Below, piece by piece: positions 1-43,906 of a stretch of DNA of 43,906 bases. Within the stretch, counting starts at the first letter, position 1, and each line of letters starts with the position of its first letter. The position numbers were made by a program, and so were the translations under genes. Below the pieces are notes generated by a model. That model was not told the origin of the DNA, made no database searches, and saw only the letters and a program-made list of their open reading frames with translations. This DNA is from an uncultured virus (IMG/VR IMGVR_UViG_2811995274_000001) (taxonomy: Duplodnaviria; Heunggongvirae; Uroviricota; Caudoviricetes): IMG/VR virus record IMGVR_UViG_2811995274_000001. One strand, 5' to 3'.

Positions 1-503
1 AAGGAGATTTAACTTTTGACAGATATTCTCCTATTAATATATTTAAACTATCTTTTAGAACAACTAAGTATCCTATTTTTCAAATACAATTTTTACAAGA
101 AGATCAACATATTGAAAGAGATATTAAAGATAATTGTTTTGTTATAAAATTCATAACAACAAATCTAAACGATAAAAAACATAAACAAAATAAAGCTATA
201 CATAATTTAGATGAACTAAGACAACGTGTAATGATTGCCTTAAGAACAGAAGAAAATGAATTAACTGATAGTAATTTATTAGGAAGTAAATTATATACAT
301 ATAAACATAAAGATATTTTATCTTTAGATGTACAACAAGGTATTATTGATACTATAACTAACTATTTAAATAATATGTTAGATGGTATTTATAATATTGA
401 AGTAAAAGTAATACCAAAAAAAATAGATAATCCATTTTTTTGCCAAAATTTATCTATTTATATATTTTTAAATGATGAATTATTGTACGATTTTTTATTC
501 TAA
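1..503 (+). CDS. Baseplate wedge subunit, gp25/XkdS-like (5'-truncated by window edge)
   Basis: The frame of the 231..503 ORF is open back to base 3 (GDLTFDRYSP...ELRQRVMIALRTEENEL...LLGSKL). The GDL start and the Q..ialrTe...lGs motif fit this family; it lies directly upstream of a baseplate-J-like gene. Confidence 0.55.
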   Translation, partial: GDLTFDRYSPINIFKLSFRTTKYPIFQIQFLQEDQHIERDIKDNCFVIKFITTNLNDKKHKQNKAIHNLDELRQRVMIALRTEENELTDSNLLGSKLYTYKHKDILSLDVQQGIIDTITNYLNNMLDGIYNIEVKVIPKKIDNPFFCQNLSIYIFLNDELLYDFLF

Positions 504-505
504 GA

Positions 506-1318
506 TTGGAGGTAATTAAAATAAAATCCGCTAAAGATATACAATCTGATTTAAATAATAATTTTAATCAATTAACTAATGAAACCATTGCTCCTGGATC
601 AGTTATAGATTTATATAATACTGCAACTAGTAAGGTTTATGAAGATTTATATTTAGAAATAGAAAATAATAAAACTCCTCACATATGGTCAAATTTAGAA
701 GGCGAAAAATTAGACGATACTGGTATTTGGGTTAATTTACCACGTAAAGACGGAGAAAATGACAATAACTATAAATATAGATTACAAAATTGGATGTTAA
801 GTGCAGAATCAAGTAATACTACAGCTATTCAAAATGCATTAACCAATTTGCAATATGCTTCAAATGTTGATTACCGACCATATACTAAAGGAACTGGAAC
901 TGGTGCATGTTATATTATACCTAAAAATTATGATATTAATACAATAAATAACGCCTTGAATGAAGTACACGATATAATAAAACAAGTTGCATCACCATCA
1001 CTGTATATAGAGTATATAATACCAACTGTAAGAGCTGTCAAACTTCAAATATATATGGTTACTAATAATGGAGATATAGAGGTTATTAAAACTAATTTAT
1101 CTAACGCAATAGCCAATTATATAAATTCTATACCGCCAAATGAATATTTAGAAGTTGGAGAAATAAATAAAATAGGAATAAACACTAATAATGTTAGCTA
1201 TTTTAATGTAATTTCAGTACTAATAGATAATTTAAATATTGGAGACATTAGAATCTTACAAACTATAGATTCTAAAATGTTATTTGATAAAATTATTTGG
1301 ATAGAAGGAGATATGTAA
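506..1318 (+). CDS. Baseplate J/gp47-like wedge protein
   Basis: Motifs IAPGSVIDL, LEGEKLDDTG...LPRKDGENDNNYKYRL, AIQNAL, GTGTGACYIIP, IANYINSIPPNEYL resemble baseplate J proteins. Start is uncertain (TTG 506 versus downstream of the GGAGGT at 508-513). Confidence 0.65.
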   Translation: MEVIKIKSAKDIQSDLNNNFNQLTNETIAPGSVIDLYNTATSKVYEDLYLEIENNKTPHIWSNLEGEKLDDTGIWVNLPRKDGENDNNYKYRLQNWMLSAESSNTTAIQNALTNLQYASNVDYRPYTKGTGTGACYIIPKNYDINTINNALNEVHDIIKQVASPSLYIEYIIPTVRAVKLQIYMVTNNGDIEVIKTNLSNAIANYINSIPPNEYLEVGEINKIGINTNNVSYFNVISVLIDNLNIGDIRILQTIDSKMLFDKIIWIEGDM

Positions 1319-1322
1319 TTAT

Positions 1323-4300
1323 ATGATAACTTCTGAACAAGCTTTTTTATATGCAATTCAATCATTTCCAAAATGGATGGATATAAGAAAATATCCTAGA
1401 ACTGCTAATGGAGCAAAATATTTACAATCTATAATTAAAGAACAAGATAATGTAGTTACTGAATTAAAAAAATATATAAAAGATTGTTTTTTGGCTAGTT
1501 ATATAGGTAGAGAAAATACAATTATTGATTATGCTTATATTGCACAAGTAGGTAATATTGATATAAATTTAATAAAAATAGATAAAATTAAAATAACTAA
1601 TGATCCTAAATTGTTTTTAAATAATAGAGAAACATATTGTTTATTTCAAGATGGATATATAATTATAGATCAAGCTTTAATTGCTCCTGAAGATAATATT
1701 TTATATTATACATATAATGAACAGGAATATTCTTCTACATTAATTAAGACACATATATGGAATATATTTGACGAATTTGCAATGATGTCTTCATTAGAAA
1801 GATACGATAATGAAACTAATGAGGAACTAATGAAACGTTGTTTTTTATCTTTTTCTAATAAGCCTAATAGTAGTATAGATGGAATAAAGAACACTATAAC
1901 AAATGCATTAATTAATTATGTTCCATTATCAAATTCTGATATAAAAATAGAAACACCCAACTTGGACAATATGTCCAAGTTGATTAATAATACAAGTTTA
2001 TATGAAAAATTAACTGAATTTAATAGAGATTTTTTTAGAGTAAAAATATGGGATATTAGTGTTTGGGAACATAAATTTAAAGAATTAGATTATATTCCAA
2101 ATGTATGGGACACAACATTAGATTTTTATCAAATTGGCACTGGACAAGGATTAGACTTAAGTACTAAATTGTTAAACAGTACAGACAATGATACTACTAA
2201 TATTGAAGTAAATGGTTATACTATATCTGAAGCTATTATAAATGAATATATTCATAAACATAATATTTCAAAAGAAATAGCATTAAAATTAAAAAAATAT
2301 AAAAATGAATTAAAATCTAAAAAAATAGATTATAGAATAAAAGCTTTCAATGTATTTGAAATAGAACCTACATCTATTTATTTAAAAAGCTCTATTAAAA
2401 AAAGTGGAGAAAATATTTGTTATTTAGAAGATATTATTAGTCCTAACGATGAATTAACTACTATTAATCCAGGTAAATTAGAGAATGGTACTTATAATTT
2501 AAAATTTTTACCAAGAGACAATTTTTCTTCGATGAATATTTATAATGTAGATATTATAAATAAAGATAACAAAAAAAGTTTGTTAACAGAAGATAAGGTA
2601 TTTAAATTTAAAAATGGAATATTACAAAATATTGATATATTAGCTCATATAAATTCTTTAGATAAACTTAAAACATATGATAACATAATACAAAAGAATG
2701 GATTAACAATAGGCCCTTATGGCACTAAAGGTACTATAGCTATAGATATTACTGGTATGGACGGTAAACCATTAAATATAAAAACGAATTGTAAAGAAGT
2801 TAATTTTACTAATGATACACAATTTGTCAATTATACCGGATTTGAATTAGATAATAATATATTAACCTCTAAAGAAGACGCTTCATCTAGTAATATAATA
2901 ATAGATTTATATTGTTCTTCACTTTCTTTTTCATTTTTAAAAGCAGAAGATCCAATTATGCAAGGTAGTTGTAGTGTATCTATATCAGTAGATGATAAGA
3001 TAGATACTATGTCTGGCTTATGGACTACACCAAAAACTTATCACAAAGAGTTTGATAAGTTTTGTCATGTTCATGTAGAAATTCAAAAAATAGGTATGTA
3101 TCCTATCTCTATTAAAGACATTATGGCATCAAGATATAAAATAACTAAATATCTCGATTATGGAGAACTATTAATCACTCCATTTAACACTATGCTTCCA
3201 TCATATAATGGAAAAGAAAATACTTTATATATAGATATAGAATCATATTCTAGTTATGCTCCAACAATTGAATATATACATATTGGCCCATCTTTAAAAT
3301 ATTCATATTATGAAATAAATAATATATCTATAACTGAAAATGATATATTAAAATTATCTACTGATTGTAGAGTAGAATTATATAAAGATAATAATCTTAT
3401 ATCAAATGATTATTCTACTTTTAATATATATAAAAATAATACAAATAAAAATATTTTAGTTGAAATATTTACTAATAATTTTATAGATATTATTAATTCT
3501 TCTAAACAAATTTTAAAAACCAATTATAATGGAAGAACTATTAATTATATTGAATTTTTACCATCAGAAGAAATTAGCTATATAACCATAAATGGAACTT
3601 TCTTAATAGATAAAGATAGAAAAAGTATTTATGAACTTTTATCTTTATCAAAAGATGATAAAGTATATATAAGTTCTGGTAGTAGTGGTTTTATTGTTAA
3701 ATCTATTGATAAAAAAGAAAAAATATGTGTAATAAATAAAAGTTTATTGTCTTATCAATCTAACGTTTATTCATACGAATTATCTAATAATAATATGATT
3801 GGATGTTTTGTTTTGGATAAAAATAATAATATCATATCTAAAACTAATCAATTAGATAAAAATTTTGAAGAAACATATATTGTTTTAAATGATAATACGG
3901 AATATATTGCATATAATACTGAAACTATTTTTTCTTCTGAGATATCCAATATTGATATGGTAAATACATTTTATCCATTATTAGATTTTAATAAAATGAT
4001 GTTTTATAAAATAGATAGTATGCTATATGACAATATAGATATAAACTTTATAAAACAATATCAAGATAATATTGAATATGATAAATGGAGTTTAGGAAAT
4101 AAACAATTAAAAATAAATTGTGATTTTGATTTTACTAATATGGATATTTTTAATCTAGATGTAGATGAAATAAATGAAATTTTTACTATATCTAGCGTCA
4201 TAGAATTAAATGAAACATATGTTATCAATGGACAAGAAGAAGATATTGGCAAATTTATTATTGAACCTCCAGACGATATGATTGTAAATTATGAAGAAAA

Positions 4301-6293
4301 TACTGTTCAAGAAGAATTGATTATAGAAGATGATGGTTTTAATAAACTATATTATTCTAATGTAAACAATATTATATCTATAAAAATTAATAATATTACA
4401 CTATCATCTAGTAATTATATGTTAAATAAAGACAGCGGTATTATAATTTGGTTAAATAAAACATATGTTGGACAAAAAGCTATTATTATCTATGATTACA
4501 ATAGACCAATATCATTATCTTATAAATCGTTAGATTCATTATATGCTTCTGTTGGGTATGCAGTTGATGCATATAAGATTATAAATTCACAGCCTATAAT
4601 AATTAATGATTCAAAGAATAATGATATAAATATAATAGATTTTGGAAATAACATAATCCCTGATAAAATTATAGCTCATTGCGATAATCCTAATTTTGGA
4701 GTAATCATAGAAGAAAATAAAATCACTACAAAAATAATCAATCAAAACAATAATATTATTGTAAAAACAGGATATTTTTACGATAATGTTGGAAATGAGT
4801 TTTATCTTTTTGAAAACATGTATAGTGATCCTATAGATAAGATGAGTTATATTGAGTTACATTATGTCAAAAGAACAATAGATTTTCTACAATTTATGCA
4901 AAAATCAATTAATCACGTTTTAGATTCTATAATGACAAATTATAATCGAACTATTGAATTGTGTCATATAGATTCCGAATATAAAGATGTTAAAGGAATT
5001 AGTAAATTAAATTCTATAAGTTCTTGTGATACTTTTGAAAGTTGGATCAACTTTGAAATGGATATATCACTCGATGAACAATTTAACGATATTTGTTTAA
5101 AATTTAATCCATTAAAATCAAATTCGTATGCATTATTAGAATTAAATCCTAATAACAATATATTATCTTTACTAGCATCAAAAACATTAAAACTATCTAT
5201 ATGTAAAGAAATTAAATTAAAACAAAATTCTATGTCTAAGAGTATATTAGTAGAACCTTATGCTAAATTATCCAACGTTAACGATACAAATGTATATTAT
5301 TATAACTTTAAAAATGAAGATTTATCGTTTAGATATTTTTTATTAGTTATGGGTAATGGATATTTAGATGACATATTATTATTATCTCAAGATAAAGACA
5401 TAGTAGCATCACATAATAAAAATTTAAATATACTATTTAACGATGGTATACAAGAAAAAGCATATGAATTATATGAGCATATTTTCAATTTCGATATAAA
5501 TGGAAATACTTTAAATGGGCTAGAATTAAATTCCGATAACGAAATTCAAACTGGTTCTAACGTTGATTGGGGAGTAACTCAAATTTATAACATTAAACAA
5601 GATTTAGATAAATGTATTTTAGAAAAAGTTATCTTAAATCATGGAGCTTTTTATTCAACCGACAACGATTCTGAATATGGAAGTATTATAACTCCTGCAA
5701 TTATGTTAAATAATAAAAAATCTATTAAAGATTTATATGTAGTAATAAATAATGTAGTAATAAATGAAATGAGTGGTTTTAATATAGAGCTTCTTACTTC
5801 TAATTCTATAGATAATAACTTTAATAAATTATTCTCTGTAGATAAAACAAATATATTAGAAATGACTGTAGCTAATATATTTGACTATATAAAATTAAAA
5901 ATAGAACTTCCACCTCAAAAAATAATAAATGATTTATCTATTTATGCTGCATATTTTGAAGGAGAAACTACTAGTCCTAAAATTAATCGCAATAATGAAG
6001 GTTTTTTAATAACTAAAATATACGATACTACATATGAAGATAAATTTATATTGTCTAAAATAGATTGTAATATTACGAATAAAGAATATTTTAAATTCTA
6101 TGTACGAGGATATAAAAAAGACGATATGTCAGAAGTATTTACGCAATGGTATGAATGTATTTTTGATGATGAATTTAACTGTACAAATGCACATATTTTT
6201 GAAAATTATAGATTCTTCCAATTTAAAATTGATATAAATAATGCAAATACTATTGTAAAAATCAATAATATATACATGAAGGTGGTTAAATAA
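1323..6293 (+). CDS. Large putative baseplate/virion structural protein (1656 aa)
   Basis: Long ORF with SD AAGGAG; N-terminal WNIFDEFAMMSSLERYDNETNEELMKR...NSSIDGIKNTI resembles wedge proteins that follow baseplate J; context. Confidence 0.55.
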   Translation: MITSEQAFLYAIQSFPKWMDIRKYPRTANGAKYLQSIIKEQDNVVTELKKYIKDCFLASYIGRENTIIDYAYIAQVGNIDINLIKIDKIKITNDPKLFLNNRETYCLFQDGYIIIDQALIAPEDNILYYTYNEQEYSSTLIKTHIWNIFDEFAMMSSLERYDNETNEELMKRCFLSFSNKPNSSIDGIKNTITNALINYVPLSNSDIKIETPNLDNMSKLINNTSLYEKLTEFNRDFFRVKIWDISVWEHKFKELDYIPNVWDTTLDFYQIGTGQGLDLSTKLLNSTDNDTTNIEVNGYTISEAIINEYIHKHNISKEIALKLKKYKNELKSKKIDYRIKAFNVFEIEPTSIYLKSSIKKSGENICYLEDIISPNDELTTINPGKLENGTYNLKFLPRDNFSSMNIYNVDIINKDNKKSLLTEDKVFKFKNGILQNIDILAHINSLDKLKTYDNIIQKNGLTIGPYGTKGTIAIDITGMDGKPLNIKTNCKEVNFTNDTQFVNYTGFELDNNILTSKEDASSSNIIIDLYCSSLSFSFLKAEDPIMQGSCSVSISVDDKIDTMSGLWTTPKTYHKEFDKFCHVHVEIQKIGMYPISIKDIMASRYKITKYLDYGELLITPFNTMLPSYNGKENTLYIDIESYSSYAPTIEYIHIGPSLKYSYYEINNISITENDILKLSTDCRVELYKDNNLISNDYSTFNIYKNNTNKNILVEIFTNNFIDIINSSKQILKTNYNGRTINYIEFLPSEEISYITINGTFLIDKDRKSIYELLSLSKDDKVYISSGSSGFIVKSIDKKEKICVINKSLLSYQSNVYSYELSNNNMIGCFVLDKNNNIISKTNQLDKNFEETYIVLNDNTEYIAYNTETIFSSEISNIDMVNTFYPLLDFNKMMFYKIDSMLYDNIDINFIKQYQDNIEYDKWSLGNKQLKINCDFDFTNMDIFNLDVDEINEIFTISSVIELNETYVINGQEEDIGKFIIEPPDDMIVNYEENTVQEELIIEDDGFNKLYYSNVNNIISIKINNITLSSSNYMLNKDSGIIIWLNKTYVGQKAIIIYDYNRPISLSYKSLDSLYASVGYAVDAYKIINSQPIIINDSKNNDINIIDFGNNIIPDKIIAHCDNPNFGVIIEENKITTKIINQNNNIIVKTGYFYDNVGNEFYLFENMYSDPIDKMSYIELHYVKRTIDFLQFMQKSINHVLDSIMTNYNRTIELCHIDSEYKDVKGISKLNSISSCDTFESWINFEMDISLDEQFNDICLKFNPLKSNSYALLELNPNNNILSLLASKTLKLSICKEIKLKQNSMSKSILVEPYAKLSNVNDTNVYYYNFKNEDLSFRYFLLVMGNGYLDDILLLSQDKDIVASHNKNLNILFNDGIQEKAYELYEHIFNFDINGNTLNGLELNSDNEIQTGSNVDWGVTQIYNIKQDLDKCILEKVILNHGAFYSTDNDSEYGSIITPAIMLNNKKSIKDLYVVINNVVINEMSGFNIELLTSNSIDNNFNKLFSVDKTNILEMTVANIFDYIKLKIELPPQKIINDLSIYAAYFEGETTSPKINRNNEGFLITKIYDTTYEDKFILSKIDCNITNKEYFKFYVRGYKKDDMSEVFTQWYECIFDDEFNCTNAHIFENYRFFQFKIDINNANTIVKINNIYMKVVK

Positions 6294-6295
6294 TT

Positions 6296-8443
6296 TTGAA
6301 ACAAATATTTGACTCTAACAGTAGAATTGAAAAAATCAACGATGGTATCAAATTCTATGAACAAGATATATTATCTTGTTCATACGTATTTGAAGATGAT
6401 TTAATTATAGATTTAGATATAGATTATATAATGCCTGGGTTTGGTGTAACTATAATAGAAGATAATGATATATCATTACAAAAAATAGATATTGCTTATT
6501 TATTTAAAATAGGCAGCAATGATTTCACTGTAATAGAAAAAATTTTTTCAAACCAACAACAGCTTCAGCATACATCTTGTGTTTTATCTCCATCTATTCA
6601 TAATAAAAATATTAAACTTAAATTTACATATAAAAATAATCAAGTATCATTCGATTGGATATTTGATAATGATACTACATATAATTTAGGCAAAATAACA
6701 TTAAAAAAGAAAATAGGTAGATACAGAATAGGATTTTATTCAAATCAAAACAATATAATTCATTCTTTTTCTTTTAAACAAGGTATAGCTAAAAATTGGA
6801 ATGCTAGTATAAAAAATACTTGTGGAGGTAGAATATCTTTTTTTGATAATGGATTTATGTTTGAAAATTGTGAGTATGATGCTGAAATAGAACAATATAA
6901 TATACCATTAAAAAAAGGTATTTATTATCTTAGTTATGACACAGATAAAGTTAATGATGAGTTTAATATAGATTGTTATGTTATTCCTTCAGAAGTTCAG
7001 TACGAAGAAAAAAATTTTGAAGATGAGAATAAAAATTTATTGTCTAAAGATAACACAATTAATTTAACTACTGATATGGTAGTAAATTTAAAATTTAAAG
7101 GAATTAATGGTAAGATAAAAAACATTTCTATCAAAGAAGATCCAGATAGTGGCTATGTAGAAACAGAAGGAGAAGTTGTCTCTATTGATGGTAGTTACAT
7201 GACCGTTTATTTAAAAGAATTAAAACAGGTTAGATGGAAGGGAACAATAACAACTATACCTAAATATATAGATTTCACAAAACCTTGTCCTTATGCAGTA
7301 ATAGAAACAATAAAACATAGAACAACAATAGAAGAAATAAATGTACAATTAAAACAAGAATACGGTTATGTATATGATGTAGAGAAAAGTATTCTTTCTA
7401 TTTGTGATACTGAATATAAAAATATTTACAAACAAATAAATATTGAACTATGCGAAGAAGATCAGCAAAAAATTAATGTTTTTAGAAATATTAATGCATT
7501 TATCTTTGAACTTATAATAACTAAACTTGATGGAGAAGAAATTAACATTATATTACAGAAAACATTTAAAAAATATATAATCGCTAAAATTAATGGGCCT
7601 ATTATTGTAACAAAAGAAGATAAAAAAACAGTTTTTGATTTATCTAGTTCGTATAGAGAATTTTCTATAGAAAATAAAACATTAAAATTATATTCTTCAC
7701 AATATCCTATATCTATAAATGCAAGTAGTCTATTTGTAAACAGTTCTAACCTTAAAGTTTATGCTATCCCTGATTACGCTACTGTAGATATGACTAAAAA
7801 TACTATTGAAGAATGTGCTTCTTCTTTTATAAAACTAAAAACTAAAGAATATACAATAGAATATTTTAATGAAAATACTTATATAAATATTTTAGACGAA
7901 TTAAAAATAAAATATCCAAATATAATAATAGAATATAGCGATATAAGTGATTTTGAATATTGGTTTACTAATTACGAAAGAGAAGTGTTTAATACTGATA
8001 ACAATAATTTAGTGTTATCTAAAGAACTGTTGGAAGCATCTAATAATGTAATAATTTATGGAATATTACCTAATAGTATTATTAAAGAAAGTAATCTATA
8101 TAGAGTTCCAAAAGGAATTATCAATTCTATAGACTATTACGCTAATCAATACAATATATTATTGGGTAATGAATATAACATAGATTATGCTAATAACGAA
8201 ATAAGAATTGAACAAACTGAATTAAAAAAATATAAACAAATAATTATCGATTATATTAAAAATGATAGTTATGCTATAAATTATATTGAGAATTTAGATC
8301 AATACGAAGTAGATATAGCTACTAATGAAGATATGGTATATGTTAATTACGATATGCATGATGATGGATCTACATATTCTTATAAGACTACAAATATCAT
8401 TCCTGATAAAAATAAATATGTTGTTTTAAGAAAAGAGGAGTAA
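6296..8443 (+). CDS. Putative virion structural protein (715 aa)
   Basis: TTG start with AAGGTGG SD, tightly packed in the structural operon; beta-rich composition. Confidence 0.5.
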   Translation: MKQIFDSNSRIEKINDGIKFYEQDILSCSYVFEDDLIIDLDIDYIMPGFGVTIIEDNDISLQKIDIAYLFKIGSNDFTVIEKIFSNQQQLQHTSCVLSPSIHNKNIKLKFTYKNNQVSFDWIFDNDTTYNLGKITLKKKIGRYRIGFYSNQNNIIHSFSFKQGIAKNWNASIKNTCGGRISFFDNGFMFENCEYDAEIEQYNIPLKKGIYYLSYDTDKVNDEFNIDCYVIPSEVQYEEKNFEDENKNLLSKDNTINLTTDMVVNLKFKGINGKIKNISIKEDPDSGYVETEGEVVSIDGSYMTVYLKELKQVRWKGTITTIPKYIDFTKPCPYAVIETIKHRTTIEEINVQLKQEYGYVYDVEKSILSICDTEYKNIYKQINIELCEEDQQKINVFRNINAFIFELIITKLDGEEINIILQKTFKKYIIAKINGPIIVTKEDKKTVFDLSSSYREFSIENKTLKLYSSQYPISINASSLFVNSSNLKVYAIPDYATVDMTKNTIEECASSFIKLKTKEYTIEYFNENTYINILDELKIKYPNIIIEYSDISDFEYWFTNYEREVFNTDNNNLVLSKELLEASNNVIIYGILPNSIIKESNLYRVPKGIINSIDYYANQYNILLGNEYNIDYANNEIRIEQTELKKYKQIIIDYIKNDSYAINYIENLDQYEVDIATNEDMVYVNYDMHDDGSTYSYKTTNIIPDKNKYVVLRKEE

Positions 8444-8446
8444 CTA

Positions 8447-10216
8447 TTGAAAATACAAATTCCTAATTATAACATAATAGAAACAGATAATTTAAATATT
8501 AATGATATTCCATTATCATACATAGATTTAACTTATAAAAATTTAAAGATAAATTGTAAAATCAATAAAGAATATTTAAAAGATGAAAAAACTCCTATTA
8601 GACCTTATTCAAAAGTAAATCCTGATGATTTATTTTTTAATAGCAAATATGAAATATTAGATAATATAGAATTAAAAAGAAATGGTAATGAATACATATA
8701 TGAACCTAAAAATATTATAGAATATACGCCAGAATCTTTTTCATGCAATGTTCTTATAAAGAAGAATATTACATTTTCAAATAATAATAACTATAACTTA
8801 AAAATATCTGTTATTGAAGATGGTGAAAGTCTTGAACGTTCAAGTAGTTTAATAAGTATATTCGCTGATGCATATAGACGAGATATAGCTCCTTCTAATA
8901 TATCTATTAACAATAAATCTTTAAAACCAGAATCATTAATTACTTCTTCTCTGATGGAAAATGATATAATATTTGCTCATTCTAGTGATGGAGTCAATAT
9001 TACAAATAGCGATAATGAACTTATAGATATTAATATAGATAATTTATTAAACAATCATGTTAATTTATGGTTAAGTATTGATAGTTTTGAAGATAGTTTA
9101 ATTCCACAAGAAAATATTGAAAATATAACAATATATGAAGATACTAGTATATTTAATATAAAACAATATCCTCAAAACAAAAAAGAAAATGAACATTATT
9201 TTATATTTGATGCTAACAAACGACATAAAAATTATAGTAGTGATATCTATAATTATATAAATTTCGCTAATAGTATTTTAATTATTGAAAAAAAAGATGC
9301 TGGACACTTAATCTTAACTCCTAATTACGTTTTAAATGATTTAGAAAGTAATGCTAAATTAATTTATGAAGTTATTATGTATGTATTTTTAAGATCTTAT
9401 TATCTAAGTAAAACAGCATATTCTTGGATAACAACTGAGCCTATAGATTATATGTCATATTCTTATAATAAATTAAATATAAATCATAAAAATATAAATA
9501 TTAATAAACTTTTATTAAATGATGATTATGATATAGGTAATCAATATAGAATAATAAATATATTTATTTCTAACGATAACGTTAAATTTAAAGGATTAAA
9601 CAGCAATGGAGATATGTATTTTTATAAAATAAATAATATTGATACTCCAAAAAAAGAAGGAGAAACATCTTTTTTAACTACAAAACAAACAGTAATAAAT
9701 TATTTTGAAGAAGACATTAATTACATTGAAACTAAATTTAGCATATCTTCTAATATTATTGATGATATTGCTTATATAACTATAAATCCATATTATAGCT
9801 CATCAAATAAAATATTTAATAATAATACTCAAACTTTTAGATTATCTGATGTAGATATAGAATATTATATCTGTACTAAACCAACATCTCCCCAAATAGA
9901 GTCTATGTTTACTTTTATTTCTTGTAGTGATTATGATTCAGAAAAAGACGGGAATATATTATGTTATATTACTTTAACAACTACAAAAGAAACACGAAAT
10001 CATGACATACGAATTAATGGTGGAGGATTACCAAAAAATCAACCAAATAATTTTGATTTAATAGATATTGGTAATATATATGGTAGACCATATAGAATAG
10101 GTTCTACTATTATTATAAGTTTACCTAAAGAATGCGAACAGTATAACGATATAATACAAAAAGAAGTATATAAACATATATCTTCTGGTGATTATCCAAT
10201 ATTTTTTTATGAATAA
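8447..10216 (+). CDS. Putative baseplate/virion structural protein (589 aa)
   Basis: TTG start with GAGGAG SD; conserved-looking C-terminus DIRINGGGLP...IDIGNIYGRPYRIGSTIIISLP; context. Confidence 0.5.
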   Translation: MKIQIPNYNIIETDNLNINDIPLSYIDLTYKNLKINCKINKEYLKDEKTPIRPYSKVNPDDLFFNSKYEILDNIELKRNGNEYIYEPKNIIEYTPESFSCNVLIKKNITFSNNNNYNLKISVIEDGESLERSSSLISIFADAYRRDIAPSNISINNKSLKPESLITSSLMENDIIFAHSSDGVNITNSDNELIDINIDNLLNNHVNLWLSIDSFEDSLIPQENIENITIYEDTSIFNIKQYPQNKKENEHYFIFDANKRHKNYSSDIYNYINFANSILIIEKKDAGHLILTPNYVLNDLESNAKLIYEVIMYVFLRSYYLSKTAYSWITTEPIDYMSYSYNKLNINHKNININKLLLNDDYDIGNQYRIINIFISNDNVKFKGLNSNGDMYFYKINNIDTPKKEGETSFLTTKQTVINYFEEDINYIETKFSISSNIIDDIAYITINPYYSSSNKIFNNNTQTFRLSDVDIEYYICTKPTSPQIESMFTFISCSDYDSEKDGNILCYITLTTTKETRNHDIRINGGGLPKNQPNNFDLIDIGNIYGRPYRIGSTIIISLPKECEQYNDIIQKEVYKHISSGDYPIFFYE

Positions 10217-10227
10217 GGAGGAATAAA

Positions 10228-12198
10228 ATGATAAATAAATTAATAGATTTAAATTTTGCTCCAGGAATTAAGGCTAAAGATATAAATTATAATTTTGATT
10301 TAATTCATGATTGGATAACAAAAGAACGTTTAAGAATTGGTGGATATGGATTAGTAGAAGGATTTGATTTATCTGCTAATTTAAAAGATTTTAGTATAAC
10401 AGTTTCTGAAGGGATACTAATAAATCAAGACGGTGAAGAAGTTATTATTCCTGAACAAACTTTTACTGTAGGGCCTCCAGAATATACTGTAGAAACAGAA
10501 GAAATAATTTGTCCAGCAAGTGGCATAATTACATTAAAATATAGACCATATTCAGAAGAAACATATGGATATATAGAATATATTCCGCCAAATACAGGTA
10601 ATCAACCACAAGAAACCGATATATCTGCTAATGAAAAAACAACTGGAATGAGAGTTCCAATTATGCAACTTATAGGAAACAAAATATATATAAATGCCAA
10701 TTCATGGGAAAATAAAACAATTAAAGTAACTTATAAAAGAACTCAGAACAGAATAGATTCTTTAATGTTGTATAAAAATGGAGAATATGAATACGAAAAA
10801 AGTATACCGTCAACATCTCCATCTCATGTTGATTTAGGAGATTATATTAATTATTTTTGTGTAGGAATAATATATTGGAATATAGATACTAAAATTACAG
10901 TAGATTTTTTCATTAATCATAGAAGTTATAGAAAAGTATATGTAGATAAAAATAATAATTTATACTTAAATGGTGAATTATATAAAAAACCTAAATTTAT
11001 TTATTTTGAAGAACCTGAGAATCCAGAAAAAAATGATTTATGGTATGATAGTGAAACTAATACAATATATATATGGAAAGAAACTGATGGAGATTTTGGT
11101 TGGGTAGCTATAAATGATTTTTCTACATTAGCCTTAAGAGATAAAAAAATATGGACCATAGAAGATTTTCCAGAAGATGCACAAACATTTATGTTTAATG
11201 ATGATGAAACAAATTTATTTTATGTGCCAGATACTAGCGCATTAGAAATCATTATTGATAACGTTCCTTTAATGAGTGATCAATTTGATGAAATTATCAT
11301 AAAAAGCGATAAAGATTATTTAAGTAATGGTAGAGGATTTAGATTAAAAGATCCATTAGATCGTCCTACTTATGTAGAATGTATAGTTCATCATTGTGTT
11401 CGCAATAAACCAGTAAAAGAAACATTTCAACGAGCAGCTATTTTTATAGATGAAAATTACATATATTATAGTCCAGAAAATATAAATCATATTTTTCAAA
11501 CTGATATGGCTTATGTGATAGGAGAAGATCAATTAGAAGTTTTTGTAAACGGATTAAGATTAAATAAAGATATTGATTTTATAGAAATGATATCAGAAAC
11601 AATAGAAGCAACAGAATCTGATAGAAAAAAAATGACTACATATTTTAAAATCAAGCCAAACATAACATTAAATAGTGGAGACATAATTACATATAAAATT
11701 AGTAAACATGTTTGGAGTTATGATCATCTAGATATGATGATGCATGAAATAGAAGATAAAGCTGATCAAGCTATATCTGATTGTGCTCAATTGAAAGAAG
11801 ATTTAAGTGAATTGAATGATAACGTATATAATCAATTAGAATCTATTAAAGATAATATACAGGATCATATTAATTCAGTTGGAAATTTAGATGATTATTT
11901 AAAAACTGATTCAATTTTAACTGAATCTAATTTACCAGAAACTGTTAAAAATAAAATGATTTCTGGACAACAATATGATCTTTTTCCTTCTACTGATACA
12001 ATAATTTTATCTAACACAAAAATAACAGATTTTATAATTGTTACTTATATAAGTGAACGAATGAATCGTAATTTAATAAAAGATACTGAATATTCTTTAA
12101 CACAAATAGATAACGATATACGTGTTGATATCAGCGGAGACTTAATGGCAAGTGATGCTAATATATACATACAAATATTAAAAGTGGGTGAACATTAA
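10228..12198 (+). CDS. Putative baseplate-to-fibre attachment/tail protein (656 aa)
   Basis: Strong SD AAGGAGG; GLVEGFDL...ITVSEGILINQDG, EPENPEKNDLWYD and YVIGEDQLEVFVNGLRL motifs typical of tail proteins; coiled-coil-like segment near the C-terminus. Confidence 0.55.
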   Translation: MINKLIDLNFAPGIKAKDINYNFDLIHDWITKERLRIGGYGLVEGFDLSANLKDFSITVSEGILINQDGEEVIIPEQTFTVGPPEYTVETEEIICPASGIITLKYRPYSEETYGYIEYIPPNTGNQPQETDISANEKTTGMRVPIMQLIGNKIYINANSWENKTIKVTYKRTQNRIDSLMLYKNGEYEYEKSIPSTSPSHVDLGDYINYFCVGIIYWNIDTKITVDFFINHRSYRKVYVDKNNNLYLNGELYKKPKFIYFEEPENPEKNDLWYDSETNTIYIWKETDGDFGWVAINDFSTLALRDKKIWTIEDFPEDAQTFMFNDDETNLFYVPDTSALEIIIDNVPLMSDQFDEIIIKSDKDYLSNGRGFRLKDPLDRPTYVECIVHHCVRNKPVKETFQRAAIFIDENYIYYSPENINHIFQTDMAYVIGEDQLEVFVNGLRLNKDIDFIEMISETIEATESDRKKMTTYFKIKPNITLNSGDIITYKISKHVWSYDHLDMMMHEIEDKADQAISDCAQLKEDLSELNDNVYNQLESIKDNIQDHINSVGNLDDYLKTDSILTESNLPETVKNKMISGQQYDLFPSTDTIILSNTKITDFIIVTYISERMNRNLIKDTEYSLTQIDNDIRVDISGDLMASDANIYIQILKVGEH

Positions 12199-12647
12199 TG
12201 AATGATCCTATAATTACATGGTATGCTAAATTAGATAATGATACAGAATTTAACAAAACAAATGAAATTTATGCTGGATCTTATACTAAAGAGAATAGTA
12301 TAAACGTCAACATGCAAATATGGAATAATCGTTGGGGTACAGAAGACGTACAACCTTTAAATAATTTTAATATAAATATTTATTTTGATAAAGAAGAAGA
12401 CTTCATTTTATTAGATTACTGTACTGTTGTATTAAATAAGACAGAAATATTAACTATTAATAAAACTGATAAAATAGGAGTACTAACATTCGATCAGATA
12501 GAATTAAGTGGTGTTTTAAATGATGGTACTATAGAAAATAATCCAAATAATTATATTTCTCTAGATTTTATTTTTAAAGCTCCTAATAATACAAGATTGA
12601 AAGTAAACGATTTAAAAACTCTATTTTTTGAAATAATTCCTCTATAA
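12198..12647 (+). CDS. Hypothetical phage structural protein (149 aa)
   Basis: TAATG stop/start overlap with the upstream gene; QIWNNRWG motif. Confidence 0.55.
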   Translation: MNDPIITWYAKLDNDTEFNKTNEIYAGSYTKENSINVNMQIWNNRWGTEDVQPLNNFNINIYFDKEEDFILLDYCTVVLNKTEILTINKTDKIGVLTFDQIELSGVLNDGTIENNPNNYISLDFIFKAPNNTRLKVNDLKTLFFEIIPL

Positions 12648-12650
12648 AAC

Positions 12651-12670
12651 TATATTGTAAGGGTAATATG
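12651..12670 (+). promoter_or_regulatory. Candidate phage late-promoter motif (GTAATA)
   Basis: GTAATA at 12663-12668; the same hexamer recurs in intergenic gaps at 13685, 16733, 29557 and 31362, each shortly upstream of an SD. Confidence 0.35.
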
Positions 12671-12711
12671 TATATGTAAATTAACAATAATAAAAGGAGT
12701 TTTATATTATT

Positions 12712-13485
12712 ATGGACAAACAAACTGTAACTCGTTTTATTGTGGATCAAAAAAATAGTGAATCTGCTCCTAATAAAACGATAGACCACACAAAGCCTAG
12801 CCTAAATCTAGGTACATTAAAGTATTCTACAAAAAAGAAACTCACTGATAGTGAAAATGTAGGTACATTAGTATTTACTACAGATACTGGAGAATTTTAT
12901 GTAGGAAGAGGATACGATTCTTTCATAAAGAAAATATCTGATATTTTTGTAGGTAATAAAAGTGATTTTCCTGCTGTTGGTACTGTAGACAAATTATATT
13001 GTGCTATCGATGAAAAAATGCTCTATTATTGGAACAAAACTAATTATTATAGATTTGCAACATTAGATGTTCAATTATATCAAGACGTTTTTGAAATCAA
13101 TGAAGAAGAGCAAAATCAATTTTATTTAACTAAAACACCATTGGATAATATAATGTCTATGTCTATTAATGGATTAACATATTTTGTTCCGGATTTTACA
13201 TATGATAAATTAACTAATAGTGTAATTTGGAATAAAGATGCAGAAAATAGCTTTTCTATTACAAATAGTAAAGTAGTAGTAGAATACATGATTCTTAAAG
13301 AATCAAATAATATTATTGTAGATAATGATATTAATAATTCAGATAATACTATTATTAATTATGCTTCTAATACTGTTTCTAAAAAACTTAACAAACTAAA
13401 AATAAGTAATAATAAAAATAATTTTAGTATTACTTATGACGGTAATGAAATTTTGACATCTAAAATAAAAAAAGGAGTGAAATGA
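12712..13485 (+). CDS. Tail-fibre-associated protein
   Basis: SD AAGGAG; GTLVFTTDTGEFYVGRG and SDFPAVGTVDKLY fibre motifs; the domain FYLTKTP...MSINGLTY resembles the C-terminus of 29599..31287. Confidence 0.6.
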   Translation: MDKQTVTRFIVDQKNSESAPNKTIDHTKPSLNLGTLKYSTKKKLTDSENVGTLVFTTDTGEFYVGRGYDSFIKKISDIFVGNKSDFPAVGTVDKLYCAIDEKMLYYWNKTNYYRFATLDVQLYQDVFEINEEEQNQFYLTKTPLDNIMSMSINGLTYFVPDFTYDKLTNSVIWNKDAENSFSITNSKVVVEYMILKESNNIIVDNDINNSDNTIINYASNTVSKKLNKLKISNNKNNFSITYDGNEILTSKIKKGVK

Positions 13486-13486
13486 T

Positions 13487-13669
13487 TTGTTTAAACCTGA
13501 TTTTTCCCAAATAAAAAACGGGGCAGATATCTCTAAAGCTCTAGAATCTAATTTTATTGAAAATAATTTAGATGGTAAATGGAAATTTGTAGTGAACGAA
13601 GATGGAGATCTAGTATTAAAATATGGAGATAAAATAATTGGTGTTCCATGGAAAAAACCAACTGAATAA
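13487..13669 (+). CDS. Small fibre-associated protein (60 aa)
   Basis: TTG start with AAGGAGTG SD; C-terminus DGKWKFVVNEDGDLVLKYGDK is similar to NGQWKVTVEDGCLVIKYGNK at the end of the next gene. Confidence 0.6.
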   Translation: MFKPDFSQIKNGADISKALESNFIENNLDGKWKFVVNEDGDLVLKYGDKIIGVPWKKPTE

Positions 13670-13737
13670 CGATATTTGTATTAAGTAATATACATATTAG
13701 GTTAACCAAAAAAATAAAAAAGAAAGGCATGATTTAA

Positions 13738-14643
13738 ATGGCAGAAAAGTCAAAAGTTGCAACACTTGCAGCAGGTCCTAAAACATTTTTAGGTACTTCT
13801 AACTTTGGTAATACTAACGTTAATGGTACTTTAAATGTTACAGGAAAATTAACAATACAGCAGGAAGGCACTATAGGTGCAGAAAGTAAAGATGCTGTAA
13901 CAGGAAAACAAATACATAATTTAAAAACTGAACTAGAAAGTTCTATTGCTTCTGCTGGATCTAATGCTACAGAACAAATAGAAGCAGCTAAAACAGAACT
14001 AACAGAAAAAATTACAGGTGTAGAATCAGCTTATAAAAAAGCAGATACTGCTCTAGATGGTAAAATTTCTGCACTTTCTTCTACTTTAGAAGGTAAACAA
14101 ATTAATGTTACTGGAGATTCTGGAGACGGTTATACAGTAACTGGTGCTAATGGTGGATTAAGATTTGTTGGTGGTTCCAATATTAATACTACTGTTGCTA
14201 ATAATGGCGATATTACTATTGCACTTGAAGATAATGTTACAGTCTCTGGTTTAACTATTAATGGTAATTTAAATGTTACTGGTACTACTACTACAGTCAA
14301 CTCTCAGGATTTAGTAATTAAAGATAATATGATTACTTTAAATTCTGGTGATGAAGGCGAAGGCGTTACTAAAGGTATTGCTGGTATTGAAATTAATCGT
14401 GGTAGTGAAGCTAAATATCAAATCATTTTCGATGAAAGTAGTGATAAATTAAAAGCTGGTGTAGAAGGCGAAACTAAAGCTTTAGCAACAGAAGAATTTG
14501 TTACAGAAGCTGTATCTAATGCTACAGCAGCAGGAGCTGAACAGTTGGTAAATGGACAGTGGAAAGTAACTGTTGAAGATGGCTGTTTAGTTATTAAATA
14601 TGGAAATAAACTCTTAGCTTCTTGGGATGCGCCTGTAGAATAA
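13738..14643 (+). CDS. Fibre/adhesin-like virion protein with YadA-stalk-like motif and AGIEIxRG module
   Basis: GTIGAESKDAVTGKQI followed by a coiled coil; IKDNMITLN...AGIEINRG...YQIIFDE module shared with three other genes in the window. Confidence 0.65.
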   Translation: MAEKSKVATLAAGPKTFLGTSNFGNTNVNGTLNVTGKLTIQQEGTIGAESKDAVTGKQIHNLKTELESSIASAGSNATEQIEAAKTELTEKITGVESAYKKADTALDGKISALSSTLEGKQINVTGDSGDGYTVTGANGGLRFVGGSNINTTVANNGDITIALEDNVTVSGLTINGNLNVTGTTTTVNSQDLVIKDNMITLNSGDEGEGVTKGIAGIEINRGSEAKYQIIFDESSDKLKAGVEGETKALATEEFVTEAVSNATAAGAEQLVNGQWKVTVEDGCLVIKYGNKLLASWDAPVE

Positions 14644-14670
14644 TAAATACATAATAACGTACTTAATAAA

Positions 14671-14698
14671 AGGGAGTTTAGCGTAATCTAAACTCCCT
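14671..14698. terminator. Stem-loop, probable intrinsic terminator
   Basis: AGGGAGTTTAG-cgtaat-CTAAACTCCCT, 11-bp perfect stem 27 nt after the stop of 13738..14643; the U-tract on the + strand is weak. Confidence 0.65.
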
Positions 14699-14726
14699 AA
14701 AATTTTATATTAAAGGAGAGATATAT

Positions 14727-14921
14727 GTGACTATTTATTCCTTACATAAATTATCAGAATTAGATATAAAGAAAATAAAAGATATTTTTAAACAATCAAA
14801 ATGCCCTCAAGAAAGTTTAAAATTTACATTTAAAAACTTTACAAAATTAACTACTAACAATGTAATCATATTTGATAATGTTAACGTTAATAATCCTAAT
14901 GTTTATATAACTAAAATATAA
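14727..14921 (+). CDS. Hypothetical protein (64 aa)
   Basis: GTG start with AAGGAGA SD; fills the intergenic space. Confidence 0.5.
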   Translation: MTIYSLHKLSELDIKKIKDIFKQSKCPQESLKFTFKNFTKLTTNNVIIFDNVNVNNPNVYITKI

Positions 14922-14943
14922 AAATAAAAGAAAGGATTTTATT

Positions 14944-16599
14944 ATGGCTACAAAAGGAAAAATAAAAATATATGAGGATAATAATTATAATGATTTTTAT
15001 CCTTTAACTGTATCAAGTCAAGTTGTTGATTTAAAAACAAATGTAGTTAATATTATTAAAGAAACTTTAAATTTTAGAAAAGCAAATACTTCTTATAATT
15101 TAAATGATAAAGTTATACTTAATAAAGATTTTATAGGAATATATTTAATTTGTGTAAAACAAGGAACAACAGCAAAAACAGATTTATCTTATTTAACAGA
15201 TGATGTTGAAGATAATGAAATTATAATAGATGGAACTGTTAAATGGAAAGTACATAGAAGCGCAGGAATTAATAGTTTTAAAACTACAGCATTTCTTGAT
15301 TCTGCTCAAAATTGGAAAATTAATAATCCTATTTTAGAGAAAGGTCAGATAGCACTTGAAGAAGATACTGGCTTTGTAAAAATAGGAGATGGTGTAAATA
15401 CATGGAATTTTTTATCTTATATAAAAGATTCTAAATTAGATACTAAACTAGATAAAAATGGAACTGCTCAAAAAGCTATAAAAGATGAATTAAATAATAA
15501 AATAGACGAAACCTATATAAAGAAAATATCTGTAGATGGATCTACGTTAACTTTTACAAAAGGTAATAATATATCTAATTCTATAACTTTACAAAATGGT
15601 TCATATTCATTAGCTACTCAAACAAATGATGGATTAATGTCTAAAGAAGATAAAATTAAATTAGATAATGTTAATTTAAATAGCGAAGAAAATCAAAATA
15701 CTTTTTCTAATATTTCTGTGGGAGCTACAATTATTAGCGCAGATAAAAAAACAGATACATTAACTCTTAAGTCTGGACAAAATATAAATCTAAGCGCAAA
15801 TAATTCAGACGATAGTATAACTATAGCTTTTACTGGAACAGTAGAAAATGCTAATAATGCTATAAAATCTAAACAAGATTATTTAGGACAAAATATACAT
15901 GAAACTTATATTAAAAATATTCAAGGAAATAATAATAAATTAACAATCGTTAAAGGTAATGATGCAAGTTCTATTATAAACATAGATAATGTTCCAAATG
16001 CTATAAAAGCAACTCAAGATAGTAGAGGACAAAAAATAGACACTACATATATAAAAAATATATCTGTTTCAGACAATACTTTGACTATATATAAAGGAGA
16101 CGGTTCAGCTACTAATTTAGATATAATTAGTTTTAATCAAATATATCCAGTAGGAGCTATATATATGTCTACTATATCTACAAATCCTGCTACATTATTT
16201 AAAGTAGGAAATTGGGAAGCATTGCCTGCTGGACGTGTATTATTGGCTCAAGGAACTTCGACTTGGGGAGTTAATTATTCTGCTGGTAGTACTGGAGGAG
16301 AAAATAAACACACATTAACAATAAATGAATTAGCTTCTCATAATCATACAGGAAGCGCAACTACTTCTGGTAGTACTCATACTCATGCTTTAACTATGCA
16401 GGCTTCTCATGGTAAATCAGGAAATGGTGGCGTTCCTAGATTTTCAGATGGAGATATTTGGTCAGGCTATAAAACACAAAATTTATCTGCTGCTGGAGAA
16501 CATAGTCATGCTATTACTATTAATAATTCTGGTGGCGGACAAGCTCACAATAATATGCAACCATATTTATCCGTTTATATGTGGAAAAGAATAAGTTAA
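14944..16599 (+). CDS. Tail fibre protein (Mtd-N/hyaluronidase-N-like segment, internal repeats, gp10-C/collar-like tip)
   Basis: WKINNPILEKGQIALEEDTGFVKIGDGVNTWNFLSY; three [Q/K]D..xxxI.xTYIK.I...LT..KG repeats; C-terminal IYPVGAIYMS...GRVLL...GSTGGE..HTLT.NEL.SHNH...AHNNMQPYLSVYMWKR. Confidence 0.85.
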   Translation: MATKGKIKIYEDNNYNDFYPLTVSSQVVDLKTNVVNIIKETLNFRKANTSYNLNDKVILNKDFIGIYLICVKQGTTAKTDLSYLTDDVEDNEIIIDGTVKWKVHRSAGINSFKTTAFLDSAQNWKINNPILEKGQIALEEDTGFVKIGDGVNTWNFLSYIKDSKLDTKLDKNGTAQKAIKDELNNKIDETYIKKISVDGSTLTFTKGNNISNSITLQNGSYSLATQTNDGLMSKEDKIKLDNVNLNSEENQNTFSNISVGATIISADKKTDTLTLKSGQNINLSANNSDDSITIAFTGTVENANNAIKSKQDYLGQNIHETYIKNIQGNNNKLTIVKGNDASSIINIDNVPNAIKATQDSRGQKIDTTYIKNISVSDNTLTIYKGDGSATNLDIISFNQIYPVGAIYMSTISTNPATLFKVGNWEALPAGRVLLAQGTSTWGVNYSAGSTGGENKHTLTINELASHNHTGSATTSGSTHTHALTMQASHGKSGNGGVPRFSDGDIWSGYKTQNLSAAGEHSHAITINNSGGGQAHNNMQPYLSVYMWKRIS

Positions 16600-16647
16600 T
16601 ACATAAAAAGACTAGTATAAGTGTATACTAGTCTTTTTATGTATTAA
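16596..16647. terminator. Bidirectional intrinsic terminator
   Basis: 24-bp perfect inverted repeat TTAATACATAAAAAGACTAGTATA-agtg-TATACTAGTCTTTTTATGTATTAA. Confidence 0.85.
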
Positions 16648-16779
16648 TTATATATTATTTTAATTACATGCTATTATATCTATGTTATATGCATAAAATC
16701 CTTTATTAATATTAATTTATATACTTTTATGAGTAATAATTTTAATAGAATATATAAAACAATAGAGGTGATATGTTGT

Positions 16780-17118
16780 ATGAGTAATATAAACAGTACT
16801 ACAAATATGTATACTAATTTAAATATTAATGGTAACAATGCAAAATTAAATGTAGATGAATTATCTATTAAAGACAATATTGTTACTATTAACGCAGGAG
16901 AATCTTCTAATAAAATAAGTAAAAATAAAGCTGGTGTTGAAATAGATCGAGGATCTGGCGACAAATATCAAATTATTTATAACGAAGAAGATTCTAAATT
17001 AAAAATAGGATTAGAAAGTAATCTAGAGAATGTTGCAACTGAATCATATGTTAATAGTTGTATAAAAAATGATTTATTTGAATTAGATGATAATGGGGAT
17101 ATTATGCCTAAATATTAA
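16780..17118 (+). CDS. Short fibre-module protein (stand-alone AGVEIDRG module, 112 aa)
   Basis: Start moved to ATG 16780 behind SD GAGGTG (16765-16770); paralogous to modules in 13738, 25272 and 25985. Confidence 0.7.
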   Translation: MSNINSTTNMYTNLNINGNNAKLNVDELSIKDNIVTINAGESSNKISKNKAGVEIDRGSGDKYQIIYNEEDSKLKIGLESNLENVATESYVNSCIKNDLFELDDNGDIMPKY

Positions 17119-17140
17119 TGTAAGCATTAGTAAACAGAAT

Positions 17141-17188
17141 ATAATAATAACTTCTTTTATCAAAAAAAATAAAAGAAGTTATTATTAT
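17141..17188. terminator. Inverted repeat between convergent genes, probable terminator
   Basis: ATAATAATAACTTCTTTTAT-caaaaaaa-ATAAAAGAAGTTATTATTAT, 20-bp perfect stem. Confidence 0.75.
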
Positions 17189-17742
17189 CAATATTCTATT
17201 TGTTGTACATAATCTAGCCATTTAAAATCAGGGCTTGTATATCTATCTTTTTCTTTACGTAGCGTTATAGCTTTTAAATAAACACCATCTAAAGAAAAAA
17301 TTTCTAAAGATACTTCTTTCAAAAAGTGATATTCATAATCTTTTAAAATATCTTTTAAAGTGGTTTCGTCTTTTTTTCTAGCATTAGAACGCACAAATTT
17401 ATTTCTTTTATTTTTGTTTAGTTGACCTATAAAAATAGAACACTTTTCGCCACTTAAAATAGATATTTCACGTGCTATTAACTCAGAATGGTATTTATAT
17501 AATACATCATTATTATTGTTATATTTCTGTAGTTGCTGTAATGCTTCTATAGAAAAATAACCATTTGCAAAATTAAAAATATATTTTTTAATATCATTAT
17601 TAAATACTATCAGTAATTGTTTTTTACCGAATGTTACTTCATATAGTTCTAAAACATTATATTTAAAGCATTCTTCAATACTGCTAATATTTTCTATGCA
17701 GTTATTTTCTTTAGTTAGTATAGTAAATTTTATGTTAATCAT
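17188..17742 (-). CDS. Hypothetical protein (184 aa), second gene of the antisense cassette
   Basis: Start overlaps the stop of the upstream HTH gene by 8 nt; ends at the inverted repeat; no recognisable motif. Confidence 0.7.
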   Translation of the reverse strand: MINIKFTILTKENNCIENISSIEECFKYNVLELYEVTFGKKQLLIVFNNDIKKYIFNFANGYFSIEALQQLQKYNNNNDVLYKYHSELIAREISILSGEKCSIFIGQLNKNKRNKFVRSNARKKDETTLKDILKDYEYHFLKEVSLEIFSLDGVYLKAITLRKEKDRYTSPDFKWLDYVQQIEY

Positions 17743-18241
17743 TTATTATTTTCCTTTCGTTTAATCTAACTCTTAATTTGCATTCTTTTATCTGTTTTTC
17801 AGTTAAGGCTTTTTTATAGGTTTCTATTATCTCAATACTTTTAATATCACTATATTTAAGTATTTCATCATTTAAAAGTAGATCAGTCGCTTCTAAATCG
17901 TTTGTTTTAACTATAAAAATAGTGTATCCATTTAAATTATCGCCATTCGCTATTTTTACTATATGCAAAAGATTATCCAATTCTTCTTTAGATGTGTATA
18001 GTCTAACAAGTTTTATATTTGATTTTAAATTTAAAGCTATACCCCAAAAATTATTTAAGATAGAATAAGTTTCTTTTTCTGCAAATAAATTATCTAATAA
18101 TGCCAACATAGATGGTCTAGGATTTTTAAAACCCTGTTCCCACGCTTGTATAGTTTTTACAGATACAGCTAATTTATCTGCAAGTTGTTTTCTAGTCCAG
18201 CCCTTTTTAGTTCTAAGGTTTTTTAATTCTTCAATATTCAT
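17735..18241 (-). CDS. XRE-family helix-turn-helix regulator with C-terminal extension
   Basis: LKNLRTKKGWTRKQLADKLAVSVKTIQAWEQGFKNP is a canonical HTH_3/XRE motif; SD GAGGGG on the - strand. Confidence 0.9.
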   Translation of the reverse strand: MNIEELKNLRTKKGWTRKQLADKLAVSVKTIQAWEQGFKNPRPSMLALLDNLFAEKETYSILNNFWGIALNLKSNIKLVRLYTSKEELDNLLHIVKIANGDNLNGYTIFIVKTNDLEATDLLLNDEILKYSDIKSIEIIETYKKALTEKQIKECKLRVRLNERKIIND

Positions 18242-18266
18242 TTTTTTAGTTCCCCTCTTTTTATCT

Positions 18267-18289
18267 TAAGTGCTACTTAGTAGCACTTA
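18267..18289. promoter_or_regulatory. Palindromic operator O1 (TGCTAC-N3-GTAGCA)
   Basis: TAAGTGCTACT-T-AGTAGCACTTA has perfect 11-bp arms and lies just downstream of the cassette's -10 element. Confidence 0.8.
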
Positions 18290-18296
18290 CACTTAC

Positions 18297-18325
18297 ATTA
18301 TATGCTACCTAGTAGCACTAGTCAA
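18297..18325 (-). promoter_or_regulatory. Sigma-A/70 promoter TTGACT-N17-TATAAT with second operator O2 in the spacer
   Basis: The + strand reads attata (18297-18302), tgctacctagtagcact (17-nt spacer containing TGCTAC-cta-GTAGCA), agtcaa (18320-18325). Confidence 0.85.
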
Positions 18326-18384
18326 TAAAAATTTTAATAGAATTATAAGATTTACAAATGTTTAATAAGAAAGGAGAAATATTT

Positions 18385-20232
18385 ATGACTATACGAAATA
18401 TAGTTCCTAGAAATAATAGCGAAGGACAGTTAGGTACAGAAAATAAAAAATGGAATAAAATTTATACTAATGAAATATTTGCTACAAATTTTACTGGTAA
18501 CTTAACTGGAACGGCTGATAATGCTATTAAAGATAATAAAAATCAACAAATTGATGCTACATATATTAAAAATATTTCTATAAATAATGACACTTTAACA
18601 GTAACAAAAGGAAACAATGACTCTCAAAATATAGTAGTAAATAATGTATCTCATGCGATTAGTTCAGATAATGCAATAAATGCAAATAAATTACAAGAAT
18701 TAACTGCTGGAAATTCTAAGGGCCAAATTCCTATAAACAATGGAATAGAAAATGTGAACTTAAATGCTGCACTTTTAAATGGTAAAGCAAGTAGTTATTT
18801 TGCTACAAGTAACCATACACATACTACAGCTACTCAAAGTAGTAATGGGTATATGAGTAATGCAGATAAAAAGAAATTAGATGGTATTGCTAGTGATGCT
18901 GAAGTAAATCAAAATGCTTTTGCAAACGTAAAAGTAGGCTCAACTACAATTCAAGCGGATTCAAAACAAGATACATTAACGTTAGCAGCAGGGGCAAATA
19001 TTGCTTTAACACCAGATGGTAATAACGATAAGGTTACTATTGGTGTTACAGGCAAAGTAGCTAGTGCTAGTCAAGCAGATAATGCTACTAATGCTACTAA
19101 TGCTACTAATGCAACTCAAGACGGGAACGGAAATACTATAACTACCCATTATTTAAGTAGAAATCAAACAACAAAAAATGATATGAACGCTTGTACAGTT
19201 GAAGGTATTTATCGTTTTAGTGGAACTTTAAGTAATGCTTGGACAGGTACAAGTTGGGGAACATTATTAGTTCTTAACAATCAATATAATGGTGGTAGTG
19301 GGGTAAATGGTGTATATTTAGTACAATTAGCATTTCCTACTGATAATACTATCCGTATGCGACAAAGAGTAAATACTGGAGCATGGACAGGTTGGGTTAC
19401 GTTAGCACGAACTTCTGATAATGTGGCTAGTGCAACTAAAGCAACACAAGATAGTGCAGGGCAAACAATTAATACAACGTATGTAAAAGGTGTAACCGCT
19501 AATAATGCTACTTTGACTATAACAAAAGGAAATGGTTCTACTTCAACAACTACAATAAATAATGTATCAAGAGCAGAATACTCTGACAGAGTTGGAACAA
19601 ATGCAGGATATACAGGTTCAACTAAAGGAAGTTCATTAAAAGGAGGGCTTTCTCAATCTGCAATATATAACAATAGTTTTCCATTTTCATACGGAAATTT
19701 AATAAGTGTAAAAAATAGTGGAGCTAATCAAATTGCTTTAGAATGGTCTGGTACTACAGGTGCTGTTGGTAGAGTAGCTGTGAGAAGTGCTAGGGACGCA
19801 GGTATTGATACTTGGTCTGCATGGAGATATTTAGCATATACAGAAAGTCCAGCTTTTAGTGGTTCTCCTACAGCACCAACACCTGCAACCTCAGATAATA
19901 GTACAAAAATTGCTACAACAGCTTTTATACAAAATTTATTAAATAGTAAAGGTGTTATTACAACAAGTAATTTAGGGGGAAATGGATATTTTAAATTTAG
20001 TAACGGTCTTCTTATACAATATGGAAAAACTAGTATTTCTCAAAATACAACGAGTATAAATTTCCCAATTGCATTTCCTAGTAGTTGTTTTACTGTAGTT
20101 AGTGGTGGAACTTCTACTATAGTACGTGATGTTCAAACATTATCAACTACAAAGTTTACTATAGAATTAAATAGTGATTTTTTTACAATGAAGGGTACGT
20201 TACCATTTTTTTGGATAGCTATAGGAAAATAA
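18385..20232 (+). CDS. Tail fibre protein with knob-like domains and gp53-like C-terminal domain
   Basis: Start moved to ATG 18385 (SD AAAGGAG); SPAFSGSPTAPTPATSDNSTKIATTAFI fibre repeat; WGTLLV...WTGW knob-like unit; C-terminal GYFKFSNGLLIQYG...INFPIAFP...FWIAIGK. Confidence 0.88.
   Translation: MTIRNIVPRNNSEGQLGTENKKWNKIYTNEIFATNFTGNLTGTADNAIKDNKNQQIDATYIKNISINNDTLTVTKGNNDSQNIVVNNVSHAISSDNAINANKLQELTAGNSKGQIPINNGIENVNLNAALLNGKASSYFATSNHTHTTATQSSNGYMSNADKKKLDGIASDAEVNQNAFANVKVGSTTIQADSKQDTLTLAAGANIALTPDGNNDKVTIGVTGKVASASQADNATNATNATNATQDGNGNTITTHYLSRNQTTKNDMNACTVEGIYRFSGTLSNAWTGTSWGTLLVLNNQYNGGSGVNGVYLVQLAFPTDNTIRMRQRVNTGAWTGWVTLARTSDNVASATKATQDSAGQTINTTYVKGVTANNATLTITKGNGSTSTTTINNVSRAEYSDRVGTNAGYTGSTKGSSLKGGLSQSAIYNNSFPFSYGNLISVKNSGANQIALEWSGTTGAVGRVAVRSARDAGIDTWSAWRYLAYTESPAFSGSPTAPTPATSDNSTKIATTAFIQNLLNSKGVITTSNLGGNGYFKFSNGLLIQYGKTSISQNTTSINFPIAFPSSCFTVVSGGTSTIVRDVQTLSTTKFTIELNSDFFTMKGTLPFFWIAIGK
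19081..19116 (+). repeat. In-frame 9-bp tandem repeat encoding (NAT)4
   Basis: AATGCTACT x3 followed by AATGCAACT within the fibre gene. Confidence 0.85.
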
Positions 20233-20244
20233 AAAATAAAAGGT

Positions 20245-20901
20245 ATGTTAAACATGTTACAAAAAGAATATTTAATAAAATTCAATCAAGATGGAAGTCG
20301 TGAGAATACTTACGCAAATTTAGTTCATTATAATGTAAAAATAGATGAAAATAATATCGAAACTATAACTAACATAGTAGATAATTTTGATTATCAGAAA
20401 TGTTTAGATGAAGGTTATGAATGGGTTTCTAATGATGATTATCAAAAATTAATTGGAAATTATGATGGACAAGAGTATATCAAAACAAAAAATGGTTTTA
20501 TACCAAAACCTCCATATGAGCCAACATTAGAAGAATTAAAAAAGAATAAAATAAAGCAAGCTGGTGAACTATTTGCACAAAAAAGAGATGCAATTCGCTG
20601 GATAAAAGTAGATGATGTTAATATATATGGTTTTGATTGTTCAAGTGAAGATATAACAAATTTTACTGCTGCTTATATAGGATTAACTAATAATTTAACT
20701 AAAAATAATACAATATTTTATAAAGTATGGTTAACAAAAGATACTAAAGGTATAGTTTCTTTAAATATTGATCAAATGACAACAGTCTATAATACAGTAA
20801 GAAATAGTCAATTTGAGAATTACACTTGGTATGAAGATATAAAAAATAAAATAAATAATTGTAATACTAAAGAAGAATTACAATCTATAATTATTGAGTA
20901 A
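20245..20901 (+). CDS. Tail fibre assembly chaperone (DUF4376-like)
   Basis: Directly follows the fibre; PYEPTLEELKKNKIKQ...FDCSSEDITNF...KINNCNTKEELQSI pattern. Start may be ATG 20254. Confidence 0.7.
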   Translation: MLNMLQKEYLIKFNQDGSRENTYANLVHYNVKIDENNIETITNIVDNFDYQKCLDEGYEWVSNDDYQKLIGNYDGQEYIKTKNGFIPKPPYEPTLEELKKNKIKQAGELFAQKRDAIRWIKVDDVNIYGFDCSSEDITNFTAAYIGLTNNLTKNNTIFYKVWLTKDTKGIVSLNIDQMTTVYNTVRNSQFENYTWYEDIKNKINNCNTKEELQSIIIE

Positions 20902-20919
20902 AAAAGGAGTGAAATATTT

Positions 20920-21222
20920 ATGTCTACACGCAATATAGTCCCTAGAAGCGACAATGAAGGACAATTAGGAACAGAACAAAAGAAATGGGCAAAAATATAT
21001 ACTAATGAAATATCTGCTACAAACTTTATAGGTAATTTAACAGGAACTGCAAATAAAGCGTTAGAAGATAATAATGGAAATGAAATAACTTCAACTTATG
21101 CTACTAAAAACGAATTAAATTTAAAATTAGATGCTAATATTGTTGGTAATGAAGCAAATAAAATACCAAAATTTAATTCTGAAGGACATCTTATTCTACC
21201 AACAGGAATAGAAATATATTAA
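20920..21222 (+). CDS. Short tail-fibre-like protein, paralogue of the 18385 N-terminus
   Basis: MSTRNIVPRSDNEGQLGTEQKKWAKIYTNEISATNFIGNLTGTA versus MTIRNIVPRNNSEGQLGTENKKWNKIYTNEIFATNFTGNLTGTA; ends ANKIPKFNSEGHLILPTGIEIY. Confidence 0.75.
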   Translation: MSTRNIVPRSDNEGQLGTEQKKWAKIYTNEISATNFIGNLTGTANKALEDNNGNEITSTYATKNELNLKLDANIVGNEANKIPKFNSEGHLILPTGIEIY

Positions 21223-21240
21223 TAAGGAGAATATAAGCAA

Positions 21241-21915
21241 ATGAATAATGAATATACATATATTACATTAACACGACCAAAAGAAGAACCGTGCTATACT
21301 TTTGCTGAAATAAAATATGGAAAAATAGTATCCATTAATAAACATTGGGTTCCTTTAGATGAATATATTAAATTTTTTGATTCTAACGCATTATTTTTAG
21401 ACATAACAGGAGTTTTGATTAATGGAGAACCGCCAACTATTGGAGATTCTATAACCACAACTGATGAAGGATATAAAATAATACATATAAAAAATTCATA
21501 TTCTATGGCAGAATCAAAAAATTATGTTATAGAAAAATTAAAATTGATTAGAAATCAAAAAGAACTAGAAGATATTGAAGTAGATGGTATTTTATTTGAT
21601 GCTGATAAAGATTCTATATTAAGAATCAATGCAGCAAGAAAATGTTTAGAAGATAATTCTGGTACTATTCCTTCTATAGAGTGGACAACTGCTGATAATA
21701 AAAGAATAACAGCAACAATAGATACATTTAAAAAATTAAATTCTGCTATCACAGAAAGATCTAATTCTCTTCATATCAGGTATAATGAATTAAAAAAATA
21801 TATAAACGATATACAAGACACTAAATATTTGCCAATTATAATTAAAATAGATTGGGATTGGGATATTTCTTGTAATTTAGATGAAAAATTACAAGAAATT
21901 CAAACATCTGATTAA
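21241..21915 (+). CDS. Tail fibre assembly chaperone (DUF4376-like)
   Basis: LKLIRNQKELEDIEVDGILFDADKDSILRI...IEWTTADNK motif. Confidence 0.7.
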   Translation: MNNEYTYITLTRPKEEPCYTFAEIKYGKIVSINKHWVPLDEYIKFFDSNALFLDITGVLINGEPPTIGDSITTTDEGYKIIHIKNSYSMAESKNYVIEKLKLIRNQKELEDIEVDGILFDADKDSILRINAARKCLEDNSGTIPSIEWTTADNKRITATIDTFKKLNSAITERSNSLHIRYNELKKYINDIQDTKYLPIIIKIDWDWDISCNLDEKLQEIQTSD

Positions 21916-21930
21916 AAGGAGAGTATACAT

Positions 21931-23040
21931 ATGGCTGAACTTATTAATAAGTTAAATATAAAATACAGCAATATAATAGATGAATGCGTATGTTATACAA
22001 CTTCAGATGAAGCAACTCCTAAAACCATTTCAGAAGGTTCATATTGGGAAATTAAAAACAATAATACAATATGTTATCTAGGATTATGGCCAGTTAATGA
22101 AAATCAAGATAGCGGATTTCATTCTAAATTAAAAATAAAAAAAAATGGAATAGAATATTATGTAGAAAAAAAAGTATTAAATGAATTTACAGTAACAATT
22201 GAACAATCTGAACATCAAACAATCAAAGTTATATGTAATGGATATACGTATACAGAAACTTTTAAAGCATTAGCTGGAAGTCAATTTACTGTTGTCGTAG
22301 AACCAGAAGTTGGATATACAGCAGGTAAGCCTAATTATTTAAGTGGATACGTTACTAATGATATAACTATATTTGCTAGTTACGCATCATTAGAAGCTTA
22401 TTATATTACCTTGATTCCAGGCAATAATCAAACATTAAAAGTAACTCTTAATGGAGATGACAAATTATCTTTTACTTCTTCTTTCGTAGCAGCATATGGA
22501 GATACATATGCTGTAGAAATAATTCCAGATGAAGGATATGAAGCTGGAGAAATCGTAGGAGACATTCCATTATCTGGAAAATTTAATGGAACTACAAGAT
22601 TAAAAGCTACAGAAGTTAATGCTAAATACTTTATTGTAAATATAGATCAATCTTTAAATCAAATTATTAAAGTTATATGTAATGGAGAAGAATATACTTC
22701 TACATTTACAGCACCATATGGATCCACTTATACAGTTACAGTTACTCCAAATACTGGTTATAATGCTGGTACTTTGAATCATACAAGTGGAACAATAACA
22801 GGAAATATAACTATTTCTGCTACAGCTGCTACATTAAAGAAATATACTATCACTGTAACACAACCAGCAAATGGTAAAATTACAGTAAATGGAAGTGTTG
22901 GTACATCATTTACTTATAACGCTGGTACTTCTGTTAAAGTTCAAGCTACTGCTAATAGTGGATATAAAGTAACTGCTTTAAATGTAAATAAAACTACTAA
23001 AATATTGTCAGCTAATATAAAAAAGCAAGAGGTGTCATAA
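21931..23040 (+). CDS. Repeat-domain adhesin-like protein (divergent InlB B-repeat/Flg_new-like units)
   Basis: About four ~72-aa units: V.I.QS..QTIKV.CNG..YT.TF.A..GS...V.V.P..GY.AG. Confidence 0.65.
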   Translation: MAELINKLNIKYSNIIDECVCYTTSDEATPKTISEGSYWEIKNNNTICYLGLWPVNENQDSGFHSKLKIKKNGIEYYVEKKVLNEFTVTIEQSEHQTIKVICNGYTYTETFKALAGSQFTVVVEPEVGYTAGKPNYLSGYVTNDITIFASYASLEAYYITLIPGNNQTLKVTLNGDDKLSFTSSFVAAYGDTYAVEIIPDEGYEAGEIVGDIPLSGKFNGTTRLKATEVNAKYFIVNIDQSLNQIIKVICNGEEYTSTFTAPYGSTYTVTVTPNTGYNAGTLNHTSGTITGNITISATAATLKKYTITVTQPANGKITVNGSVGTSFTYNAGTSVKVQATANSGYKVTALNVNKTTKILSANIKKQEVS

Positions 23041-23041
23041 A

Positions 23042-23668
23042 ATGAATGATAATAAATTAAAATATAATATTAAAATAAATAATAGTAATCAAAATTTTTT
23101 TGATTTACAATTATTTAATTCTGTCGTTAATCCATATACATTTATATTAGATGATAATTATAATATTAACGCTATTATAGAAATGAATATAAATTTAGTA
23201 GATCTGAGTTATTATTATAAAAATAATAATTATGATTTTAATGAAACTTATTTAAGTTCTGGATTATATGCTTCCAATATGGAAGGATTTGCATATGATA
23301 AACTTTTTCCATTAGATAAAAACAAACAAAGCTCCTTATCTCTTTTTATTAATACTATTAATGTAGATCATTGTAATAATATGAAATATTGTTTTTCTTA
23401 TGCATATTTTTATGATAATGGTTCTATATATGATACAGTATTACATATATCTAATTGGAATACTAGTAACGTAATTGATATGAGTTATATGTTTTATAAC
23501 TGTGGACATTTGGGCCATATAGATGGAATAATCGATATGCAATCTTGTACAGAATACACGAATATGTTTAATGGATGCACAAAATTAAAAGAAGTTAAAA
23601 TTAAAAATCCTCCAAAAGATTTTGACGGTGCTGGCTTAAATTCTTCTCAATATACAATAGTATCTTAA
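23042..23668 (+). CDS. BspA/DUF285-type leucine-rich-repeat protein
   Basis: ISNWNTSNVIDMSYMFYNC and IDMQSCTEYTNMFNGCTKLKEVKIKNPP. Confidence 0.7.
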   Translation: MNDNKLKYNIKINNSNQNFFDLQLFNSVVNPYTFILDDNYNINAIIEMNINLVDLSYYYKNNNYDFNETYLSSGLYASNMEGFAYDKLFPLDKNKQSSLSLFINTINVDHCNNMKYCFSYAYFYDNGSIYDTVLHISNWNTSNVIDMSYMFYNCGHLGHIDGIIDMQSCTEYTNMFNGCTKLKEVKIKNPPKDFDGAGLNSSQYTIVS

Positions 23669-23688
23669 AAAGAGGTGATTATTTTAAA

Positions 23689-25248
23689 ATGTTACAAACA
23701 ATAAATAATCCATATAGCATAGAAAAATTAAATAAAAATTTAGCTTTTTATGTTACGTATAAAAAGAAAAGTTATAATTATGATGGAATTTATGGACCTA
23801 TTCCAAATTCAGAAAATAATTTAGTAGATTTATCAGATTACTGTCAAAACTATGTAACAAAATATGGTAGCGTACAAGAGATTCCAGAAGCAAATACTGT
23901 TTATTTAAAAAGTAATTTAAAAGCTTCTAATATAAAAAGTATGTTTTCTTTATGTGAAAAACTAGAAACTATACCAGATTTTAATATAGACGTAACTAAT
24001 TGTACGGATTATTCTGATTTATTTTATTCATGTTCTAAATTGAAACAATATCCATCAAAAATTTTAAATAATTATAACGTAGAAAATGCTGATGGTATGT
24101 TTGCATCTAATTTATCCATGACAACTATTCCTTTAGATTTAACTAAATTAACAAAATGTACCAGAATGAAAGATACTTTTGAAAGCTGTAAATTTACTAT
24201 AGCTCCAGAACTTCCACCAAATGTTAATAATATTAAAGGAACTTTTAATAACTGTGATAACTTAATTAAAGCACCTAAAATACCTGATTCTGTTGAAAAT
24301 ATGTATGAAACGTTTTTTGATTGTAATTCATTAGAAATAGCGCCAGATATACCAATTAATGTAACTAATATTAATAGTTGTTTTAGGAACTGTATAAATC
24401 TTAAAGGAAATATATACATATATTCTAAAAACATAACTAATGCAACAGAATTTGTTACAAATGAAGAATATCCTAAAAATATTTATTGCTATGCAAATTC
24501 AAATACATATAATTCTTTAACTTCATCTATAAAATCTTATTGGAATGCTACTATAAAAACATTTAATACTATAAATTCCATATCTGAAATAACTGAACAA
24601 ATATCAGATATAGAAAGTCAAGAATATATTCCAGATAACCTTACTTTATCTAAAGGTGGTATAGATACTATCAATATAGAAGATTGGGCACATGCATTTG
24701 AAGGTTTTAAATCTTTAATTAGCTTACCTGATAAATGGTACAATATGAAAAATGCTATAAATTGTGAATCGTTATTAGAAGAAGCTAATTCATTATTAGA
24801 TGCTAGTGTTATTGAATTTGGAGATAAAGTAAATAATTTAAATAGAGCTTTTTATGCAAACAGAAGTTTAACTAAAATACCTGTTTTACCAAAAAGTGTA
24901 GAAACATTAAACTATACTTTTTCTAATTGTGATTCATTAGCAGAACTGCCTATATTGCCTGAATCTGTAAAGGAATTAAATTATACTTTTGAAGGTATGA
25001 TGAGTTTACAAGAAATAGATTATATTATTCCTAAAAATGTAGAAACAATGATAGGCACATTTGCAAACGCTAATTGGGTAATAGGTAATATACATATTGA
25101 ATCAGAAAAAATTACTGATTGTACAGATTGCTTTAAAAATCATGAAGATAATATAAATATTTATGTAAAAGAAAATTCTATTACATATGATACATTTAAA
25201 AAAGAAATAGATAGTAATAATTGGAATGTTACACTTTATACATATTAA
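23689..25248 (+). CDS. BspA-like leucine-rich-repeat protein with two LRR blocks
   Basis: Repeats of AP.IP.SV.N...TF..C..L (~22 aa); two blocks each capped by GNI.I.S..IT....F...NIY...NS.TY.....W N.T. Confidence 0.8.
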   Translation: MLQTINNPYSIEKLNKNLAFYVTYKKKSYNYDGIYGPIPNSENNLVDLSDYCQNYVTKYGSVQEIPEANTVYLKSNLKASNIKSMFSLCEKLETIPDFNIDVTNCTDYSDLFYSCSKLKQYPSKILNNYNVENADGMFASNLSMTTIPLDLTKLTKCTRMKDTFESCKFTIAPELPPNVNNIKGTFNNCDNLIKAPKIPDSVENMYETFFDCNSLEIAPDIPINVTNINSCFRNCINLKGNIYIYSKNITNATEFVTNEEYPKNIYCYANSNTYNSLTSSIKSYWNATIKTFNTINSISEITEQISDIESQEYIPDNLTLSKGGIDTINIEDWAHAFEGFKSLISLPDKWYNMKNAINCESLLEEANSLLDASVIEFGDKVNNLNRAFYANRSLTKIPVLPKSVETLNYTFSNCDSLAELPILPESVKELNYTFEGMMSLQEIDYIIPKNVETMIGTFANANWVIGNIHIESEKITDCTDCFKNHEDNINIYVKENSITYDTFKKEIDSNNWNVTLYTY

Positions 25249-25271
25249 TAAAGCGAGTGATTTATTTATAT

Positions 25272-25973
25272 ATGACAACAATAAAAGGTTCAACTAAAAT
25301 AAATAATTTAATTGTAGATGGTAATTTAGATATAAATGGAGAAACAAATATAAATTCTACATCTGTTAAAATTAAAGATAATACAATTACACTAAATAGT
25401 AAGGAATCGTCTAATAAAGTTAGTAAAGGAACAGCAGGTATAGAGATATATAGAGGTTCTTCTCCGTCTTATAAAATTATTTATGACGAAAATGATCAAC
25501 AATTAAAAGCTGGTTTATCAAATAACTTAAAAGCTATATCAAGTAAAGAATATGTTGATACTACTATAGCTAATACAAAAACTGAACTTATTCAGCAAAT
25601 GAATGAGTCGGATTTTCTTAACTTAGCTCCTAAAATTAACTATGGCGAAGATACTGTTAAGGTAACAACTAGTGGTTTAACAGCTACTATTCCAACTATG
25701 AGTATATTTCTAGGTGGCTATTTTAGCAAAATAACTACTGCTATAAAAGTTACTTTAAAAGCTAATACTACAAATTATATATATTTAGAAAGAGATTCTA
25801 GCGATAGAACTAGAATAAATGTTTCTGTTTCTAGTACATTAACTATAGCTGAAGGTTCTAGACAATTTAATCGTATCTGTATTGCTGCTATAACTACTAA
25901 TAGTACTAGTGCTACTAATACTAAAATATATAGAATTAATACTGGTTATAATGACTATTTGTTTAATACATAG
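25272..25973 (+). CDS. Fibre-module protein (AGIEIxRG module plus IFLGGYFS domain)
   Basis: Start moved to ATG 25272; colinear with the N- and C-terminal parts of 25985..29404. Confidence 0.7.
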   Translation: MTTIKGSTKINNLIVDGNLDINGETNINSTSVKIKDNTITLNSKESSNKVSKGTAGIEIYRGSSPSYKIIYDENDQQLKAGLSNNLKAISSKEYVDTTIANTKTELIQQMNESDFLNLAPKINYGEDTVKVTTSGLTATIPTMSIFLGGYFSKITTAIKVTLKANTTNYIYLERDSSDRTRINVSVSSTLTIAEGSRQFNRICIAAITTNSTSATNTKIYRINTGYNDYLFNT

Positions 25974-25984
25974 GAGGTGTTCTT

Positions 25985-28900
25985 TTGATTAGTAAAATTG
26001 GCGATACTATAGTATCTGGTAATCTCGATATTATTTCTAGTAATACTGAATTAAATTCTGATAACGTAAATATAAAAAATAATACTATTTTATTAAACAG
26101 TAAAGAAACTTCTAATAAAATTAGTAATAATGTTGCGGGATTAGAAATAAATAGAGGAACATCTCTACCATATCAAATTTTATATGATGAAAGAGATAGT
26201 GAATTAAAATCTGGTCTTTCTAATAATCTAAAACCAATATCTAGCGAAGAGTATACAACGACTAATGTAACCAACGCTAAAACAGATTTAAATACACAAA
26301 TATATAAAAATGATTTTATGAACGAATTACCTAAAATTGGTTATTATCAAGAAGATACTATAGAAGTATTAAGTAAGTATAATATGAACTATCAAGTTAA
26401 TTCTACAAGTCATCATATTACATTAGAAAATAACGGACAAGAAGTTTTATATACTACAGCAAACGATGGTTCATTAGATACAAGTGTAGATATGTATAAA
26501 GCTATTAGAAATGGTAATACTAATTTTACTTTTTATAATACTCCAATTCGTCCAAAGTGTTTAGAAAATAAATCTATTACATCAATTTTATATGTAGACA
26601 ATAATCATATGATTTGTTCTGGAAAAGATTTTAGTAATACTTTAATAGATACGAAATATACTTCGCAAGATTCTTTATGGGAAATTATATATGACTCTAT
26701 AACTACTCAAATTACTAAAGATGGTTATACTTTATATAATTGCTATATAACTAAAGATAGAAAATTTTTAATTTCTGGCTTTATTATTAATTCTCCATCA
26801 AATAAACAAACTTCACATTTTGCAATAAAAATTATTAGGTTAAGTGACTTAAGTTTGTTGCAAGAATTTACATTTGATAATATTTTTAATTATTATAGAT
26901 GTAATAATGGAATGACATATTCTAAAACAATAAATGACATTACAGATGCATTAGATCCTAAAGCTGATACAATTCCTATTAATTGGTGGATAAGTCCTGG
27001 TTTTTTATTTGATGAAGAAAATAATATTGTTTCTATAAATATGCAACAAATCAGATATTATGCTTTTTTTAATAATACTTTTTCTTATCAAGATCATTAT
27101 GGAGCTCATTTTCCTTTATGTTGGAAAGTAGATAAAACTTTTTGGTTAGGAGAAAGTAAAAACATAACTTCACTAATAACAAGTAAATTTTATCCATCAG
27201 ATAATATGAATACTAATTATAATAGTTTGTATTCAAAATACTCTTATGATCATATTAATAAATATGCTTATAGAATATCAAAAATAAGAGATGATAAACT
27301 TGTTCAAGTTATTTGTTTTGACTTAAAAAAAATGACTCAAGGCGTAAATCAAGAACATTATGGTGATAACAATAATGCAATTGTTTACAACTCACAATCT
27401 TTACCACTTTCTCCTGACTCTTCTTATTGGGGAAAAAAGATGAATAAGATACCATTTTTTAATAATACAATGTTTATTCAAGGAGAATCAAAGGCGTATG
27501 GCGACAAAGTTATAAAAATTAATAAATTCAAATGGAAAAATAAAGATTTACGAATTATAGAACCTATGCCTGGACAATACAATATAGATTTTGATAATAA
27601 AATAAGTAAAGCAATAAGTGCTGTATTTAATTCTAGTAATAAAGTAACTTATAGACAAAAAGATAATTCTGTAACTTATGGATATGGACAATATTCTAAT
27701 AATAAAATAATCTCTTATTCTATGAATATACAAGAAGACTATTCGTATTCTTGGCAACAAATTGATTCAATAGATTGGTCTTTTAATGCTAATATGATGA
27801 AAGATCCTGATTACACTAATATAAGTATTTTAAGTGTCGTACCAAATCCTATAAAAAATGAATATTTTTTAATTCTAAGATATAACAATACTGAATTAGA
27901 CTTACCTCATACATATAAAATATTTTTTGGTTTATTAGATAAAAATAAAATATTTCATTCATTTGGGACTAGCTTTATAGATAAATTTGATTCTGGATTA
28001 AAATCAACAAACGATACGGCACATAACAATTTACCAAATCAAACATCTATTACTATTTATCATATAATATACGATGCGGTAAATGATTGGTATATATTTG
28101 GACATAATTGGTACAGACAACAATCATATGCTACAAATTATTCTATGATAAAGTTTATAAATAATAATACAGATATAGAAATGCATAGTATTAATCCTAA
28201 AAATTCAATAACATATGATTATACAACAATTATTAATAATAATTTTAAAATAACGTATAGTGGACCAACATTAGGGTATATCGCAGCTACAACCTATAAT
28301 AATAATTCATGGGTATACAACAATAAAGGTGTTGTTACTCAAAAGAAAATTTTAGCTGATGACATACAAGATAATGGTATTGCTTATTCTGATAACGATT
28401 TTTTATTTAATCAAAAAGGATATAAATATTCTTGGTTTTTACAATCTTCTCAAGGATTAATATGTTATATTCCTAACATACCTATATTTTTAGGAGGATA
28501 TTTTTCTGTATTAAATGAAGTTTTAAGCGTAGATCTTAAACCTAATATAAATAATTATATCTATTTAGAACGAGATTTAAATACTAATCAATTAAAAGCA
28601 TATGCTTTAACCACAAAAGACATAGAAGAAGGTTCTAAACAATTTAGTCGTATATTATTAGCTAGAATTTTAACAAATGAAGCTAATCCTATAGAAACAG
28701 AGTATTATAGAATTAATACTGGTTATAATGATTATACATTTTATCATAAAATAACTATTAAACAGACTCCAAATCAAACAATACATGTTTATACAACAGA
28801 AAATGGACAACGAGTAGATCATACTACATCATTTTTCGTTAAAATTAATTCTAATATACAATATAGTATAGAAATAAAACCTGATTTATGGTATGTTGCA

Positions 28901-29404
28901 GGAACTTTGCAAAATATTAGCTCTAGTGGAATTATAAACCAAAATATTATTGTTTCGGCTACTACTGCAAATTTAATTTCTACAAATTATAGTTATGATT
29001 TTAAAATAGAATACGCAACTTCTACCGATACTAATGCTACTTATGCTAATATAAAATATCCTTTATATCGTTTCGGCAATAATATTAGTTCTACTTGGCC
29101 AAGTGGACAAAACTATGGCGGAAATCTTACCCCTATTGATGTTATTGCAATAAATACTGTATATGATTCAGCTATACAGTATCAATATACTAAGCCATTA
29201 CCAGACGAAATAAAATCTGTTTTTATTAAATTAGTTTGTAAAGATGGGGAACATTATTTAGGACATTTTACTAGAAACGAATTCGATCAATATGGAGATA
29301 TTTATCATTCTAAAATATTAGGAACAAAAAATAATTTTGATTTATTTAAAAGATTATACGATTCACAAGAAGTATTTACTTGTGTTGTTGGTATAGAAAC
29401 TTAA
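25985..29404 (+). CDS. Large putative receptor-binding/tail spike protein (1139 aa)
   Basis: TTG start with SD AGGAGGT; paralogue of 25272 with a ~690-aa aromatic-rich insert and a C-terminal B-repeat-like unit (ITIKQTPNQTIHV...KPDLWYVAG). Confidence 0.65.
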   Translation: MISKIGDTIVSGNLDIISSNTELNSDNVNIKNNTILLNSKETSNKISNNVAGLEINRGTSLPYQILYDERDSELKSGLSNNLKPISSEEYTTTNVTNAKTDLNTQIYKNDFMNELPKIGYYQEDTIEVLSKYNMNYQVNSTSHHITLENNGQEVLYTTANDGSLDTSVDMYKAIRNGNTNFTFYNTPIRPKCLENKSITSILYVDNNHMICSGKDFSNTLIDTKYTSQDSLWEIIYDSITTQITKDGYTLYNCYITKDRKFLISGFIINSPSNKQTSHFAIKIIRLSDLSLLQEFTFDNIFNYYRCNNGMTYSKTINDITDALDPKADTIPINWWISPGFLFDEENNIVSINMQQIRYYAFFNNTFSYQDHYGAHFPLCWKVDKTFWLGESKNITSLITSKFYPSDNMNTNYNSLYSKYSYDHINKYAYRISKIRDDKLVQVICFDLKKMTQGVNQEHYGDNNNAIVYNSQSLPLSPDSSYWGKKMNKIPFFNNTMFIQGESKAYGDKVIKINKFKWKNKDLRIIEPMPGQYNIDFDNKISKAISAVFNSSNKVTYRQKDNSVTYGYGQYSNNKIISYSMNIQEDYSYSWQQIDSIDWSFNANMMKDPDYTNISILSVVPNPIKNEYFLILRYNNTELDLPHTYKIFFGLLDKNKIFHSFGTSFIDKFDSGLKSTNDTAHNNLPNQTSITIYHIIYDAVNDWYIFGHNWYRQQSYATNYSMIKFINNNTDIEMHSINPKNSITYDYTTIINNNFKITYSGPTLGYIAATTYNNNSWVYNNKGVVTQKKILADDIQDNGIAYSDNDFLFNQKGYKYSWFLQSSQGLICYIPNIPIFLGGYFSVLNEVLSVDLKPNINNYIYLERDLNTNQLKAYALTTKDIEEGSKQFSRILLARILTNEANPIETEYYRINTGYNDYTFYHKITIKQTPNQTIHVYTTENGQRVDHTTSFFVKINSNIQYSIEIKPDLWYVAGTLQNISSSGIINQNIIVSATTANLISTNYSYDFKIEYATSTDTNATYANIKYPLYRFGNNISSTWPSGQNYGGNLTPIDVIAINTVYDSAIQYQYTKPLPDEIKSVFIKLVCKDGEHYLGHFTRNEFDQYGDIYHSKILGTKNNFDLFKRLYDSQEVFTCVVGIET

Positions 29405-29455
29405 TAAAAAAAGAGATGTGCTATACATAAAGTATATTACATCTCTTTTTTTATT
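29403..29455. terminator. Bidirectional intrinsic terminator
   Basis: AATAAAAAAAGAGATGT ... ACATCTCTTTTTTTATT, 17-bp perfect arms. Confidence 0.85.
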
Positions 29456-29598
29456 GTTAAGATATTTAAGTCGTGAAATAATCTTTTTTATTATAAAAAA
29501 AAATTAATCAATAGTCAACTTTTCTAATAAATATATAATAATAACTAATTTAATAAGTAATATATGTATGTAAAAAAAATTATAAAGGAGAAAGATTT

Positions 29599-31287
29599 AT
29601 GACAATTTACAAACCTATGTTGAATCAAATCAATGGTGGTGCAGAACTAAGAAGTGATGTAGATGCATTACAGAAATCTTATGATGCTGCAAAAGTTATT
29701 ACTACTGTAAGTAAAGAAGAAGAAGGCAATTATAACGCTGATGAATTGTTTAAAAAAATTCAAAGCGATATTACTGCATTAGATTCTAAAACTGAATCAA
29801 ATTTAGAATCATTTAAAAATAAAGTAGTAAAAGATATTGTAAAAGTTGAAATGACTGCTACTTATGAAGTAGATCACTTTACAGTTACATTACCAGAAGA
29901 ATTTGATTCTTTAGTTCCTAGTGCTGATAAAGGAACACCTGTAGCTATTTATAATCTAGACAATAGCGCTGTAATTGGCGAAGATGGAGAACAGTTAACT
30001 ATTAATTTAACAAATATGACTTTATCTGGAACACCATCTAAAATAGATCCTGAAGGATCAGCTGGATTAGAAGAAGGCGAAATTGCTTATAAACCTATTC
30101 AAGAAACTTTTAAATTTAAATGTTTTCCAGTAGGTACTTTTAGCTTATTTAATATTCCAGATAATTATCTTCTTGATAATTCTGAAATGCAACTTGTTCA
30201 TTATGACAAAGCCTTACATTCTATCGTTGCTGATTTAGCTCAAGATCAATCTTTAATAGATAAAATTTCTGGATTAGTTGGTGAAGAAGCAGTAGCTTCT
30301 CAAATTAATAAAGTAAAAGCTGAATTAGTTCGAACAGATGAAGAGTTAAAACAACGTGCAACTGCTATTGAAGTTTATGTAAAAGAAGCAGGTTTAGATG
30401 CTAACTCTAAAAAAGTTATTAACGTAGCAGATGGAGAAATTGTTTCTGAAGGTAAAAACGCTGTTAACGGTGGTCAGGTTTATACTGTTAAAACAACATT
30501 AGAAGCCAAAGATACTGAATTAGAACAATCTATAACTGAATTAGAAGAAAATGTAACAACTAATCATGAAGCATTGTCTGGTCGTGTAACTAAAGTTGAA
30601 GCTTATGTTAAAGAAACAGGCTTAAATGCTAATTCTAAAAAAATCGTTAATGTTCTTGATGGAGATATCTCTGAGTCTAGTACAGATGCTGTTAATGGAA
30701 AACAGTTAGATACTATTAATAAAGCATACAAAGCAGCAGATGCTGGATTACAAGCATCTATTTCTAGCGTACAAGAAGATTTAGAAGCTAAAAATTCAGC
30801 AATGAACGATCGTGTAGCTATTATTGAAGGCTTTGTTACTAGTGGTGGCATTAATGCTGGAAATAAGAAAGTTACTAATGTGTTAGATGGCGAAATTGCT
30901 TCTGAAAATAAAGATGCTGTTAATGGTGGACAAGTATACGCAATTAAAACAGCATTAGAAGCTAAAGACGCAGAAATAGAAGGTAAACTTTCTGCTGCTA
31001 CTGTTAAAGTAACATTACCTGTAGAACATGTACAAGAATTTGCGCTTAATGGTGAAGCTATGACAGAATTTGTCTTAGAAGCTAAACCAAATTCTTATAA
31101 AGTTACTATGAACGTAAATGGTATTGTTTACGAAGAAGGTATGGGAGCATTTACTGTAGATAGAGAAAGTGAAAATAAACTTACTTGGGTAGCTCCGGAC
31201 TTTGAACTTAAACAAGATGTTGCAAAAAAAGTTTTTGTACGTTTCGTAGAAAATAAAGAAAGTTCAATTGCTTTAACTTTAGGATAA
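29599..31287 (+). CDS. Fibre protein with three YadA-stalk (trimeric autotransporter neck)-like repeats
   Basis: Units at 30394, 30622 and 30850 (228-nt period): [L/I].A..KK[V/I].NV.DG.I......AVNG.Q, each followed by a heptad coiled coil; no signal peptide or beta-barrel anchor seen. Confidence 0.75.
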   Translation: MTIYKPMLNQINGGAELRSDVDALQKSYDAAKVITTVSKEEEGNYNADELFKKIQSDITALDSKTESNLESFKNKVVKDIVKVEMTATYEVDHFTVTLPEEFDSLVPSADKGTPVAIYNLDNSAVIGEDGEQLTINLTNMTLSGTPSKIDPEGSAGLEEGEIAYKPIQETFKFKCFPVGTFSLFNIPDNYLLDNSEMQLVHYDKALHSIVADLAQDQSLIDKISGLVGEEAVASQINKVKAELVRTDEELKQRATAIEVYVKEAGLDANSKKVINVADGEIVSEGKNAVNGGQVYTVKTTLEAKDTELEQSITELEENVTTNHEALSGRVTKVEAYVKETGLNANSKKIVNVLDGDISESSTDAVNGKQLDTINKAYKAADAGLQASISSVQEDLEAKNSAMNDRVAIIEGFVTSGGINAGNKKVTNVLDGEIASENKDAVNGGQVYAIKTALEAKDAEIEGKLSAATVKVTLPVEHVQEFALNGEAMTEFVLEAKPNSYKVTMNVNGIVYEEGMGAFTVDRESENKLTWVAPDFELKQDVAKKVFVRFVENKESSIALTLG

Positions 31288-31298
31288 AATACATATAA

Positions 31299-31346
31299 TT
31301 ATAATAAAAGCCTCCCTATAAAAAAAAGGGGAGGCTTTTATTATAA
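31299..31346. terminator. Intrinsic terminator
   Basis: TTATAATAAAAGCCTCCC ... GGGAGGCTTTTATTATAA, 18-bp arms. Confidence 0.88.
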
Positions 31347-31406
31347 CGACATATTTTTATAGTAATACTTTTTTAGATATTATAAAGATGTTATGAGGTG
31401 AATACA

Positions 31407-32789
31407 ATGTCTAGAAGAATGCCTAGAGGTGTTCGTAAAGTAAATGAAAACATAATACAAGATGGTCGTTCTTTAATCATAAATGAAGAAAATGAAAAAA
31501 ATATATCATGGGAAAATATACCTGATGGTTCAATAAAAATAAATTCTTCTAATGGTATGATGTATGTAAAAATAAAAGGAGAATCTGACTGGATTCCAGC
31601 TGGAATAAAAAATGATGGTACCTTATCTATAGCTAAAGATACATTTATCATAGAAGAAATATTTACTATAAAAACTTTATCTGATGGTAATGGAGAATTT
31701 TCTTATTATAATACAGAAGGAGAAGTACGACACGGAGAATTATTGGAAGACGGTTCTTATGTATTTACATTAGAAAAAGGCTCTTATCCTATGCTTAGAA
31801 ATCATTTAGAAATTATAATTGATGATGCATTACGTAGAACAGCTATTTCTGGTGGAATAAAAGAAATATCTAATACAAAATTTGCTATAACTGAAAAATT
31901 AGTTGTAGATCAAGAAATTACTGTAAGGTATTTAAGTAGTAATAGGATAGGAAATCCTTATCCTAGAATATTTTTAACTTCATATACTCCAGAACAGGCA
32001 GAAAACGGAGATTTATGGTTAGATTATGATGCAACATTAGATGATGATGATTTAATAGGAGAAGATATTGAAGCTGATACTGTAATAGGTTGGGATAGAA
32101 TCGTTGGGAAGCCAACTACAATAAATGGATATGGTATTATAGACAATATTTCTTATGTAGACCATAAACATAAAATGGAAGATATTACTGATTTAAGTTT
32201 TCCAAATACTAATAAAGCTAATGGTGGTAATGCGGATACAGTAAATCACTATACTGCTGATAATAATAAGCCAAATACATTAGCTATTTTAGACTCTATA
32301 GGGCAATTACCATCTGCTAATATAGGTTCTCATAGACATAATGTGACAGATATAATAGACCTAAATAATTTTAAGCCAACAGGCGGTAATGCAGATACAG
32401 TAAATCATTATACAGCGGACAATAATAATCCTAACACATTAGCTATTTTAGATTTAAATGGACAAATTCCTTCTAATAAAATAGCTTCTCATAAACATAA
32501 TATATCAGATATAAATGATTTAAACAGTAAAATTTCTAATATAGAAAATTCTTTAAATGCAATTTTTACTAGAGGAATGATTATACAATGGTATGGATCA
32601 GCTTCTACTCCTCCATCTGGATGGGCAATTTGCAATGGATCTAATGGGACACCAGATTTACGTAATAAATTTATTGTAGGAGCTGGTTCTTCATATAATT
32701 TAGGAAATGCAGCAAGCGTAGTTTCTAAACAATCAGGCACAGTATCTAATTCTACAATATATGCTTTGTACTATATTATGAAATTATAA
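31407..32789 (+). CDS. Tail fibre protein with C-terminal tail-collar domain
   Basis: Start moved to ATG 31407 (SD GAGGTG); WDRIVGKPTTINGYGI, HxH...DI.DL fibre motifs; GMIIQWYGS...PPSGWAICNGSNGTPDLRNKFIVGAG...YALYYIMKL. Confidence 0.88.
   Translation: MSRRMPRGVRKVNENIIQDGRSLIINEENEKNISWENIPDGSIKINSSNGMMYVKIKGESDWIPAGIKNDGTLSIAKDTFIIEEIFTIKTLSDGNGEFSYYNTEGEVRHGELLEDGSYVFTLEKGSYPMLRNHLEIIIDDALRRTAISGGIKEISNTKFAITEKLVVDQEITVRYLSSNRIGNPYPRIFLTSYTPEQAENGDLWLDYDATLDDDDLIGEDIEADTVIGWDRIVGKPTTINGYGIIDNISYVDHKHKMEDITDLSFPNTNKANGGNADTVNHYTADNNKPNTLAILDSIGQLPSANIGSHRHNVTDIIDLNNFKPTGGNADTVNHYTADNNNPNTLAILDLNGQIPSNKIASHKHNISDINDLNSKISNIENSLNAIFTRGMIIQWYGSASTPPSGWAICNGSNGTPDLRNKFIVGAGSSYNLGNAASVVSKQSGTVSNSTIYALYYIMKL
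32223..32525 (+). repeat. Two-copy 159-nt (53-aa) internal duplication
   Basis: GGNADTVNHYTADNN.PNTLAILD..GQ.PS..I.SH.HN..DI.DLN starting at 32223 and 32382, synonymously diverged. Confidence 0.85.
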
Positions 32790-32804
32790 TAAGGAGGTAC
32801 GTTA

Positions 32805-34496
32805 ATGGCGCTAGATAATAAATATGATAATTTTTCTAAATACAAAGGAAAAATAAAGATTAGAAATTTAGATCCAGAAGTTATTTCTCTTATTAACACA
32901 GGAGGATCTTCTGGTGGTTCTGGATACGATGATACAGAAATAAGAAATGATCTAGAGTCTATTCATGATACATTAGATTCTCATGATAATTTAATTAATA
33001 ATATTAACACTAAAATTAGTAGTGCTGCTACGAAAACAGAATTAAATCAATTTAGGAGAAAAGATGTTGATATTACATATAATGACTTAGATCCTGATCT
33101 AAAAGAAAGATTAAGAAATAAAGATTCAGGATCCGGTGGTTCATCAGACAATGATGACGATATTTTAACGGAATTGGAAGAATTAAAATCAAAAGTAACT
33201 ATTAATACTGGAAATATTAACAATAATACTTCAAATATTAATAGCATATCACAAGCATTAGATAACTATAAAACAGAATCTACTAACAAAAATAATGAAC
33301 AAGATGCTACTATTTCTAGCAATACTAATAGAATTCAACAGTTAGAAAATAAAGTTACTGAAAATAATGAAATTACTTTTGATGATTTAGATCCAGATTT
33401 AGCTGTTAAAATTGAACAAATTAATAATTTTTCTTCAGATATTAATAGTCTTGAACAAAAAGTGTCTAATAATACATTAAGTATAAGTAATATTAATTTA
33501 GATCTTTCTAATTTAACATCAAACTTCTCAGATTTAAGTCAAAGCATTGATTCAAAAATTAATAATATTAATGAAGTTGTTGAACAAAATACTAATAATA
33601 TTGACGATATAGATAATACATTAAATACATTAACAATTGATAAAATTATTAGTTTCACTAATACTCCTGAAGAGCCAGATAAAGGAAAAATAAAAATTAA
33701 TAATTTAACTTCTGATTTAGCAGATAAAATTAATAATTTATCTAGCTTTAGTACAGATATAGAAGATATTAAAAATTCAATTATTCATCCAGGTAGAAAT
33801 ATAATTGGACAAGATAATCAATTTGTATATAAAAATGGAGAAGATTTATACACAAAAAGAATATTTTCTTTTTTTAATACAGCTTCAACAGAAGAAGAAT
33901 TTTCATCTCTGAAAACTCAAAATAAAAGTCCAATTTACTACAGAGTAGATAATAATATATATGAAGTATCTGGATCAGATTGGATAGCTGTTGAGGACGG
34001 TTTATCAAATGTAAATTATAATAATATTTATTTGTTCGATCCTGAACATGGAAGTTTTTACTTTAATGACAATGGATCTTTAATCAACATTTTATCTCAA
34101 GATGATATGGATAAAGGCTTGTTCTTGGGTAATTGGTCATTTATACCAGGCGAAAATACTTTTCAACTTAAATATTTAGACGACGTTTTTCAAGAATGGA
34201 GCGTTTCTGATACAGATACAAATACATTAAACGATAATATTTCTTTAATGTCCTTAAATGATAATGATAAAAATGATGAATATACTGAATTAATTTATAC
34301 AATAAACAAAAAAGATTCTACATCTATAAAATTAAACAAAAAACAACAGTATACATGTAAAATACTAATATTAGATAAAGCAACTGGACTATACACTGAT
34401 TATGATTATAAAATGTTTAAAACATATTATCTATCAGATAGTATAAAAATTTTTAATTTAACAGATTCATCAATAACAATCAAAATAGTATATTAA
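32805..34496 (+). CDS. Coiled-coil fibre-like structural protein
   Basis: SD AAGGAGGT; repeated I...[N/D]LDP[D/E] motifs, GGSSGGSGYDDTEIR linker, Asn-rich heptads. Confidence 0.6.
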   Translation: MALDNKYDNFSKYKGKIKIRNLDPEVISLINTGGSSGGSGYDDTEIRNDLESIHDTLDSHDNLINNINTKISSAATKTELNQFRRKDVDITYNDLDPDLKERLRNKDSGSGGSSDNDDDILTELEELKSKVTINTGNINNNTSNINSISQALDNYKTESTNKNNEQDATISSNTNRIQQLENKVTENNEITFDDLDPDLAVKIEQINNFSSDINSLEQKVSNNTLSISNINLDLSNLTSNFSDLSQSIDSKINNINEVVEQNTNNIDDIDNTLNTLTIDKIISFTNTPEEPDKGKIKINNLTSDLADKINNLSSFSTDIEDIKNSIIHPGRNIIGQDNQFVYKNGEDLYTKRIFSFFNTASTEEEFSSLKTQNKSPIYYRVDNNIYEVSGSDWIAVEDGLSNVNYNNIYLFDPEHGSFYFNDNGSLINILSQDDMDKGLFLGNWSFIPGENTFQLKYLDDVFQEWSVSDTDTNTLNDNISLMSLNDNDKNDEYTELIYTINKKDSTSIKLNKKQQYTCKILILDKATGLYTDYDYKMFKTYYLSDSIKIFNLTDSSITIKIVY

Positions 34497-34510
34497 AAAG
34501 GAGAAATAAT

Positions 34511-35470
34511 ATGGCAATTTTAAAATATAATAAAGATAATAAATGGACGTCTTTATATTCTGATGCAATAAAAAATAGATTAAAAAAATCAAATAATTTA
34601 TCAGACTTAGAAAATATAGAAGAAGCTAGGACTAATTTAGAGCTTACTGGAGATAATAATCATACACATTACCATGATGATAGATACCTTCCAAAAATAG
34701 AAGCAGAACAAGAACAACGTATTGCTGAAGATAATAGTATTAAAGAAATGATAAGTTCACAAACCAATGAAATTAATAATTCAATTAATACAGCAATAGA
34801 TTCTGTAAATAAAACTATTGAAGAAAAAATAGATTCTAAAATTAATGATAAATATTCAGAATTAAAAAATGACATCAAAGAAGAAGCAGATATTAGAGCA
34901 TCTGAAGATGCCAAATTAAAAAATTCAATTTCTTCGTTAACTAATACTATTAATTCTATTAATAATTCTATGGATAGCAAAAACGATGAATTACAACAAA
35001 AATTAGAGAACGAAATATCCGAAAGAAAAAATCAAGATACACTTGCTTCTAATGATAGAAATAGCATAAAGACAAAACTAAATAATGAAATAGAAGAAAG
35101 AAAGAATCAGGATATTATTGCTTCTAATGATAGGAATACTATAAAAAATAGTATTTTAACTGAAACATCTGAAAGAAAAACAGCCGATCAAAATCTACAA
35201 AATCAAATAAACGCCAATAAAAATCAAGTTAATACTTTGTTATCTAAACAAACAGTTTCTGGATCAACCCAAGGAGCAATTTCAAGTGTGGGAGATTATG
35301 ATTCCGGTACATATCGTACAACTTTTAAAACTAATACTGGAATAGGTTCTGGCACATACAGTTTAAATGATTTACTTATTAAACTTGTACAAATGAGTCA
35401 TACTCATAGCGGTTCATCTGCAAAAATAAACTGCAACTGTAATTGCAATTGTAATAGCCATAGTCACTAA
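34511..35470 (+). CDS. Fibre-like coiled-coil protein with C-terminal (Asn-Cys)4 motif; candidate radical SAM substrate
   Basis: LKKSNNLSDLENIEEARTNL and HTHYHDDRY fibre motifs; E..ER..[Q/A]D coiled-coil repeats; ends SHTHSGSSAKINCNCNCNCNSHSH. Confidence 0.7.
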   Translation: MAILKYNKDNKWTSLYSDAIKNRLKKSNNLSDLENIEEARTNLELTGDNNHTHYHDDRYLPKIEAEQEQRIAEDNSIKEMISSQTNEINNSINTAIDSVNKTIEEKIDSKINDKYSELKNDIKEEADIRASEDAKLKNSISSLTNTINSINNSMDSKNDELQQKLENEISERKNQDTLASNDRNSIKTKLNNEIEERKNQDIIASNDRNTIKNSILTETSERKTADQNLQNQINANKNQVNTLLSKQTVSGSTQGAISSVGDYDSGTYRTTFKTNTGIGSGTYSLNDLLIKLVQMSHTHSGSSAKINCNCNCNCNSHSH

Positions 35471-35505
35471 GAAAGGAAAGATAATTAAAAAGAAGGAGAA
35501 TGTAT

Positions 35506-36213
35506 ATGAATTTATATAGTTATAAAACTACAAAAGATTGTCCTTTTCAGACTATAATTGTTAAAGATAATATTATAACATTAAGTATAACTTTAAATAA
35601 CCAAAGAGATGCATATATAAAAACAAAAATTATAGATATATCAAAATTGGATAAAAATAAGATATATACTTTAAATTATTTAATAGATGGATATTATCAA
35701 TTTTTAATTGATGATGAACATGAACCAATTTCTGAATATGCAGCTTTAAGAATATACATATCTAATAATAATGCTGTCGAATTATATTCTCCTATAAATA
35801 TTTACATATCTGAAACATCTGAACAAATCAATAGAATTTATTTAGATAATTTTGGTAAATTTAATTTTAGAGCAGAAATATCAAATAAATATCTAGAATA
35901 TCAAGAAAAAAGTAAAAAGATTGCTTATCATGATATGTTACATGATTTGATAGATGCTAATTACTCATGTACGTGTCAAGACGCTCAAATAGAAATTTTA
36001 ACAAAAATAATATTAAATATTCTAAAAAATAATCCTAAAATAATTACTGAGGACTGTTTGAGTAATTTAGATACAGTTATAAATTCATTAAACGACACAT
36101 CATTATTTAATATTAAAAATGAAGAAAGTATTATTAAAGAAATAGAAAACAAAAAATATATACGTAACTTACAAAAAGAATATTATTCTTTAAAAAGTAA
36201 TATGGAGGACTAA
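35506..36213 (+). CDS. Hypothetical protein; possible chaperone or accessory factor of the fibre/radical SAM locus
   Basis: SD AAGGAG spaced for ATG 35506; beta-like N-half, helical C-half; sits in the slot where fibre chaperones usually lie. Confidence 0.55.
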   Translation: MNLYSYKTTKDCPFQTIIVKDNIITLSITLNNQRDAYIKTKIIDISKLDKNKIYTLNYLIDGYYQFLIDDEHEPISEYAALRIYISNNNAVELYSPINIYISETSEQINRIYLDNFGKFNFRAEISNKYLEYQEKSKKIAYHDMLHDLIDANYSCTCQDAQIEILTKIILNILKNNPKIITEDCLSNLDTVINSLNDTSLFNIKNEESIIKEIENKKYIRNLQKEYYSLKSNMED

Positions 36214-36220
36214 ATATAAT

Positions 36221-36445
36221 ATGGATAATGTAAAGGATATATATATTAATAGCATTAATGAGCTCCACAAAGGCGCTATAGCAATATATGATGAGATTTT
36301 CATTAATAATATAAAATCATTTAAAGTTATCATTAATGATTATTCTGACAAATATATTGATAAATTAGCTATATTTGCAGATATATTAAATGATATGTCT
36401 AAACAATTTAACGTAGAAATAATGGTATCTATTAATGAAAAATAA
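36221..36445 (+). CDS. Small hypothetical protein (74 aa) coupled to the first radical SAM gene
   Basis: SD GGAGG; 3' end overlaps the start of 36435. Confidence 0.6.
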   Translation: MDNVKDIYINSINELHKGAIAIYDEIFINNIKSFKVIINDYSDKYIDKLAIFADILNDMSKQFNVEIMVSINEK

Positions 36446-37388
36446 AAAATTAGCTATTTATATAAACGATATATGTAATAGAAATTGTTCTTTTTGCTAC
36501 GTCAATAAAACAAATAAAATTATGACATTGGAGACCGCCAATAAAATTATTTCTTATATCAATGATAATGATATATATAAAACTATAATATTTGTTGGTG
36601 GCGAACCAACATTAACTCCTGACTTAATAAAATATTTTATAGATAATATTAAAATTAACGTAAAATATGGAGTAATGACTAATGGAATAATAAAAAATTT
36701 AGACATATTTAAACCATATAAAAATCTTACTTTTAATATATCATTTATCAATGAAAAAGATCCGGATAATTACTATAAAGAAATGACTATTAAAAAACTT
36801 AATGATTTAAATATTAAATATAATGCTTTGATAGTTAATACACCAAATAATATTGTTAATTTACTAAATATATTTAAATACATAATAAAATTAAAACCAA
36901 CATATATTAAATTATTGAGACAGCATAAAATGGGAGATATCTGGACATTAAATGATATATACAAATATAAAGAAATTCTTCCTAAATTAATACATTTTAG
37001 TATTTATTGTAAAGAAAAATTTAAAACATATAATCAGATAAGTTTGCCTAATAAAATAGACATACCTATACGATATAGTTCTGAAGTTTATGATAAATTT
37101 GAAATTAATTTAGTAGATCAAGATTCTATTTGTAAATATGATATTGTAGGAGTAGATGGAAAACAATACTTATGTGACGGAGCTTGTGGAGAGAATAAGT
37201 ATTGTTTTGGTTATATTTGGGATAAACCTAATAATCCGTACTTAATACATAATTTTGGATATGAAGATGTATTATATGATTATTGTTATTTAGCTAATAA
37301 TAAAGTATGTTTAGATTTCGATAAAATTAATGATGAATATAGAGATTATTATAATAATATTATTTCTAAGATTGAGGGATTAAAATGA
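36435..37388 (+). CDS. Radical SAM protein 1 (Twitch-like C-terminus)
   Basis: CNRNCSFC (CxxxCxxC), FVGGEPTL, MTNG; C-terminal SICKYDIVGVDGKQYLC. Confidence 0.92.
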   Translation: MKNKKLAIYINDICNRNCSFCYVNKTNKIMTLETANKIISYINDNDIYKTIIFVGGEPTLTPDLIKYFIDNIKINVKYGVMTNGIIKNLDIFKPYKNLTFNISFINEKDPDNYYKEMTIKKLNDLNIKYNALIVNTPNNIVNLLNIFKYIIKLKPTYIKLLRQHKMGDIWTLNDIYKYKEILPKLIHFSIYCKEKFKTYNQISLPNKIDIPIRYSSEVYDKFEINLVDQDSICKYDIVGVDGKQYLCDGACGENKYCFGYIWDKPNNPYLIHNFGYEDVLYDYCYLANNKVCLDFDKINDEYRDYYNNIISKIEGLK

Positions 37389-38230
37389 GAACATATGATA
37401 ATAGTACAACAGTTTCTTTACATATAACAGATAGATGTAACTTAAGATGTCCACACTGTTATATGAAAGATTTTTCTGGTTATGAAAATAATATAAATAT
37501 TAAAAAAGCATTTGAATCCGTAAAAGTATTAAAGCCAAAAACTTTAATCATTTACGGAGGAGAACCTATGTTATACCCTAATATTATTAATCAAATTTTT
37601 GATGAATTTGAAAATAATATGCATGTAGTAGTAGCTACTAACGGTACTATATGGAATAAAGAAATATATGATAGAGCATATATTATTATGGTTACTTTAG
37701 AAAGTTTCTTTTTTAACTATTCAAAGAATAGAACGTACACAAGATCTCAGTATAATAATTTAATAAAATTAATAGATACTTATAAAGATAAATTAATTTT
37801 AACTCATAACTTATACCCTAAAAACAACGATCCATTCTACGATAGAATGATTAAATTAACAGAACTAAATAGTAATCCATATCCTATAGTAGATTTTTGT
37901 GAAGAAGCAGATTTTGAGCCTAATATTTTACAAGAATATAATACTAACTTAAATCCTTTGCTTGTACCAAAATTAAGAGTTCTCCCAGATGGTACGATAA
38001 CTAAAGATATGAGAGGCGTCTATAATATATGTAAAGATGCAAGTGAATGGAAAGAAGAATACAGAAATAAATCTGTACCTAGTCATGATAAATGTAAAAA
38101 ATGTGAATATCAATATACTTGTCCTTCTTATAAGATGTTCCCACATTTTTGTAAAGATGTCTTAGATAGAATAGACGATCCACATTTTTGTAAGATTGCG
38201 AGATGGAAAAGTAATGAATTCAAAAATTAA
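37385..38230 (+). CDS. Radical SAM protein 2 (partial SPASM)
   Basis: CNLRCPHC, IYGGEPML, ATNG; C-terminal CKKCEYQYTC...HFC; overlaps the upstream gene by 4 nt. Confidence 0.92.
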   Translation: MRTYDNSTTVSLHITDRCNLRCPHCYMKDFSGYENNINIKKAFESVKVLKPKTLIIYGGEPMLYPNIINQIFDEFENNMHVVVATNGTIWNKEIYDRAYIIMVTLESFFFNYSKNRTYTRSQYNNLIKLIDTYKDKLILTHNLYPKNNDPFYDRMIKLTELNSNPYPIVDFCEEADFEPNILQEYNTNLNPLLVPKLRVLPDGTITKDMRGVYNICKDASEWKEEYRNKSVPSHDKCKKCEYQYTCPSYKMFPHFCKDVLDRIDDPHFCKIARWKSNEFKN

Positions 38231-39344
38231 AAAATTCTTTGATACAGATATAGATAAAGTTTATATTTTATTAGGCGATTATTGTAATATGAAATGTAAA
38301 TATTGTTTCCATAATAATGATGTTATGCCTTATATTGACGAAAAAATCAATGAAGATATATTTCCTTTTATAGAAACAATTGCTTCTCGACAAAAAAGCC
38401 CATTAAACGTTAGATTTTTTGGAGGAGAGCCATTAATATATTTTGATAAAATGAAATATATTATAGAAAAATTAGCTCATGTCCCTAATATATTTTTTAC
38501 TACTATTACAAATGGAAAATCAATAACTCAAGAGATAGTAGATTTTTTTAATAAATATAATGTAATGGTAAGCGTTAGTTGGGACGGACACAAGGCTTCA
38601 AAAGAATTTAGAGGTTTTGATTGTTTTGATACTAATAAAAATTTATTATTACAGTTAAAAAAAGTCGAAGTTCTTGCTACGTTTGTTAATTTTTTAAAGA
38701 TAGACGATTTTTTATCTGATTTAGAAAATATAAATAATGAGTATTTTAATATTCATGGAGAAATTATTGGTTTTACTTGGGCTCCTATAGATGATGTTGG
38801 TAGTCAAAAAGAATATTTAAGTAAAGCAATGTTTGATGATTTATATAAAAAATCTGAAGAAGTATGTAATAGAGTTAAAGACGCAATTAGAAAAAAACAT
38901 AAAACACCATTTGATTTAGTTATGATATATGCCCTATATTCTGATTTATGTACTATAGAATCAAGAGATTTTGGTACAAGTGCTGAACGACTTATTGCAG
39001 AAGGAAGCGATAATCCTAAAATCTATTCAATTGATTTAAATGGAGATTTTTATCAATTTCATAGATATCCTAAAAGTTCTTCAAAATCTAAAAAATTAGG
39101 TAATATATATATGCATTATTATGCTTATATGCAATCATATTTAAGTCAAAATAAGTTTGCTGAACAATGTGCAAGAGTAGGATGCTATAATTGCGATATA
39201 AATCATTTTTGTAAAGGACCTGGTCCTCACGTTTGTGAAGAATCAGAAAAGAAATGTTGTCGTATTAGATACGCTTTATATAAACCTATTGTTAATTTAA
39301 TAGAATGGCTTCAGCATGGAGGAATAGATCTGCATGATTTATGA
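38214..39344 (+). CDS. Radical SAM protein 3 (anSME-like, degenerate SPASM)
   Basis: CNMKCKYC, FFGGEPLI, ITNG, VSWDG; C-terminal CYNCDINHFCKG...C...CC. Start probably ATG 38214. Confidence 0.92.
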   Translation: MNSKIKKFFDTDIDKVYILLGDYCNMKCKYCFHNNDVMPYIDEKINEDIFPFIETIASRQKSPLNVRFFGGEPLIYFDKMKYIIEKLAHVPNIFFTTITNGKSITQEIVDFFNKYNVMVSVSWDGHKASKEFRGFDCFDTNKNLLLQLKKVEVLATFVNFLKIDDFLSDLENINNEYFNIHGEIIGFTWAPIDDVGSQKEYLSKAMFDDLYKKSEEVCNRVKDAIRKKHKTPFDLVMIYALYSDLCTIESRDFGTSAERLIAEGSDNPKIYSIDLNGDFYQFHRYPKSSSKSKKLGNIYMHYYAYMQSYLSQNKFAEQCARVGCYNCDINHFCKGPGPHVCEESEKKCCRIRYALYKPIVNLIEWLQHGGIDLHDL

Positions 39345-40170
39345 TGAAGATAGAGCTATATTTTTTGAAATAACTAATATATGTAATCATAGATGTATTC
39401 ATTGTTGTAAACAATGGGAAGATAACAGTATAAATAGAATAGCTTCTTTTGAAACTTTAGATAAAATTATTTCTTTGCCTAAAAAATCTTTAACTATATC
39501 TGGAGGAGAGCCTTCATTGGTTAGAGATAAAGTATATTATTTAATAAATAATGAGTCTAAACATATTACTATTAATACTAATTTAACTGGTTGGAGTAAG
39601 CAAGATATAGCATTTATTAATAATAATGATAAAACTAATTTTAATGTGTCTGTTGTTTCTCTTAAAAGAGATATTTATGAAGAAATAACTAAATCTATTA
39701 CATATGATATTTTTATCAAAAATTTAAATTTGTTAAACAATAAACATTACATAACTATTGTTGTAAATAATATAAATTTAGATAGTGTAGATTTTACTAT
39801 TAAAATTTTATTGTTAATGGGTTTTAAAAATATACTTGTTACTCCTCAAGTGCCTACACCTAATCTAAGTGTTGATGTTAATTTAGTAATAAACATGGTT
39901 AAAAATCTTCATAACAAATATAACAATATTGCTAATATAGTTACTCAAGGATTTTGTAATTTAGATTTTTGTGATCATAAATGCGAAGCTGGTATAGGAA
40001 GATTTTTAATAGATACAAAAGGAGACGTCTATCCATGCGCTCCAATACATAGAGAATGTAAATTAGGAACTATAGATACTGATATAGATATTTTAAAAAG
40101 AAATGGTACAAATTTCTTTTTAAGTTACAATGATCAACAAAAATTTTTATGTAAAGGTTTTATGCTTTAA
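39334..40170 (+). CDS. Radical SAM protein 4 (Twitch/SPASM first half)
   Basis: CNHRCIHC, ISGGEPSL; CEAGIGRFLIDTKGDVYPC; SD GGAGGA. Confidence 0.92.
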   Translation: MIYDEDRAIFFEITNICNHRCIHCCKQWEDNSINRIASFETLDKIISLPKKSLTISGGEPSLVRDKVYYLINNESKHITINTNLTGWSKQDIAFINNNDKTNFNVSVVSLKRDIYEEITKSITYDIFIKNLNLLNNKHYITIVVNNINLDSVDFTIKILLLMGFKNILVTPQVPTPNLSVDVNLVINMVKNLHNKYNNIANIVTQGFCNLDFCDHKCEAGIGRFLIDTKGDVYPCAPIHRECKLGTIDTDIDILKRNGTNFFLSYNDQQKFLCKGFML

Positions 40171-40180
40171 GGAGATTTTT

Positions 40181-41275
40181 ATGTTAGAAATAAAACATGA
40201 TATAAACACAATATTTGTTATGTTAGGACAACAATGTAATTTAAATTGTAAATATTGTATGCAACATGATTTAATTATTGATGTGCTTCCTAAAAGATTT
40301 ATTCACCATGATATTATTAATTTTATTAAATATCATGCTAATAAACAGGAAAGACCTATAGATATACGATTTTATGGAGGAGAACCATTAATATATTTTA
40401 ATGATATAAAACAAATTGTTAATTTATTAAAAGAAGATAATGTTTCTTTTTCTATAATATCTAACGGAAAGTTGATAAATGAAAATATAGTAAAATTTTT
40501 TAATGATAATAATTTTTCGAGTGTAGCAATTAGTTGGGACGGTATTGATAGTATTAAAACAAGACTATATGATGTTTTTAAAGAAAAACAAAATTTACTT
40601 TTAAATATAAATAATCTTTGTATTAGTGGAGTTATTTCATCCTTTAATTATCCAAATTCTTTTATCAATTCTATAAAACCTTTTATAGAAGAATATTATC
40701 GTATCCATAATTATATGATAAATTTTTCAAAAGATGAAATAATGGATATGAATGCATGTCATTCTGATTTAAGGACATTTGATTATAATGAAATCAATAA
40801 ACAAATGAATATTTTAGTTAATAATATAAAAAAATCATTTGTTAATATGGAAACTAGTAACATAAGTTTAAATGATTATCTATATATATCACTATTTACT
40901 ATGTATTGTAATTCTATACAATCTGGATTAAACAGTTATACTCGAAGCTTTTGCGGCAATGGAATAAATGTTATCAATTTAGATTTAGAAGGTAATTTAT
41001 ATCAATGTCATAATAATTGGATTAAAATAGGAGATATCAATTCTGACTATAATACTTACATCTTAAAAGCAAAAGAGTTAGATACTATTACACTTAATAA
41101 TTTTAATAGTACTTGTAAAAACTGTTCTATTTTATCCTTATGCAAATGTGGATGTCCATTAATTAAACAAGATATTAGAAAAAAAACTGATTTTTGTAAG
41201 TTACGTAAAGCTATATATGAGCCTATCATAAATTTAGTCAATGAAGCTATTGCTAACAATGGTTCTTTTTATTAA
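40181..41275 (+). CDS. Radical SAM/SPASM protein 5 (anSME/peptide-maturase-like)
   Basis: CNLNCKYC, FYGGEPLI, ISWDG; complete SPASM CGNG...GNLYQC...CKNCSILSLCKCGC...FC. Start ATG 40181 behind AAGGAG. Confidence 0.94.
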   Translation: MLEIKHDINTIFVMLGQQCNLNCKYCMQHDLIIDVLPKRFIHHDIINFIKYHANKQERPIDIRFYGGEPLIYFNDIKQIVNLLKEDNVSFSIISNGKLINENIVKFFNDNNFSSVAISWDGIDSIKTRLYDVFKEKQNLLLNINNLCISGVISSFNYPNSFINSIKPFIEEYYRIHNYMINFSKDEIMDMNACHSDLRTFDYNEINKQMNILVNNIKKSFVNMETSNISLNDYLYISLFTMYCNSIQSGLNSYTRSFCGNGINVINLDLEGNLYQCHNNWIKIGDINSDYNTYILKAKELDTITLNNFNSTCKNCSILSLCKCGCPLIKQDIRKKTDFCKLRKAIYEPIINLVNEAIANNGSFY

Positions 41276-41329
41276 ATATATAATCTATCATAAAAGAGGA
41301 GAATATTTTAAATAAATGGAGTTGATAGC

Positions 41330-41707
41330 ATGAGTGAAGAAAATTCTCATGTACTACAAGAATTAATAATGCAAACAATGGATAATGTTAGAGAATTAAC
41401 AAAACAATTCTCAGAAGTTAAAACATTATTAAGTTCTAGTATGCAAAATAATAATGACATAAATAAACTTTTAGTAGAAAGAGCTGATAGGCATAGAGAA
41501 GAAATTAATAAACTAAAAGATGACGTTAGAAATTTAATGCATTCTCAAATCGATTTAGAAGAATATGATACATTAAAAGATGATGTTGCCGATTTACAAG
41601 AATCACGCTCTGCTACAATTAAAGTTTTTACTATTATAGGCGGATTAATAGGAACTATATTAACTTCCGCTGCTGCTATTTTTATAGATAAGTTTATACT
41701 AAAATAA
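41330..41707 (+). CDS. Holin-like/XhlA-like membrane protein (coiled coil plus C-terminal transmembrane helix)
   Basis: Hydrophobic VFTIIGGLIGTILTSAAAIFI at the C-terminus after a coiled coil; last gene of the late operon. Confidence 0.5.
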   Translation: MSEENSHVLQELIMQTMDNVRELTKQFSEVKTLLSSSMQNNNDINKLLVERADRHREEINKLKDDVRNLMHSQIDLEEYDTLKDDVADLQESRSATIKVFTIIGGLIGTILTSAAAIFIDKFILK

Positions 41708-41748
41708 TAAAAGAGAGCACGATTAAAGTGCTCTCTTTTATTATTTTA
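41700..41748. terminator. Bidirectional terminator between convergent operons
   Basis: TAAAATAATAAAAGAGAGCAC-gattaaa-GTGCTCTCTTTTATTATTTTA. Confidence 0.9.
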
Positions 41749-41944
41749 AATCTAATTCATAAAATGTATTTGAGTTTTTATCAAAATCATAGATTTCATA
41801 GATCTCATTATTGATTAAATTAATTAATGATCCATCTGTATTCATAATATAGTATCCACAATTATTTTCATTTCCGATAATTTTAATCGTTTTTCCTTTT
41901 GCCAATAATTCTATAGCTTTTAGTTTATTTATCTCTTTTATCAT
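41741..41944 (-). CDS. Hypothetical protein (67 aa)
   Basis: SD GAGGT on the - strand; overlaps the end of the excisionase-like gene. Confidence 0.6.
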   Translation of the reverse strand: MIKEINKLKAIELLAKGKTIKIIGNENNCGYYIMNTDGSLINLINNEIYEIYDFDKNSNTFYELDLK

Positions 41945-42284
41945 TTTTACTAATACCTCTTTGTTTTTTTATTAATTCTTTTATATCGTCTATATGAATC
42001 ATTCTTAAAGAATTAATATTAACTTCTGGAAGTATATGCTGGTCCATTAAGCTATATATTGTATTCTTACTTTTTACTCCTAATAATAAAGCAGCATCTG
42101 AAGCAGATACTAAACCTAATGGAGATACTCTTTTTAATACTTCTTTATTTGTATTATTTATTATATTTTTTAAAGTTTTATTTTCTTCGCTTTGTTGTTC
42201 TATATAATTTCTTATAATACCAAATGTTTCTGTTAGATAGTTTAATATATATTCATTTTCTTCAATTTGCATTTTAGTGTACAT
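41925..42284 (-). CDS. Excisionase-like (Xis/HTH_17, MerR-fold) DNA-binding protein
   Basis: LVSASDAALLLGVKSKNTIYSLMDQHILPEVNINSLRMIHIDDIKELI; adjacent to the integrase. Confidence 0.72.
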   Translation of the reverse strand: MYTKMQIEENEYILNYLTETFGIIRNYIEQQSEENKTLKNIINNTNKEVLKRVSPLGLVSASDAALLLGVKSKNTIYSLMDQHILPEVNINSLRMIHIDDIKELIKKQRGISKNDKRDK

Positions 42285-42295
42285 CCCATAAAATA

Positions 42296-42508
42296 TTATT
42301 TTATTATAAAAATATCTGTAGGATTCATTCCCGCTCTAATTAACCCTAATATAAAGTTTCTACCAGGATTCCTTTTTTTACATTTTACCTTGCTGAAAAA
42401 AGAAACAGATATTCCCATATCTAACGCAAATCCTTCATCGGTATAATCATGTTTATTCTGGAATTTAATTATTGCATCTATATTTATTTGTACTGTTCTT
42501 TCATTCAT
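42296..42508 (-). CDS. Cro/XRE-like helix-turn-helix regulator (70 aa)
   Basis: TDEGFALDMGISVSFFSKVKCKKRNPG HTH pattern; SD AAAGGA. Confidence 0.78.
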   Translation of the reverse strand: MNERTVQINIDAIIKFQNKHDYTDEGFALDMGISVSFFSKVKCKKRNPGRNFILGLIRAGMNPTDIFIIK

Positions 42509-42538
42509 CGTTACGGCATCCTTTTCCTATTAATAGTT

Positions 42539-42552
42539 TGCCAGCGCTGACA
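42539..42552. promoter_or_regulatory. GC-rich near-palindrome, candidate operator
   Basis: TGCCAGCGCTGACA (one mismatched pair) overlapping the predicted +1 of the leftward promoter. Confidence 0.55.
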
Positions 42553-42557
42553 TTTAA

Positions 42558-42586
42558 ATTGTATTTTAATATTTTTTTAAAATCAA
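42558..42586 (-). promoter_or_regulatory. Leftward sigma-A-type promoter TTGATT-N17-TACAAT
   Basis: The + strand has attgta (42558-42563) and aatcaa (42581-42586) separated by 17 nt. Confidence 0.55.
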
Positions 42587-42610
42587 CCGACTAATGTACT
42601 ATAATTTTAT

Positions 42611-42639
42611 TTGCCAATAGTCCCAAAAGTTTTTATAAT
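42611..42639 (+). promoter_or_regulatory. Rightward sigma-A-type promoter TTGCCA-N17-TATAAT for the integrase
   Basis: TTGCCA 42611-42616, TATAAT 42634-42639, 17-nt spacer. Confidence 0.65.
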
Positions 42640-42715
42640 AATATTATTAATATATTATTTTTTCTTTTTGTATATATATGTGTGCATCTTTTATTTAAAG
42701 GAGATGTACTATATT

Positions 42716-43906
42716 ATGGCTAGAATTTATAAAAGAGGACAAAAGTGGACATTTCTCGTAGAAAGCGGTAAAACTAAAGATGGTAAAAGAGTGCGTACTA
42801 GTAAAGGCGGATTTAAAACAAGAAAAGACGCTCAACAAGCAGCTTATGAGTACGAAATCAATATGCTAAACAAATATAATGATGTAACAATCACTAAAGT
42901 TACATTGTATGATTTTATGTATAATGATTGGTACCCTTATCATTCTAAATATATAAAAGCTTCTAGTGGATACACGTTATTATCGCACTTAAAAAGAATA
43001 AATAAATATTTTGGTCCGGAAATAAAAATAACTAAGATAACAACTAATGATTGTTTAAAATTTAGATCTTATTTACAAAATGAACTCAAGATAAGACGAT
43101 CAACAAGTATTGTTACTTTTTCTTACTTCAAGAGAATAATGAATTATGCTGCAAACAAAAAAAATATCATTTCTATTGATCCTGCTGAAAAAATATTTTT
43201 AGAAGCACAAACCAATGATGAACGTTACTCTCTCTTTAAATTAAATATTCATAAAAAGTTCTATATAGAAGAAAGTGATTTAAAGATAATATTAGAAAAA
43301 ATAGATTCTATATCTAAAAACGATATTCGAGATTATGAAAAAGTCATGATAACAAAAATAATGCTTAATACTGGACTTAGAATAGGCGAGACATTATCAT
43401 TAACTTGGGACGATATAGATATAGAAAACAATACAATATCTGTTAAAAAGAATATTGTTTGTGTAAAAGGAGAATATGTGTCTCAATCACCTAAAACCAA
43501 AAGTAGTCTTAGAGATGTATCTGTTTCTAGTAAGTTTATGAAAGAATTAAGTGAATATAGATATCTATTATATGATTTTAAACAAACTAGATTTACATGG
43601 GATGATAGTTTTAATTTAGTCTTTCCTTCTTTAGACAAAATAAAAGGAGGATTACCAATGAGATTAAATACCTACAGAAAATGGCTCAAAACGCTTCTTA
43701 TCGATTATCCAGAACTAGATTATATACATCCTCACATTTTTAGACACACACATGCTTCTTTACTTTTACAAGCTGGAGCTAATGTTATAGATGTTGCCAA
43801 AAGATTAGGACATTCAACATCACGTATTACAGAAGCTATATATATACATCTAACCAGAAAACAAGATATAGGTTTGGCAGATAAAATAGAATCTGTATTA
43901 AAATAA
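42716..43906 (+). CDS. int: Tyrosine recombinase/phage integrase with N-terminal arm-binding domain
   Basis: Start moved to ATG 42716 (SD AAGGAG). KRGQKW...SKGGFKTRKDAQ arm domain; catalytic TGLRIGE (R), PKTKSS (K), HIFRH (HxxR), LGH and AIYIH (Y). Confidence 0.96.
   Translation: MARIYKRGQKWTFLVESGKTKDGKRVRTSKGGFKTRKDAQQAAYEYEINMLNKYNDVTITKVTLYDFMYNDWYPYHSKYIKASSGYTLLSHLKRINKYFGPEIKITKITTNDCLKFRSYLQNELKIRRSTSIVTFSYFKRIMNYAANKKNIISIDPAEKIFLEAQTNDERYSLFKLNIHKKFYIEESDLKIILEKIDSISKNDIRDYEKVMITKIMLNTGLRIGETLSLTWDDIDIENNTISVKKNIVCVKGEYVSQSPKTKSSLRDVSVSSKFMKELSEYRYLLYDFKQTRFTWDDSFNLVFPSLDKIKGGLPMRLNTYRKWLKTLLIDYPELDYIHPHIFRHTHASLLLQAGANVIDVAKRLGHSTSRITEAIYIHLTRKQDIGLADKIESVLK

Follow-up and report, generated by a model that had tools for sequence, protein, structure and literature searches.

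The described systems closest to this locus concern either the modification of Cys residues or the tips of phage fibres. In the streptococcal NxxcB system, a Cys sulfur is joined to the beta-carbon of the Asn three residues upstream, within an NxxC motif, as described in PMC9389541. The SPASM radical SAM enzyme CrpC is reported to form thioether (ranthionine) bridges in a protein of full size, within its Cys-rich C-terminal part (PMC13692751), and the acceptors reported for PapB are Asp and Glu positioned C-terminal of the Cys (PMC12373016). In phages, HxH pairs recur in trimeric fibre tips, where they coordinate iron, for example in T4 gp37 (PMC11705849). No description of fibre-tip modification by radical SAM enzymes was found in the literature. 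In the locus described here, five radical SAM enzymes are encoded in tandem, and we propose, with a probability of roughly 60%, that they form a battery that matures the tip at the C-terminus of the fibre encoded directly upstream.

Organization of the gene block

The window, which is the whole stretch of 43,906 nucleotides of uncultured viral DNA that was analysed, belongs to a large gut-type phage. Its block at 34511..41275 contains a fibre-like gene, two accessory genes, and five overlapping, consecutive radical SAM genes, with the following features.

34511..35470, + strand: fibNC, a fibre-like protein (ORF) of 319 aa, fibre-type at its N-terminus, rich in repeats in its middle part, and ending in the tail unit
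35351..35467, + strand: tail unit, the last 39 aa of fibNC (by alignment); the proposed substrate, a leader-like segment plus core
35429..35455, + strand: Asn-Cys ladder NCNCNCNCN (by codon listing), with three overlapping NxxC registers
35500..36213, + strand: acc237, a battery-specific accessory protein of 237 aa, conserved in loci L001, L223, and L224
36221..36445, + strand: acc74, a small accessory protein of 74 aa without Cys, with positional counterparts in L001 and L223/L224
36435..37388, + strand: rS1, a radical SAM enzyme of 317 aa; 4 C-terminal Cys conserved, in a twitch-like pattern
37385..38230, + strand: rS2, a compact radical SAM enzyme of SPASM type, 281 aa; 7 C-terminal Cys conserved
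38196..39344, + strand: rS3, a 382-aa PapB/CteB-like radical SAM enzyme, matching the PapB profile over its full length
39334..40170, + strand: rS4, a radical SAM enzyme of 278 aa; 6 C-terminal Cys conserved
40130..41275, + strand: rS5, a radical SAM enzyme of 381 aa with a complete SPASM motif of 7 Cys in canonical arrangement
41330..41707, + strand: a 125-aa protein (ORF) with a hydrophobic C-terminal segment, directly 3' of the battery, its position conserved

This organization confirms the sequence-only reading, which had described five tandem enzymes with CxxxCxxC, GGEP, and Cys tails (present in all five, with 4–7 conserved C-terminal Cys each) preceded by a fibre-like gene and two accessory ORFs; the fibre ends in NCNCNCNCNSHSH. 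That reading had also seen no precursor peptide, peptidase, or exporter, and the same was found here: there is no + strand ORF of 20–120 aa (stop to stop) with at least 4 Cys in 34000..41800, and no peptidase or exporter was identified by Pfam in the 16 ORFs from 29599 to the window end. From fibNC to the 125-aa gene 3' of rS5, the intergenic gaps are 29, 7, -11, -4, -35, -11, -41, and 54 nt, too short to leave room there for a separate precursor gene. The 125-aa protein, which has a 103-aa counterpart in the same place in L223 (34% identity) and one in L222 that is 96% identical, is a possible candidate for a further member of the module.

The Asn-Cys ladder and its association with the enzymes

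The C-terminus of fibNC reads ...MSHTHSGSSAKINCNCNCNCNSHSH. Its tail unit is composed, in this order, of the amphipathic stretch TYSLNDLLIKLVQ, SHTH, a 7-residue linker, (NC)4-N, and SHSH, so that two HxH pairs bracket the ladder. All four Cys of the 319-aa protein sit in the ladder; the three fibres beside it, of 463–563 aa, contain a single Cys apiece. The ladder is encoded by a mixture of AAC/AAT and TGC/TGT codons that differs between lineages, and it is therefore conserved as a peptide and is no microsatellite. A classical RiPP precursor would be short, with leader and core, but here the motif ends a protein of 319 aa. A leader-like stretch nevertheless precedes the ladder core in the tail unit.

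The remainder of fibNC includes an internal 72-nt repeat at 34999..35145, and residues 1–104 match the N-terminus of a 171-aa fibre of L001 that carries a collar-type tip (37% identity). Orthologues of fibNC are found in L223/L224 (47% identity) and L222 (97%). In the alignment of tail units, the residues T, L, L, and H and the sequence NCNCNC are invariant in the window, L001, L084, and the small proteins of L011, L019, L063, and L106. The unit is also present in L223/L224, with (NC)3, and in a 65-aa unannotated ORF of phage RP12. The HxH pairs are conserved in three lineages, as SHNH/THSH in L223/L224 and AHSH/DHSH in L001. Among the ladder-tailed proteins of other phages, 9 of the 12 sampled match PHROG tail-fibre families and 2 of the 12 contain collagen repeats. 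Judged by their sequences, the ladder-bearing proteins are fibres, in line with the earlier proposal that the modified protein is a structural fibre.

The (NC)4 DNA pattern occurs in at least 121 viral loci, of which the 58 with at least 4 kb downstream were counted and 63 with too little flank were left out. Ladders in frame and no more than 20 aa from the stop of an ORF of at least 60 aa were classed as tails, and a radical SAM homologue was scored when it started on the same strand within 4 kb downstream. Among the matches listed, such a homologue followed 31 of the 32 C-terminal ladders and 0 of the 26 other matches (Fisher p 1.2e-15), the latter being pattern matches in short ORFs, inside proteins, and in non-coding DNA. 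Counted by distinct tails, again among the matches listed, the figures were 24/25 and 0/25. The single exception was L077, whose ladder tail has enough flank, yet no radical SAM homologue within 4 kb.

The same association was observed when starting from the battery. All five loci bearing acc237 (the window, L222, L223, L224, and L001, which represent three lineages with 30–49% acc237 identity and 25–43% GC) have a fibre with HxH-(NC)n-HSH immediately upstream. The neighbourhood check proposed with the sequence-only reading, namely whether a Cys-repeat protein lies beside homologous clusters, thus gave a positive answer from both sides. The full set of five orthologues was present in the 4/4 acc237 loci with enough DNA, L224 stopping inside rS1. 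In L001, the order of the battery genes is shuffled relative to the window and the battery lies between fibre genes. There, the ladder tip is on the shaft that bears the collar tip in the window, and vice versa, and in both genomes the gene adjoining the battery is the ladder-tipped one. The battery accordingly appears to track the tip and not the shaft, the tip being a module that stays beside the battery when shafts swap. Gene neighbourhood supports a link between enzymes and tail from both directions, and suggests that the enzymes act on the tip.

A different explanation would be that the ladder and His pairs form a tip that binds metal or Fe-S and requires no enzyme, or at most the insertion of clusters. 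The enzymes would then act on something else, such as a nucleotide, a cofactor, or a host protein, and their proximity would have regulatory reasons. The HxH motifs of T4 gp37 do bind iron (PMC11705849), CxC ladders would be plausible metal ligands, and there are viperin-like matches for rS1 and rS2 and MoaA and QueE-like matches for rS4, over the core. We regard this as very improbable, since the association found among the matches listed, with the enzymes on the same strand and immediately downstream of unrelated fibres, would be difficult to account for if enzymes and tip were not directly linked. Also against it, no companion genes of the deazaguanine or molybdopterin pathways were found by Pfam in the 16 ORFs from 29599 to the window end, and auxiliary-cluster Cys are kept in all five enzymes, as is typical of SPASM/twitch peptide modifiers, although MoaA has such a cluster too.

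The radical SAM enzymes and accessory proteins

All five enzymes scored above the Pfam Radical_SAM (PF04055) cut-off, with 44.8–50.4 bits vs 29.5. The SPASM profile, which the sequence-only reading had also proposed for searching, gave a score only for rS4, and this was below the cut-off (16.7 bits vs 21.5). Each enzyme contains one CxxxCxxC near its N-terminus (residues 14, 18, 30, 17, and 36 in rS1–rS5) and a GGEP (residues 55, 58, 76, 57, and 83), and shares C-terminal Cys with its L001 orthologue (4, 7, 4, 6, and 7, respectively). The SPASM seven-Cys motif, C-x9-15-G-x4-C ... CxxCx5Cx3C ... C, holds two auxiliary clusters. Its spacing is canonical in rS5 (C-x17-C-x35-CxxCx5Cx3C-x13-C), whose true start may be Met18 (40181), as the orthologue alignments start at residue 18. 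The first two SPASM Cys are missing from rS3, a paralogue of rS5 (29% identity), while rS4 has the pattern Cx4Cx3C-x17-C-x6-C-x30-C and rS1 has C-x13-C-x3-C-x32-C. The battery is made up of five individually conserved orthologue pairs, with 37–61% identity to L001 and 53–76% to L223 (37% and 61%, respectively, for rS1), and these comparisons indicate that the enzymes are not recent duplicates.

The best curated NCBIfam profile was PapB for rS1, rS3, and rS5, prokaryotic viperin for rS2, and MoaA for rS4. Scores for the PapB family (NF047865, cut-off 340) were 100.2 bits for rS5, 96.6 for rS3, 43.2 for rS1, 41.1 for rS2, and 32.8 for rS4, the matches of rS3 and rS5 being full-length. The anSME profile TIGR03942 (cut-off 349) scored 64.6 bits with rS5, 59.6 with rS3, and 21.0 with rS1, and was absent from the best 25 NCBIfam rows for rS2 and rS4. 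The CrpC-type profile TIGR04463 (cut-off 525) was absent from the best 25 rows for each window enzyme, and scored 57.8 bits with a related 587-aa enzyme of L011. Because no curated equivalog cut-off was reached, the chemistry cannot be read from family membership. Among solved structures, the nearest relatives by sequence were CteB 5WGG, matched by rS3 and rS5 (both at E 4e-9), and SkfB 6EFN, matched in a profile search with rS4 (E 3e-5). The AF2 model of rS2 (pLDDT 90) superposes on the SPASM enzymes anSME (4K36–4K39, TM 0.60–0.67) and CteB, the best Foldseek match being anSMEcpe 4K39 (TM 0.67), followed by CteB 5WGG (TM 0.62). The rS2 family is rare, with 12 representatives at E<=1e-30 among 1.84 billion. 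Below every curated equivalog cut-off, the window enzymes resemble, in sequence and, for rS2, in predicted fold, the SPASM enzymes PapB, CteB, anSME, and SkfB, which modify Cys of peptides or proteins. As a counter-point, the nearest PDB sequences of rS2 are nucleotide-acting viperin-like enzymes, matching over the core only, and the best NCBIfam rows of rS4 are MoaA, with a QueE-like PHROG also matched.

These matches leave some room for the enzymes acting on the tip by chemistry other than thioether formation: conversion of Cys to formylglycine (as by anSME), epimerization (YydG/EpeE), or C-C or C-O cross-links with Asn or His, possibly in combination. The rS2 model is nearer to anSMEcpe than to CteB, the rS2 profile matches the epimerase YydG weakly and EpeE is in its fold list, and profiles of His-Xaa-Ser systems are among the weak NCBIfam rows. 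In addition, five distinct enzyme types face 3–4 Cys, a number that is also a counter-point to tip maturation as such, and several chemistries combined would account for the keeping of five different enzymes. We consider these chemistries unlikely, given that the anSME profile reached at most 64.6 bits against its cut-off and that what the wider sample conserves is the alternating Cys ladder, in keeping with Cys being the residue that reacts. The target motif of sulfatases, C/S-x-P/A-x-R, is presumably absent from the fibNC tail.

With CxxxCxxC at residues 14–36, the enzymes have no space for an N-terminal RRE. Since N-terminal recognition domains are missing from all five, the tip may be presented to them by acc237 and/or acc74. 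Neither accessory protein had a family match in Pfam, NCBIfam, or PHROG. The predicted architecture of acc237 is a beta-sandwich (residues 1–115) and a helical C-terminal half (AF2 model, pLDDT 75). Its homologues in L001, L223, and L224 are 30%, 47%, and 49% identical, only 6 relatives were found among 5.8 billion proteins, no match was found in the PDB, and BFVD gave matches to uncharacterized phage proteins, one of them of 295 aa and from phage RP12. As a role of acc237, that of an adaptor or a chaperone may be considered. By position, acc74 corresponds to a 67-aa protein in L001 (26% identity) and to one of 69 aa in L223/L224, and beyond these only near-identical relatives were found. From its sequence, we judged the order in acc74 to be helix-strand-helix-strand, differing from that of PqqD.

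In the maturation that we propose, the tip would be a self-contained unit, in which an amphipathic stretch for recognition (TYxxLxxxLxxL) is followed by an HxH pair and a short linker leads to the (NC)3-4 ladder, with HSH at the very end. Late in infection, the fibre, both accessory proteins, and the enzymes would be co-produced from the tightly overlapping block, in a reducing cytoplasm in which ladder disulfides would be unable to form. The ladder Cys would instead be modified via SAM-derived radicals and the auxiliary Fe-S clusters of the enzymes. Most likely, the product would be a stapling by non-reducible thioether bridges joining the Cys sulfur with a carbon of a nearby residue, for which the nearest precedent is the Asn beta-carbon in the NxxC register, as with NxxcB, and the bridges could lie within one chain or between fibre chains. 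The flanking HxH and HSH pairs probably hold a metal on the fibre axis, by analogy with T4 gp37, and the finished tip would be located in the virion.

Comparison with known systems

The tail unit is also linked to a distantly related battery of four enzymes, found in L011, L019, L063, and the cultured Ralstonia phage RP12, with RP31 as a further Ralstonia phage of this type. As in the window, a homologous tail unit (LxxLxxHTH...NCNCNC) is followed by an accessory protein, here of about 300 aa, and several radical SAM genes, beside a virion structural or fibre gene. Unlike the window, the tail unit is a free-standing protein of 65–79 aa, one of the four enzymes is degenerate and radical-SAM-like, and N-terminal extensions occur in some. 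A full-length counterpart (ORF079, 25%, E 7e-22) exists for rS5 alone, and no relation between the accessory proteins of the two types was detectable by profile comparison. The sequence-only reading had placed the modification in an anaerobic host, but this is not general, because RP12 is recorded as a phage of Ralstonia solanacearum, an aerobe.

The free 65–79 aa protein looks like a classical RiPP precursor, a further counter-point. The tail unit might then be released, with the fibre or the small protein as leader or carrier, to yield a free ladder peptide directed against competitors or controlling lysis or superinfection. The stand-alone forms, with a variable N-terminal part, the recognition stretch, and the ladder, do resemble leader-plus-core precursors, the enzymes are similar to RiPP maturases, and the genes around the battery are not among the 32 proteins of the published RP31 virion table, although the 65-aa ORF, being unannotated, could not appear there. 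Such a release seems improbable, as the Pfam scan of the 16 ORFs from 29599 to the window end gave no peptidase or exporter, the ladder ends proteins of 300–620 aa most of which, in the sample of 12, match tail-fibre families, and the L001 battery sits between fibre genes. Moreover, HxH pairs like those beside the ladder are typical of the fibre tips described in PMC11705849.

The T4 gp37 tip has the HxH pairs, which in the window bracket the ladder as a putative metal site, but no Cys ladder and no dedicated enzymes. The SPASM enzyme anSME, to which the rS2 model is closest in structure, modifies a Cys of a full-size protein, but its product would be formylglycine and not a cross-link. In the ranthipeptide systems PapB/PapA (freyrasin) and CteB/CteA (SCIFF), Cys in repeated motifs are the donors. 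PapB is the best profile for three window enzymes. In sequence, CteB (5WGG/5WHY) ranks first or joint first among solved structures for rS5 and rS3, and in fold it takes second place for rS2. The PapB scores (96–100 bits for rS3 and rS5) are nevertheless far under the cut-off, the ladder neighbours are Asn and not the Asp/Glu reported for PapB, the window enzymes have no N-terminal RRE domain, and the proposed substrate is a fibre protein. CrpC, which acts on CrpA in Methanococcus voltae, has an N-terminal RRE that the window enzymes lack, and its substrate carries other motifs; Crp belongs to archaeal cells and not to a virus, and the main text of PMC13692751 contains "phage" 0 times and "virus" twice. 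Closest in motif are NxxcB and its streptococcal RaS-RiPP substrate NxxcA, as the (NC)n ladder contains overlapping NxxC registers, but NxxcA is a short, leader-dependent peptide modified by one enzyme, whereas the window has the end of a 319-aa fibre and five enzymes. Within the class of ladder-tailed fibres with radical SAM neighbours, that of the window is a rare version, having five enzymes and no recognition domains on them.

Genomic setting of the radical SAM gene block

The window (43.9 kb, about 25% GC) looks like the fibre-gene end of a temperate phage genome, with a long plus-strand gene run that has many PHROG tail and tail-fibre matches and, at its right end, an excisionase-like HTH gene followed by a tyrosine integrase. 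Relatives of its genes sit on contigs of 207 kb (locus L001), 303 kb (locus L223), and 325 kb (the contig of P0005, a relative of the accessory protein acc237), and the nearest virus record, G001, spans 47 kb with a completeness rating of 21%. Because of these sizes, the phage is probably very large and, ending as the window does in an excisionase-like gene and an integrase, possibly temperate as well. Run records place near-identical DNA in metagenomes from gut, farm, and dust; at least half of the sampled words were found in 14 runs and any part of them in 20 runs, from 14 studies. The integrase and some of the fibre tips resemble those of phages from low-GC Gram-positive bacteria.

Gene block of the window
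34511..35470, plus strand: fibre-like gene fibNC, 319 aa
35500..36213, plus strand: accessory gene acc237, 237 aa
36221..36445, plus strand: accessory gene acc74, 74 aa
36435..41275, plus strand: five radical SAM genes, rS1 to rS5 (the battery), neighbours overlapping by 4–41 nt
41330..41707, plus strand: conserved downstream gene, 125 aa, hydrophobic C-terminus

No terminator-like site was found on the plus strand from the end of a fibre gene at 32789 to 41275, and for this reason the fibre, accessory, and enzyme genes may form one late operon. One terminator-like match (31943..31965) is within the fibre gene 31398..32789. An inverted repeat at 31287..31358, directly 3' of the fibre gene 29599..31287, has 30-nt arms that are 83% complementary and 12 nt apart, with a GGGAGGC core; this hairpin is likely the terminator preceding the gene block 31398..41275. 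In RNA-type libraries from two studies, contigs of 170–727 nt cover parts of the fibre, acc237, rS1–rS5, and 125-aa genes, which is compatible with transcription and also with DNA carry-over. The 125-aa protein, which has no family match apart from weak coiled-coil ones, has a counterpart at L223 (15823..16134; 34% identity), also straight after the battery.

Some further features of the window were observed. On the minus strand, two genes (17188..18241), one of them encoding a repressor-like HTH protein (PHROG transcription regulators), break into the plus-strand fibre run, possibly as a regulatory island or as an inserted element. A direct repeat of 164 nt (80% identity; 18376..18539 and 20911..21074) results in similar N-termini in the fibre gene 18358..20232 and a 100-aa ORF (20920..21222), and several further short repeats are common to the fibre genes of the window. 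Invertible fibre tips were considered and rejected, since the fibre genes are without convincing flanking inverted repeats.

Radical SAM enzymes and accessory proteins

All five enzymes passed Pfam Radical_SAM and kept both CxxxCxxC and GGEP, and the C-terminal Cys conserved in orthologues number 4, 7, 4, 6, and 7 in rS1 to rS5, respectively; the five radical SAM genes and their Cys-bearing C-termini described in the sequence-only reading were thus borne out. The seven-Cys SPASM spacing is canonical in rS5, and rS3, a paralogue of rS5 (29% identity), is without the first two of these seven Cys. The curated NCBIfam equivalog cut-offs were reached by none of the five. For rS3 (96.6 bits) and rS5 (100.2 bits) the top NCBIfam row was PapB, at full length and against a cut-off of 340, with anSME and further peptide maturases in the rows below.

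Nearest matches of the five enzymes by sequence
rS5: nearest solved structure CteB 5WGG/5WHY, E 4e-9
rS4: nearest solved structure SkfB 6EFN, E 3e-5
rS3: nearest solved structures 8VPO (E 3e-9), then CteB 5WGG/5WHY (4e-9)
rS2 and rS1: viperin-like enzymes, radical SAM core only, E 1e-7 (rS2) and 2e-3 (rS1)

When the rS2 model (pLDDT 90, built on a 16-sequence alignment) was superposed on known enzymes, anSMEcpe (TM 0.67) came before CteB (TM 0.62) and the viperin-like enzymes (TM 0.53–0.58). Because of this likeness to PapB, CteB, SkfB, and anSME in profiles, in sequence, and in the predicted fold of rS2, the weight of evidence favours enzymes that act on peptidyl cysteine, the reaction itself not being fixed. 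With anSME standing beside the peptide maturases in these comparisons, a chemistry on the tip other than thioether bridging (formylglycine, epimerization, or C–C links) was also weighed, and we consider it possible but doubtful.

Full-length relatives of rS2 are rare: a search of 1.84 billion proteins gave 12 representatives at E ≤ 1e-30. Searches with the rS2 alignment found full-length rS2 in viral contigs on the L001 contig only and no full-length orthologue in the genome contigs searched, where 80 loci were rejected because they offered a generic CxxxCxxC stretch, mainly an N-terminal match, spanning at most residues 1–191 of 281. By blastn, the block had no match in 50,697 phage records, and tblastn with rS5 gave only distant matches there, none above 38% identity and all covering part of the length, with Ralstonia phages RP12 and RP31 at the top. 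G001 has no rS5 either, and since that record does not reach this part of the window, the absence carries no information.

For the accessory protein acc237, a search of 5.8 billion proteins gave 6 relatives. Its model (pLDDT 75) consists of a beta-sandwich and a helical half, and a Foldseek search of the PDB with it returned nothing at E ≤ 0.001. In BFVD, the predicted structure does match phage proteins, all uncharacterized, one of which is from RP12 and has 295 aa, the length of ORF075. Several candidate identities were rejected. The fold matches from the wide VIA-align comparison (best Z 6.2, with generic helical rows) were not convincing, nor was the likeness of the beta-sandwich to SPP1 gp22 (Z 5.8). 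Kinship with the ~300-aa RP12-type accessory protein or with the "...VKVGFKYWSG" accessory protein of a common three-gene architecture received a profile–profile probability of at most 0.2% in either case, from shallow alignments, and the ESM Atlas look-alikes of acc74 (score 0.84) and acc237 (score 0.78) belong to unnamed clusters only.

Ladder-tipped fibres and their radical SAM neighbours

The protein fibNC ends in ...TYSLNDLLIKLVQMSHTHSGSSAKINCNCNCNCNSHSH, and this tail unit has the form T-Y/F-x-x-L/M-x-x-x-L-x-x-L-x-x-HxH, then a linker, then an alternating Asn-Cys ladder. All four Cys of fibNC sit in the ladder, while nearby fibres have one Cys each per 463–563 aa. The ladder holds three overlapping NxxC registers, and its codons vary synonymously from lineage to lineage. 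No plus-strand ORF of 20–120 aa with at least 4 Cys was found within the block, whose intergenic gaps (29, 7, and 54 nt) are too short to hold a precursor gene of its own, and Pfam revealed neither a peptidase nor an exporter in the 16 ORFs from 29599 to the window end; both absences had been noted from the sequence alone, and both held. A released RiPP, carried by the fibre or by a small protein such as the free tail units described below, is an alternative that we judge improbable.

The battery was compared among the loci carrying an acc237 homologue, namely the window and four others.

Loci compared with the window
L001: 207-kb viral contig, 43% GC, rS orthologues 37–61%
L222: metagenome contig, 25.6% GC, near-identical to the window, 94–99.7%
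L223: 303-kb metagenome contig, 28.6% GC, rS orthologues 53–76%
L224: partial contig close to L223, 29.9% GC, DNA stopping within rS1

In every case (5/5), a fibre ending in HxH, a linker, (NC)3–4, and HSH is directly upstream of the acc237 homologue, which is followed by a small protein of 67–74 aa and then by the enzymes. The sequence-only reading had raised the question of whether homologous clusters consistently neighbour a Cys-repeat protein, and among these loci they do. Each of rS1–rS5 has its own orthologue in the four loci with long enough DNA (4/4), so the battery is old and every member has been retained; in L001 the enzyme order is rS1, rS2, rS4, rS5, rS3. One fibre shaft, A, has a collar-type tip in the window (31398..32789) and a ladder tip in L001 (4901..6430), and another, B, whose N-terminus is the shared part, has a ladder tip in the window (34511..35470) and a collar tip in L001 (13543..14058, 171 aa). 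The ladder tip is modular, and fibre tips are reciprocally swapped between the window phage and L001. Despite the shaft swap, the neighbour of the battery is the ladder-tipped gene in both.

A degenerate DNA pattern for (NC)4 was found at no fewer than 121 viral loci. Among the matches listed, 58 loci whose DNA continues for 4 kb or more 3' of the match were counted, the 63 others being set aside for too little flank, and a match was classed as a ladder tail when it was in frame, at most 20 residues from the stop, and in an ORF of at least 60 aa. Among these listed matches, a same-strand homologue of the battery enzymes starts within 4 kb at 31 of the 32 ladder-tail loci, L077 being the only one without, and at 0 of the 26 matches in short ORFs, protein interiors, or non-coding DNA (Fisher p 1.2e-15). 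The counts were 24/25 versus 0/25 by distinct 30-residue tails, and 40/41 versus 1/27 when short-flank loci were admitted if a radical SAM gene was found. The neighbourhood seen from the enzyme side was recovered from the tail side as well, and the association of ladder tails with radical SAM genes is general. A plain metal-binding tip, to which the conserved His pairs might point, with enzymes unrelated to it, seems very improbable beside this association.

Nine of 12 sampled ladder-tailed proteins matched PHROG tail-fibre families, and two of the 12 contained collagen repeats. Among the matches listed, the commonest architecture is a ladder-tipped fibre, a 250–320 aa protein ending ...VKVGFKYWSG..., and a single radical SAM enzyme of 450–490 aa with an N-terminal extension, unlike the arrangement of the window. 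Two loci (L034 9968..10372 and L075 85..486) encode a 134-aa CQ-repeat protein with an NC ladder at its end (...YCQSCQGCQTCQGCQ...TNCNCNCNCSNCDCGDDGG). Next to this gene is the closest non-battery relative of rS5 among the matches listed (36% full-length identity), an adjacency that links the Cys-Gln and Asn-Cys ladder systems.

The tail unit also occurs as a free protein of 65–79 aa (L011, L019, L063, and L106). In RP12, an unannotated 65-aa tail-unit ORF (L221 1843..2040; NC_041911.1 about 82888..83085), ending ...LLSHTHVFYDNYGSNCNCNCACTRGSL, is flanked by a fibre-like "virion structural protein" on one side and by ORF075, ORF076–079, and ORF080 on the other, and its stop overlaps the ORF075 start codon. 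Three of these genes (ORF076, 077, and 079) carry a radical SAM annotation, and ORF078 encodes a degenerate radical-SAM-like protein; the 65-aa ORF is likely the substrate of ORF076–079. The four-enzyme batteries of RP12, L011, and L019 are mutually orthologous but only distantly related to that of the window, in which rS5 alone has a full-length RP12 counterpart (ORF079, 25% identity, E 7e-22). RP12 also encodes ORF074 (L221 1382..1759; 125 aa), which has two leader-like stretches plus HxH (…WIQHTHNYYDYYW… and …LVNAIRSHTHYSPDGSY), is without a Cys ladder, and is similar to the 65-aa ORF (E 8e-5). The 32 proteins detected by mass spectrometry of RP31 virions include none of the battery-flanking ORF69–76 (Table S3, PMC5468394), an absence that is uninformative because the data are from gel bands and the 65-aa ORF is unannotated.

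A putative covalent fibre tip

The gene set, the integrity of its motifs, its conservation, the modularity of the tip, and the co-occurrence of ladder and enzymes are direct observations, and we propose a mechanism to go with them. The fibre's tail unit would be the substrate of the battery enzymes, and the amphipathic stretch before HxH would mark it for recognition in the manner of a RiPP leader lying immediately ahead of its core. Since the enzymes are without an N-terminal domain (CxxxCxxC from residues 14–36), acc237 and/or acc74 would supply recognition. The ladder Cys would be converted to thioether bridges; disulfides cannot be made in the reducing cytoplasm in which fibres fold, and thioethers would be covalent, non-reducible staples lasting anywhere. 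Five enzymes for three or four Cys could reflect more than one type of reaction, links from chain to chain, or complexes of the enzymes.

Our boldest reading, to which we give a probability of about one in three, is that a radical SAM battery turns a His-bracketed Asn-Cys ladder into a non-genetic, thioether-stapled fibre tip. The free 65–79 aa unit would then be a detachable tip subunit in other phages, and the whole would constitute a new virion-maturation class and a widespread determinant of adsorption and stability. In such a stapled tip, the staples may link fibre chains and the tip may carry metal.

The host choice of a phage is set by its receptor-binding fibre tips, which are today regarded as plain polypeptides. 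If radical SAM chemistry staples or otherwise alters them, structure prediction, host-range prediction, and fibre engineering overlook a covalent tip modification, host-range prediction from sequence is blind to tip chemistry, and fibres made without the enzymes may be non-functional, while the stapled tip would withstand reduction and proteolysis. RiPP-type chemistry would also reach from small secreted peptides to virus particles, and many "orphan" phage radical SAM genes, some of which carry MoaA or arylsulfatase regulator annotation, would be accounted for. There would, in addition, be an enzyme set for a short, portable C-terminal tag, and the window battery, having two accessory proteins and no recognition domains, would be a compact test bed for how a protein-sized substrate is found.

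Parts of the proposed mechanism have precedents. The enzyme NxxcB joins Cys to the Asn beta-carbon in NxxC motifs and tolerates other acceptors (PMC9389541), and the three overlapping NxxC registers of the window ladder would offer comparable sites. For CrpC, a SPASM enzyme, thioethers are formed at the Cys-rich C-terminal end of a protein of full size (PMC13692751). The conserved HxH and HSH pairs flanking the ladder are reminiscent of iron sites in T4 gp37 (PMC11705849), and because of this resemblance the tip may also hold metal. Full-text searches of the literature outside subscription-only papers turned up no description of phage fibres being modified by radical SAM enzymes and none of the NCNCNC motif. 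The enzymology is of a known kind, in which SPASM radical SAM enzymes mature the Cys-rich ends of peptides or proteins; what is new is a virion fibre as the putative substrate, the HxH-bracketed Asn-Cys ladder, and a rare battery of five enzymes that has no RRE and comes with two accessory proteins of its own.

Follow-up and report, generated by a model that had tools for sequence, protein, structure and literature searches.

A conserved Asn-Cys tail on a phage fibre-like protein as a probable substrate of neighbouring radical-SAM enzymes

A fibre-like protein of 319 residues, encoded at positions 34511–35470 (+ strand) of the 43,906-nucleotide viral sequence analysed here (the window), ends in an (Asn-Cys)4 tail that is probably the substrate of radical-SAM enzymes encoded downstream, with Cys-to-Asn or Cys-to-Asp thioether cross-links as the most likely product. 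The tail and the module that carries it are conserved, with the tail at the extreme C-terminus, and the linkage between tail and radical-SAM genes is tight in phage genomes.

The Asn-Cys tail is conserved among homologues

The C-terminus of the fibre reads ...MSHTHSGSSAKI-NCNCNCNC-NSHSH, and direct reading together with a map of the cysteines placed the proposed target core, (Asn-Cys)4-Asn or N307–N315, at 35429–35455 (+). The codons at 35429–35452 are AAC-TGC, AAC-TGT, AAT-TGC and AAT-TGT, followed by AAT AGC CAT AGT CAC TAA with the stop codon at 35468–35470. The original prediction, that all four synonymous combinations are used despite an AT-biased codon background, was therefore borne out on both points, AAT and TGT standing at 87.4% and 87.7% in the codon usage of the other + strand ORFs of the window. 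Were synonymous codons chosen independently, the probability of obtaining all four codon pairs would be P = 0.0034, and that of four identical units P = 0.35; because the pattern was chosen post hoc, both values are only indicative. The tail cysteines (residues 308, 310, 312 and 314) are, as had been claimed, the only ones in the protein, and the tail is flanked by the two expected HxH motifs, H297-T-H299 (within SHTH, where the codon of Ser296 begins at position 35396) and H317-S-H319. Besides the radical-SAM enzymes, no other plausible ORF of the window carries a cysteine cluster. The motif N-x-x-C occurs in the tail in three overlapping registers (N307–C310, N309–C312 and N311–C314).

Repeats of this kind can arise by slippage, and perfect AAYTGY repeats do exist as non-coding microsatellites: among the matches listed, a single repeated hexamer was found in 33 of 52 non-coding or internal viral matches, and the units were uniform in 84 of 111 genomic matches. 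With the same DNA pattern, however, only 2 of the 71 C-terminal tails on viral contigs among the matches listed (tails that end an ORF of 60 codons or more) consisted of a single repeated hexamer, and the four units of the present tail all differ. Furthermore, CNCNCNC is invariant in all four database homologues (P0001–P0004), which align over their full length at 25–55% identity (alignment A1) and, all being tail-bearing, indicate that ORF 34511–35470 is real. The tail is also kept in 197 profile matches (see below), and the number of x-Cys units is confined to 3–6 throughout 136 classified relatives with an x-Cys run. The residue between the cysteines is N (62%) or D (25%) in the fused or long type of these relatives (n = 91) and N (56%), Q (19%) or A (12%) in the short type (n = 45), while C308, C310 and C312 (tail positions 63, 65 and 67) are invariant in a 59-sequence alignment (A4). 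A slipped hexanucleotide microsatellite without function is thus refuted by the differing units, the mixed codons of coding tails, the conservation in homologues and the restricted unit number, and we give it practically no credence. The homologue alignment that had been proposed as a check on conservation and copy number came out in favour of the original prediction, and selection on the tail at the protein level, as judged from these comparisons of sequences, is well supported.

A C-terminal module shared among phage fibres

The ORF was described as fibre-like on the basis of the ORF list, the homologues P0001–P0004 in A1, an AlphaFold monomer and the neighbouring genes. Its N-terminus is conserved (MAILKY..., GDNNHTHYHDDRYLP), residues 60–245 are modelled as a long, coiled-coil-like helix (pLDDT >90), and the surrounding genes are tail-fibre-like (Collar, YadA_stalk and tail PHROGs). 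Residues 246–319 (35246–35470, +) form a C-terminal module, delimited from alignments A2 and A4, a profile search and a model, in which a small beta unit is followed by the helix LNDLLIKLVQMS, SHTH, an 8-residue linker, (NC)4 and NSHSH; the consensus comprises a TY..LL..LV helix, SHTH, a short linker and (x-Cys)3-6. The module is found both free-standing, in proteins of 54–135 aa, and joined to other fibres. A profile of the last ∼70 residues recovered 197 cluster representatives at E≤0.001; among the best 150 of these 197, the (x-Cys)n run lies at most 12 residues from the C-terminus in 122, and 72 are no longer than 135 aa while 78 are longer.

Comparison of the fibre alignment with viral, genome and metagenome contigs (603, 29 and 601 pattern matches, respectively) confirmed no relative, and a tblastn search of 50,697 phage records with the fibre gave no match. 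The nearest virus record, G001, contains neither the fibre nor rs5 (see below), and the DNA that it shares with 29000–43906 amounts to two 30-base matches only.

A model of the module built on the 59-sequence alignment placed a helix at 40–51 and a strand at 55–60 (module numbering), with the tail as a coil whose pLDDT drops from 55 to 47. The original prediction had offered, as one option for a trimer presenting 12 stacked thiols, that the tail is a metal- or iron-sulfur-binding tip. The alternating cysteines, together with SHTH and HSH, would then line the three-fold axis and hold metal ions. T4 gp37 and gp12 are established cases of HxH sites for iron and zinc, the C-x-C-x-C spacing would make every thiol of an extended strand point to the same side, and the leading His of SHTH reaches at least 90% conservation in the 59-sequence alignment. 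Collagen repeats in the NC-tailed phage proteins of two loci (L007 and L049) suggest that these proteins, at least, are trimeric fibres. The residues between the cysteines, however, are Asn, Asp and Gln rather than His, Cys or other typical metal ligands, the C-terminal HSH is restricted to close relatives and missing from most, and the monomer models show the tail as low-confidence coil with no compact Cys knuckle. A metal-binding tip is in our view rather improbable; a His-metal site at SHTH, adjoining the tail, is possible on the evidence of the motif.

Five radical-SAM genes lie downstream of the fibre gene

Five radical-SAM genes (rs1–rs5) occupy 36435–41275 on the + strand, beginning 965 bases downstream of the fibre ORF. 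They are tightly packed or overlapping and co-directional with the fibre gene, and no terminator-like site was found on the + strand between 32000 and 42000. All five products pass the Pfam Radical_SAM model (PF04055) with 44.8–50.4 bits against a cut-off of 29.5, and carry the CX3CX2C motif of the superfamily from residues 14, 18, 30, 17 and 36, respectively. The first, rs1 (36435–37388, +; 317 aa; 50.4 bits; CX3CX2C at 14–21), has seven more cysteines past residue 190, and rs2 (37385–38230, +; 281 aa; 48.4 bits; CX3CX2C at 18–25) has a CX2CX5C at 237–246. A radical-SAM/SPASM-like protein is encoded by rs3 (38196–39344, +; 382 aa; 46.7 bits), with CX2CX5CX7C at 330–347. The product of rs4 (39334–40170, +; 278 aa; 44.8 bits) has a weak SPASM/twitch-like C-terminal cysteine cluster that scores below the cut-offs (SPASM, 16.7 against 21.5 bits; TIGR04085, 19.7 against 27). 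The SPASM seven-cysteine motif reads CX9-15GX4C, CX2CX5CX3C and C, and rs5 (40130–41275, +; 381 aa; 46.9 bits; CX3CX2C at 36–43), a putative radical-SAM/SPASM protein and the core enzyme conserved for this module type, presents C275-X17-C293 (with GX4C), C329-X2-C332-X5-C338-X3-C342 and C356. At the position of this GX4C cysteine rs3 has Phe, and no SPASM HMM match among rs1–rs5 reached its cut-off.

The five enzymes are divergent (23–33% identity, mainly in their N-terminal parts); rs3 and rs5 are paralogues with 29% identity across 366 aa. Orthologues of rs5 were found beside related modules in L128 (E=4e-71), L033 (E=7e-70) and L126, L127 and L129 (about 1e-36), and no clear orthologue could be assigned to rs1, rs2 or rs4, all short proteins. 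By sequence, the solved structure nearest to rs5 was 5wgg, which we take to be CteB (E=3.9e-9; radical-SAM core only, residues 19–146).

Within NCBIfam, rs3 and rs5 are best matched by the PapB ranthipeptide (thioether) maturase (E=1.6e-27 and 1.3e-28), followed by QhpD, SCIFF and sactipeptide maturases. Membership of the PapB family (NF047865) is not indicated, the scores being 100.2 (rs5), 96.6 (rs3), 43.2 (rs1), 41.1 (rs2) and 32.8 (rs4) bits against 340. No curated NCBIfam cut-off was reached by any of the five window enzymes or of the 23 partner enzymes encoded at other loci, and the best score of the enzymes, partners included, was to PapB at 75–122 bits (partner maximum 122.2), so that the type of reaction cannot be read from family membership. 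Viperin-like and MoaA/QueE-like identities considered for rs1, rs2 and rs4 were rejected on scores far under the cut-offs.

Two further ORFs lie between the fibre gene and the enzymes, one of 237 aa (35500–36213, +) and one of 74 aa that lacks cysteine and overlaps the start of rs1 (36221–36445, +). Neither had a Pfam, PHROG or NCBIfam match or a relative in 121 viral loci (phmmer), and their best protein atlas values (0.78 and 0.84, respectively, the latter to unnamed clusters) are both within the range of shuffled sequences. In both L126 and L129, 25 bases separate the module gene from the first radical-SAM gene, and no ORF of the 237-aa type intervenes. Both ORFs were rejected as parts of the system because no relative was found in the viral loci; that the 74-aa product might be a small partner or serve in recognition is no more than a guess.

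Tail and radical-SAM genes occur together

Linkage was counted in loci drawn by an (NC)4 DNA pattern, and the counts are therefore samples rather than censuses. Among the matches listed, 34 viral loci had an ORF of 90 codons or more that ends in an (NC)4+ tail and is followed by at least 3 kb of DNA. A radical-SAM homologue lies within 3 kb downstream on the same strand in 32 of them, and at 3086 bases in one more. Dereplication of the matches listed left 20 viral families with a C-terminal (NC)n tail, and in 19 of them a radical-SAM homologue lies no more than 3.2 kb downstream. For the exact module type, located by a degenerate DNA pattern, all five assessable loci have 2–4 radical-SAM genes, rs5 orthologues included. 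As a control, such a gene was present in 4 of 33 non-C-terminal or short-ORF viral matches among those listed, and all four positive loci proved to carry the free-standing module. The background in bacterial and archaeal genomes was 1 in 118 non-tail matches listed with a radical-SAM gene in the locus. Among the matches listed, a nearby radical-SAM gene is missing in one tail family (L076) and in one genomic case (L187).

This pairing bears on two of the alternatives. If the tail were a metal-binding tip, the neighbouring radical-SAM genes would have to serve another purpose or only help in cluster loading, and a neighbour that is close to obligatory would go unaccounted for against so low a background. 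Alternatively, disulfides between the chains could tie the cysteines into a knot and lock the trimer once it has left the cell, the enzymes being unrelated passengers. The cysteines are grouped at the end of a trimer-type fibre, and C-terminal cystine knots are known in collagens, yet the radical-SAM linkage argues against such a knot, which would also leave the conserved Asn, Asp or Gln between the cysteines without a reason; we regard it as very improbable. The other option in the original prediction, a modification core, gains strong indirect support from the downstream radical-SAM genes and their recurrent pairing with the tail, and it is from these that we infer the modification itself.

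Proposed modification of the fibre tip

In the reading that we prefer, the prophage would have joined a conserved C-terminal module to a coiled-coil tail fibre, and the five radical-SAM enzymes would act on the tail as the fibre assembles or beforehand. The conserved core enzyme would be rs5, putatively of SPASM type. Cysteine thiols may be bound at an auxiliary Fe-S cluster while hydrogen is abstracted from a neighbouring residue, which would yield thioether bridges from the Cys sulfur to a carbon of the Asn that alternates with Cys (in relatives, of Asp or Gln). Such bridges could form within a single chain or between the three chains, and the outcome would be a covalently stapled fibre end; we infer both the acceptor residue and the structural role of the modified tail. 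An exposed substrate end would be expected, with which the low-confidence coil after a well-predicted helix in the models agrees. Points against this reading include the number of enzymes, as it does not explain why a four-cysteine tail should need five, and the overlap of the N-x-x-C rings, which would be sterically unusual.

The enzymes may instead act on the tail by other chemistry: they may oxidise Cys to formylglycine, epimerise residues, form C-C or C-O cross-links or alter the His residues beside the tail, and separate steps may fall to different enzymes of the five. Their divergence would fit such a reading, and rs5 scores 64.6 bits to the anaerobic sulfatase maturase (Cys to formylglycine), with HxsB scoring 62.4 (rs3) and 59.9 (rs5) bits. 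The HXS system is reported as a case of radical-SAM protein maturation with an unexplained +8 Da change (PMC13128918). These scores are, however, far under the cut-offs (370 bits for HxsB; HxsC gave 29.8–36.5 bits for rs1, rs2 and rs4 against 267.9) and under the PapB score. The flanks of the tail are SHTH and SHSH, with no repeated H-x-S, the feature of HXS substrates, and the conserved pairing of Cys with Asn, Asp or Gln is the usage of thioether systems. We therefore judge chemistry other than thioether cross-linking to be unlikely.

A broader proposal is that many phages staple their host-binding fibre tips with a portable module of ∼45 residues, SPASM radical-SAM enzymes and a thioether ladder, which we advance tentatively and with slightly more doubt than confidence. 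The module would here consist of a helix, HxH and (Asn/Asp/Gln-Cys)3-6, fused to or docking with tail fibres, and the ladder would possibly link three chains covalently. In a subset of relatives, P0072 among them, a Hint domain of the self-cleaving kind stands C-terminal to the tail, which suggests that the modified tail must end up as a free C-terminus.

Radical-SAM thioether chemistry has so far concerned small antibiotic-like peptides and two cellular proteins. Thioether stapling of the tail, if true, would mean that enzymes covalently modify a virion protein with the chemistry of peptide antibiotics. For this chemistry it would be a new role, and for virions a new kind of maturation. The many radical-SAM genes in some phages would also be accounted for. 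A cyanophage radical-SAM gene has been termed an ‘antibiotic synthesis gene’ (PMC12801897), and a marine T4-like genome is reported with 12 radical-SAM genes and no function for them (PMC5332604). The available part of PMC13673991 held nothing bearing on the topic, and a full-text literature search, with subscription journals outside its scope, found no paper that treats phage fibres, Asn-Cys tails and radical-SAM enzymes together. Fibre tips determine host range and have to withstand harsh surroundings, and a stapled tip would consequently bear on phage stability, host recognition and fibre engineering.

Comparison with known systems

As in T4 gp37 and gp12, an HxH motif (SHTH) adjoins the tip of a probably trimeric fibre. 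Unlike in those proteins, the module has no relation to them in sequence or fold and no match among solved structures: when the module model was compared with the PDB by Foldseek, nothing reached E≤0.001 (best E=2.7), and the only PDB sequence that the module profile brought up was a phi29-type head fibre (E=0.11). What sets the present fibre apart from those of T4 is its cysteine ladder and the enzymes dedicated to it; T4 fibres to our knowledge have neither.

Among thioether maturases, CteB, in which the substrate Cys binds an auxiliary cluster, provides the closest solved structure to rs5 by sequence, although rs5 reaches only 54.3 bits to the SCIFF family against a cut-off of 425. PapB/PapA (freyrasin) offers the top curated family for rs3, rs5 and the partner enzymes, with nearly the full profile matched, and PapB is a SPASM-type enzyme acting on repeated motifs of Cys and an acidic residue. 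Scores here nevertheless remain far from the family cut-off, as detailed above, and the C-x3-D spacing that PapB uses is impossible in a strict C-x-C repeat.

The tail motif itself is closest to the streptococcal RiPP system NxxcB/NxxcA. NxxcB joins the Cys sulfur to the beta-carbon of the Asn three residues upstream, in N-x-x-C, and requires Cys while accepting Gln, Asp and Ala in place of the native Asn (PMC9389541). The present tail offers this motif in three registers, and its relatives replace N by D or Q. In contrast to NxxcA, a short quorum-regulated peptide, the substrate here would be the end of a 319-aa virion fibre (free-standing forms of the module, at 54–135 aa, are shorter), and the registers overlap; five enzymes stand in place of one, and the likeness drawn here is one of motif.

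Lastly, QhpD/QhpC and CrpC/CrpA provide precedent for cross-links from Cys to Asp or Glu made by SPASM radical-SAM enzymes in proteins, QhpD using Asp and Glu as acceptors and CrpC/CrpA showing that radical-SAM thioethers can be placed on whole proteins (PMC13692751, in which a term search found no mention of phage). Between rs5 and the QhpD family the score is 69.6 bits, under the family cut-off of 453. QhpC and CrpA are, respectively, a subunit of a cellular enzyme and an archaeal Cys-rich protein, whereas the substrate proposed here would be part of a virus particle.

Sequence and conservation of the Asn-Cys tail

The fiber ORF (34511-35470, + strand) encodes 319 residues with the C-terminus ...LIKLVQMSHTHSGSSAKINCNCNCNCNSHSH, and its four Asn-Cys pairs (35429-35452, + strand) are encoded AAC-TGC, AAC-TGT, AAT-TGC and AAT-TGT. 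The original prediction held that all four synonymous combinations occur under a strong AT bias, that these pairs carry the only cysteines of the protein, and that they are flanked by HTH and HSH motifs. Each of these points was borne out at the coordinates given: the fiber has four cysteines (residues 308, 310, 312 and 314, all in Asn-Cys pairs), the window is very AT-rich (21–32% G+C in 2-kb windows), and its other + strand ORFs use AAT for 87.4% of Asn and TGT for 87.7% of Cys. Enzymes aside, the tail is the sole cysteine cluster in plausible ORFs of the window. Under independent codon choice, P was 0.0034 for all four pair types and 0.35 for four identical units; since this pattern was picked post hoc, more weight was placed on comparisons across loci.

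Residues 225-319 had four relatives, and no more, among 5.8 billion proteins searched. The proposed alignment of homologs came out in favor of a conserved repeat, as the tail is kept in all four (NCNCNCNCNTHSH, CNCNCNCRCNTHSH, NCNCNCNCVCNSSH and NCNCNCNCCRCGGA); these proteins are 25–55% identical to the window fiber over its full length, without variation at N307-C312 and C314. The tail closes a C-terminal module that consists, in order, of a small beta unit, a helix (TY-x-L-x2-LL-x2-LV), SHTH, an 8–12-residue linker and an x-Cys run. Viral contigs also encode this module as small free-standing ORFs, and a profile of the aligned modules matched 197 proteins at E≤0.001 (28 at E≤1e-10) among 1.84 billion cluster representatives. 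Among the 150 of these proteins listed, 144 had an x-Cys run of three units or more, and the run ended within 12 residues of the C-terminus in 122; 72 were ≤135 aa and 78 exceeded this length, and the module thus occurs both on its own and fused.

Two subtypes were visible: a fiber-fused or long type, which includes the module of the window (consensus GxxAGTYTLQxLLQxLVNxSHTH...NCNCNC[DN]C; inter-Cys residues 62% N, 25% D), and a short type (TFxxMLxVLxxLxxHTHxFYDDY..CNCNC..TRGxL; 56% N, 19% Q, 12% A). The motif HTHxFYDDY, which the short free-standing type has directly before its Cys run, is resembled by an N-terminal fiber motif, GDNNHTHYHDDRYLP (within 34511-34700, residues 40-60), that is conserved in three of the four fiber relatives (P0001-P0003). 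At this opposite end of the fiber, the motif may provide a second site for metal or for recognition.

Of the 150 relatives listed, 18 had an internal x-Cys run (P0041, P0043, P0052, P0068, P0072, P0076, P0081, P0102, P0117, P0119, P0121, P0122, P0126, P0130, P0137, P0141, P0145 and P0147), where it was directly followed by a domain of ∼150–190 aa starting C[FIL][VI]xG. Position 1 of the Pfam profile Hom_end_hint (intein-like Hint) aligned directly after the run. P0072 scored 41.4 bits against a cut-off of 32.1, P0052 and P0147 fell slightly under the cut-off, and P0043, P0076, P0041, P0081 and P0119 had no match to this profile. If the Hint domain self-cleaves there, the Cys tail would become the mature C-terminus.

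Coding tails and microsatellites

A scan of viral contigs with a degenerate (NC)4 DNA pattern returned at least 121 loci, in which matches were counted as coding tails if an ORF of ≥60 codons ended no more than 20 codons away. Among the viral matches listed, a single repeated hexamer made up 2 of 71 coding tails versus 33 of 52 non-coding, internal or tiny-ORF matches. When the identical scan was run on genomes of bacteria and archaea, most matches were microsatellites (uniform in 84 of 111 non-tail matches among those listed). Uniform units being rare in coding tails and common elsewhere, mixed synonymous codons are a general mark of coding tails. A free-running microsatellite was also at odds with the number of x-Cys units, which is held to 3–6 among classified relatives. 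With the tail conserved in relatives as well, these sequence comparisons confirmed the original proposal of selection at the protein level over a slipped microsatellite.

Radical-SAM genes linked to the tail

The original prediction missed five radical-SAM genes on the fiber's strand, the first of which begins 965 bases past the fiber stop: rs1 (36435-37388, 317 aa), rs2 (37385-38230, 281 aa), rs3 (38196-39344, 382 aa), rs4 (39334-40170, 278 aa) and rs5 (40130-41275, 381 aa), all on the + strand and tightly packed or overlapping. All five passed the Pfam Radical_SAM cut-off and contain CX3CX2C. rs3 and rs5 are full-length paralogs (29% identity over 366 aa); the SPASM-type cysteine set is complete in rs5 and lacks one Cys in rs3. 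Their best curated match was the ranthipeptide maturase PapB, at 96.6 and 100.2 bits, respectively, far under its cut-off of 340 bits, and thus none of the five is assignable to a named family. The best solved relative of rs5 by sequence was 5wgg (E=3.9e-9), which we take to be the thioether maturase CteB. From 32000 to 42000 the + strand showed no terminator-like site, and the 237-aa and 74-aa ORFs between fiber and enzymes had no family match and no relative in the other loci searched.

All ORFs of the fetched loci were searched with rs1-rs5 (phmmer, E<1e-3). Viral loci were considered assessable if an ORF of ≥90 codons carried the tail at its C-terminal end and was followed by at least 3 kb of DNA. 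Among the matches listed, 32 of 34 such loci had a same-strand homolog within 3 kb downstream; of the other two, L001 had one at 3086 bases and L076 had none. When tails were clustered into 29 families (among the matches listed), the enzyme was present in 19 of the 20 assessable. Among listed control matches a radical-SAM gene was found in 4 of 33, and these four (L010, L018, L062 and L078) each carry a free-standing short module followed by three radical-SAM genes. In cellular genomes, one of 118 listed non-tail matches had a homolog in the locus; of the clear tails, two had sufficient flank (L130 and L179) and both were accompanied by one, which was absent in L187.

The module type of the window (degenerate pattern GTYTLxxLLQxLV) was found in six viral loci, and in all five with downstream DNA the module gene is directly followed by 2–4 radical-SAM genes (gap of 25 bases in L126 and L129). 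Orthologs of rs5 were present in L128 (E=4e-71), L033 (E=7e-70) and L126, L127 and L129 (∼1e-36). For this module, cassettes of several enzymes are therefore the norm, with rs5 as the conserved core. Partner enzymes from other loci, 23 in all, each stayed under every curated family cut-off.

L033, a 41% G+C phage, encodes (1842-8215, - strand orientation) a 207-aa module protein ending NCNCDCGDDM, the rs5 ortholog, two small Cys-rich proteins with C-Q-x-C repeats ending NCNCNCNCSNCDCGDDGG, and a second radical-SAM gene immediately ahead of lysis-type genes. The layout of L128 is the same, and one cassette may serve several substrates. Many unrelated proteins of phages that end in (NC)n (L007, L021, L008, L036, L039, L026, L034 and others) have further Asn-Cys-rich stretches upstream, e.g. 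NCNCG..NC and CTNC..NCDGQ.WLQ, which suggests that larger cysteine-ladder domains exist beyond the simple tail of the window.

Possible function of the tail

Given the linkage of tail and enzymes, an enzyme-substrate relation is the most economical reading, and the tail is probably a radical-SAM-modified fiber end, its chemistry being less certain. The products of rs1-rs5 would act on the Asn-Cys tail as substrate, forming Cys thioethers within one chain or between trimer chains. Thioethers are favored because the nearest enzyme families form them, because the cysteines are nearly always separated by Asn, Asp or Gln, which are reported acceptors, and because N-C-N-C contains the N-x-x-C register. 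NxxcB is reported to form a Cys-to-Asn beta-thioether on an N-x-x-C motif, using Asn natively and tolerating Gln and Asp (PMC9389541); the acceptors reported for QhpD are Asp and Glu (PMC13692751).

The original prediction had offered a modification core or a metal/Fe-S tip. A metal site may lie at SHTH beside the tail, in which conservation of the first His is at least 90%. The terminal HSH is confined to close relatives. AlphaFold monomer models gave a long helix (residues 60-245), a confident helix (285-297) and a low-confidence coil for the tail, with 5 and with 59 sequences alike; the coil fits an exposed substrate end, the monomer models having no bearing on the trimer. Collagen triple-helix repeats in 2 of 19 NC-tailed proteins tested agree with trimeric fibers.

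Phage context

More than 30 kb of the window (1-34500) is a nearly unbroken series of tail, baseplate and fiber-like genes, including a Gp10_C baseplate domain (14944-16599), a gp53-like fiber C-terminus (18358-20232), DUF4376 (21241-21915), DUF285 repeats (23042-25248), YadA_stalk (29599-31287) and, as a weak match, Collar (31398-32789). No family match was obtained for several giant ORFs (1656, 1139, 715 and 656 aa), a divergent HTH repressor-like pair (17188-18241, - strand) interrupts the series, and no capsid or terminase gene was recognized in the window. Four genes follow the cassette. The first (41330-41707) encodes 125 aa, hydrophobic at the C-terminal end, and the next two, both on the - strand, encode an excisionase-like HTH_17 protein (41925-42284) and a small HTH protein (42296-42508). 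The last (42611-43906) extends past the window end and encodes a tyrosine integrase ∼30% identical to Streptococcus, Bacillus and Enterococcus phage integrases. This gene set indicates that the phage is temperate and that its host is a low-G+C Gram-positive bacterium. In this temperate, low-G+C case, a coiled-coil fiber carries the module as a direct fusion, and five enzymes follow.

Comparison with known systems

Tests of curated family membership, run for the window and partner enzymes, assigned none of them. Full-text literature searchable outside subscription journals yielded nothing on Asn-Cys tails of phage fibers or on virion proteins matured by radical-SAM enzymes; a marine T4-like genome has been described with 12 radical-SAM genes, for which the excerpted text offers no explanation (PMC5332604). 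Most likely, chemistry of a known kind occurs here in a biological setting unreported in the literature searched. In its mode, the window system resembles ranthipeptide or NxxC-type maturation, and also the protein cross-linkers QhpD and CrpC.
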